A stretch of 44,321 nucleotides of DNA, from positions 1-44,321 of the IMG/VR virus record IMGVR_UViG_3300024331_000116, one strand, 5' to 3'. The first letter of the stretch is position 1; the number at the start of each line of letters is the position of its first letter. Shown in pieces: positions 1-44,321 of this stretch. Source of the stretch: a virus. Its lineage: Duplodnaviria; Caudoviricetes. Both the position numbers and the translations under genes were made by a program. Below the pieces are notes generated by a model. The model saw only the letters and a program-made list of their open reading frames with translations, was not told where the DNA came from and made no database searches.

Positions 1-438
1 CCCTCGTATGCGGTCCACTCGGCTTTGGGCGCCAGAGCCAACCGCTCGGTCTTCATGGTCTCCCAGTAGTTGACCATGCGAGCCGGTTCCATCAGGTTCG
101 CAACCATTCCTTTGCGCGAACGCTTGCCGTTGATGTCCAGGGTCTTGCCCTGGCAGCAGGCAATGGGGATGTACCGACCCGGAAGCACACGACGATCAAT
201 GATCTTGCGACCGTTCAGTCGGTACCACTCGACCTGACGCAAACTGGATGGACGCTCGACCGCAACCTCTTTGCCGTCCTTCTTCTCCACCGCGAAGTTG
301 TGCTTTCGAGGGTCTTTAAGTGCGGTCTTCAGCACTCCAGGCTGGAAGTCACTCTCGAGCCGGGTCGTGTTATCCGCCATCTTGAAGAGGCGCTCGGGCT
401 TCTCCACGATGCGGAAGTACTCCGCCAAGCGAATCTCG
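1..438. repeat. Terminal direct repeat, copy 1 (circular overlap with 43884-44321)
   Basis: Base-by-base comparison with the window end gives 425/438 identity; it lies inside the portal ORF. Confidence 0.97.
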
Positions 439-1094
439 GACTGGTTCTCCCACTCCAAATCATCGCCCGTGGCACCCGGTACCCAATCCTCCCGCTCTAC
501 AGCCGGATAACGTGAGTGAAAGACCTTGCGGTCCATCTTGGTGCTGATCAGGTAGCGCAGCGCGTCAGACCCATCCGGCAGCACGCTGTCCGGATCGCGG
601 TAGACCGTGAACGTATTCAGGATCGGGAGTATCCGTAGCTCCTGATCGAAGCTGCGCTCATTCACATACTCACTCACCAATCGGCAGTAGCCCCACCCGA
701 TATCCAGGGCTGAACCCGCAGCGGCGTCGTACGCAACTGAGGCCTGGGAGCGGTTCTCGATGTGCCGGGTAAGCCCATTCACCACATCCGCGGTCTCCGC
801 GGTCGCATCTTTGACTGGATGGCACTTGATCCGCGGGCGCTGTTGCTTCAGCGCGTTCTCGATGCGCTCGACGTACAGGTCCGTGTAGTTGATGGTCAGG
901 GATAGCCGGCCATCTACTTCACGCTCGGCGTACAGGGTTTGCGGCCACTGATCGCCATCCCTGAACTTCTTGGCTTCCAACCCCCGCTTGCGGTTGTCGG
1001 ATTCCCCATCCTCCACCTGCTTCAGGAAGTCGCGCGCTTCCTCGTAGATCTCCTGGTCGGTCTGGGCGTAAGCGTCGCGCTTAGCGTCGTCCAC
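1..1094 (-). CDS. P22-like portal protein, N-terminal part (continues through the circular junction to 42827; about 716 aa in total)
   Basis: Manual translation from GTG 1094 (AGAAAGGA upstream): MDDAKRDAYAQTDQEIYEEARDFL...FRDGDQWP...LTINYT...GWGYCRLVSEY...TVYRDPDS...EIRLAEYFR, in frame with ORF 42827..44311. It follows terL. Confidence 0.9.
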   Translation of the reverse strand, partial: MDDAKRDAYAQTDQEIYEEARDFLKQVEDGESDNRKRGLEAKKFRDGDQWPQTLYAEREVDGRLSLTINYTDLYVERIENALKQQRPRIKCHPVKDATAETADVVNGLTRHIENRSQASVAYDAAAGSALDIGWGYCRLVSEYVNERSFDQELRILPILNTFTVYRDPDSVLPDGSDALRYLISTKMDRKVFHSRYPAVEREDWVPGATGDDLEWENQSEIRLAEYFRIVEKPERLFKMADNTTRLESDFQPGVLKTALKDPRKHNFAVEKKDGKEVAVERPSSLRQVEWYRLNGRKIIDRRVLPGRYIPIACCQGKTLDINGKRSRKGMVANLMEPARMVNYWETMKTERLALAPKAEWTAYE

Positions 1095-1139
1095 GCAACA
1101 TCCTTTCTACTGGCTCGGAGGCTCGCGCAACAATGTTGC

Positions 1140-2513
1140 TCAAAATCCCCAGACCTTGCGCTGCGGGACCACCACTTTGGGCTTCTCCACGGGCGTCACC
1201 AGCTCGGGGAACAGGTCCGAGATCGCCCAGACCAGCGCATCCGCGCGATTGGGGGAGTGTTCGCCCATGAAGCCGTGTGTCGTGAAGCCAAACAACTCGT
1301 CCTCCAGTTCGGGGAAATTGCCCACCAGCCGCACCCTGCCGGTCTCCATGAGGCTCGAGACAGGCTCAGCCCTCACAGCCTTACCGCGGCTCGCGGTGAC
1401 CGCCTTGAACGGCGTACGAGGGCGTGCGGTGTGAATGACGTTCCTCACCATAGCGCCCCCAAAGTTCACTTCCGCGACCACAGTATTTGCCTGATGGCGT
1501 TCGAAAGCCTGGGTGGCGACCTTGCCCCACGTAGCGGGGCCCACCTTGCAGGTGCAGTCCTCGAGGACGTATCCATTACCATCCGTTCCGAGACCGGCGA
1601 CGACGATTCCGATCTCATCGTTGTCGATATTGTCAGTGTCATCGGCACCGGAAGGATCCACGGCCACAACGACCCGGACCATGTCAGGTAAGTGGTCATC
1701 GGTGACCCGCCAGCATTCCAAAACCTCATCGACAAACAGCGCATTCGGCGCGCTCTCGCGAAACTCACCTTCCAAGAATCGCTTGCGTAAGCGCGCTGAA
1801 AGGCCTTCCAGCGTCTTTAGGTAATCCCCACCCAGATTGGGCAGGTTGTCCTTCGGATTCAGCTGCATGCTCGCGTAATTGGACTGATCGACCAATGTAC
1901 GCTTGGTCTCCGGGTCCACCAGCAGCCGAAAGACCTTGTACGACCAATGCCCCTTATCCGGAGGGTTCTCGTCGTAATACATCTTCAGCGGCAAATCACT
2001 CTGCTGCCCCTGCAATGTCTGTTGCACACGCTGCGCAAGGCGAGTGACCGCGATGTTGCGGCTACTCCAGGGGATCTGGCTGCACTCGTTCAGGTGTAGC
2101 GTCACATACTCGTTGCCGAGGATCTTCTCCGTGCGCTCCTTGTCGTCCAGTCCACCGAACCAGTATTCAGATCCATTCGGGAACTGCGCGTACAGATCGG
2201 TCTTGTTGAGCTCGTACTCCGTCCCTGGAAAGCACAGCTTCATCACCTTGGGGAAGGTGTCGAGCACGATCGAGGCTTTGATATGCCCTAACCGATAGCG
2301 TAAGGACGCATGTCGACTACCGGGCGCTTTCAATGCGCGCACGCAGATCGCACGCACGATCAGGAATGTCTTGCCGCTTCTACTGCCGCCAAACAGCATG
2401 ATGTGCTGGGCGGCGCTGGCCAGGAGCCGATTGGCTTCGAGTTGTTTGGGGGTGAGCTTAAAGCCCGGCGTCGTCGTTGCTGATGGTGATGTTGGTAGTG
2501 CCACTGTGCTCAC
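1140..2513 (-). CDS. terL: Terminase large subunit
   Basis: Walker A GGSRSGKT, Walker B-like LHLNECSQ, coupling motif ENPP, and a C-terminal RNase H-like nuclease (VAVDPS...AEVNFGG...SPNRADAL). Confidence 0.95.
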   Translation of the reverse strand: MSTVALPTSPSATTTPGFKLTPKQLEANRLLASAAQHIMLFGGSRSGKTFLIVRAICVRALKAPGSRHASLRYRLGHIKASIVLDTFPKVMKLCFPGTEYELNKTDLYAQFPNGSEYWFGGLDDKERTEKILGNEYVTLHLNECSQIPWSSRNIAVTRLAQRVQQTLQGQQSDLPLKMYYDENPPDKGHWSYKVFRLLVDPETKRTLVDQSNYASMQLNPKDNLPNLGGDYLKTLEGLSARLRKRFLEGEFRESAPNALFVDEVLECWRVTDDHLPDMVRVVVAVDPSGADDTDNIDNDEIGIVVAGLGTDGNGYVLEDCTCKVGPATWGKVATQAFERHQANTVVAEVNFGGAMVRNVIHTARPRTPFKAVTASRGKAVRAEPVSSLMETGRVRLVGNFPELEDELFGFTTHGFMGEHSPNRADALVWAISDLFPELVTPVEKPKVVVPQRKVWGF

Positions 2514-2787
2514 GGCCCTGCACGTCCTTCCAGCCCAGTTGCTTCAGGCTGAAGATCGCCATCGTGACATTGACATCGCCATTCAACGCTTTGCGTTCGA
2601 GTGCAGACTCTTTCTTGGCGACGCACGCTTTTAGAGCGTCTGCTAACTCACTCATTTCGTAGAGCATTTGGCGCTGGACGCCATGCTGATAGGCGAACTC
2701 AGCGACAATGGGAATGTCCGTCAATTCAATGTATTGCAGCAGCGCTTCAAGCAGTTCGGCGCGATCCCATTCACGCGGACGGACCAT
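2458..2787 (-). CDS. terS: Terminase small subunit (P22 gp3-like)
   Basis: 109-aa helical protein directly upstream of terL; AIFSLKQLGWKD...EHSG C-terminus typical of this family. Confidence 0.75.
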   Translation of the reverse strand: MVRPREWDRAELLEALLQYIELTDIPIVAEFAYQHGVQRQMLYEMSELADALKACVAKKESALERKALNGDVNVTMAIFSLKQLGWKDVQGREHSGTTNITISNDDAGL

Positions 2788-3190
2788 CGGTCACCCCGCA
2801 GACATCAGCTTCGCGGCACAGCAGATGGGTCTTGCCGTCCACCATCACGTCTTGGAAGCGATACCCTTCGCCCGAAAATATGTTGAGCCCTCCGAGCTCG
2901 ACCGTATCCCCGACGTGGACCTGCGTCGGCCTGAAGATCGCGGTATCCCGTACTGCGGTGCGTTCACGGCGACCCGTTTTGTCGTCGATCTTGTAGTCGT
3001 AACGCTTTTCGTAGGCGCCCGGGCCGACTGCTCTGACGATGCCTCGCAGAGGTCGTCCGAAGCGAACAAGGTCGATGACGTGGCTGGGCTGCCAGTCGAG
3101 GGGCTCGAGGAGGATGCCGTCGCGCAAGGGGCGGAGCGTTTCACCTTGGGCAACGATATCAGGGGTCTTGGACTCAAAGGGGTCATTCAT
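2771..3190 (-). CDS. groES: GroES/Cpn10-like co-chaperonin
   Basis: LRPLRDGILLEP...RGIVRAVGPG...RPTQVHVGDTV...VDGKTHLLCREADVCGV aligns by eye with GroES IRPLHDRVIVK...RGEVLAVGNG...PLDVKVGDIV...IDNEEVLIMSESDILAIV. Confidence 0.8.
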   Translation of the reverse strand: MNDPFESKTPDIVAQGETLRPLRDGILLEPLDWQPSHVIDLVRFGRPLRGIVRAVGPGAYEKRYDYKIDDKTGRRERTAVRDTAIFRPTQVHVGDTVELGGLNIFSGEGYRFQDVMVDGKTHLLCREADVCGVTDGPSA

Positions 3191-3402
3191 TTCCAGTCAG
3201 CACGTACTTTTGCCAGCGCATCGAATGCCTGATCAAGGCCTGCATCCGGCGTTCTGGTTTCGCGCGTCATGGCCTGCATTAACGATTCAGCGCTAAACTG
3301 GATTGGGCCGCCCAATGGTCTCCATCCCTCCCTAATCAATCCTTGGACATGCTGTTTCAGCAGCGTGGGATGACCCTCGATCATGATTTCGTACTCAATC
3401 AC
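3187..3402 (-). CDS. Small DUF1737-like hypothetical protein
   Basis: VQGLIREGWRPLGGP...LMQAM pattern; stop overlaps the start of the groES-like gene. Confidence 0.55.
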   Translation of the reverse strand: MIEYEIMIEGHPTLLKQHVQGLIREGWRPLGGPIQFSAESLMQAMTRETRTPDAGLDQAFDALAKVRADWK

Positions 3403-3524
3403 TTCGCACGCTTCTTCGCACGGTACTGCTCATACGTGGGTTTCTTCGGAGGCTTGACCCCCATGAGTACGGCAAGTGGTGTTGATTTCGCGGACACGTG
3501 TCGAGCCTGTATGAGGTGGATGGA

Positions 3525-3553
3525 AACCTATTCTTTTCGCAGCGTAAACGCAA
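3525..3553 (-). promoter_or_regulatory. Candidate late (pR'-like) sigma70 promoter
   Basis: Minus strand TTGCGT-N17-TAGGTT in the AT-rich gap between the Q-like/HNH genes and the packaging operon. Confidence 0.45.
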
Positions 3554-3620
3554 CAGTTTCAATCGATTTACGCGGAAATAGTGCGTGTTCTCAATGAGGA
3601 AGTTGCACTAACATTATTGT

Positions 3621-4010
3621 TCACGTCGTGTGAACAATAAGAACACTGTTGGTTGAGTTCCACGTGGAACTATGCAACCGACAATGACAAGCCTTGCACA
3701 GCCATATCACATCCAAGGGCTTGGAATAGTCCTCGTGATGCTTCTCGGCCTTGGATGCGCCACACTCCTGGCATGGCTGAGCCTCCAACAGACCACGCCG
3801 CTGATACGTATTCGCGTAGGCGCGAGCATTGGATTTGAACCGCTGCTCGGGCGTCAGCTCCGAATAAGCCTTCCGACTGGCGTTCTGAACGATCCGTTCG
3901 CAGGGCATGCAATACGTCTTTGGAGCTCCACGAGCATTACGGACGCGCGTATGTAAGGCGCAGCAGCGACGACAGATGAAGTCCTCGGGGTAATACTTAT
4001 GCCTGAACAC
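3621..4010 (-). CDS. Zn-finger/HNH-like endonuclease
   Basis: CxxC pairs plus PCQECG...EKHHEDYSKPLDVIWLCKACH. Confidence 0.7.
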   Translation of the reverse strand: MFRHKYYPEDFICRRCCALHTRVRNARGAPKTYCMPCERIVQNASRKAYSELTPEQRFKSNARAYANTYQRRGLLEAQPCQECGASKAEKHHEDYSKPLDVIWLCKACHCRLHSSTWNSTNSVLIVHTT

Positions 4011-4464
4011 GCGCTACCTCCACGGGCCGGCGCGTAATCTCCTGCCCCACCTCAATCCGTCCCAGCAGGAAGTGATAGCCGTTCTCCAGCGCGATGTAGT
4101 ACGGCTTCGGTCGGGGATATCCCAATTCACGTGCCTTACGCAGGACGGTGATCGCCTGGCCTTCATGATCGGATCGTGGCACCACGAAGTGCACGAACAG
4201 CACCCGATGGAGCTCCTCCGGCATCATAGGCAGCTTGCGGATCGCGAGTGAAACCGCGAGTGCATCCTTGGTCATCACCTCCCCAAAACGCTGTCTGAGC
4301 GTGATGGACTTCGCGTCCATGTCGCCCATGTTCGCGCGCTCGAAGCTGGCGACCGAAGGATAGCCTTCCCCATCACTGGTGAGGATCCAGCGCATCGCCC
4401 GTCCCCAGGAGCAGCAGGCTTCCTTCACCCCATCCAACATGGCAGCCGTAGCTGAGTTCATCAT
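3997..4464 (-). CDS. Putative Q-like late antiterminator/transcription regulator
   Basis: 155 aa; WG...GYPS N-terminus and C-terminal HTH-like KARELGY; position just before the late promoter region. Confidence 0.5.
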   Translation of the reverse strand: MMNSATAAMLDGVKEACCSWGRAMRWILTSDGEGYPSVASFERANMGDMDAKSITLRQRFGEVMTKDALAVSLAIRKLPMMPEELHRVLFVHFVVPRSDHEGQAITVLRKARELGYPRPKPYYIALENGYHFLLGRIEVGQEITRRPVEVARVQA

Positions 4465-4769
4465 TGCACCCCGAGCGCGTGGACTCTGTTCAGCGCCGCC
4501 AGCGCTTCACTGACTGAAGTCACCACCGGCGTTTGAGTATCGGCGAGAAATTGATTCTGTTCGGGCTGATCGGTGCGAATCCGCGCTTTAGGCTTCTTGC
4601 CGATGAGCGGTTTGCACTCCAGGGTCTGCCAGCAGAAAAACTGATGTCGGTTGCACCAGAACCGGCAGAGCAAGTCGCACGGCTCCTGGATGACCCAGAC
4701 CTTGATGTGCGCTTCCCGTAAGCCATCCACGATGTAGGTCTGAGTCGCATCTGTCTTGCGGGCCCTCAT
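4461..4769 (-). CDS. PD-(D/E)xK nuclease (VRR-NUC/resolvase-like)
   Basis: RARKTDATQ..IVDGLR...PCDLL...LECK...Q..F...VVTSVSEAL pattern. Confidence 0.65.
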   Translation of the reverse strand: MRARKTDATQTYIVDGLREAHIKVWVIQEPCDLLCRFWCNRHQFFCWQTLECKPLIGKKPKARIRTDQPEQNQFLADTQTPVVTSVSEALAALNRVHALGVQ

Positions 4770-5083
4770 GCGGTTCCCCCCAAGTGATGCGACTCGCAGA
4801 AGTTGCGCGCGAGTTGGGCATCATGGTGGTACCCCAATAACTTCGGCACAGGACTCTGCAAGCTCCAGGCGTAGTACATCAGCGCATCCTTGAGCTTGGT
4901 TCCTCTTAGCTCGTATCGCCCGTCCTGGGTTCTCTGTGTTGCTTTCACGGGCGGCAGCCAAACGAGCTTTCCCTGAGCGGCGGAGCGTTCCTTTAGCAAC
5001 GCCATCATTTGGGCCTGCGTCTTCAGCTTCGGCTCGGGCGGACTCAGAGCGGACTTCGGGTATGGCATTAGGTAAGCGCTCAC
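4766..5083 (-). CDS. Hypothetical protein
   Basis: 105-aa ORF whose stop overlaps the next start codon. Confidence 0.6.
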   Translation of the reverse strand: MSAYLMPYPKSALSPPEPKLKTQAQMMALLKERSAAQGKLVWLPPVKATQRTQDGRYELRGTKLKDALMYYAWSLQSPVPKLLGYHHDAQLARNFCESHHLGGTA

Positions 5084-5103
5084 TTACGGTGTAGACTGTG
5101 CCT

Positions 5104-5124
5104 TGTGGACAAACCTGTGGAAAA
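5104..5124 (-). promoter_or_regulatory. Two tandem DnaA-box-like sites
   Basis: Minus strand TTTTCCACA (5124-5116, matches TTWTNCACA) and TTGTCCACA (5112-5104, 8/9), 3 bp apart, intergenic. Confidence 0.55.
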
Positions 5125-5129
5125 CCTAC

Positions 5130-5390
5130 TCAAACTGATCTGCAGCTTCCCGGAGGCGTTTCTTGAAACGCAGGTGCCGTGTTGCCTTCGAGGTCACTGG
5201 CTAGCGGCTCTGGAGTCTCGGAAAGCAGCGCGAGCTTTTCGCGTAGTCGCTTGCCGATAGCCGTGCACTCGAATTCGCAGGCCGGACACCAGTTGCGAGC
5301 CGACAAACCACGGGCGTAGTGATTGCAGGCCTCGCAGACCCGATACGCCATCGGGCTACCGTGCTTCAGCAACATGATGTCTTCAGTCAT
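5130..5390 (-). CDS. Small Zn-finger hypothetical protein
   Basis: CEAC...WCPAC motifs. Confidence 0.5.
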   Translation of the reverse strand: MTEDIMLLKHGSPMAYRVCEACNHYARGLSARNWCPACEFECTAIGKRLREKLALLSETPEPLASDLEGNTAPAFQETPPGSCRSV

Positions 5391-5569
5391 CGCGAATTGA
5401 CCTCAAATGCTCACGTTGCCACCGCGCCAACCTCGGCTCAGCCCGGAATTTCGCGTGCCGCGACCGCCCTGCTCTGGATCGTTTGGGCTTCGCCTCCGTA
5501 GGTCCCGGCTTCCACGCCCAACCCAACTTTCTGCTCACTCTGACCTCACTCCCCTCCGGCCCCATGCTG

Positions 5570-5860
5570 GAGGTGAACTAGGAAACAAGAGCCCCCCTAA
5601 CCCCCATTGCTGAGGGCCAGCGTTTTGGCATGCCGTATGGAGCCACCGAGGTTTCCATTCAGCTCAGAGGGTTTTTTTACGTACCCCCCCGACTTAACCC
5701 AACCGCTCAGGCGTGATACGCTGCGGGCCGTCGGCATTGAAGCGACGGCAACGATTCACATCCAAGCGGATCCGGAACTTGCACCCGGCTGATACGCGGC
5801 AGATTTGAGTCCATGCCGAAGGACAGAGGCCCGGAGTTAACCGCTCTGGGCCTTTTCATT
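5570..5860. other. Structured, probably non-coding region at the lambdoid O/P position; candidate replication origin or primer RNA
   Basis: Minus strand G7-TACGT-A7 (5690-5672) and G5-TTA-G6 (5605-5592); hairpin GCCGTCG/CGACGGC (5727-5749); no convincing ORF. Confidence 0.4.
5827..5860 (+). terminator. Intrinsic terminator antisense to the cro operon
   Basis: Stem AGGCCCGGAG/CTCTGGGCCT with one G-U pair that forms only in + strand RNA, followed by TTTCATTT. Confidence 0.6.
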
Positions 5861-5996
5861 TGGATCGCTATATCTGGTGCGCACAGCGATAAGCGCGACG
5901 CCCTCCGAGACCCAGCCTCAGCGCCTTTGGAAGAACGCCCGGCTCCGCAGGGAGCACACCGCAGGGAGTACGGCGTATGGACGGGCGAAGGAATCA

Positions 5997-6194
5997 TCAA
6001 GCCACTCGAGTCTCAGCTGCGATGGCTTGCTGCAGTCGCTCGAGCGAACTCAAGCGCGGGTCAGTGACCTCTGCGCGTAGGAACTTGTTCAGCCAGGACG
6101 AGCTCAGGTCATGCTTTCGAGCGAAAGCTTCCTGGGTCAGTTTCCGCTCTTTGAGCGTCTTTTTGAGTTGGCCACGAACGTTATGTAAGTCCAT
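5997..6194 (-). CDS. cro: Cro-like XRE HTH regulator
   Basis: 65 aa, LTQEAFARKHDLSSSWLNKFLR..DPRLSSLERL; divergent from the repressor. Confidence 0.8.
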   Translation of the reverse strand: MDLHNVRGQLKKTLKERKLTQEAFARKHDLSSSWLNKFLRAEVTDPRLSSLERLQQAIAAETRVA

Positions 6195-6205
6195 GGCTTT
6201 CTTTT

Positions 6206-6266
6206 TAGCACAATCGTGCTAGCGTGACAATGCATATGTGTCCGGCAGAATTGCACAATCACGCTA
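6206..6266. promoter_or_regulatory. oR-like operator cluster
   Basis: 16-bp imperfect palindromes TAGCACAATCGTGCTA (6206-6221) and TTGCACAATCACGCTA (6251-6266), plus an inverted TAGCGTGACAATGCAT (6220-6235), between cro and cI. Confidence 0.75.
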
Positions 6267-6289
6267 GAGCGACGCCGTACTTTGGGGAC

Positions 6290-6682
6290 ATGCGGCGCTC
6301 ACGACAACACGAAACCCGCGCGGTGCTCGCCAAGAACTTAAGAATTCTTATGGAGCGTCGCGATTGGACGCAGACGGCTTTGAAGGAAAAGTCGGGGGTG
6401 AGTCAGCGTCACATCAGCAGTCTGCTGAACCAGCAACAGGACTGCACTACAGAAATACTGGCCGGTCTCGCCCTGGCCTTTCGCCTTCCTGGCTGGCTGC
6501 TGCTGGTTGCGGATTTACCCGCTGAACTCTTGGACTCTCAAGATATTCCCCTCTTGATCCAGCGCTACCTGAAGGCCGGGCCCGAAGGTCGCAGCCTGCT
6601 CAATATCATGGCGGAACGTGAATCACATCACAATATTGAGCGATCCACCGTGGTTCCCATAGGTAGCGCCAAGCGCGCATAG
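6290..6682 (+). CDS. CI-like XRE HTH repressor without S24 peptidase domain
   Basis: LAKNLRILMERRDWTQTALKEKSGVSQRHISSLL; flanked by operator repeats on both sides. Start placed at ATG 6290 because the upstream GTG lies in the operators. Confidence 0.8.
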   Translation: MRRSRQHETRAVLAKNLRILMERRDWTQTALKEKSGVSQRHISSLLNQQQDCTTEILAGLALAFRLPGWLLLVADLPAELLDSQDIPLLIQRYLKAGPEGRSLLNIMAERESHHNIERSTVVPIGSAKRA

Positions 6683-6718
6683 GGCTTAGGCCTGAGTGCT
6701 TCACAGCATTCTCGCGTT

Positions 6719-6769
6719 TAGCACGATAACGCTTGACAGCAGCAGGGTTCTGCTAGCACTATAACGCTA
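6719..6769 (+). promoter_or_regulatory. oL-like operators overlapping a pL-like promoter
   Basis: TAGCACGATAACGCTT (6719-6734) and TAGCACTATAACGCTA (6754-6769) match the oR consensus; TTGACA at 6733-6738. Confidence 0.75.
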
Positions 6770-6860
6770 TGGCCCCGATCACTTCCAACCCGTCACCCAA
6801 ATCCTCGCCAGGATCGGCGGGACGTTGTGGTCGGGGTCAGCACACCACCGGGAGAGCGCA

Positions 6861-8385
6861 GTGAGTGAATTCGCCGAAATGCTCCGGTCGCAGATGAAGG
6901 CCATCAACGAGGCCTACCTGCAAGGGCTCGCCCACGGTCGCATCAATGGCTATCGGGAAGGACGCGCCGCAGGGTTGGAGGAAGCGCGCCAGATGATGCA
7001 GGCACAGTTTCCCAACATGCAGCTGCCGGAGACGTTGGAATCATGAAGACCGAGCCTGTCTACTTCGTCACCCGCATTCCTCCCATGGGTGGACTGGCAT
7101 TGATGGCGCTGCGATTGGCAGAACAACGAATGAGCTATGGTCCCTTCGAGGGAGGATTCGAGAATCCGGCATATTTCCTAGAGCCGCGGAAACATCTCGA
7201 TCGTTTCTCCGAGAATTGGGTGCTATTCAGTCGCGAGTATTACAACATCATCGACCGCATTGCACGCGGAGAGAAACCATGACTGTCTTCTCCAGCCGCG
7301 CCTATTTGGCCGGTGAGTTGACTCGAATGCGTATCGACATCGAGTTGCGCACGCTCGCCGGTGAACGCTCGGCCGCTCTGTCGCATGCGGCGATGTTGTT
7401 TCTACAGACCGCCCTTCAACTGAAGGCGCTCACGGAAGGCAGATTGCAATGATCATCCCGGGTACGAGGCAGAAAATCGCCGCCGCCGATAGCGCCTTTA
7501 TGTTCGCGCTCACTGCCCCAGTGCTGCCGATCCCGCCCATGGTATCGCCGTGCCTGCCGGGGTTCATGAACAAGCGCCAGGCCGCCTGAAATGAGAACTT
7601 CATGCTCGGTCGATGGATGTGAGCGCTTGGCGGTAGCGCGAACGTATTGCCACAAACATTGGCAGCGATGGAAAAAGAAGTTGGCCGAGTTTGACGCAGC
7701 ACAAGGGGAAAAAGTGTGAGCATCACGATTTCGCCAAGCATGAACGTCCAGCAGATCGCCGAACTGATCGAGCAGCAACAGGCTCCCAACATGTGGGTCT
7801 ACGTGCGCATCGAGTCGATTCAGGGCAAGCCTATCGCAAGCTTAGTGCGCGAGCCGGTGGCGGAATTGGACTGGATTCCTCCGGTGATTGCGCTGAGATC
7901 GCAGCAATGAACTGCAACTGCGAGGCCGGTTCCTTTCAAGGGTCACCGTGTTTGTGTTGTGGCGGCAAGCCGTTGGAGGCTGACGTGGACGATGAAGAAG
8001 ACTTCGGTGGCCGTGGGGATGAGCCCCGCCCGGAAAATAGCGGCGTCATGGACCCGAGGTGTTTCACCAAGCCGATGCCGCCCTTCCCGCGATTGACGCC
8101 GCAGGAGCAGTTTGACGTCGAGATGGCGCAGATCCGAGCCATCGATTTTGCACTGCGCAGGATCTACCGCACGTGATCAAGACCAAACAGCAGGAGGACA
8201 TCAGAAACCTCCTGGACCTGACCAAGCCGCTGCCGGCGAGCGTATTGGGTGAGGGTCCGCTGCTGCCGAATGCGCCCGAGCATCGAGCGCCGCGGCACCC
8301 GGCGAGGTGCGATTGCACAGATTGCTGGAATGCTGGCCAGCGGTATGCCGAGTACCTGGAACAGAAGCAACTGAACGAACTATGA
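6861..8385 (+). CDS. Run of small coupled early ORFs (6861-7046, 7043-7282, 7279-7452, 7716-7910, 7907-8176, 8173-8385), hypothetical
   Basis: ATGA/GTGA stop-start overlaps; no family recognised. Confidence 0.55.
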
Positions 8386-9014
8386 AAGTCTTCAAAGCAA
8401 TCGAAAACGTGATGGCCGACCTATCGAAGATCGGCATCGGCAAGGACAAGACGAACCAGCAGCAGGGGTTCAAGTATCGCGGCGTCGACGACGTCATGAA
8501 CGAACTTTCCGCACTGCTGCCGAAGCACGGTCTGCTGATCCTGCCGCGCGTCACCAAGTATTCGAGCATCGAGCGTGTCAGCGCTAAGGGGAACCCGCTT
8601 TTCTACACCATCCTGGAAGTCGAATACGACTTCGTGTCATCCGAGGATGGCTCAACCAAGATCGTGGGCCCGATGATCGGCGAGGCGATGGATTCAGCCG
8701 ACAAGAGCGCCAACAAGGCGATGGCGATCGCCTACAAGTACGTGTGCTTTCAGGCGTTCTGCATCCCGACTGAAGCGGTCAAAGACCCGGATGCGGAAGT
8801 GCACAACGTGCTCACTCCCGCGCAAGCACTCGGCAAACGGTTTGTGACGGCGCTGGCAGTGGGCATCGACGATGCCGTGTATGACGTCTGGGATACGGCT
8901 CGCGCCGATCCTGCGACCTACAAGGCCGCCTGGAAGCTACTGACGAAGGAGGAGCGTGATGCCATCAATGCCTGCCTCGAGCGTTCCAGGGAATCACGAG
9001 CGGAGACTGCGTGA
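8382..9014 (+). CDS. erf: ERF-family single-strand annealing protein
   Basis: GFKYRGVDDVMNELSALLPKHGL...GEAMDSADKSANKAMAIAYKY...FCIPTE..DPD. Confidence 0.88.
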   Translation: MKVFKAIENVMADLSKIGIGKDKTNQQQGFKYRGVDDVMNELSALLPKHGLLILPRVTKYSSIERVSAKGNPLFYTILEVEYDFVSSEDGSTKIVGPMIGEAMDSADKSANKAMAIAYKYVCFQAFCIPTEAVKDPDAEVHNVLTPAQALGKRFVTALAVGIDDAVYDVWDTARADPATYKAAWKLLTKEERDAINACLERSRESRAETA

Positions 9015-9469
9015 TGGCTCGTATGTACCTTCGCCGAACCCTCACCGGCTTTGTACCTGCCGATGAACCGAGCAATTCGCTCTTGCGCAAGTTCAAAGTC
9101 GGTGAGGTGTATCGCAGTGATGTAGTGAAGCCGCGCAATTACAAGCATCACAAGCTTTGCATGGCCCTGCTGAATCTGACATACGAAAACTTGCCCGAGA
9201 AGCATGCGAAATCGTACGCCAGCTTCGATCAGTTCCGGTATGCGGTCGCCGAGGAGTCCGGACACGTCGAGTCGTATGTGACACTCCAGGGCGAGATCAA
9301 GACACTTCCCCGCAGCATCAGCTACGACGAAATCCCGGACGACGTCGAGTTCGGCAAGGTGATGGCCGGAATGATGACGGTCTGCGCTCGCATCCTGGAT
9401 GTGGCGGAGCCGCAGCTGGCAATCGAGGTCTCGCGCTACGCCGATGCGCACTATGGAGCGGTCGCGTAA
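9011..9469 (+). CDS. DUF1367/NinB-like recombination-region protein
   Basis: VKPRNYKHHK...LL...PRSISY motifs; adjacent to erf. Confidence 0.65.
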   Translation: MMARMYLRRTLTGFVPADEPSNSLLRKFKVGEVYRSDVVKPRNYKHHKLCMALLNLTYENLPEKHAKSYASFDQFRYAVAEESGHVESYVTLQGEIKTLPRSISYDEIPDDVEFGKVMAGMMTVCARILDVAEPQLAIEVSRYADAHYGAVA

Positions 9470-9774
9470 TGGTCGCCTACCCGGGCATGAAGCGCGCGAC
9501 AGCGGATGAACTGGCGCATTTGGCGGCGGTGAAACAACTGCCCTGCTGCCTGTGCCTGACCGGGATGCAGCGCACGCGCACCGAAGTGCATCATCTGATC
9601 CGCGGCAATAAGCGGCTCGGGCATTTCTACGTGCTGCCCTATTGCCAAGCACATCACGCTAGCGCGCAGTACTACAAACGGCATGAGAAAGCGCTGTGGC
9701 AAAAGCTGAATGATGAGTTGGGAATTGTTCGGGACTGGCCGGTGAGCAAGATCGTACCGAGGGTAGCGATGTGA
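9469..9774 (+). CDS. Ref/DUF968-like Zn-binding HNH nuclease
   Basis: HLAAVKQLPCCLC...TEVHH...VLPYCQAHH. Confidence 0.7.
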   Translation: MVAYPGMKRATADELAHLAAVKQLPCCLCLTGMQRTRTEVHHLIRGNKRLGHFYVLPYCQAHHASAQYYKRHEKALWQKLNDELGIVRDWPVSKIVPRVAM

Positions 9775-10286
9775 GCACGTTAGACGTCCACGAAGCCGCG
9801 GCGTTGGCCAAGTGTCATCCCGACACCATGCGCAAGCTCATGAAGGCGGGTGAGGCACCCGGGGCCAAGATTGGCCGCGCCTGGGTGGTTCGAGAAGAAT
9901 GCATCTTCGATTGGCTACATGGGCTGAAGCTGAAGAAGGCACGCGAGGTGAAAACACCTCGGCGCACTCTCAGGTGGGGAATGGAATGCATTAGCTCATT
10001 CATGCATAACCGCCCAGCACCGCCACGGCCCTCGCCAGAACCGGAAACTCACCGCGAGGCCCTGCAGCGTGCGCTGCCATCCTGGGCTGATGTGGATGCT
10101 ATCCGCGCGATCTACCGCCAAGCGGCAGCGGTAAGTCTCGCGACCGGCATCCCTCATAGCGTGGACCATATCGTCCCCCTTCGAGGCGCGGACGTCTGCG
10201 GGCTTCACGTCGAATTCAACCTGCGCATAATCACGCGCTCTGAGAACTCAGCCAAGTGCAATCGACTGATTGAGGAATTGGTATGA
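9771..10286 (+). CDS. Excisionase-like HTH fused to an HNH endonuclease
   Basis: N-terminal LDVHEAAALAKCHPDTMRKLMKAGEAPGAKIGRAWVV; C-terminal PSWAD...HSVDHIVPLRGADVCGLHVEFNLRIITRSENSAKCN. Confidence 0.8.
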   Translation: MSTLDVHEAAALAKCHPDTMRKLMKAGEAPGAKIGRAWVVREECIFDWLHGLKLKKAREVKTPRRTLRWGMECISSFMHNRPAPPRPSPEPETHREALQRALPSWADVDAIRAIYRQAAAVSLATGIPHSVDHIVPLRGADVCGLHVEFNLRIITRSENSAKCNRLIEELV

Positions 10287-10528
10287 GAGACGTCTACGAG
10301 AAACTGGGCCGCCCTCCTCAGCTGAAGCCCATCGAGGAGTTCTCGATGCGCCAGATGCGCGAGGCCGGCATGACCATCAAGCAGTGCGAGAGCTACTTCA
10401 ACGTCTCGCGCGCCACGGTCTATCGTGTGTTGGCAAAACAACGCCGAATGTTTGGCCCTGAGAAATTGCCGAACGGGCAATTGGCCCGATCACATTTGAC
10501 ACGTCGCGAAACGCAATCCCCGGAATAA
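10283..10528 (+). CDS. Small Hin/resolvase-type HTH DNA-binding protein
   Basis: LGRPP...GMTIKQCESYFNVSRATVYRVL. Confidence 0.7.
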   Translation: MRDVYEKLGRPPQLKPIEEFSMRQMREAGMTIKQCESYFNVSRATVYRVLAKQRRMFGPEKLPNGQLARSHLTRRETQSPE

Positions 10529-10533
10529 TTAGA

Positions 10534-10562
10534 TTGATAAACTTCTGAGACGTCACTATAAT
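10534..10562 (+). promoter_or_regulatory. Near-consensus sigma70 promoter reading through the dif-like site into the XafT-like gene
   Basis: TTGATA (10534-10539), 17-bp spacer, TATAAT (10557-10562). Confidence 0.85.
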
Positions 10563-10564
10563 GT

Positions 10565-10592
10565 TTGCCTCATACTATACATTATGCGCAAC
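10565..10592 (-). mobile_element. dif-like XerC/XerD recombination site (putative attP)
   Basis: Minus strand GTTGCGCATAA-TGTATA-GTATGAGGCAA vs E. coli dif GGTGCGCATAA-TGTATA-TTATGTTAAAT: XerC arm 10/11, spacer 6/6, XerD arm 5/11. Confidence 0.85.
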
Positions 10593-10615
10593 GGGCCAAT
10601 GGCATTGTGGTGTCC

Positions 10616-10987
10616 ATGCTACGACCCGCAGACGTGCTTTATGGTTGGTCCGTCAAGGAGATAGCGCGCATTTGCGAGGTGGATTTGACCACCGCACGCA
10701 GATGGAAGCGTGGGGCCAGGTGCCCGCCCAATTCGGCCCTCATGCTGCTCTCTGGGGACCTGGGATACCTGGATTCCCGGTGGGCTGGCTGGACGATCCG
10801 AAGCGGCGAGATCGTCTCTCCGGAGGGCTGGCGGGCCACCCCCGGCGATGTGCTCTCCATTCAGCTGACGCAGGCTCAGCTCTCGGCCTACCGCAACGAG
10901 AATCGGGCGTTGCGCAAAGCCATCGACGAGATCGAATTCGAAGAGCAACCGACGCCCGGTCAGTGGGAGATCGCGCTCGAGGGCTAA
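10616..10987 (+). CDS. HTH + DUF3653 protein, XafT-like (putative Xer recombination activator)
   Basis: HTH SVKEIARICEVDLTTARRWKRG, then GDLGYLDSRWAGWTIRSGEIVSPEGWRATPGDV (DUF3653 pattern) and a short coiled coil; ATG 23 bp past the dif-like site. Confidence 0.8.
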   Translation: MLRPADVLYGWSVKEIARICEVDLTTARRWKRGARCPPNSALMLLSGDLGYLDSRWAGWTIRSGEIVSPEGWRATPGDVLSIQLTQAQLSAYRNENRALRKAIDEIEFEEQPTPGQWEIALEG

Positions 10988-11509
10988 TTTGCGACCTCGC
11001 TGCGGTGGCGCTGTGAAAATATTTTCACGCCGCGAGTACCAACGCGCCTACTACCGCGACACCGCGCCGCGCCGCCGCAAGCTTGCCCGTGAGCGTCGAC
11101 AACGCCAGCGCTGGGCACCCCGACTGATTGACGCCGTCCTGGCCGAGCTCTCCCGTCCGCTCACTGCGATCGTGCCGCGTGCCCTCCCGATCCGCCACCC
11201 CCTACTTCGCCTGCCCAAGGCCAAGCCATGACCCACCAGCAAGTGTTCTCGATTCTGCTCGCCCTGCTCTTTGTGGGCATCGCGATCGTCATCTGGAACC
11301 GCAAATGACGTGGCTGCTCGCATGGCTTGTGCTGTGCCTGCCAGCGGCGATGTTGGGCAGTGCGCTGATCAGGAGGCGGTTGCGATGATCAAGACGCTGA
11401 TTTTCTCGCCTGTGATTGCGGCCGGCGCGCTGTGGGAGTTGATCTGCACGTACTTTGAGGCGGGGCGAGAGTTTGCGCGAAGACCCAAGTAACAACAACG
11501 AGGCTCAGC

Positions 11510-11812
11510 ATGAAAGCATTCCTATTGACCGCCCTGCTCGCGACCGTTGCGCAAGCCGAGACCATCACCCTGGATGGCCCCGTGGGCTGCGGACCCACGG
11601 CTCAGTGCCACGACGTGCCCAACGACAAGGGCTATGTCATCGACCTGTTCTATTCGCCCAGCGATGGGCATTCGAGCGTCTTCATTGACGGCGAGTTGAT
11701 CGCTGCGGACGTGAGCGTCGAGTTCCAGACCACTCGCGTTCAGGTCAACAGCGGACGCCTGCACTACTGGCAGACGCGGTATTACCTCGTCGGCGGGACG
11801 ATCACGAGATGA
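11510..11812 (+). CDS. Small exported protein
   Basis: Signal peptide MKAFLLTALLATVAQA; RBS GAGG. Confidence 0.6.
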   Translation: MKAFLLTALLATVAQAETITLDGPVGCGPTAQCHDVPNDKGYVIDLFYSPSDGHSSVFIDGELIAADVSVEFQTTRVQVNSGRLHYWQTRYYLVGGTITR

Positions 11813-12397
11813 GCATGGCCGATGAGCGCTTCGCGATTGGCGAAATTGCAATCGCCGTTGCGCCTCCCAAAGCCAACCGAAACCTCGAAATGAATGGCTC
11901 CGAGGTAGAAATTATCAGCCCCTACGAGATGCAGTACACGCGGTCTGGTGACTACATGGGCTACATGGTTCAGACCGCTGTAGGTCGGTTCTCATGTCGC
12001 CCTGAGTATTTGCGAAAGAAACGACCTCCGCGTGAGCCTTTAGGCGACTGGGAGCTGATCCCATGGTCTCGGCCGACGAAGGAGAAAACTCGTGTCTGAC
12101 TCCATCCCTTCCACGGAGCAAGTTCCGGTGAAATGGACGAGCGGCAAGCCGTTCGTGGCAACCGAGGATCATTGCAAAACCCGCTGGTGCGCGCGCAAGG
12201 CCGGTGAGATGTTCCGCTGCTTCAAGTGCGGTCACAAGTTCGTGCCGGGCGAGACAGTGCGCTGGGTGTTTACCAACGATATCCCCGGCGCAGGCGGCAA
12301 TCCTTTCGTCTGCAAAGACTGTGACGCGCCGAATGAGGAACTCGCGGCTTACATCATCGACCGACGCCAGGACGAGCGTAACTGGTGGTTCCGATGA
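11809..12397 (+). CDS. Two coupled hypothetical ORFs (11809-12099 SH3-like; 12092-12397 Zn-finger)
   Basis: Overlapping starts and stops; CxxC pairs in the second ORF. Confidence 0.55.
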
Positions 12398-12714
12398 ATG
12401 AGCACATCCCTGCAGAGAAGCGCGACGAGTGCGAGGCATGCCACGTTGCTCCACAGGACATTAACGAGCTGACGGCGACGATCGACACTCTGCAGGGGTT
12501 GCTCCGTGAAGCGCGATGGTACGTATTCCACGCTGACTGTCCGCATGAGTCGGCTTACGATGACCAACAGGCGATGCTGAAGAAGATCGACGAAGCGGCG
12601 CCCGAACCGCCATCGCCCGCACGCCCGGAGGTCTGTGGCAGAGAACTCGCTCCAGGCATGCGCTGCGCCAGCGACAAAGGACACGAGGGAGAATGCGATG
12701 ACATCCCGTTCTGA
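12394..12714 (+). CDS. Cys/His-rich protein ending in an SSB-like tail DDIPF
   Basis: C-terminus ...GHEGECDDIPF-stop; ATGA overlap with the upstream gene. Confidence 0.6.
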   Translation: MNEHIPAEKRDECEACHVAPQDINELTATIDTLQGLLREARWYVFHADCPHESAYDDQQAMLKKIDEAAPEPPSPARPEVCGRELAPGMRCASDKGHEGECDDIPF

Positions 12715-12943
12715 CTCGCTCCCCGAAGAAACGCTGAGTCGCGACGGATGGCTCAGGCGCTATCGTGAACGATTCGTCGAGGTGGCTGGATTTACGGCCG
12801 CTCAAGCCGACGATGTCACGAAGGCAATCTGTACTGGCCCGCAGGACGATAATGGGTTCACCGAGTTGTCCGAAGGCTGGGAGAACGACCCCGAAGGTGC
12901 GGCGGACGAAGAAATGTCGTACTGGGATGACGATGGTGACTAG
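12698..12943 (+). CDS. Small acidic hypothetical protein
   Basis: Ends GWENDPEGAADEEMSYWDDDGD. Confidence 0.55.
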   Translation: MTSRSDSLPEETLSRDGWLRRYRERFVEVAGFTAAQADDVTKAICTGPQDDNGFTELSEGWENDPEGAADEEMSYWDDDGD

Positions 12944-12970
12944 CGCACGTCCATCGGAGAAGGATCTCAC

Positions 12971-13711
12971 GTGATCCATTACCACGGTCTACCGATGACT
13001 CCGCTGGCTGACATGCTGCGCGCCATGCGCTCGCGGCATGCCATGGTCAGCTATGAGGATCATCGGCAGATCGAGGAAGCCGCGGAGATTTGCCAATCCA
13101 TCGTACTGGACAACGGCGCTTTCTCGGCCTGGCGCGCGGGCCGGGCGCATGACTTCGCTGGCTATCAAGCCTGGGCCACTCATTGGCTCCGACACCCCGC
13201 CGTCGAGTGGTGCGTGATCCCCGACGTGATCGACGGCACAGAGACTCAGAACGATGCCCTCCTCGCTGAATGGACCCTACCGCGGGAGGTCTCGGTCCCC
13301 GTCTATCATTTCCACGAGAGCCTGGAGCGCCTCGAGCGGCTAACAGCCTATCCACGTATCGCGCTGGGCAGCTCGGGTCAGTACGCCGATCCGGGTACCC
13401 CCCCCTGGTGGGGTCGCATGTCTGAAATCATGCGTGTCTTATGCGACGCCGACGGATTCCCTCGCGTGAAACTCCATGGCTTGCGGATGCTCGACTCGGT
13501 GCTGTTCGCGCATATTCCCTTGTCGTCGGCCGACTCCTGCAACGTCGCTCGCAACATCGGCATTGATCAGGCGTGGAGCGGCACCTATACGCCGCGGTCG
13601 AAGTGGGCTCGCGCGCTCGTGATGATGGACCGCATCGAGCACCATGCGAGCGCCCGGCGCTGGGACGGCAGATCAGCCGGAGTGCAACAAAACATGGAGC
13701 TTCTCGGATGA
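12971..13711 (+). CDS. TGT-fold (queuine tRNA-ribosyltransferase/DpdA-like) protein
   Basis: IVLDNGAFSAW, VIPDVIDG, VPVYH, IALG, KLHGL and SSADS motifs in TGT order; RBS AAGGA. Confidence 0.7.
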   Translation: MIHYHGLPMTPLADMLRAMRSRHAMVSYEDHRQIEEAAEICQSIVLDNGAFSAWRAGRAHDFAGYQAWATHWLRHPAVEWCVIPDVIDGTETQNDALLAEWTLPREVSVPVYHFHESLERLERLTAYPRIALGSSGQYADPGTPPWWGRMSEIMRVLCDADGFPRVKLHGLRMLDSVLFAHIPLSSADSCNVARNIGIDQAWSGTYTPRSKWARALVMMDRIEHHASARRWDGRSAGVQQNMELLG

Positions 13712-14163
13712 CTATCGACGACAAAACTAGCGCCCTCCCCTCAAAGACGCTGACCTTGCAGCAGCGGACGATGTCCTTCCTGTCGATCCTGAACAATCAT
13801 CAGGCGTACTCGCGGGAGCGACTCCAGAGTCTGGTACGCGAGATGCTCGATGCTGGTTGGAACAATCCGATACCGCCCGAGACGGGAGAATGTCACATAC
13901 GCCCGCATGACTTCTGTAGCGCTGGCACCTGTAAGGTCTGCATCGATGCTGCTCGTTACCGCATTGTGCGAGTGTCGAGGCTTACCGGCGACGTGCTCGC
14001 GCATCAACTGGACGAGGCATGCGACGCCCTACTCAGATCCCGCAACGCTCCGAAAGCCAGCGAGGAATCCTCCTGCAACCCCTGCACGCAATGGGACGAG
14101 GATGGGCTGTGCGTCACGTGCGGGGCGAGTTATCCGGAGAACGGGGACGAGGTATCGAAATGA
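13708..14163 (+). CDS. Cys-rich hypothetical protein
   Basis: ATGA overlaps on both sides; CxxC motifs. Confidence 0.55.
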   Translation: MTIDDKTSALPSKTLTLQQRTMSFLSILNNHQAYSRERLQSLVREMLDAGWNNPIPPETGECHIRPHDFCSAGTCKVCIDAARYRIVRVSRLTGDVLAHQLDEACDALLRSRNAPKASEESSCNPCTQWDEDGLCVTCGASYPENGDEVSK

Positions 14164-14468
14164 CCACGCGACACTTCAACAATCTCACCCCAGCTGAGGC
14201 GGAGCGTCTCGCTTTGCTCGCCGAAGAATGCGGCGAACTCGTGCAGGCAGTAACCAAGATCCTGCGGCACGGTTACGAGTCGCACCACCCAGTCAGTCAT
14301 GCCAACAACCGCGAAACACTCCATCGAGAGATGGGAGATGTGCGCGCAGCGATGCTCATTCTCTGTGAGGCCGGCGACACCGAGAAAAAGATTATCCACG
14401 AATACGCAGACGCGAAGCTCAAAAAGGTCGGGAAGTTCCTACATCACCAGCCTAAAGACTTTCTCTGA
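14160..14468 (+). CDS. MazG-like all-alpha NTP pyrophosphohydrolase
   Basis: ERLALLAEECGELVQAVTKILRHG...LHREMGDV (ExxE...ExxD). Confidence 0.8.
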   Translation: MTTRHFNNLTPAEAERLALLAEECGELVQAVTKILRHGYESHHPVSHANNRETLHREMGDVRAAMLILCEAGDTEKKIIHEYADAKLKKVGKFLHHQPKDFL

Positions 14469-14605
14469 GCGAGCCCGTATGACTGACAATACAGCGATTG
14501 CCCTGGTCATCTGCGGCGTTGCCCTGCTATGCCTGGCAATCTGCGAAGTCCCGTCGGATTATCAAGTGGCTCACAAGTGCGTTGCGCCAGCGGTGGGCAA
14601 GTCCG

Positions 14606-14851
14606 ATGGCTGAACCTGAGTTCACTGCTGACCAAGTGCGCAAAAAGCTGTGGCTGGCGATCGGCCGACCGCCAAGGCATACGCAGCTATCTCTGGCACA
14701 GAAGCTAGGGATCTCGGCTCAGTTCCTCCATGACATCCTGCACGGCCGTCGAGAACCCTGCGAAGCGGCACTGGAATATCTGGGCTTGGAGAAAGTCGTG
14801 ATCTATCGAATTCCAAAGCGACGCACTCAACAGCACAACTCGCCTCCATGA
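14606..14851 (+). CDS. XRE-family HTH protein
   Basis: TQLSLAQKLGISAQFLHDILHGRREP..ALEYLGLEK. Confidence 0.75.
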   Translation: MAEPEFTADQVRKKLWLAIGRPPRHTQLSLAQKLGISAQFLHDILHGRREPCEAALEYLGLEKVVIYRIPKRRTQQHNSPP

Positions 14852-14868
14852 ATTCAACGAATACACAA

Positions 14869-15065
14869 GGGGCTCTCGGGGATTTGATGCCCTGGCAGAG
14901 TCATACCGAGCGCAAGGTCCGCAGGCCTGGAGCGCTCTCTGTAGCCGGCTGGCGGGGGACGCCCCACATCACCGGAGTCGCCTGCGGTGCCGAGCCCCGC
15001 CATAGCGAGAGAAGGGCTGACCCCACGGGTGTATCCGGTAATGCCGGCACCCGTGGGCGAGGCTC
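14869..15065 (+). ncRNA. Candidate structured RNA with a tRNA-like closing stem
   Basis: GGGGCTC (14869-14875) pairs with GAGCCCC (14992-14998), followed by GCCA; inner stem CCGCAGGC/GCCTGCGG; adjacent 10-bp stem CCCACGGGTG/CACCCGTGGG. Confidence 0.35.
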
Positions 15066-15361
15066 ACCGTCATGAACGATTACACCCAACGAGGCGAGGT
15101 TATGAATCCGCCAGCATCGGCCGCTCTGGGTGCTGAGGCAGGGAACCTCAATACGCCTCAACGTGATGGGACTGGGGCAGTTCCGGGCCGCGAGGCCATG
15201 GGGACGGAAGCGCAGGCCACGCAACCGTTCGCCGCCCCCACTGAATGCGATTGCCCTGAGCGCACGTGCCAGCCTCAGAACAACATCGGGAAGTTCTGCT
15301 GGCGCTCGGGCTGCCCGATCTACACCAGGGACTTCGCTCCTACATCCACCGAGGGGCACTC

Positions 15362-16696
15362 ATGATTTCAGGTCTTGGCCTATTGGCTGACCACAACAGG
15401 CGCTTACGCGAGGCACTTGAGCCCTATGCCTACCAGAAAGGCGGTTGGAAGGAGATCGGTCACATTGACTATTGCCGCTACTGCCATTGGTCAAAGGATT
15501 GGATCGCCCAGCACGGACACGGCATGAGTTGCCTGCTTTGGACACCTCCCAATGGATGAGCGCACCTATGACTGCCCGCACTGCGGCGGCAATGGAAAGC
15601 TACCGGCTCGACCATTCGTTCCGGGCGATAAGCTGTGGTGGAAAGGGGGCGGATATGGATACAAAGACCGTATACCGGTAACCGCTGTGGCACCAATCAG
15701 CAACAAGAGCTTTCGAATCAGCTTCATCCATGGTCTAACCGGCGGCACCATGACAATGGCAGCACGCTTGACGTGTCTGACATTTCGAGCCGAGTCATCG
15801 CACAGCGCAGGAGCGCCTCACTCAGCAAACGATTGATTCAACCACTGTATAGGAGACCGACGACATGGGTAATTGGGTAATTCACATCGAGGGCACTGGC
15901 GCCCATCACAATAACAATTCGGCCAGCGATGCCAACGAGAAGGCCAAGGAGTTCGTTTACGAGCTGATCGGCATCGGCCAGAACGTGGAGTCAGCGACAT
16001 TCACGTCTGGTGGCAGGGATAACGTCATGCCACCAAAGAGCGAAGGCTAGGAACAACGCTCCGGCGGACGACACGCTGGGGCGACTTCCTCAAACCGTGG
16101 AAGATGTCGGTGGATAATCTCGATTGGGATTCAATCCGTGAGCTCGATGGCTTCCGTGTGGGCGACTACGTGCGCTACCGTGGACCTGAGCTCGGGATGA
16201 TCCGCAATATAATCGAGGTGAAGGGTCGGCACCGAGCGCGGGTGTACTTCGCGACGGTGCCTTTCGAGTGCGAGGGCCAATCCATGCTCGGCGGCGGCTC
16301 CGAGCAGTTCATCGACTTGGACAAGCTATCGATTCACGTCGCCAGACTGCCGATGGTGCCTCAGTACTGTGACTTCGGCGGGTGTTCCGCGGCGTGCTGG
16401 AGGCGTTGCGATATGTGGCCGGCTGTGGCCTGGCGGGCAGGGAAGGCTCAGAATCGGCAGCCGCGGCAGAAAGATCTTTTCGAAACGCCACCGGCTAACT
16501 CATGAGCAGGTACATGACCAAAGAACAATGCATCGGGCTAATAAGCGATCTCGCCGTAGCGTTCGAGGGGCAGTATCCGTGCAAGTGCGCTGAATTGCAT
16601 ACGCCCGACAATCCCAAACTGGTCACCGGCCATGTGCAGGGTTGTCCCGTTGATGAGGCAGTGCGGTTGGATCTGGCAAAAGCGGGCATCGTATGA
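15362..16696 (+). CDS. Cluster of small hypothetical ORFs (15362-15559, 15552-15836, 15865-16050, 16104-16505, 16502-16696)
   Basis: Coupled starts and stops or a clear RBS (AGGAG before 15865); several CxxC motifs. Confidence 0.55.
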
Positions 16697-16836
16697 CAAA
16701 GCTGATCATCGCACTGGCGCTATTGCTGTCCGGCTGCGCGATCCGGCCTGCGCCTCCTCGTGAGCACAGAACTCACATAGATTTGATATGCGCTGCAGTG
16801 CGCAATCCAGCCGATTGTCAGGCGATACGCCCATGA
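16693..16836 (+). CDS. 47-aa lipoprotein
   Basis: Manual translation MTKLIIALALLLSGCAIRPAPP...; lipobox LSGC; ATGA overlaps at both ends. Confidence 0.65.
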   Translation: MTKLIIALALLLSGCAIRPAPPREHRTHIDLICAAVRNPADCQAIRP

Positions 16837-18494
16837 CAAACGAGATGTCGGTTGCCGAGGCGATGGCCAAGGCCCGTGAGTACGACAAGAAGCACGAGGA
16901 CATGCCGAGCGTTTCGCGGACACTGTCCGATGAGGTCGACCGCCTCCGTCAACTGCTCAAGCCGCACTTCTGCCTGTGCCAGGAGCGCAAGACTGACCCG
17001 AGCGCGCATGGTGAGCAGTGCCCGTATCGAACACTGACGGAAGGTGGGAAGTGACAAAAGATCGCGTTCTGAAGCTTCTGGACGACTTCACCGAGTCGTA
17101 TCACCGCGCTTGGGCAAAAATCGTTGGTGAGGATCGCTGCAAGGCAACTATGTGGGATCTGGCCCAGCTACGTCTCAAGATCGAGAAAGAGCTTTCGGAC
17201 GAACCGAGCGAGCAACAGGACGATTTGACAGTGGCGCGTGAGTTCATTCGCCGCTGCGTCGAGGCCATCGGTCGCGATCCGAATGTGCCTACCGTCGATT
17301 TGCTGGAGTTGGCCGATCAGGTTGTCGGCACCATCGAGCAGTACAAGGTCGAAGCGAACGCGGCGAAATCGCCCCACACCACCGAGGATGACTTTCAGCA
17401 CTTCCTCAGCTACGAGCAGCTGAGCCGCCAACCGGCGGACGAGCTGGATCGCCTGCGGCTGGCGTATTACGCGGGGGCGGATGCGCCACGGCCTGCGAAG
17501 TCGATACCGAACGAACTCAAGCCTCGATGGGATTGCGCCTGCAATCTATTGTCGTGCCCCTACTGCGGCCCGAGACTGAGCGTTGCTCTGAGATCGTCTG
17601 ACGCTCTGCGCACTGATGACGATCCGTTGAAACCGGCCATCGTGCAAGGCGCAGACTTCGTGCTCGCGGGGGCGGGGAAATCGGAAGCGGCTCAAGATCC
17701 GGACGCGAAGTGGTATGCGGAATTCGAGAAGGTCAAAGGTGTACATGAGCCCTACTGCTCTATGCGAATGTCTTTCGAAACTCGAAGCGCTCCAGCTCCA
17801 TGTAACTGCAAGCGACTCTCGTCGAGAACCTGAGATGCTCTACAGCGTTCAACAATTAATTACCGACGCCAACCAAACGCAGGTAAAGATGCCGTATGGG
17901 TCGTACGTGCCTGCTCGCCCGCTGTGGTGCTCAATAGGTCGATGGCAGCATGCGTGGTGGGTATTGACGGGGCGCTGCGATGCCGTCTGGTGGCCTGAGG
18001 ACGGCAATCCCTACAGAGCTGCGGAGCGTCGATGAGTGCGTCCACTGATCAACACGAAGCGCAGCTGGATCGCGAGTGCGAGCGGATCATGAAGATGACC
18101 GTTGAGGAGATGGCCGCCGAGGAAGGGAAGACGGTCGAGCAGATTCTGGAGGAAGGCCGGCAGTGCAAGGAGCACGTGCTGAAGTTCCTGCGCACGCGGT
18201 TCCCGGACTTCGGAAAGTGACAACGCAGAGGACTTGGTAATGAATGATTGGCTTGTCGTTGGTGGCATAGCTGCAGCGGTCGCATTCGTGGTCTATGCGA
18301 TGCGGTGCGCTTACTTCAATGGCGCCACTGACGGCTATGGCTACAGCAAGGAGCCGACCAATCCGGGGTATCAGAAAGCCGGGATGTACCTACGGCGTTA
18401 CATGGCTCATCGCTGGGAGGAGCTGAAACTCCGTCACGGGCCGCAGTGCCCCTGCCCCGAGTGCTATCACCAGCGCGTCACGCATACACTGTGA
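16833..18494 (+). CDS. Cluster of hypothetical ORFs (16833-17054, 17051-17833, 17835-18035, 18032-18220, 18234-18494)
   Basis: Coupled ORFs; the last has an N-terminal TM helix. Confidence 0.55.
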
Positions 18495-18826
18495 CCAGCG
18501 TTTAGCGGAGGATGACGTCCGTGTCTCCATGTTCCTTACCCTATATGACGCTGGAGCAATGCGAATCGGCTACGGCCTGCGCAAATATATTTTCAGCGCA
18601 CCGCGGCGTGACTCTGAGGGGCGGGGTTGGTAGAAAGTAGCAAAGGAAGGGGGTTTCTTGAAGACAACAATCGCGATTTGTGCAGTGACACTAGTAGTGC
18701 ACTGGTTCCTGCCATCGATCCACTATCACGTATGGTATCGCAAATGGTCGAGGCTGCCGGGGCATAACCCGTGGAAAGCAGCAGATTCCCAGTGAAACTG
18801 TTGTGCGCCGCGCTGTTTTGCAATTC

Positions 18827-18967
18827 CTATTTGAGCGGGATGCGTTCGATCAGAGCGAGGATGGCGAGCAGGACCACCGCAATCCATAGAACGTTGACCG
18901 GCTTGACGGCCGACCAGATTGCGATGACAAGGGCGGCGAGCCCGAGAATGACGGCGAGAGTGAGCAT
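18827..18967 (-). CDS. 46-aa two-TM membrane protein at the end of the lysis block
   Basis: MLTLAVILGLAALVIAIWSAVKPVNVLWIAVVLLAILALIERIPLK; RBS AGGTG. Confidence 0.65.
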   Translation of the reverse strand: MLTLAVILGLAALVIAIWSAVKPVNVLWIAVVLLAILALIERIPLK

Positions 18968-18975
18968 GGTTGCAC

Positions 18976-19500
18976 CTATTTGGTGACAGCGATCTTGTTC
19001 AATGCGTCAGTCTTGGCTGCGCTACCGGCTGAGGATCCGAAATAGTAGGCAACGATGCCCGTCCAGGCCGTGCCCAGCGAGCCCACCATGACGAGCATGA
19101 CATCCCCACCGCTGACGGGTTTTCCCTCCACAACGAGATAACCCAGCACCCCGAAGAAGCCGATGGTGATCAGGTAGGCCATATACTTCGGCGTCGAGTC
19201 CTTGACCGCGATCTCCCGCGCTCGAGCGTTCGCGATGTCGTCAAAGACCAGCTTGTCCTTTTCGATCCCCAGCTTCTCCAACTGAATCTGGAAGTCCTCT
19301 TCGGCCTTCTTCAGCGCCAGCAGCTGATCAGGGGTGGCGGTCAGCAATGCCGCCTCAGTGGCCTTGTCATCGCCTGTGGGCGTCCCGAGGACAGCGGAGA
19401 TGGCAGCACTGGCCAAGGGTCCAAACGGCCCTCCTACGGCCAATGCGACGGTCGGAGCCACGGTGCGTAGGATCTGAAGCGCGCGTTCGCCGAGCGTCAT
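18976..19500 (-). CDS. Holin-like protein (3-TM/GTA-holin type)
   Basis: VAPTVALAVGGPFG N-terminus, DIANARARE, two C-terminal TMs ending YYFGSSAGS; follows the endolysin. Confidence 0.7.
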   Translation of the reverse strand: MTLGERALQILRTVAPTVALAVGGPFGPLASAAISAVLGTPTGDDKATEAALLTATPDQLLALKKAEEDFQIQLEKLGIEKDKLVFDDIANARAREIAVKDSTPKYMAYLITIGFFGVLGYLVVEGKPVSGGDVMLVMVGSLGTAWTGIVAYYFGSSAGSAAKTDALNKIAVTK

Positions 19501-19850
19501 TATTTGATACCCCCAAAGCTAAGTGAGAAATGGTCCGCGTCGACCGTCTTGAAATCACCACCCCAGCAGCAATCCGGATCCAATGTCTTCCAGAACTCCC
19601 CTAGCGGTCTGTACTCCGCCGGATCGGTGAGGTACATGCCATCCTCGAATAGCTGCAGATCGACCGCCAGGCGCTGCGTGTGCAGGCTATGCGCGATGCC
19701 AGCACCGGTCTTTGCGTTCAGCGCGGCCTGCTCGGGCGTGCGGTAGAGCTCGCCGGCTGTGAGTTGGAATCCTTGTGCGTATGCGAAATCTATCAGCTTG
19801 GCGACGAGGGGTAGGAATCGGCGTTGACGCTCACCGAGGGTTTCGGTCAT
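19500..19850 (-). CDS. Endolysin, M15-family peptidase
   Basis: YRTPEQ...SLHTQRLAVD (SxHxxxxAxD)...WGGDF...DADHF. Confidence 0.9.
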   Translation of the reverse strand: MTETLGERQRRFLPLVAKLIDFAYAQGFQLTAGELYRTPEQAALNAKTGAGIAHSLHTQRLAVDLQLFEDGMYLTDPAEYRPLGEFWKTLDPDCCWGGDFKTVDADHFSLSFGGIK

Positions 19851-20107
19851 TTGCGTAACAGCACAATGATGGCCACGGCGATGCTCGGGATCAATCCAGC
19901 GGCAAAACCCCACACGCCTGATTTCAGTTTCAACTCGGTCTCCAAGACGGCTACCTTAATTTTAAGCTCAGATACTTGATTGATGGCCGCCGTGTTCATG
20001 GATTCGATTTTGTTCTGCAGCTTCTCCAGCAGATCATTGAGCCGCTGGATCTCCTTGACCGTGAGGCTGCGATACTCCGCAACGTCAGTCTGATTGCGAC
20101 TGGCCAT
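19847..20107 (-). CDS. Coiled-coil protein with C-terminal TM (holin/XhlA-like)
   Basis: Heptads then GVWGFAAGLIPSIAVAIIVLLRK; overlaps the endolysin start. Confidence 0.6.
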   Translation of the reverse strand: MASRNQTDVAEYRSLTVKEIQRLNDLLEKLQNKIESMNTAAINQVSELKIKVAVLETELKLKSGVWGFAAGLIPSIAVAIIVLLRK

Positions 20108-20522
20108 TGACAACACGCCTGACGAGAGCAAGGCCTAAAATCCCTTGGGCTGAGACAACTGGCCCGATGCTGATCTGTACAATGATGGTGCGCCCATTAC
20201 GATGTAACCCCGCAAGCGCCTTGGCCAGATTCATCGGCCTCACGGACGGATGCTCAAAGAACTTCGCAATGTGCTGAGCATGCTGACCCCCTAGATCAGC
20301 CGGGATCAGCATATGAACGGGCTCCCCGATCAACCGTGACCGGGGATACCCGAAGAGCAACTCGATCTGCTGATTGACATGCTGGATGATCCCGCCTTCA
20401 TTGATCACCAACAGACCGTCCGGTAACGCATCCAGAATCTGCGCGAAGGCGTCCGGATCAACGATGAGCTGTTCTGTCAGCTTGTCGTTGATCTCCTTCA
20501 GCCGATCGAGAGACTCAGTCAT
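20085..20522 (-). CDS. Stand-alone FixL-like PAS domain protein
   Basis: ILDALPDGLLVINEGGIIQHVNQQIELLFGY...LIGEPVHMLIP...HAQHIAKF...GLHRNGRTIIVQISIG. Confidence 0.88.
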   Translation of the reverse strand: MTESLDRLKEINDKLTEQLIVDPDAFAQILDALPDGLLVINEGGIIQHVNQQIELLFGYPRSRLIGEPVHMLIPADLGGQHAQHIAKFFEHPSVRPMNLAKALAGLHRNGRTIIVQISIGPVVSAQGILGLALVRRVVNGQSQSD

Positions 20523-20523
20523 C

Positions 20524-20715
20524 TCAGCAGTGCACAGCAACTGTCGGCATTGCCGCCATGAAACTGGTCTCGCCATCGGTCCAATCCGCCAGTCCCTTGA
20601 CGTTGATATCATCGATACGATCGCGACATGCCTGAGGCAATGCGCCGTAGATCGCCGGATCGTTGACTGCTGTTTTGATCGCCGCTCTCTGATTTATGAT
20701 GCCGCCTGCGCCCAT
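20524..20715 (-). CDS. Hypothetical protein
   Basis: 63 aa; RBS AAAGGA; tightly packed with its neighbours. Confidence 0.55.
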   Translation of the reverse strand: MGAGGIINQRAAIKTAVNDPAIYGALPQACRDRIDDINVKGLADWTDGETSFMAAMPTVAVHC

Positions 20716-20716
20716 A

Positions 20717-21091
20717 TTACTTTCCTTTCGGTTTGGTGAATGACTCAGAATCGAGGTTACCTTGCGGTCCTCGCGTGTAGTCCCCCGGAAGAACTAGCCC
20801 GGATCGATGGGCAACCACCGTCCAATCATCTAGTTTTAATTCGGTCATGCGATATTGCCGCCGTAGATCATCGAAATGATCCTCCATGTCTTTCTGGCGG
20901 GACAAGTTGAGCCCCATCACCACTCCGCAAGCACCGACGATCACGGCGAACAGAGCCACGAGAACTAACGTTTCACGTCCCAGACTGACCGTGACGGTGA
21001 CCGGAACGTTGGCGATATTGCCGCCACCGCGCGCATCCTGAGTCAGCGGATTATGAACATCCCGCGACGTACTCAGCGTTTGCGGGGCCAT
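20717..21091 (-). CDS. Single-TM protein in the lysis block
   Basis: TM LVLVALFAVIVGACGVVMGL then a coiled coil; start placed at ATG 21091. Confidence 0.6.
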   Translation of the reverse strand: MAPQTLSTSRDVHNPLTQDARGGGNIANVPVTVTVSLGRETLVLVALFAVIVGACGVVMGLNLSRQKDMEDHFDDLRRQYRMTELKLDDWTVVAHRSGLVLPGDYTRGPQGNLDSESFTKPKGK

Positions 21092-21561
21092 ATCGCTTCC
21101 CGGTCCAGCTCGTCCAGCTTCCGATCGTGTGCTTCCAGATGCTTCTCCTGCTGGTCCAGTCTCTGGATCAACATTGTAGTACTGTTGCTTTGGTTCGCCT
21201 CGATGGTCGAGAGCCTCCCGTTCATCGCCGACAGAATCCACACCAGCGCCCCCACGCCGCTCGCGATCAGCACCGCTACGATCTTCGCTAGATACCCCTG
21301 CCATGATGGTTCCTGTGTAGGTCCGCCCCGATAATCGACGTAAATTTCCTTCGAGTTCTCGCTTGCATAGTCCGTAGGACCGCGCGGAATCCGGCTCTCC
21401 ATCTTCACGGTAAGTGCGCCCAGATGTTTCGCGGCTGTCAACATACGGTCGAGGATTCCGTGGATTCGTACCCATACCGCCGCCTGTTTTGCCAGGACCT
21501 TACGAGCGTTAGTCTCCAAATTCTCCTGTGTGTCTGGAAAGGTTCCCTCTTCAGCCCCCAT
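21073..21561 (-). CDS. Single-TM coiled-coil protein in the lysis block
   Basis: TM IVAVLIASGVGALVWIL then heptads; RBS AAGGA. Confidence 0.6.
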   Translation of the reverse strand: MGAEEGTFPDTQENLETNARKVLAKQAAVWVRIHGILDRMLTAAKHLGALTVKMESRIPRGPTDYASENSKEIYVDYRGGPTQEPSWQGYLAKIVAVLIASGVGALVWILSAMNGRLSTIEANQSNSTTMLIQRLDQQEKHLEAHDRKLDELDREAIWPRKR

Positions 21562-21570
21562 GATGCGTCC

Positions 21571-23364
21571 TTATGCGATCAGCTTGAATCGGATGGGTCC
21601 CGCAACGGCCCCCTTCGTGCCCGAACCGGTAAAGGTCGAGTTGAACGTCAACGTGCCGGAACCTGCGAGAATCTGAAACGCCGTGAATGCTGCTGCGCTG
21701 TTGTTGAGCGCAACGCCCGGGAAGTTCTGATCGGTGGCGGGCCGGTATTTCGCGGGTATTCCCGTGATTGTGCAGGCGGTCGAGTTGCTCGTGGCAGTGA
21801 GTTGCGGAAGCTCAAACGTGCAATCACTGCCCTGCTGTACGACGCCAATCGTGGCCGTGGGCGAGGTCGTGCAATCCGTGAGCGTGCCGGTGAAGCTATC
21901 GAGCCGTCCGGAATACTGGTGAACGCCGTTACCGGTGACGTTGTGATAGGTGGGCCAGACGATCCCGGAATCCACCAGCGTCGAGCATCCGGTGTTATCC
22001 AGCAACCCTTGATTGCAGGTCAGATCCCACTTGGACGTGGGGCTGCCCGAGGTGAAATTCTTGATCGAGAGCATCCAGGCATTGGACACGAGAATCGCAT
22101 GCCCGAATCCACCCGAGATGTCATCCGCGATGGTGAATCCATTCGTGATCGAGATTTGCGACTGCCCGGACGCCGGCGCATCGATCTTGATTCCCCAGCC
22201 GTTATTAGCTTCGAGCCAGCATCCATCCAACGCAATGATGGACAGTCCCAGCGTATTGTTGATGTTGGCACCGATATGAATGGCGCCGGTGGTGAAATCA
22301 CCGACCGTTCCATTGCTCTCAATGTCGCAGTCCAGCATATGAAGATGCGAGCCACCGTCAAAGTCCAACCCCATGAAGTTGTTGGCCGTGAAGGTGCAGT
22401 TGGTGAAGAGCAGTCGATTGTCAGCCGATCCTGTCCCATCCGTACGGCAGTAAGCCCCAAAGCGACCCAGAATGAACTGGCAGCTATCGAAATAGGCGTC
22501 CAGACAGGAATGCAGATTCACGCAGGCCGAGAACCCCAGGAATAGAACATTGCGCATCACTACCCCGGCAACGCCATCCAACAGAATGCCGTCTGTGACC
22601 GCCATGTGGGCACTGCCCTGCAGAGAAATGTTCTCAATGACCAGCTGAATGGGTTGCGGATCGCCTTGGGGATTCGGCCCCAAAAATGACATCAGCGCAT
22701 TGGGCGTGCCGATTAGCGTCAACAAGGAAGTGGCGGCCGACGATCCCATGATGCGCAGCGAACAGGTCCCAATGACCCCCGTGAGCGTGAGCGACAAACC
22801 ACCACATTTGAAGTTGCAGTTTGGGCCAATCCAGATCACGCCATGGCACTGCAGCGCCACATTGAGCGCGTTCTGCATAGCAATGGAGGAATCCGCGCTT
22901 CCGGTCGGATCCGCTCCATAACGACGCGGATCAATGTAGGGGTCGGCGGGATAAGCAAAGTTCGTCGGTGTGACGGAGGCTGCATTTTCCGCATCCGTTA
23001 CAGGATAGATTTGGCTACCGATGAACTGGGCCGTAATCAGCGATTGGAAGGTGGCGGCGGTGGGGATGCCCTGGATATTGGTGGGGGTATCGATGGGATT
23101 GCTCTGCGCATCAAAGAGCGCAAAGGTATAGGTCACATTGGGAACGAGGAAGAGCTGGGCGGACTGACCCGAGGTGGTGGCGATTTCACCGCGGGAATTG
23201 AGGATGATGGGGTTGGCGTGCTGGATTAGACCTAAAGGATCGGCGTAAGTGGGGTATGGGATGCCGCCCACGGAGGTAAATAGCTGACCGCCGACCAGGA
23301 ACGTGCCGTCATTCCCGAAGAACTGTAGGATGGGCGTTGGCGATTGGGCAACAACAAGGGTCAT
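21571..23364 (-). CDS. Tailspike (virion-binding N-terminus plus pectate-lyase-like beta-helix)
   Basis: QFFGNDG..LVGGQL...TYAD...NPIILNSRGE N-terminus; DPRRYGADPTGSADSSIAMQNALN beta-helix entry; RBS GGAG. Confidence 0.85.
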   Translation of the reverse strand: MTLVVAQSPTPILQFFGNDGTFLVGGQLFTSVGGIPYPTYADPLGLIQHANPIILNSRGEIATTSGQSAQLFLVPNVTYTFALFDAQSNPIDTPTNIQGIPTAATFQSLITAQFIGSQIYPVTDAENAASVTPTNFAYPADPYIDPRRYGADPTGSADSSIAMQNALNVALQCHGVIWIGPNCNFKCGGLSLTLTGVIGTCSLRIMGSSAATSLLTLIGTPNALMSFLGPNPQGDPQPIQLVIENISLQGSAHMAVTDGILLDGVAGVVMRNVLFLGFSACVNLHSCLDAYFDSCQFILGRFGAYCRTDGTGSADNRLLFTNCTFTANNFMGLDFDGGSHLHMLDCDIESNGTVGDFTTGAIHIGANINNTLGLSIIALDGCWLEANNGWGIKIDAPASGQSQISITNGFTIADDISGGFGHAILVSNAWMLSIKNFTSGSPTSKWDLTCNQGLLDNTGCSTLVDSGIVWPTYHNVTGNGVHQYSGRLDSFTGTLTDCTTSPTATIGVVQQGSDCTFELPQLTATSNSTACTITGIPAKYRPATDQNFPGVALNNSAAAFTAFQILAGSGTLTFNSTFTGSGTKGAVAGPIRFKLIA

Positions 23365-23480
23365 CTAATACTCCATGAATCCGATGGCTGTCTGGATGTT
23401 GATATTTCAGATCGCACGGGCATGGGATAAGCGCCTCGCGCGCCGCAAGGCACAGTTCGATGCGTTTATGGAAAGGGTGT

Positions 23481-25481
23481 TTAAGGAGTTGTGAGGTCGG
23501 AGAGCTTCGCCGCCCACTTCCTCAAGGCGGCGGCTTCCGCCGAATTGCGGCTGAACTTGGCGCCGAGACTTTCCCCCAGAGCTGCACCCGCAATGCCACC
23601 GCCCGCAGCGCCCAGAGGTCCCAAGACGCTGCCCGCCGTGGCTCCCGCTCCCCCGCCGAACGCCGCCGCTCCTTTCGCCAAGGTCTGACTCATGACGCCG
23701 CGTTTCAACATATTGTGAGCTTGCGCCGCAGCGCCGGGGTAGGACTGATCAACCTTCAGGATCTTCCCCGCGGACTGCAGATCCTGGATATCGCGCAGCA
23801 ATTCGGGTTGATCAGCAAACGCGCTTTGGAGCTTGGCGGAGTTAGCCTTGACGACTTTCTCCACTCCCCGCGCGTTCCACTGACCTTGCGTGCTCGAACC
23901 GGCATCGTGGATCTTGTTCGCCAGATGCGCCTTGATCTCGGCTTTGGCCTGTTGGGCTAGGGGTTGGATCTCTTCCGGCATTGCATCCAGGGTTTTGATC
24001 ACCTGATCGAACTGGGCTGGAGGCAAGCGACTCAAGGTATCGGGGACTTTGTCGAAGGAGGTCGTGCGGTTGATCGGTGTCTGCGGATCCGACTCCATCA
24101 GCTTATTGATGCCTGCCGGGTTATCGAGGGTCTGCTTTTTCATCTGAACCAGAGCTCGGGCAGGCCCGTAGATGTCTTCCCCCGCACCTTTCAGCACATC
24201 ATTGTCGAGCGCATCTTTGACCTGTCCAATGGCGTGTTTGTTGTCATTGGTCCAGATCTGGTTCAGCCATTTGCGTACATCTTCAGAGCCCGCAACATTG
24301 AACCCGTTCGGGCTTTGCTTGCGAAACTCCCCGAGTTGGTTCTCGATGGAACTCAGCAGGTTCCCCTGATCTTTGGCGAGGAGCGTATTGCGAAACTTCG
24401 GGTCCTGCAGCAATGCATCAACACCTTCAAGCTTCGTGACCGGCGCACCGCCGGCCCGCTTATCCGCTTCCCCATAGAGCGACTTGCGCTGCTGGTCGAA
24501 CCAGTCGGACAGTGCATCGAAGGGCTTGGCGATCGTCTGTCCACGGTTGTTCACCGTGTCCTCATCGAGGCCCAGAGTACCGCCGGTCTTCTGCACGATC
24601 TTTTCGGCATGGCTTTGCAAGGCTTGGCGTTCGGTATCGAATTGAGCCTTTGCGGCCGCTCCAGCGGGCTCATCGAATCGGGAGAGCTGGAAGTCGGTCG
24701 CGGCGGATTTGGCATCGCCCGTGAGGGCGCTCTGGCGCGCTTTCTCGAGCCCCACCCGCTTCAATACGTCTGCTCGAGCAGTGCTGGCCTCGGGGGGCAA
24801 TCCCCCCTCCACGGGCTCCGTATCGACCTTGACGCCCGGAGATCCGGGAATGTCCGCGGGCTCAAAAGGAGCGGCCCGCGGCGCGCCGGAAGCACTCAAG
24901 GGAGACTCTGCGGTGACCGGTGCGATGGTTGGCTCTACCCGAGGCGCGGCGGTCGTGGGGAACCCCTTGACCGGCGTGCCCGTCATGGGCTCCATCCCGC
25001 CCTTGAGGCCGAATGCGGCCAATCCCCCTTGCAGTACCGCGCTGGTCGCGCCCGCGGCCCCCGGGCTACCGCTCTGCTCGCCGACCACATCACTCGCCTT
25101 GCTGATCGCCATGCCCGGCCAGTTCAGCGGATTGACCTTGCTCTCAAATGCGCCGGTGATCTCTTTGGAGAGCGGGTCTTTGGGCTGGTAGGTGTGCTCT
25201 TTGATGTAGTCCTGCGCGCGCGTATCGGCCTCCGCGATGCTTTTACCCGTCGCCAGGTCGTACATCGCCCGGCCGCCCGCCAGGATATTGGCGCCGATAT
25301 TCGACACCGCATGCAGCGCCAGATCGCCGCCGGCCTCTTTGATCGACCGGGTATACACCGGCTTCGGCGCTTCGGGCGTGGCCTCACCTCCGGAAGTCAG
25401 AAAGTCGTGAGTGGGATCACCCGAAGACTCCGGCTCTCCTCCTCCACCGGAGGCTAGAAAAGCCTCAACCGGATCACTCAC
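23481..25481 (-). CDS. Putative DNA ejection/internal virion protein (P22 gp16 position)
   Basis: 666 aa, Ala-rich and helical; third of three ejection-type genes. Confidence 0.6.
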   Translation of the reverse strand: MSDPVEAFLASGGGGEPESSGDPTHDFLTSGGEATPEAPKPVYTRSIKEAGGDLALHAVSNIGANILAGGRAMYDLATGKSIAEADTRAQDYIKEHTYQPKDPLSKEITGAFESKVNPLNWPGMAISKASDVVGEQSGSPGAAGATSAVLQGGLAAFGLKGGMEPMTGTPVKGFPTTAAPRVEPTIAPVTAESPLSASGAPRAAPFEPADIPGSPGVKVDTEPVEGGLPPEASTARADVLKRVGLEKARQSALTGDAKSAATDFQLSRFDEPAGAAAKAQFDTERQALQSHAEKIVQKTGGTLGLDEDTVNNRGQTIAKPFDALSDWFDQQRKSLYGEADKRAGGAPVTKLEGVDALLQDPKFRNTLLAKDQGNLLSSIENQLGEFRKQSPNGFNVAGSEDVRKWLNQIWTNDNKHAIGQVKDALDNDVLKGAGEDIYGPARALVQMKKQTLDNPAGINKLMESDPQTPINRTTSFDKVPDTLSRLPPAQFDQVIKTLDAMPEEIQPLAQQAKAEIKAHLANKIHDAGSSTQGQWNARGVEKVVKANSAKLQSAFADQPELLRDIQDLQSAGKILKVDQSYPGAAAQAHNMLKRGVMSQTLAKGAAAFGGGAGATAGSVLGPLGAAGGGIAGAALGESLGAKFSRNSAEAAALRKWAAKLSDLTTP

Positions 25482-26956
25482 GGCTGCCCTGTCTGCATAA
25501 GTTTCACGAGATTGCGGCGCTTCTCAGCCAACGCTTTGAGCTTCTCCGGTCCCAATTCCTTCTTGATCTTGGCGAGCTCGGGTTTGTCTCCATCGCGGAT
25601 CGCGTTCTCCACCCGAAAGACATCGACATCGAAGTTCTTCGCCCACGCGGCTTTGAAGGCCGGAAGTTTGGTGTAATCGACGTTCTGTCCCATCCCTACC
25701 GCGTGATCGACGCCCTGGCGGTATTGATCCAGGGCCGTCGTTGTGGCGTCGTTGAACTTGGTGACCGCTTTCAGAGCTTCAGGACTGAACGACGTGCTGC
25801 CATTCGCCTTGGCCGCAGCATCGAGCCTCGAGTCCGACGGCGGACCGCCCATCGCGGTCATGTTGTTGATGGCGTTCTTTTCCAGGAATTTGCCGACTTC
25901 CTGATACGAAGCGCTCGGCGAGAGGCCAAAGGGAGCCCCCACAGCGCCGATCACATGCTGCCAGACATCGGACCCCGGCCCTGTTTTCGCATCGCCTGAG
26001 AGCCGCAGAATCTGTGCATTGATGTTACGCGCGAGCGGGGCTTGCTGGGCTTCCTGCCGAACGTTCTGCACCTCATCCTGAAAGGTGGCGACGTCCTTGC
26101 CTTGCCCCTGGTAGTTCGGATTCTGGAAGTCCGCGGCTCCACCGCCGCCCGGAGCAGTCACCGGCGTTGCGGTCCCTCCGGGTCCCAGCTTGTAGGCACC
26201 GCCCGTGGTGGGTGAGGTGATGACCTGGGGCGCAAAGGTCTTGGCGATTGGCTTGCCGGCCGGCGTAAAGGCACCGGGAGTGGCGCTCAGGGGCGAGGCC
26301 GTGGCCCCGGGCTGGATCATGCCGCCGGTATCGATCGTGGAAGCCTGTGGGCTGGTCTCGGCGATCTGCCGGCCTACATCCTGCGTCTGCAGTTGCAGCG
26401 TCTGGATAGCCTGCGAGAGCTTCCCCTTCGGAGCATGCTCCACCATGGGCCCATAGATCTGCGCGACGCGGGCAGCATCTGGGCCATAGGTTTGCCCGAA
26501 CTGCGCGAACGCATTCGTCATTTTCTGACGACCGGCGGGAGTGTCGGCCATCACGTCGGGATCGGTTTTGAGTCCTCCAACGACGCTACCCAGATTACTC
26601 AACTGATCGCCGTTGAGTTTGAGGAGCGATTGCTTAGCCCCTACCTGTGATTGTTTGATCTGGGCGGCTTTGGCGAGGATGTCAGGATAAAAATCACCTG
26701 CGGCTTGGCGGATGCCCTGATCCTTATTGAAGGAATCAACATCGAGCGTTCCATCCTGACCGGTATGCTTAGCCCAATCAATTTTGGCCATTGCTGCGCG
26801 CTGAGAAGCATCCTGTTGCTTCTGCTGAACGTCCGCGGCTTGGCCTGCCAACGCCTGCCGTTTGGCCGTGAGCCCCATCAGACTGCCGATCGTTTCAAAT
26901 CCCTTGCTCGGACTGACATCGACGGATTGGGCGACGGGAGCACCGAAGTCAGCCAT
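25478..26956 (-). CDS. Putative DNA ejection protein (P22 gp20 position)
   Basis: 492 aa, Gln/Ala-rich; synteny. Confidence 0.6.
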   Translation of the reverse strand: MADFGAPVAQSVDVSPSKGFETIGSLMGLTAKRQALAGQAADVQQKQQDASQRAAMAKIDWAKHTGQDGTLDVDSFNKDQGIRQAAGDFYPDILAKAAQIKQSQVGAKQSLLKLNGDQLSNLGSVVGGLKTDPDVMADTPAGRQKMTNAFAQFGQTYGPDAARVAQIYGPMVEHAPKGKLSQAIQTLQLQTQDVGRQIAETSPQASTIDTGGMIQPGATASPLSATPGAFTPAGKPIAKTFAPQVITSPTTGGAYKLGPGGTATPVTAPGGGGAADFQNPNYQGQGKDVATFQDEVQNVRQEAQQAPLARNINAQILRLSGDAKTGPGSDVWQHVIGAVGAPFGLSPSASYQEVGKFLEKNAINNMTAMGGPPSDSRLDAAAKANGSTSFSPEALKAVTKFNDATTTALDQYRQGVDHAVGMGQNVDYTKLPAFKAAWAKNFDVDVFRVENAIRDGDKPELAKIKKELGPEKLKALAEKRRNLVKLMQTGQP

Positions 26957-27720
26957 TAGGTGCCACCCCCCAAGCCGACCAGATCGCCGGAACTATTGCC
27001 GGCATTGAAGGACGGATCAGCGCCGAATCCGTTTGTACCGATTCCCTGATTTGTGCTTCCGCTTCCACCATTGTTCATCAGGTAAGCCAAAGGAACCGCA
27101 GAACCACCAATAGCGTTCGTGGCCCCGACAATGCCCGATGCCCGCGAGGCGCCCGCCGCCGCCTGCGCTTGTCCGGCTCCAGTCCCCAACGCCGTTCCTG
27201 CCGTTCCAGTGTTGGAGGCGGCGTTCTGTCCCAATCCCGCAATGCCCGACAGGCGCGCAAACACATTGTTCTGCTGTGTCTGGAACCGGTTGAATGCGTT
27301 CTCGTAACCCGTAGAGGCCATGCCCTGATTGAAGGACATCAGATCCTTGAGAGCAGCCCCGGAAAGTGACCCCACTCCCGGAGTGTCGGCGTTGCGGAGC
27401 GCCTGTCCGCCGGTCTTCAGCTGGAAGTCATATCCGGGATCTTTGTTGGCGAGATAGTCTTGAGGCGTGAAATTCTGCGTGAGCGAACCGTATCCGGCAG
27501 CCCCAGTATTTCCACTCGTCCCCATCAGATCTGTCAGCTTGGTCGTGGCTCCATAGCCGGCCTGCATGAACGGCTGTTCTTGCTGGTTGATGGTATCGAA
27601 CATGCCCAGTTGGGTAGCACTAGCCCGGTCCTGAGCACCGGCCTGTTTGCCTGCAGCCATGTTCGCGCCCACGGCTCCAACCACACCGGCGCCGACGACT
27701 GCAACCGCTACGAAAGACAT
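26956..27720 (-). CDS. DNA ejection protein (P22 gp7-like)
   Basis: Gly/Ala-rich N-terminus, QPFMQAG, DPGYDFQL, LSGAALK motifs. Confidence 0.75.
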   Translation of the reverse strand: MSFVAVAVVGAGVVGAVGANMAAGKQAGAQDRASATQLGMFDTINQQEQPFMQAGYGATTKLTDLMGTSGNTGAAGYGSLTQNFTPQDYLANKDPGYDFQLKTGGQALRNADTPGVGSLSGAALKDLMSFNQGMASTGYENAFNRFQTQQNNVFARLSGIAGLGQNAASNTGTAGTALGTGAGQAQAAAGASRASGIVGATNAIGGSAVPLAYLMNNGGSGSTNQGIGTNGFGADPSFNAGNSSGDLVGLGGGT

Positions 27721-28136
27721 GGATTATCCTCTTCGAGCAACAGGCTTTCCGGCTCAACTAATTGCAATTCCAAAGTCTCGATATCCGTCTCTCGCGTGGC
27801 ATGCACTGTCGTCCAAACGGTATCCTCATGCGCCAAACCCACTCGTTTGGTACCGGGCCTTGAAACCATGGTAAAAGGGGCGGCAACCCGCTTCATTCCT
27901 TCTTCGGTCCATACTGTAATGACACCCTGCGAAACAATGTTCAAATGCTCCGCTCGATGAATGCGACCGGTGAGCAAACATCCTTTCGGAATGAAAATCT
28001 CGCGGGCATATAAACCTTCGGCGAAATAATGAGTGGTACGAATATCAACACGGACTCCCAACCGACGCATTTCATCTTCGAGTCGCTGAATCTGCTCACG
28101 AGTGGGTACTGCAGGGATCTGTATGAGTTCGTTCAT
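27708..28136 (-). CDS. Cupin-like protein of the tail module
   Basis: HYFAEGLYAREIFIPKG.LLTGRIH...SRPGTKRVG.AHEDTVWTTVH. Confidence 0.7.
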   Translation of the reverse strand: MNELIQIPAVPTREQIQRLEDEMRRLGVRVDIRTTHYFAEGLYAREIFIPKGCLLTGRIHRAEHLNIVSQGVITVWTEEGMKRVAAPFTMVSRPGTKRVGLAHEDTVWTTVHATRETDIETLELQLVEPESLLLEEDNPCLS

Positions 28137-28948
28137 CGAGGGAAAAACGTCAGCGCGGGTGCATTCGTGTAGGTAATCCGTACATGATCGTTCGGCACCA
28201 CCTGAATCGGCCCCTGCACAATGCCCATGGGAAACCACGTCACAGCGTCTTTGCTGTACTCAATCAAGCTGACCGGCCCTCCTGCGACCAGCAATGAGCC
28301 CTGCACTACTGCTGTGAACACAAAGGGCGAAGCCGTCACTGTCACCGTCGCCGGTTGAGTCGCGTTGACGCCGAACGCCTGTTGAGAGACGTTCAGCAGG
28401 AAACGCCACCAGTTGGTGGCAATCACTCCGCGCTCATCGACCAACGCATTGTTGGGCGGCAGGATGGTGTTGGGTAGATTCGGTGGCTTTGAGCTGCTGG
28501 TCGGCATAACGGTCGGACTGGGAACGCCTGTAGAGATGACAATGTTGACCGAGCCCCCAATCACAATGGGAGCGCTGAAAGCCGGCGATTGGGACGCAAT
28601 GATTCCAACCGGATAGGCGGTGTTGGACGCGAACGAGACCGTACCTAAGAACAAGCCCGCATTCTGCAAAATGGCGATTGCCGCCGCTTGGGTCAGCCCC
28701 ACCAGTTGGGGGGTCGCTTCGAAGACCAGCGGCCCCTGCAGAACGACCGGGAGGTTATTCGGTCTCCAGGGTCGAGCATCGACCTGTGGTTCAATGAACG
28801 TCTGCGACGGAGGCGCATATCGAATATCAGCCGTGCCCAGCAGCACGATCAGGAACAGACTTGCAGCGCGGCCCTGTTGCGTCAGTATCCGGACGCCGTT
28901 GTCGATGATCTCCGCACGAGAGGAAATGACAACGGTCGGGTCAGACAT
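28133..28948 (-). CDS. Tail protein: shared N-terminal module + PASTA domain + conserved small tail-protein C-terminus
   Basis: PQLVGLTQAAAIAILQNAGL...PVGIIASQSP...GGSVNIVISTG is PASTA-like; N-terminus is paralogous to that of 28952..30916. Confidence 0.7.
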   Translation of the reverse strand: MSDPTVVISSRAEIIDNGVRILTQQGRAASLFLIVLLGTADIRYAPPSQTFIEPQVDARPWRPNNLPVVLQGPLVFEATPQLVGLTQAAAIAILQNAGLFLGTVSFASNTAYPVGIIASQSPAFSAPIVIGGSVNIVISTGVPSPTVMPTSSSKPPNLPNTILPPNNALVDERGVIATNWWRFLLNVSQQAFGVNATQPATVTVTASPFVFTAVVQGSLLVAGGPVSLIEYSKDAVTWFPMGIVQGPIQVVPNDHVRITYTNAPALTFFPR

Positions 28949-28951
28949 GGA

Positions 28952-30916
28952 TCACTTCGCCGCGCGCTTGAGATTGGCCCCCACGATGTCGCGCTTCACA
29001 GGATCGATAAACCGCACCTCCATCACACCGCCCCGGGTGAATTTCAGCTTGCGCCAGATGACCCGGTTCAGGTAATCCCCGACTTTGCCAATAGCGCGGG
29101 CGAGCATCTGACCCCAGGTCTTTCCGCCATCCCGGCTGATCTTCAGGTAGGCCTGCGGGTCGTAACCGGTGCCCGTTTGATTTCCTACCCCGGGCGCGAA
29201 TTCGATCTGTAGGTAGGACATGAAGACGCGTTCACGCGCACCGCCATCCCAGATGTGGGGGGTGCGACGCAAGGCCAGCAGCGGCCAGCCCGCATCTGTG
29301 AAGGCCTCGCGGGTCAGTCGATGGACCGCACCGTTTTGATAGTCACCGACCAGTCGTTGGTTCTGGAAACTTAAGAAACAGCTCGAGCGATGGCGGTGGA
29401 AGCTGTCCGAATATGGATCGTACGAGGCCCGCTTGTGCCATAGGTCCGTTGAACCGTCATAGACCCAGGTCTTGTCCGCATTCGGGAAGGTCAGGACGTA
29501 GAACTCGTGCTGGTCTTCCTGGTAGGTGTAGCCGATCGCATCGGCCACATACGCATAGGTGGCGATCTCATCCGCCACTGCCGGGGTACTGATGACCAAG
29601 GCCTCGAAGCCCTTGGTGCGTACCACGACATTCTGGCCGCGGTCTGAGCGGGCGAGCCACGCCAGCCCATCCTCACCCCCCACCGAGAACCGAGCGACCG
29701 AATGAGCCGCCGCACAGCCGACCTGCAGCATGGTGCTGACCAGCCGTTGGAAGGGAAAGAACTGTCCTCCGGCGTCGTACCAGATCTCGGAGTGCTTCTC
29801 CCCCAGGAGCCAGAGCTCCTCCTTGCTTTCCATATGCGCAACCAGTTTGTCGGTCGCCGCATCGATCAGCGCGAAGTTACTGGCGTTGAAAGTAATGCTG
29901 TAGGTACTGGACGGTACGTAAAACACCTGCGTACCGGGCTGGTTGAAGATCCACCAGCCATCGATGAAGGCCACCCGATCCGCGCCTAAGAAGGCCGGAT
30001 CCGTGATCCGGGTGAAGACCTTTGTGGCGATGTTGTAGAGATACCCGTTGGGTCCATCCACGATCACCACATACCCACCCGCCCCATTATCCCGAATGCC
30101 CACAGGCCCGGTACTCGTGAGCAGGGTGCCAATCCGCTTCATCGCGAATGTCGCGGACGTAAAGGCCGTGGCGGGCGTCTGCACGGTCATCAGATACGCC
30201 CCGGAGCCGAACACCCAAACCGCCTGAAGACCGCCTGGAAGCTCCCACGCTCCTCGACCGGGGAGGTTGGTCACACTGCTGGGAAGCGGCCATGTAACGG
30301 GAGGCGGAACCGGCGGCGGCGGCGGCAGCGGGGCGAGCTGCGGCATGAGCGCGATGTGCCACGCGCCCGGATTCTTCGCATCCCAGATCCACGGATCCCA
30401 GAAGCTCTGCGGCTTCCTCTGCAGGGTGGTCAGATCCCCTACGGGAGGGGGTTTGACCTGCAGCCCCACCAATAGCGAGGCTTTGCGCGGCTGATCGAAA
30501 TGGACCGGCGGATCAAACCAGGGCTTGCGATTACCCCGTCCCAGAACATCCAGACTGGCGTTGTAGGCAACGTACGCCGTCAGACTCGTGATGAGTGACG
30601 GTGAACGGGGCTGGATAAAATCCGGTGGCGGCTTATCCCACCAGCCGAAGGTGTCCCAACCTTGGGTCACATCCGGCGGGAAGGCCCCGAGGATGGTCAG
30701 TAGATTGCTGGGCCTCCAGGGTCTTGCGTCAACCTGCGGCTCGACGAAAGTCTGGGACTTCGCTCCCGCCCGGATGTCATTGGGGAGCGCGGCGGCCGCA
30801 GTCCCCAGAATGACGATCAGGAAAAGGCTGGCGGCCCTTCCCTGTTGGCTGATGATCCGAACGCCGTTGTCGATGACTTCCGCGCGAGTCCGGACAACGA
30901 CGGTCGGATCGGACAC
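28952..30916 (-). CDS. P22 gp10-like tail hub/DNA stabilisation protein lacking its usual N-terminus, fused to a Pro/Trp-rich extension
   Basis: IRDNG...VAFIDGWWIF...ELWLLGEKHSEIWYDAG...HEFYVLTFP..DKTWVYD...WH.R...LKISRDGGKTW...IDPVKRDIVGA. Confidence 0.85.
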   Translation of the reverse strand: MSDPTVVVRTRAEVIDNGVRIISQQGRAASLFLIVILGTAAAALPNDIRAGAKSQTFVEPQVDARPWRPSNLLTILGAFPPDVTQGWDTFGWWDKPPPDFIQPRSPSLITSLTAYVAYNASLDVLGRGNRKPWFDPPVHFDQPRKASLLVGLQVKPPPVGDLTTLQRKPQSFWDPWIWDAKNPGAWHIALMPQLAPLPPPPPVPPPVTWPLPSSVTNLPGRGAWELPGGLQAVWVFGSGAYLMTVQTPATAFTSATFAMKRIGTLLTSTGPVGIRDNGAGGYVVIVDGPNGYLYNIATKVFTRITDPAFLGADRVAFIDGWWIFNQPGTQVFYVPSSTYSITFNASNFALIDAATDKLVAHMESKEELWLLGEKHSEIWYDAGGQFFPFQRLVSTMLQVGCAAAHSVARFSVGGEDGLAWLARSDRGQNVVVRTKGFEALVISTPAVADEIATYAYVADAIGYTYQEDQHEFYVLTFPNADKTWVYDGSTDLWHKRASYDPYSDSFHRHRSSCFLSFQNQRLVGDYQNGAVHRLTREAFTDAGWPLLALRRTPHIWDGGARERVFMSYLQIEFAPGVGNQTGTGYDPQAYLKISRDGGKTWGQMLARAIGKVGDYLNRVIWRKLKFTRGGVMEVRFIDPVKRDIVGANLKRAAK

Positions 30917-31384
30917 TTAGAACTCTTCGATGTGGATCGTGCCCGAGACCGTGGGCGTACCCGGTGCGGTGAGGAAGCCTAAGCACCAGATCTGTCCTGC
31001 CGCCACTTCCGGAATGATGATGTCCTTGCCATTCACAATGTCGAACGGGGTAGCACCATTCCACTGCCACGAATGCAGCACCACCGAGACCGCCCCTGGG
31101 GTGGTATAGCCACTGATCGCCGTCGTTGCTGCCGCAGTGGTGTTCTTGCGAACGACCGCCCGAGGCGTGATCGACGTGGTTGTGCCGCCGGATCCTGTGG
31201 CCGAGGCGATATACATCGTCAGCTGCAGGATGGCCTGTGTCGATCCGGTCTGGTTGGACTGCAATTCCATGCGTTGGATTGCGAACGGACTGCCGGCAGC
31301 GGCAGTCAACTGAAAGATCGTGGAAGCCACGTTGGTGAAGGCCGTAGGCGCCAGATCAACCAAATAGCCAAGACCCTGAGCCAT
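30917..31384 (-). CDS. Putative virion protein (beta-rich)
   Basis: Thr/Ala-rich, 155 aa; RBS GGAG. Confidence 0.6.
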   Translation of the reverse strand: MAQGLGYLVDLAPTAFTNVASTIFQLTAAAGSPFAIQRMELQSNQTGSTQAILQLTMYIASATGSGGTTTSITPRAVVRKNTTAAATTAISGYTTPGAVSVVLHSWQWNGATPFDIVNGKDIIIPEVAAGQIWCLGFLTAPGTPTVSGTIHIEEF

Positions 31385-31445
31385 AACGGTACTCCATAGG
31401 TGAGGGAGGCCCGGTCAGGGCCTGTGAATCGAACGTGAGGAAAAG

Positions 31446-32174
31446 TCAGGACTGAATGATGGTTTCAGTCACGAATGTTTGTTTGGGCCAACTCAACAAG
31501 GCATCCGGTGCCGCAGCCGCCGCAAGGAAACCGAAGATGAAAGACTGTGCGGTAAAGGCGGTCGTGTTGTTCACAGTGCCGGTCATCGTGCCACCGGAGC
31601 CCACCAGCGTAGCGGTGGTTTGAATCCAATAGGCCAATGCGCATCCGTCCACCGTGCCGTTGGGCGCATCTGTGAGCGCGACCCCGGTGGTTCCGGGAGT
31701 CGTGAACGTCGAGGGCACTCCCCAGCTCGTACCGTCAGACGTCGCATCCTTCTTCTTTTTGGCCAAGGCAAGGACGATGGCGTTGTTGGCGCTCGGCGTG
31801 CGCGTCACGGCGGGCAGCGACAAATCCTTGTTGGACGAATTCGCCCGGTCCTGAGTGGCGATACAAGTAGCCAATCCCGAATCGATGCCCCGAAAGACCG
31901 CAACAAACGCCCAGGCTGAGTTGGTGGCGCTCCAATTGACGGTCGGGATCGTAGCGCTGCCCGTGGTATCGTAGAGCGCGAAACAGGCCGCCGAGGTCGC
32001 ATTGTTGGTCGAGGTCTCCCGCGTCCAACTTCCGGGGGTCGTGATGGTGTCCGTGGTTCCGATCGAACCGGTGCACAACAGCAGAATGTCATTCGCACTG
32101 TGCGCGGGGGCGACCGCCGTCAGATTCCCGACCCCTCGGGCAACCGCGCCTACCGCGACAAACGTGATAGCCAT
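31446..32174 (-). CDS. Putative virion/adhesin-like beta-sandwich protein
   Basis: MAITFVAVG...ANDILLL...TPGSWT; Thr/Ala-rich. Confidence 0.6.
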   Translation of the reverse strand: MAITFVAVGAVARGVGNLTAVAPAHSANDILLLCTGSIGTTDTITTPGSWTRETSTNNATSAACFALYDTTGSATIPTVNWSATNSAWAFVAVFRGIDSGLATCIATQDRANSSNKDLSLPAVTRTPSANNAIVLALAKKKKDATSDGTSWGVPSTFTTPGTTGVALTDAPNGTVDGCALAYWIQTTATLVGSGGTMTGTVNNTTAFTAQSFIFGFLAAAAAPDALLSWPKQTFVTETIIQS

Positions 32175-32368
32175 CAGCGCTCAACGGTCCAGGAGCCATC
32201 ATCCGCGTGACGACCTGTCTGAGTATTTTCTCCCGGCTTCTGACAGACTTCGCATACGAAGGTGATGCGGCGTGACTTTCCGTCTTCGCTGTAGGAAATC
32301 CCGGGCCGATGCGCGGCGGAATTGGGGTCCAGCGTCGCAGGCTTGCCTTCACATTCGGGATGGCGCAT
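32174..32368 (-). CDS. Small Zn-ribbon hypothetical protein
   Basis: HPEC...CEVC; fills the gap between neighbours exactly. Confidence 0.45.
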   Translation of the reverse strand: MRHPECEGKPATLDPNSAAHRPGISYSEDGKSRRITFVCEVCQKPGENTQTGRHADDGSWTVER

Positions 32369-32369
32369 A

Positions 32370-33794
32370 TCAGCCCGTGAAGCACTGGCCGGCGAAACTG
32401 ACCGGGCATGCGGTGTTGGTGATCGCATTGGCGTTGATAAAGGGAACGATCTTAGTGCTCCAGTCGTAATTGGTGCCCACGACGTAGGTCCACAGAAAGT
32501 AAGAACATCGCAATGTTTGAGCGGAGGCAAAGTTGTCAGCGGGCGTCTTGGTCGGGAAATGGGTGTAGGTCGCTTGCTGGGCAAACCCGATACAGGGAAT
32601 GCTGTTGCGATAATCGGTACCACCCGGAGTAAATCCGGAGCCATTCCACCGATTTCCCATATAGACATTCTGGCCCATGGTCGGAAATCCATTGGCCGCT
32701 GTGGGATAGACATCGGGACTCGACATCGCGGCTGCCGGACCTGCCACCGCGAGGTTATCCACGATCCCGTTGATCGTCAGTGCGTTCGCGATGACATAAT
32801 TGATCTGCGGACCTACGATGGTGTGCGGCCATGCCGCCACCATGCGCTGAACCTGGATGTTGAAATTGTTGGCGAAATTCGTGCTGTTGTAGTCGGAGCC
32901 TGCCTGCAGGTTGAGGGAGGTCTCCTGATTGAACACGAATTCAATCAGCGGATGCGTATCGAACGTGAACGTCTGACCGCTGTAAGGACCGGAAGTGGTC
33001 ACGAACGAGGTCGTGGCCAGATGCTCGAACATCCGCGTATAGCGATCATTGACGTTGGTACGCCAGATCGCCGCACAGGCACCCGATTGACCGCTACCAA
33101 AATCCTGATTCCAATAGCCGAAGTGAACGCCATCCGAGCCGGGACCGTAGATGGAGTTGTTGAGGATGTAGGCTGGCGTACCCAGTCCTGTTGCCCCGGT
33201 TCCGGTGAACTTCTCGCACCAAATCATGGGCCCGAAGCGTTTGCCCGGTGCCTTGGACTGCAGGTAATTGAAATCTGAAATGATGCTGGAGAAATCGTAT
33301 CCGCCATCCGTCGGTTCCAGATGGTCCCAGGTATAGATCGGCTGATAGCCCGCGACATTGGCACCTGAGGCCGCCAGAACGTTGATCTCGTTCTGGTTGC
33401 GTCCATTACCACTCACACTGTCGCCGTTGATATTGTTCGAGCCCATCCAGTGCTTGGGATGCCACTTGATCTGACCGGTCGGCGGCGGAAACACATTGGT
33501 TTGCAGGGTCGTCGCCGCCGTGACCGGTGAAGGTGGCCCCTCGCCGAACGTATTGATGGCCGCAACCGTGAAATTGTAGGTCGTGGCCGGCGCTAATCCG
33601 GTGAAATTCGCAGCCGTGCCCGGCAGCGTCACCACCGGATTGCCGAACATCCGCACCGTGTAGTTCTGTGCTCCCGCGATCGGCGTCCACGTGAGATCGA
33701 TCTCGCTCGAGCTGATGACGGTCGCCACTACCCCCGTCACCGGGGCGGGCGTCTGGGGAAAGGTCCCCAGCGTGCGGATGAAGCTGACCTTCAT
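32370..33794 (-). CDS. FN3 domain + clan-A-like glycoside hydrolase TIM barrel
   Basis: SSSEIDLTW...GLAPATTYNFTVAAINTFGEG (FN3); YTWDHLEPTDGGYDFS...TPAY...FDTHPLIEFVFNQETS. Confidence 0.65.
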   Translation of the reverse strand: MKVSFIRTLGTFPQTPAPVTGVVATVISSSEIDLTWTPIAGAQNYTVRMFGNPVVTLPGTAANFTGLAPATTYNFTVAAINTFGEGPPSPVTAATTLQTNVFPPPTGQIKWHPKHWMGSNNINGDSVSGNGRNQNEINVLAASGANVAGYQPIYTWDHLEPTDGGYDFSSIISDFNYLQSKAPGKRFGPMIWCEKFTGTGATGLGTPAYILNNSIYGPGSDGVHFGYWNQDFGSGQSGACAAIWRTNVNDRYTRMFEHLATTSFVTTSGPYSGQTFTFDTHPLIEFVFNQETSLNLQAGSDYNSTNFANNFNIQVQRMVAAWPHTIVGPQINYVIANALTINGIVDNLAVAGPAAAMSSPDVYPTAANGFPTMGQNVYMGNRWNGSGFTPGGTDYRNSIPCIGFAQQATYTHFPTKTPADNFASAQTLRCSYFLWTYVVGTNYDWSTKIVPFINANAITNTACPVSFAGQCFTG

Positions 33795-33982
33795 AGACCC
33801 TGGACGCTCGCGACCTGGACAAGTCCGGGACACCCCAGCAGCGCGATCACCGTCTTGGACTGCTTCAGCTTGTCCTGTGAAATCTCAGGGTACCAATTGA
33901 TGGTCTCCTGGCGGTCCTGGTAGGGGTCGGGGGCCGTGTAGGACGCCCCGACGAACCCAAAGTCGTTATTCGCTTGGGGCAT
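33791..33982 (-). CDS. Detached N-terminal segment of the gp10-like protein
   Basis: FGFVGASYTAPDPYQDRQETINWYPE...ALLGCPGL resembles gp10-family N-termini; RBS GAGGA. Confidence 0.7.
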   Translation of the reverse strand: MPQANNDFGFVGASYTAPDPYQDRQETINWYPEISQDKLKQSKTVIALLGCPGLVQVASVQGL

Positions 33983-34040
33983 GTAATCCTCGTGGGTTGT
34001 GCGGCCTCCCTGCCGCTGCTATGCGCCTATAGATAGGCGA

Positions 34041-36365
34041 TCAGTTGGGCGAACAGCCGATCTGCAACACGTCGCTGGCCGTCCATGCTCCGGCCACGCC
34101 AGTCGTGCGCACGTAATTCGTGAAGGTGGCCGTAGTCGTGGATGAGCCGGTTTGCTGTGTGAGGTTGGTTGCGGGGGTCGTGACATCAGCGCTACTGCAC
34201 GCCCATCCGTGGGCGGCTAATGGAAGCGCTATAACGCCAGTGGAGGCCGCGCCCCCTGTCCCCACATTGACTGAAAAACTCGCCGGCCCCTTGTTCGCCG
34301 TGATGGACGGAGACGTTCCGAATCCGCTTGAGATCGTGGGCGTCGTGTTGATGGCAGGAGTACTCAGTCCATAGTAGGTCGTTTGATTCTGATAAATGGC
34401 CTGAATCTGCGCCGGGCTGAGCGAACCGTCGTACCCGGCAGATGTGGAAACGGGTTTGGAAATTCCGTAGACAACGGCTTCCGCAATATCCCCGGTCATC
34501 ACCCGAAATGCGCTCGTGCAATTCGCCCCGAAGGAGCCTGAGAAGAGACTCTCGAAGCTTGAACTGCTGCTGAAATATAGAAAGTTTCCGTTTCCGCCCG
34601 TGACAGCCGGCAGAGAGTTATCGACTTGAAACGACAGATCGCCGTTAGCGGCGGTCGTCAGATTATTCTGTCCGATGGCGACATGCCATGCGCTATCGGC
34701 AGCGGTTAGACTGACATCAATCCCGCTGTTGGATGTATGCAGGGCCATTGTATTGACCGATGCCGGGAACCGTATGTCCGGCCCGTTCCCTCCAAGGGCT
34801 ATCCCGATGCCCCCTGTTCCCCCTGTGCGTTTTGCAACCACATTCGCAGTCCATGATGGACCGACCGCAGTCAATCCCGCTGCTCCGTTCGTGCACATAT
34901 ACTGTGTGCCGGTGGAGCGCATGGCGGTGCGATTGTTGAAGTCGTTGAAGATCAACTGCGGCTGAAGGGCTGTCGTCACCTGCACCATATCAAAGGTAGT
35001 GCCTTTGCCGTCATTCGACTGATATCCGATTGACTGGTTATATAGCGTGGCAACCGTGCATGTTGTGCCTGAGCAAAATGCTTGCGCGGCGTTATCGTCA
35101 AAATCCCCAGTGGCGGTGAATCCGACATTCAACGTCGTACTATCACTGGCGCGGCGTATCGTGGCCGCATAGCCGGTGTAAGATGCTCGCAGGCGTCGCA
35201 GCCCCCACGCCCCGCCGACTGCCGCGACAAGATTCCGTTTGACATTGCTTGCGCATAGTGTGCCACCGCAGTTCCCGTTGTTGTACGCCAGATCAACTGG
35301 ACCTAAATAGGTCTTTGAGGGCGTCGCATAGAACGCCGAGACATTCGCCGCTAGGAGCGCATCGGTCGCTGCGCTGGTATACCCCGAAGCAATCGCCCCT
35401 TCAAAGAATTCGGCTGGCGCGGATGATCCGTCCCCGCCCTCGCCCAAAGAAATTCCCGCTTGAACCACTTCCGTTTGCGGTGGCGGCTGCTGCACTAGAG
35501 CGGCGAGTATTCCCGTGCTGACATCCCAAAACTTATCGAAATAAATGTTGGTGGCACCATTGTATTTACTCAGGTATCCGGCCACCGCCGGAACAGTCGC
35601 TAGCGCGGTCGTCGGGAAATTGGGGGCTTCCATATCGATCCCCAACCCAATTCCTCCGCTCAAAGTGTTACCGGTCCAGTTGTTATAGCCCAGCTCCCAC
35701 GAAGCACCCGACAAATACGGGCCGCTGATATTGTTCTCTGCACGACCATAGTTACCGCAACACGCGCTGAAGATGCTCATTCCCTCGACGGCGTAGGTCG
35801 TCGCAGAAGCGGTGCCAGTGGGAATATTAGTGGTAGCTCCGCCGCTTGCGGGCCGGTTGCGGTAAAAGGCCGCATTGGCTGCCGTTACGACGCTAGGATA
35901 GCCGTTCGCGCCGTATAGAAACCAAGGCGCCATATTGGCGACCGTGGCTTGCGGCAAATGATTGGCATTGCCAGTTTGATCGTAGATATTACTGATGTAG
36001 CAACTGGTACCCGCGCAGAAAGTGGCCACGGCTGCGGAATCGTAAAGGCCGGTTGAGACCGTACTGATATCGCTTGTCGTCGAATCGGACGCGCGGGTGA
36101 GCTGGAAAATCCTCCCCGTATAGCTCGCAAACATCCGGCGAGTGAGACTATGAGCAGCAACGCAGGTCTGACCGCCCTTAGCAATCACATCGCATGGCCC
36201 CAATGCCGTAGCGGCTAATGCCGCCGTCTGCGGGCTGTTCAGCGCACTCGGCGCCGCCGTCGAGCCGCTGGAGTTGCCGAGGAGGGTGCCGGAGGGTATG
36301 ACGCTCGTCGTCCCGGCTGCCTGCGCGAGCAGCGGACAGAGCAGGAGCGCAATCAGTATTCTCAC
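34041..36365 (-). CDS. Signal-peptide protein with a GH54 alpha-L-arabinofuranosidase B-like domain plus a second divergent copy
   Basis: MRILIALLLCPLLAQA; GPCDV...TCVAAHSLTR...YDQTGNANHL...CCGNYGRAE...IDME...GEGGDGS...FFEG; second unit GAWGLRRLRASYTG...RRASDSTT...FC...LYNQS. Confidence 0.8.
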   Translation of the reverse strand: MRILIALLLCPLLAQAAGTTSVIPSGTLLGNSSGSTAAPSALNSPQTAALAATALGPCDVIAKGGQTCVAAHSLTRRMFASYTGRIFQLTRASDSTTSDISTVSTGLYDSAAVATFCAGTSCYISNIYDQTGNANHLPQATVANMAPWFLYGANGYPSVVTAANAAFYRNRPASGGATTNIPTGTASATTYAVEGMSIFSACCGNYGRAENNISGPYLSGASWELGYNNWTGNTLSGGIGLGIDMEAPNFPTTALATVPAVAGYLSKYNGATNIYFDKFWDVSTGILAALVQQPPPQTEVVQAGISLGEGGDGSSAPAEFFEGAIASGYTSAATDALLAANVSAFYATPSKTYLGPVDLAYNNGNCGGTLCASNVKRNLVAAVGGAWGLRRLRASYTGYAATIRRASDSTTLNVGFTATGDFDDNAAQAFCSGTTCTVATLYNQSIGYQSNDGKGTTFDMVQVTTALQPQLIFNDFNNRTAMRSTGTQYMCTNGAAGLTAVGPSWTANVVAKRTGGTGGIGIALGGNGPDIRFPASVNTMALHTSNSGIDVSLTAADSAWHVAIGQNNLTTAANGDLSFQVDNSLPAVTGGNGNFLYFSSSSSFESLFSGSFGANCTSAFRVMTGDIAEAVVYGISKPVSTSAGYDGSLSPAQIQAIYQNQTTYYGLSTPAINTTPTISSGFGTSPSITANKGPASFSVNVGTGGAASTGVIALPLAAHGWACSSADVTTPATNLTQQTGSSTTTATFTNYVRTTGVAGAWTASDVLQIGCSPN

Positions 36366-36916
36366 GAGAGGAATCTCCATTTGCCGAGCGTGGCGTCGCG
36401 TCGAATGAGCGTGCTCGCACGAGGCCCGAGCGTATTGGTGACCTGCCCGGGACAGGCCATCTGATTGGCTGCCGCCGAGCCAGCGTCCCCATCGGTAAAG
36501 TCGACGATGAACGTCGTGCTGTTGTTGTCGATTGCGACAATCCAGCCATCCGGAACCCCGGTCGCCAAAATACCGGTAATGTTGATATTCGCGGACGGTG
36601 TGAGTTTGAGGACATTGGTGACCCCACCGACCCACCCCGTAGGCGCATAGTCGTTCTGGTCCGTCCCGGGCGTATCCGCGACGGCAGACGTGAATGCGAT
36701 GCCTCCCGCTGTGGCAATGGGAACCCATGCTGTGCCGTTGCTGTAGCACAACCCCTGATCGGAAGTGTATGCGACGTCTCCCAAATGGTTTGCAGCCGCC
36801 GGCAGCGTCGCGAACGTGCTCAGTGCACCGGAATTCTCCTTCGCCACGCTCATTTCCGATTGCAGCAGCGAACGCCCGGAACTCGAGGGAATAGGTTGGC
36901 TATCGAAGAATGACAT
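36362..36916 (-). CDS. Putative fibre/virion protein
   Basis: FATLPAAA...YSNGTAWVP repeat-like motif; coupled to its neighbours. Confidence 0.6.
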   Translation of the reverse strand: MSFFDSQPIPSSSGRSLLQSEMSVAKENSGALSTFATLPAAANHLGDVAYTSDQGLCYSNGTAWVPIATAGGIAFTSAVADTPGTDQNDYAPTGWVGGVTNVLKLTPSANINITGILATGVPDGWIVAIDNNSTTFIVDFTDGDAGSAAANQMACPGQVTNTLGPRASTLIRRDATLGKWRFLS

Positions 36917-37671
36917 CAGCGGAAGCCTCCATGAAGGATCCACGACGCGTCTGTCCTTCTTCCCTGCGGCAACCGCTCGTCCAACTGACTCACGGGCGTG
37001 GGCACCTGATTCAGCGATTTCACCATCGCAATCGCCTCGTTGCCGTTGGTCTCGATCTCCTTGGAGAGCGGGAAGCCATACTCGGCGCACAATTCCTTGG
37101 CCAATGCCCATTTCAGAGCCCGGTTATATCCCCGAGGCAGGTTCACGACCTGCGTAAGTGTCAGAAACTGCGTAAAGATCTGATCCGTGAACAGGTGCAA
37201 CTCCCCTCCTCCACTCGGCGCGGGATAGAAGTTGAGCAATCCCAAGGGGAAGGTGGGGTTGTACCAAACTCCCAACGGCCATGGAGCGGGTTGGCTTTTG
37301 AGCAGGAACGAGTTGTAGGTCGTTTCGTCCCATTCCGTATCAATCGTGAAGTCGAGCCCCGAAAAGCGCGTGTAGGCGCTGGTAATGCGCATAGGACGGT
37401 CCACACCCGCCCCTGTCACGGCATCGACCTGGAAGTCCCCGCCCTGGCCAATGGTGTATTGGTATTTCAGGGAGGTGAAATTGAAGATGTTCTCAGGCGA
37501 TGCATAGACGTAGGCGTGATCCGTGGACCACGAGTCCAGCAGGTCGTTGAGCGCTTCCAGACAATCATTGGCATCGGGGGCTGCGATCTGCTCACCACTC
37601 TGATACGAGTTGATCCGCCGCAGCGCCGCTCGAATGATGGTTCCGGCGGTGGTGGTGAGGATCGTCGCCAT
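36916..37671 (-). CDS. P22 gp4-like head-to-tail adaptor
   Basis: TAGTIIRAALRRI...DCLEALNDLLDSW...LPRGYNRALKWALAKELCAEYG. Confidence 0.8.
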   Translation of the reverse strand: MATILTTTAGTIIRAALRRINSYQSGEQIAAPDANDCLEALNDLLDSWSTDHAYVYASPENIFNFTSLKYQYTIGQGGDFQVDAVTGAGVDRPMRITSAYTRFSGLDFTIDTEWDETTYNSFLLKSQPAPWPLGVWYNPTFPLGLLNFYPAPSGGGELHLFTDQIFTQFLTLTQVVNLPRGYNRALKWALAKELCAEYGFPLSKEIETNGNEAIAMVKSLNQVPTPVSQLDERLPQGRRTDASWILHGGFR

Positions 37672-38219
37672 CAGAGCGGGATTTCAGCCCAGATCAGGCT
37701 CAACTGAGCCACCAACGCCGTAGCGGTAGCCGTGGCGGCAATCGAGGCCCAGCAGTTGGGCGGAACCACAATCGCGCCCGCGATGTCGACCAGCGAGTTT
37801 TCAACGTAGTCGGTCGTGAGGGCTCCGGTCCCCAGTTGGATGACCGGATAGAGGAAGCTGCCGGCATTGGCGACCGTCCCCACCCGATACGTCGTGCACT
37901 GAGGCGCAGGACCGCCGATGCGGGTATTGCCGACCGAATCGATGGCCGTGGTCGAGGTGGGGGCGGTGGTTTGGCCGTTGCTGCCCGTGATGCCGAGCGC
38001 TCCCGAGGCGCTCGTCACAGTTGTGACGCCATAGCCGACGCCCAGAATCACGGCGTTGACCGTCTGGCTACCGTTCCAGAGCAACGGGCCGCCGGTGCCG
38101 GCGGCGGTCGTATAGATCACCGGTGCTGTGACGACCGCTCGAGCCACGAACACCCGCCCCAACCGGGCAAGATCGTAGTAGCTGCTGCCCTGCATCCCGT
38201 AGGAGAGATTGGCCATCAA
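37671..38219 (-). CDS. Putative virion protein
   Basis: Thr/Ala/Gly-rich; LLWNGS...WAEIPL. Confidence 0.6.
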   Translation of the reverse strand: MMANLSYGMQGSSYYDLARLGRVFVARAVVTAPVIYTTAAGTGGPLLWNGSQTVNAVILGVGYGVTTVTSASGALGITGSNGQTTAPTSTTAIDSVGNTRIGGPAPQCTTYRVGTVANAGSFLYPVIQLGTGALTTDYVENSLVDIAGAIVVPPNCWASIAATATATALVAQLSLIWAEIPL

Positions 38220-38545
38220 ATCACCAGAGTGGTGGGGAGCGTGGTATTAGTCGGTCGATCCACCGCGACGGTATAGATCTCAGACGCGGTGGGCGTGATG
38301 GTGGCCGCAGTCGTATTCGCAAATGTGATGGCCAGCGTATCCGCTGCACTGACGCGGGAATTGACCAGTCCCAAACCTGCCTGGGTGGTGGGTTTGGTGA
38401 CGTTCACATAGTCGCCGACCAGGAGGCCCTTGACCGTGAAGGTCTGTTCTGCGGTGGTGGCGTTGGCAACGGAAGTCGGCGAGAGCGTGGGGCCCAGCAG
38501 GTAAGATCCCGCGATATTGCCCCGTACGACGGTGGTATCGGCCAT
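38216..38545 (-). CDS. Capsid decoration-like protein, paralog B
   Basis: Closely similar to 39161..39571 (SP.SVANAT.AEQTF...RVSAADTLAITF.N.TAATITPTASE.YTV). Confidence 0.65.
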   Translation of the reverse strand: MADTTVVRGNIAGSYLLGPTLSPTSVANATTAEQTFTVKGLLVGDYVNVTKPTTQAGLGLVNSRVSAADTLAITFANTTAATITPTASEIYTVAVDRPTNTTLPTTLVI

Positions 38546-38546
38546 G

Positions 38547-39161
38547 TTAGGTCCTCGTTAGAAGCCCTGTGCTCACACAGTGCTCGTAGAAGTTGCCCCG
38601 CCAGGCCTTGGAGCCGCGGTGGGAGAAGGTGATATCCGCATCGATCCACAGAAACTGCCCGGTCTCACACCAGCGGCGGCAGAAGTAGATGTCTTCCCCG
38701 AAGTCCGCTTCGCTGGATCCAGTGCGAAAGTAGGGCTTTTTGAGGCGGTCGAACGCTTGGCGTTTGATGCGCATAAACGCGGTGGGCGCTTCCATGCTCT
38801 GGAACAACCCGTCGCGAATCACGCCCGTGAGCGCGTTTTGATGGAAGTCCGATTCGCTGTCAGTTGAACGTTTGGGAACAAGTCCTGCCACGATCTCATC
38901 CGAATGGTTGAGAATGCGTGGCAGAACCCGGGCGTCAAAGCCCACATCGGCATCGACAAAGATCAAATCAGTGGCAGTACTGGCGAGAAAACTGTCGACC
39001 AGGCGATTGCGCGCCAAGTCGATGAAGCAGTTTCCCGCCAGCACTTCCTGGTGCATTTCGATCCCGAGCTTGGTCAGCAGGATCGCCGATTGCACCAGGG
39101 ACTGGTTGTAGTCGACGGTCACCGCCTTGTCGTAAGACGGCGTACCGAAGAAAACCTCCAC
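38547..39161 (-). CDS. GT-A fold glycosyltransferase
   Basis: GTPSYD...IDLARNRLV...LIFVDADVGF (DxD)...GEDIYFCRRW...WIDADI..SHRG. Confidence 0.85.
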   Translation of the reverse strand: MEVFFGTPSYDKAVTVDYNQSLVQSAILLTKLGIEMHQEVLAGNCFIDLARNRLVDSFLASTATDLIFVDADVGFDARVLPRILNHSDEIVAGLVPKRSTDSESDFHQNALTGVIRDGLFQSMEAPTAFMRIKRQAFDRLKKPYFRTGSSEADFGEDIYFCRRWCETGQFLWIDADITFSHRGSKAWRGNFYEHCVSTGLLTRT

Positions 39162-39571
39162 TACCAGTCGATCTGATTACCCGAAGCCGGCGCCGTCCAC
39201 AGCGGTTGCACCCGGAACACACCCACCGTGTACACCTCGGAGGCTGTCGGTGTAATGGTCGCGGCGGTGAAGTTGCCAAAGGTGATCGCCAGGGTATCGG
39301 CTGCACTCACGCGAGTGCCAACGATGCCCAAACCCGCCTGAGCAGTGGGTTTCTGGACCAGCACCAGATCGGTCGTGAGGAGCCCGATGCCCGTAGCAGC
39401 AAAGGTCTGCTCTGCAGACGTGGCATTGGCCACCGACGCGGGAGAGAGGGTGACGTTGAAGACACCGACTTTCCACAGGTTGCCCGTGGGAAGCTGTACG
39501 GTATCCGGGAGGGCGGTGACGTTCGGGCCGCTGTTGCTGCCGTCGACGTTAGTGACTACTGGATTGGCCAT
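39161..39571 (-). CDS. Capsid decoration-like protein, paralog A
   Basis: Directly after the coat gene; Thr/Ala-rich beta protein. Confidence 0.65.
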   Translation of the reverse strand: MANPVVTNVDGSNSGPNVTALPDTVQLPTGNLWKVGVFNVTLSPASVANATSAEQTFAATGIGLLTTDLVLVQKPTAQAGLGIVGTRVSAADTLAITFGNFTAATITPTASEVYTVGVFRVQPLWTAPASGNQIDW

Positions 39572-39574
39572 GAC

Positions 39575-40936
39575 TTACCCCGCGATCCGATAGCCCATCT
39601 GTCGATACAGAGAGCTGAAGCCGTACAACACGTCCATACGGGTCGGTTCGGCGTCGTTGTTGATGGTGTACTGAGTCGCGATCCGGATCGCCAAACCCAA
39701 CTCTTCGTCCCGTGCCCGGTAGGCTTCTACTGCGGTTCGCGGCAGCGGAAGATCCGCAAAGGCCAGCGCATAGGCGTCCCTGTGGAACAGCAGCCCTTGA
39801 GGTGAGACCGTCGTGGCCGCTGCCGCTGCATTCACCGTGAGGGTGTAGGGAGAGACGGGGGCCGCGGTGCAGTTCTGGAACTGACCGCCATAGATCACGC
39901 ATTCCGCCACGGTCAGCGTCAGTGCGCCCGCACCCGAGCCGGACGTATAGACCCCGGTCGTGGCGTTGAACGTGCCGTTGGCGAGCGTTGCGGCCGCAAA
40001 GGCCGGACCACCGGGAACAGCCGCACCGGACATCGGGGCATAGCCTGCCGGCGGAAGCACTACGAACTGCTTGAGCGCCTTGCCGTACTGCGCGCGGTTC
40101 TGCGGATTGACCGGGTAGACACCCTTAATGGTGAGGACATCCCCGACCGTGATCACGGCTGTGGAGGCCGTCCAGCCGGTGGTGAATAGCGTTCCCGTCC
40201 CGGCCCAGCCGGTCGACATGATCGCGGTTCCGCCGGTTGCCGCGGTATTTCCTGCCAAGACTGGTGTTCCGAGCGTACCGAGTGCGGTCTGATTGGCAAT
40301 GTTCTGGTCTTCGAACCAGTCAGAGCCGGCAGTCTTGCGCGCCACCATGCCGGTCTCGAAGTTATCCGAGATCTTGGCCTGGGGATTGAAGAGTCCTTTC
40401 AGCGCATCGGCCATGGAGCTCATCGAGAGCGGATCCAGCACGACCGAGGGCGTCATGTTCTTCGGTGCGCCCTCAAAGGCGAGGATGGCGCGGGCGTCCG
40501 AGAACGCCTTGAAGGACGTGGGTGCGGTGCCGAAGGTCCCACCCTGCAGGGGCGTGTTCTGGAAGCCGAAATAGGCTCCGTCCGAATCAATGCGGTTGCC
40601 GATCGCCGCGCAGGCCGGTTCGATGAACCGCTCTTTGAAGCGGGCGATATCCAGCAGCAGGTTCACGGTGTTGAACTGGATGTCCACGTGAAACTGATAG
40701 TTCAGCGAGACCGGAACGTAGGTCTCGACCGAGGGCTCGACGTTCAGTGCCGGCCCAAAGGTGCCGAAGTACCGGGGCGGACGCCGGATATTCACAGTCG
40801 CGCCGATTTGCGCGTCTTTGTTCCCGAATTCGTCCGAATACTGACGGTTGAATTTATCCGTCAGGACGCATGTGTTACTCAACACCGGCAAAGCGGTATT
40901 GGTGATCATGCTGATGGTCAGCAGTTGATTGGCCAA
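39575..40936 (-). CDS. Major capsid protein (P22 gp5-like)
   Basis: MANQLLTISMIT...IGATVNIRRP...FHRDAYALAFADL...RMDVLYG; TTG start with RBS AGGAG. Confidence 0.92.
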   Translation of the reverse strand: MANQLLTISMITNTALPVLSNTCVLTDKFNRQYSDEFGNKDAQIGATVNIRRPPRYFGTFGPALNVEPSVETYVPVSLNYQFHVDIQFNTVNLLLDIARFKERFIEPACAAIGNRIDSDGAYFGFQNTPLQGGTFGTAPTSFKAFSDARAILAFEGAPKNMTPSVVLDPLSMSSMADALKGLFNPQAKISDNFETGMVARKTAGSDWFEDQNIANQTALGTLGTPVLAGNTAATGGTAIMSTGWAGTGTLFTTGWTASTAVITVGDVLTIKGVYPVNPQNRAQYGKALKQFVVLPPAGYAPMSGAAVPGGPAFAAATLANGTFNATTGVYTSGSGAGALTLTVAECVIYGGQFQNCTAAPVSPYTLTVNAAAAATTVSPQGLLFHRDAYALAFADLPLPRTAVEAYRARDEELGLAIRIATQYTINNDAEPTRMDVLYGFSSLYRQMGYRIAG

Positions 40937-40957
40937 GGAAATGACTCCTAGAAGAGG

Positions 40958-41905
40958 TTAGTGCCTCTTGCGCCGGTTGGCGCTCGACTGTTCTCGAGCC
41001 TGCCAATATTCGATGGTTTCGCGCGTGTTCATGTCGCGCAGGTCCTTGACGGACCCGCCACCGTTGGGCAAGGGGGCGATGGGTTCGGGTGCACGGGCTT
41101 TCGTTGGCTTCACTTCAGGTTCGTCGGCCTTGGCCGGCTCCTTGGTGAGTGACAACTCGAGCTTCGTGACTTCCGCAATGGCTTTGATCGGGGGCAGAGC
41201 GTTCAGACGCTCCAACACATCCGGATGTTTTGCGAAGTGATAGAGCAAGGGAGCCGGCGCCTCTGCCTCGCGCAAGTATGCGGTCAGCGGACCGGATACT
41301 TTCAGGTCCGCGGCGTCTTCCGCGGCTTCCTGCCAGTCCTCGATGTCCTTGGCGGAGGATTGCACGCGCCCCAGATACTCCTGGTAGCTCCTGGCCTCCG
41401 CCGCCTCTTTGTCCAACTTCGCCTGCTGTTTGCGATCGGCCTTCACCGCCTCTTCGGCTGCGTGCTTGGCCAATGCTTTGGCGTATCCAAATGCGTCGAA
41501 TTCGCCTTTGTCGTTCGTGAAGTCCTTAGGGTCCGGTTCCTGACTCGGTTCCGGGGTGGGCTTGCCCTTGGTTTTGAGTTCGGCGAGTTCACGCTCCAAC
41601 TCATCTGCCCGTTTCTCAGCCGCTTTGCGTGCGCGGAACTCATCTTCCGCGAACTCATCCGCCTCTTTCATCGCCCGATGCTTCTTGTTGACGGCGCGCT
41701 GCTGCTTTTCGGTCAGCAGACGGTATTCGTCATCCGGAATATCGGTCTCGTTCTCGACTGCCGGCTTTTCAGCCTGTTTTTCCGTCTTTTCGGCCTTCTC
41801 AGGCTCGGTTTTCTGCTGGATCGGCTCGCCGCCCTTGGCCTCGCGTCCCGCCGCCGGCGGCTTCAAATGCTCCAGACTGTCGTGACCTTCACCTGAAATA
41901 GCCAT
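40958..41905 (-). CDS. Scaffolding protein
   Basis: Charged coiled coil, PDPKDF, LLYHFAKHP, APEPIAP and a basic C-terminus; directly upstream of the coat gene. Confidence 0.8.
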   Translation of the reverse strand: MAISGEGHDSLEHLKPPAAGREAKGGEPIQQKTEPEKAEKTEKQAEKPAVENETDIPDDEYRLLTEKQQRAVNKKHRAMKEADEFAEDEFRARKAAEKRADELERELAELKTKGKPTPEPSQEPDPKDFTNDKGEFDAFGYAKALAKHAAEEAVKADRKQQAKLDKEAAEARSYQEYLGRVQSSAKDIEDWQEAAEDAADLKVSGPLTAYLREAEAPAPLLYHFAKHPDVLERLNALPPIKAIAEVTKLELSLTKEPAKADEPEVKPTKARAPEPIAPLPNGGGSVKDLRDMNTRETIEYWQAREQSSANRRKRH

Positions 41906-42068
41906 AGATCACCTTGGCGCCATCGCCCTATTGCGTGAGTGACCGCTCACGCGCGGTGTAGAATGGGGAACTGCCGGAAGGCGGGGGATCAGATGCGTCA
42001 GAAACCAGTGGCGGAGGCACCTATCGTTGGAGCCCGAGCCATGACACATCCCTTGCGCGCCAAAGCGG

Positions 42069-42096
42069 CTACCCGGAGGTTGGTTCCTCCGGGTAG
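42069..42096. terminator. Perfect 11-bp inverted repeat after the FN3-like gene
   Basis: CTACCCGGAGG-N6-CCTCCGGGTAG; no clear U-tract. Confidence 0.45.
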
Positions 42097-42098
42097 TG

Positions 42099-42533
42099 TC
42101 AATTCGAAGGCGGTATTGAGGCCGGCGGCACAGGAACCGAAGGCGGCACCACCGGAGTCGGCGTCCCACCCGTGACATCCGGTGCGCGTGCAATCGCAGT
42201 CAGCGTGCCCGCAGAGGGCGCGGCCAACGGCGTCTGACCCACGATGGTCACCGTGACAGCCGGGCTCGTATCGCCCTGCGTGCCGGCGGTATCGGTCACG
42301 AAAAAGCTGTAGATATCGCTGCCGGTCGCGGGCGCAACATCGGTGAACAGCGCTGTGGGACCGTTGAACGGGCCCTGCACGGTCGTGAGGGTTACGGTCC
42401 CCGTACCCGGATCGCGCAGGATGGTGGCGCTCTGAATCTCGGATAGCGTGAGGTCCGTACCATCCTTGCGGGTAGTCGGGAAGGTGAGGGTCAGATCAAC
42501 AACCGGGAGGATCACTCCTGCAATCGTAGGCAT
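42099..42533 (-). CDS. Ig/FN3-like protein with Pro-rich tail
   Basis: LTFPTTRKDGTDL...YSFFVTDTAG.QGDTSP; start could extend to 42662. Confidence 0.6.
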   Translation of the reverse strand: MPTIAGVILPVVDLTLTFPTTRKDGTDLTLSEIQSATILRDPGTGTVTLTTVQGPFNGPTALFTDVAPATGSDIYSFFVTDTAGTQGDTSPAVTVTIVGQTPLAAPSAGTLTAIARAPDVTGGTPTPVVPPSVPVPPASIPPSN

Positions 42534-42648
42534 GTGCTTTTCCTTGATCGTGATTTGGGTCAAGTGAGGCGCAGACGGACGCGCCTTGTGATGATGTTTG
42601 TGATGCAGGGGCGGCCATGGACACCAGCTGCGCCCGTCCCACCACCGC

Positions 42649-42840
42649 TCAGGCAGTTGCATTGCGCTTTAACTCCGCTTCATAGCCGGCCAGCGCATTG
42701 ACCGCGGCACGCACCGCATCGCGCTGAACAATCAACTCATCGTATCGAGTGGGGTCTTTGCGGATCGCGAGCATCAATGCTTCTGCGGCGGCTACCGAGG
42801 ATTTCAGTTGCTGCAGACGCGTGATATCAGGCGGCGCCAT
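42649..42840 (-). CDS. Small helical hypothetical protein
   Basis: 63 aa overlapping the portal end. Confidence 0.5.
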   Translation of the reverse strand: MAPPDITRLQQLKSSVAAAEALMLAIRKDPTRYDELIVQRDAVRAAVNALAGYEAELKRNATA

Positions 42841-44321
42841 TGCTCTTTTCCGCCTTCTCAGCGGCTTGTGCGGTGATGTGCACCAATTCCTTCTCGTGCG
42901 TACGGTCCTGGTTGCTGTCGATCAGCTTGGCGCCCGCATTGATTTCGGCGACACCGATCGAGGTATGCGCCTTGACATCGGTGTCGTATTTCTTAACGCC
43001 CGTATCGAGCAGTGTGTCGTGCTCGGCGCGTTTGTCGTGCAATTCTTCGATCTGCAGTTTGGTGGCATCGGCGTGCAATTGCTTGGTGATACCGTGCTTG
43101 AGGTCCATCTCCTGCTCTCGCACCTTGGAGGTCAGCTGCTGAACCTGGGATTGCAACTGCGTGATGATCGTCTTGGCCTGTTCCGGTAGCGTCTCGACGA
43201 TCTTCTTCATCTCCTCGGGGATCTGCGTCGCCAAACGATCGGCCAACTGCTCGGAGTACGCCGTATCGGTTGCTCGCAACACCAGGTCTCCACCTTTCTG
43301 CGCAATGACTTCGCCCAACGGCGTCTTCATCAGCCCGATCAGCGTGTCCGCGCCCTCCTTGCGCTTGGTGTCGTAGCCCGGCCCAGTATCCATCACGACC
43401 GCATATTCACCCACCGTCACATCGTTCTTGATGGCTTGTACGCCGGGATCGATGGAGCGCTCATTCAGCTTCACCATCTGAGGCTTGCCGTCCTCGCTGA
43501 TGATCCGCTGCATGCGCTCGGTGCTGTAGGTCACGGGAATCCAGTCCAAGATCAGTCGGCCCACGAAATCGATCATGAGCATCTGGTTGTCGTAGTATTG
43601 GAAGTGACTGATGTCGGCGAGTTCACGTCTTTCGCGTAACGCCAGCCCTGAGATCACCTCGCCCTTCACATCCTGACCCGGATCATGGGGTTGGCCGGCC
43701 ATGGCCATCAGTCCGCTGTAGGCGCTCTGCATGGCTTCCGACATGCCCTGCTCGACTGGGGCGGGCTGCTGTTTGGTGGGCAGCGGCAAGGTCTCGCCAT
43801 TCGGGCCTTGGATGGCCTTACCCACCAGTACCGAATGGGCTTTCCGGTTGGCGTCGTGCCATTCCGGATGGCCTTCGATCACGCCCTCGTATGCGGTCCA
43901 CTCGGCTTTGGGCGCCAGAGCCAACCGCTCGGTCTTCATGGTCTCCCAGTAGTTGACCATGCGAGCCGGCTCCATAAGGTTCGCAACCATTCCTTTGCGC
44001 GACCGCTTACCGTTGATGTCCAGGGTCTTGCCCTGGCAGCAGGCGATGGGGATGTACCGACCCGGAAGCACACGACGATCAATGATCTTGCGACCGTTCA
44101 GTCGGTACCACTCGACCTGACGCAAACTCGATGGACGCTCGACCGCAACCTCTTTGCCGTCCTTCTTCTCCACCGCGAAGTTGTGCTTTCGAGGGTCTTT
44201 AAGTGCGGTCTTCAGCACACCGGGTTGGAAGTCACTCTCGAGGCGAGTCGTGTTATCCGCCATCTTGAAGAGGCGCTCGGGCTTCTCCACGATGCGAAAG
44301 TACTCGGCCAAGCGAATCTCG
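42827..44321 (-). CDS. P22-like portal protein, C-terminal part
   Basis: LPGRYIPI...GMVANLMEPARMVNY...SGLALRER...YSTERMQRII...VGEYAVVMDTGPGYDTKR; C-terminal coiled coil. Confidence 0.92.
   Translation of the reverse strand, partial: EIRLAEYFRIVEKPERLFKMADNTTRLESDFQPGVLKTALKDPRKHNFAVEKKDGKEVAVERPSSLRQVEWYRLNGRKIIDRRVLPGRYIPIACCQGKTLDINGKRSRKGMVANLMEPARMVNYWETMKTERLALAPKAEWTAYEGVIEGHPEWHDANRKAHSVLVGKAIQGPNGETLPLPTKQQPAPVEQGMSEAMQSAYSGLMAMAGQPHDPGQDVKGEVISGLALRERRELADISHFQYYDNQMLMIDFVGRLILDWIPVTYSTERMQRIISEDGKPQMVKLNERSIDPGVQAIKNDVTVGEYAVVMDTGPGYDTKRKEGADTLIGLMKTPLGEVIAQKGGDLVLRATDTAYSEQLADRLATQIPEEMKKIVETLPEQAKTIITQLQSQVQQLTSKVREQEMDLKHGITKQLHADATKLQIEELHDKRAEHDTLLDTGVKKYDTDVKAHTSIGVAEINAGAKLIDSNQDRTHEKELVHITAQAAEKAEKSNGAA
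43884..44321. repeat. Terminal direct repeat, copy 2
   Basis: Matches 1-438 with 13 substitutions. Confidence 0.97.

Follow-up and report, generated by a model that had tools for sequence, protein, structure and literature searches.

The locus described here raises the question of how a tailed phage that encodes no integrase enters the chromosome of its host. The DNA analysed, hereafter the window, comprises all 44,321 nucleotides of the IMG/VR virus record IMGVR_UViG_3300024331_000116, from a tailed soil phage. A previous sequence-only reading had proposed that a P22-like phage has replaced its integrase with a module of the type carried by the TLC satellite phage of Vibrio cholerae, and this interpretation was supported, since every prediction testable at sequence level (homology, lack of an integrase, conservation, and bounded chromosomal elements) held. 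We consider it probable, on sequence grounds, that the phage integrates at the chromosomal dif site of its host, where chromosomes are unlinked, via the XerC and XerD recombinases of that host; for its XafT-like protein we predict an FtsK-independent activation of XerD, like that of the TLC satellite. The relevant features are listed in Table 1.

Table 1. Position, strand and supporting evidence of the features of the window.
Feature	Position	Strand	Evidence or remark
Terminase large subunit	1140..2513	-	Pfam/family matches
cI-like repressor gene	6224..6682	+	Pfam HTH_3; phrog_3 transcriptional repressor, E 3e-6
Excisionase-like HTH_17 fused to endonuclease-like domain	9771..10286	+	Scores below excisionase cut-off
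Resolvase-type HTH (HTH_7) gene standing alone, 81 aa; lies on XerD-arm side; may serve as regulator or accessory factor	10283..10528	+	Pfam HTH_7, E 1.2e-10
Two copies of short palindromic operator-like motif	10497-10507, 10546-10556 (within 10497..10556)	.	Third copy at 10990-11000
Strong sigma-70 consensus match (11/12) directed across the site; not conserved with the cassette	10534..10562	+	6/63 loci vs 2.9 in shuffles
dif-like site, candidate attP	10565..10592	-	XerC arm 10592-10582; spacer 10581-10576; degenerate XerD arm 10575-10565
Extended -10 element TG-N-CATTGT (predicted), its end 7 nt ahead of start codon; adjoins XerC arm	10600..10608	+	Sequence
XafT-like gene, 123 aa: HTH, DUF3653 beta-hairpin and long helix	10616..10987	+	Pfam, NCBIfam, hhalign, structure model
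P22-like coat protein	39575..40936	-	Domain match
P22-like portal	42827..44321, continuing at 3-1094 across the 438-bp terminal overlap	-	Domain matches and overlap

The terminase large subunit, portal and coat protein expected of a tailed dsDNA phage with a P22-like head were all identified, in agreement with the phage type assigned previously. The genome had also been described as apparently complete, and the ends of the record indeed overlap by 438 bp (425 identical, with no amino-acid differences in 145 portal codons) and close into a circle of approximately 43.9 kb; the IMG/VR record is itself classed as linear and 95% complete. None of the 13 mismatches between positions 1–438 and 43884–44321 changes an amino acid in the portal frame, a pattern suggestive of two strain variants assembled together. 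The cI-like repressor gene, with a small divergent ORF at 5997–6194, supports a temperate lifestyle. Primase, helicase and replication initiator families had no match anywhere in the window, including the region 3343–5565, and the replication genes of the phage are therefore unrecognised; partition and plasmid replication families were not matched in the window either. Odd cargo was observed at 20085–20612, 34041–36749, 32370–33833, 28133–28948 and 12971–13711, comprising a PAS-domain protein, an alpha-L-arabinofuranosidase B-like domain, fn3 and PASTA domain proteins, and a queuine tRNA-ribosyltransferase-like gene.

A six-frame search of the window with PF00589, PF00239 and PF07508 gave no matches to any of them, as expected from the reported absence of an integrase, and recombinase or transposase catalytic domains were not detected by a Pfam scan of all 274 stop-to-stop frames of at least 75 aa. 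The lack of an own integrase and the carriage of a dif-like attP are two of the marks of an IMEX, an element that integrates through host Xer, and both apply to the window, whose genome circle closes. The excisionase-like HTH reported previously is present, but its identity as an excisionase did not stand, since it is fused to an endonuclease-like domain and scores below the excisionase cut-off. The reading that the site stands where int would follow xis is corrected in that the separate HTH_7 gene lies between this putative xis and the site.

The candidate attP is a 28-bp site reading GTTGCGCATAA-TGTATA-GTATGAGGCAA on the minus strand (10592–10565), found where it had been reported. The earlier counts of 10 of 11 matching bases in the XerC arm and 5 of 11 in the XerD arm hold against the E. 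coli dif sequence, which also occurs in records of the searched databases. The XerC arm plus spacer (17 bp) had its sole match in the window, at up to three mismatches, in the site itself, with one mismatch; the chance expectation for such a match was 0.06, and one was present in 6 of 100 shuffles. The XafT-like ORF begins 23 bp from the XerC arm, the distance given previously. The XerD arm of the window retains G at position 5 (G5). A TLC-type attP has an intact XerC arm, a spacer compatible with dif and a degenerate XerD arm in which base 1 or 5 is kept, and the site of the window has all of these.

Among 55 distinct sites, the inner seven XerC-arm bases and the spacer were conserved, and in most of them the six-base spacer was identical to dif at all positions, which would permit a full crossover. 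The XerD-arm positions other than 5 matched dif in 22–67% of the sites, whereas position 5 was G in 52 of the 55; after clustering of the proteins, G5 was retained in 39 of 42 clusters at 90% identity and in 14 of 15 at 70%. This conserved column was noticed before the XafT base rule was known to the analyst: XafT was reported to integrate nearly any attP in which base 1 or 5 of the XerD arm matches dif, base 5 being the most important (Miele et al., PMC9226527).

The protein encoded by ORF 10616–10987 matched Pfam DUF3653 (E 6.7e-8, 33 bits, cut-off 22.4), together with weak HTH models, and NCBIfam NF040522, the VC1465/XafT family, with E 1.2e-11 and 44.6 bits, below the 70-bit cut-off; the proteins of three relatives scored 41–46 bits against the latter model. 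The predicted similarity to DUF3653 and XafT was therefore confirmed, above the cut-off for the domain and below it for the family, and by its sequence the protein is a XafT homolog, not a curated family member. An alignment of 73 sequences of its relatives matched TLC VC1465 with hhalign (94.8% probability, E 5e-8), covering both the HTH and the hairpin, and the fusion of HTH to DUF3653 that characterises the XafT family is present in the window protein. Its best matches in a phage database were VCY, VFJ and VGJ-type ORF136/XafV-like proteins (E 0.003–0.04), with TLC XafT at E 0.1; as judged from these scores, whose differences are all marginal, it is no nearer to TLC XafT than to the VGJ-type ORF136/XafV-like proteins. 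No tailed phages were among the 16 GenBank phage records matched. The PHROGs label of its family is 'tail assembly protein'. The monomer model had a pLDDT of 78 and a pTM of 0.36, and a fold search with it retrieved nothing at E ≤0.001 in PDB or BFVD; the predicted complex of a Steroidobacteraceae XerD with two XafT-like copies (score 0.02, mark 0.32) weighs neither way.

The XafT-like gene has homologs in 22 viral records and in 80 metagenome loci, of which one is the contig of the window itself. In every one of the 22 viral records, the 120 nt upstream of the homolog contain a dif-like site; so do those of 72 of the 79 other metagenome loci, compared with 7 of 2086 random stretches. Some of these loci are duplicates, and the thresholds were set after viewing the data. 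The XerC arm lies next to the gene in 20 of the viral records, and the site is flipped in two. All 14 viral records that are at least 90% complete carry TerL or a major head protein (5 match Terminase_6N and the remaining 9 a PHROG terminase or major head protein, with 106 of 119 long frames submitted), so the conservation of site and gene in related tailed phages that had been predicted was observed. These near-complete relatives show several head types and include podovirus-like records and one with a tape-measure gene. A tyrosine recombinase was detected in one of the 22 viral records and a resolvase-family gene in two; neither PF00589 nor PF00239 was found in 11 of the 14 near-complete records, the other three having a recombinase. 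In one genome (G005), a 280-aa tyrosine recombinase (L001:942–1784) is encoded approximately 6.4 kb from the intact cassette of the same locus.

A flipped cassette, in which an intact XerD-like arm faces the gene at near-equal spacing and the XerC arm is degenerate, was present in six loci (L009, L017, L109, L118, L126 and L127). In three Gammaproteobacteria MAGs (L024:9986–11446, L025:8769–10303 and L026:8686–10354), a close xafT-like gene (45–52% identity) is the immediate neighbour of a gene for a XerC-like recombinase, and no dif site is near. A separate xerC is encoded elsewhere in G001 and G002, and these loci may be islands with their own XerC plus activator.

The HTH_7 gene was upstream of the site in all 63 distinct regions, that of the window counted, and the distance from site to start codon was 22–25 bp in 61 of 61 loci tested. 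No Shine-Dalgarno-like motif precedes the xafT-like gene in any of 65 cases, and 53 of 61 relatives have a YAnnnT hexamer whose end lies 6–8 nt ahead of the start codon, compared with 4.3 of 65 in shuffles, for a pattern chosen post hoc. Together they suggest that the xafT transcript is likely leaderless and starts beside the XerC arm, from a promoter that would abut this Xer arm. Of 63 loci, 38 have the short palindrome no more than 150 nt from the site, compared with 1.1 in shuffles (also a post hoc pattern); the motif was not enriched over the whole window (11 copies, 15.2 expected). That integration silences xafT by severing it from the strong promoter upstream does not hold as a general rule, this promoter occurring in 6 of 63 loci compared with 2.9 in shuffles.

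Chromosomal forms of the cassette were searched for in MAGs and viral records. In seven MAGs, the chromosome contains elements of approximately 0.8–1.6 kb in which an intact dif and a XerD-degenerate one flank a xafT-like homolog (L304 in G350, L305 in G381, L306 in G063, L277, L278, L281 and L283); G5 was retained in four of the seven, and the elements are in tandem in G350 and G589. A larger element of 17.6 kb (L364:699–18292) was located in a 5.45-Mb contig (G161:C1); one of its ends is an intact dif, and the opposite end is a XerD-degenerate copy that retains G5. It encodes TerL, a SU10-like portal, capsid, adaptor and tail proteins, an integrase was not matched in its 48 frames, and core host genes were identified on both sides (32 of 75 long flank frames scanned). 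The gene beside its intact dif matches the family in the HTH half only, with no DUF3653 or NF040522 match, and the HTH_7 gene is absent from the element; it therefore supports the lifestyle, not the exact cassette, and may represent a phage of small size, the remnant of one or a satellite. The identity between its two ends runs approximately 18 bp beyond the XerC arm. Octamers like the KOPS motif of E. coli point inward from both of its flanks (3 vs 0 and 0 vs 4).

No full prophage of the clade of the window was found at dif; the expected chromosomal elements between an intact and a XerD-degenerate dif were seen in more distant relatives, as the seven elements of about 1 kb and the 17.6-kb element. 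The integrated form was seen in none of the 22 viral records and in one of the 79 metagenome loci (L088), where, next to a close homolog (53%), the dif that occupies exactly the cassette position is intact and a 67-bp flank is unlike the phage loci, forming a short candidate junction. For the phage of the window, no host junction was found in the contigs of four of five sequencing runs. A loose end at 10573 in X1 was rejected as a host junction, as it matches the upstream sequence of a related phage (L057). Genome searches for prophages of the clade returned distant homologs only, in 25 of 401 genomes of the order of the Steroidobacteraceae and 10 of 401 genomes of a class sample, all at E 1e-25 or weaker. 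Among 120 viral loci with an intact dif, only weak family matches were obtained, all in records below 15 kb, and DUF3653 was found in none of the 12 searched out of 13 larger intact-dif viral records; 40 loci retrieved with two spaced patterns contained no new homolog. The HTH_7 profile matched none of 85 genomes of the family of G161, and a single HTH_7 protein used as query retrieved no viral locus. Several records of 34–36 kb that end near an intact dif and lack DUF3653 (L203, L240, L246, L271 and L273, in G827, G831, G832, G834 and G835), with a terminase in 2 of 5 and a weak tyrosine recombinase match in 4 of 5, are a different group of elements at dif.

With respect to the host, 30 of 80 phage XerC arms were identical to an arm in gammaproteobacterial MAG loci. 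The exact XerC arm of the window was not among the 10 host arms seen, so its host is inferred, and it is probably a soil gammaproteobacterium of the order of the Steroidobacteraceae.

The combination of no integrase, a half-degenerate dif and a XafT relative in a shared cassette points to a likely entry into the chromosome via host XerC and XerD. In the proposed mechanism, which would be XerD-first and independent of FtsK, XerC would bind the intact arm and XerD would bind the degenerate arm weakly, through the conserved G5, while the XafT-like protein would stabilise the synapse between attP and dif and trigger a full crossover in the shared 6-bp spacer. The product would have an intact dif next to xafT and a XerD-degenerate copy at the far end of the prophage, which is proposed to limit FtsK-driven excision. 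As the leaderless xafT transcript would begin beside the XerC arm, Xer occupancy could also tune xafT.

Integration at dif could alternatively follow a XerC-first route, in which a XafV-like protein boosts a XerC-made junction that is resolved by replication or repair. The order of the phage-database matches, with VCY, VFJ and VGJ-type proteins ahead of TLC, agrees with it, as do the six flipped loci and the properties of XafV, which adjoins attP and was reported to act only on XerC-initiated reactions (bioRxiv 10.64898/2026.06.12.731946). Nevertheless, those similarity differences are all marginal, most sites share all six spacer positions with dif, by which a full crossover is permitted, and G5 is selectively retained as reported for XafT-driven reactions (PMC9226527); this route is considered unlikely. 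The site might instead be used on the free phage genome, where host Xer would resolve multimers or maintain a plasmid-like prophage as a monomer; the HTH_7 protein would then be the accessory factor and the palindromes its accessory sequence. Nearly all loci of the clade are unintegrated, the HTH_7 gene and palindromes are conserved beside the site, and plasmid Xer sites are described as having accessory proteins (PMC6744903). However, partition and plasmid replication families are unmatched in the window, related cassettes sit inserted at chromosomal dif, and free phage contigs would be expected to dominate such collections in any case, which makes this use, if anything, a shade less probable than the XerC-first route.

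It is very improbable that no recombination takes place and that the dif mimic only binds host Xer or HTH proteins, regulating a small transcription factor. The fixed spacing of the start codon in all 61 loci, the -10-like hexamer in 53, the PHROGs tail assembly label and the example of PSB15, which shows other jobs for DUF3653 (bioRxiv 10.1101/2024.03.19.585677), would fit such a role, but a conserved 6-bp spacer is needless for binding alone, integrases are missing from temperate-looking genomes, and integrated products exist for members of the family.

Compared with known systems, the proposed XerD activation at dif by a XafT-like protein is closest to the TLC satellite and its XafT (VC1465), which likewise has no integrase and an attP with intact XerC and degenerate XerD arms (PMC6744903, PMC9226527); its HTH and DUF3653 gene is on the XerC side, as in the window (PMC6744903), and the conserved G5 of the window fits the sequence rule published for XafT (PMC9226527). 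On the other hand, the window is a 44-kb tailed dsDNA phage and TLC a rolling-circle satellite, the window protein has approximately 28–30% identity to TLC XafT, below the family cut-off, and its cassette adds the conserved HTH_7 gene and palindromes, whereas TLC was reported to need no XerD-side sequence (PMC6744903). Legionella phage LME-1 is likewise short-tailed, carries a dif mimic and integrates at host dif, leaving one intact and one altered site, but it uses a single recombinase, XerL, and whether it encodes an activator is left open in its description (PMC9765430, PMC12407071); the window has a XerC/XerD-type site and a XafT homolog. The dif-type double jelly-roll prophages (P15/P16) and CTX-I inoviruses of Vibrio were described as sharing a lysogeny module, a XafT-like gene, that has moved among phage groups without close relationship, non-tailed dsDNA phages that use dif and carry the XafT-like P15 included (PMC12715192); the records with the module of the window type, by contrast, are podovirus-like, and one has a tape-measure gene. 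The statement of the sequence-only reading that IMEX phages are filamentous phages and their satellites was therefore incomplete, as double jelly-roll phages (PMC12715192) and the podophage LME-1 (PMC9765430, PMC12407071) use dif too.

Two further proteins are related in sequence. XafV (VGJ ORF136) is an activator that adjoins attP and has weak sequence matches to the window protein, but it was reported to serve XerC-initiated reactions of filamentous phages and to be unable to integrate a TLC-type attP (bioRxiv 10.64898/2026.06.12.731946). PSB15 of Xanthomonas filamentous phages has DUF3653 like the window protein, but is described as lacking a fused HTH, binding the filamentous packaging signal and being dispensable for integration (bioRxiv 10.1101/2024.03.19.585677); the phage of the window has a terminase-portal packaging system, to which that packaging job would not apply.

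XafT modules in the TLC satellite, inoviruses and non-tailed dsDNA prophages, as well as a tailed phage at dif (LME-1, with XerL), are already described. A literature search, in a library that lacks most subscription papers, retrieved none that treats a XerCD/XafT cassette of tailed phages, and the 250 DUF3653 genome matches in the supplement of PMC6744903 could include tailed prophages. More tentatively, a portable three-part lysogeny cassette of HTH_7 gene, site and xafT-like gene may have replaced int and xis across unrelated tailed soil phages, a scheme that we regard as possible but rather doubtful. It would form a self-regulating Xer switch, with the level of the leaderless xafT-like gene set by recombinase occupancy and the HTH_7 protein on the flanking palindromes acting as a directionality factor that the phage supplies for host XerCD; integration would send the HTH_7 gene and xafT to opposite prophage ends, and flipped versions would target the other recombinase.

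The natural phage sites independently reproduce the fifth-G rule of the XafT mutational scan. Dozens of divergent activator and site pairs, flipped ones included, are now at hand for studying XerD or XerC activation and the excision trigger, which was named as future work in PMC9226527. If integration at dif via XerC and XerD is true, a DUF3653 gene together with a dif-like site would be a simple marker for these phages, and a group of tailed phages whose missing integrase would lead lifestyle predictors to class them as virulent or plasmid-like would be temperate and occupy dif.
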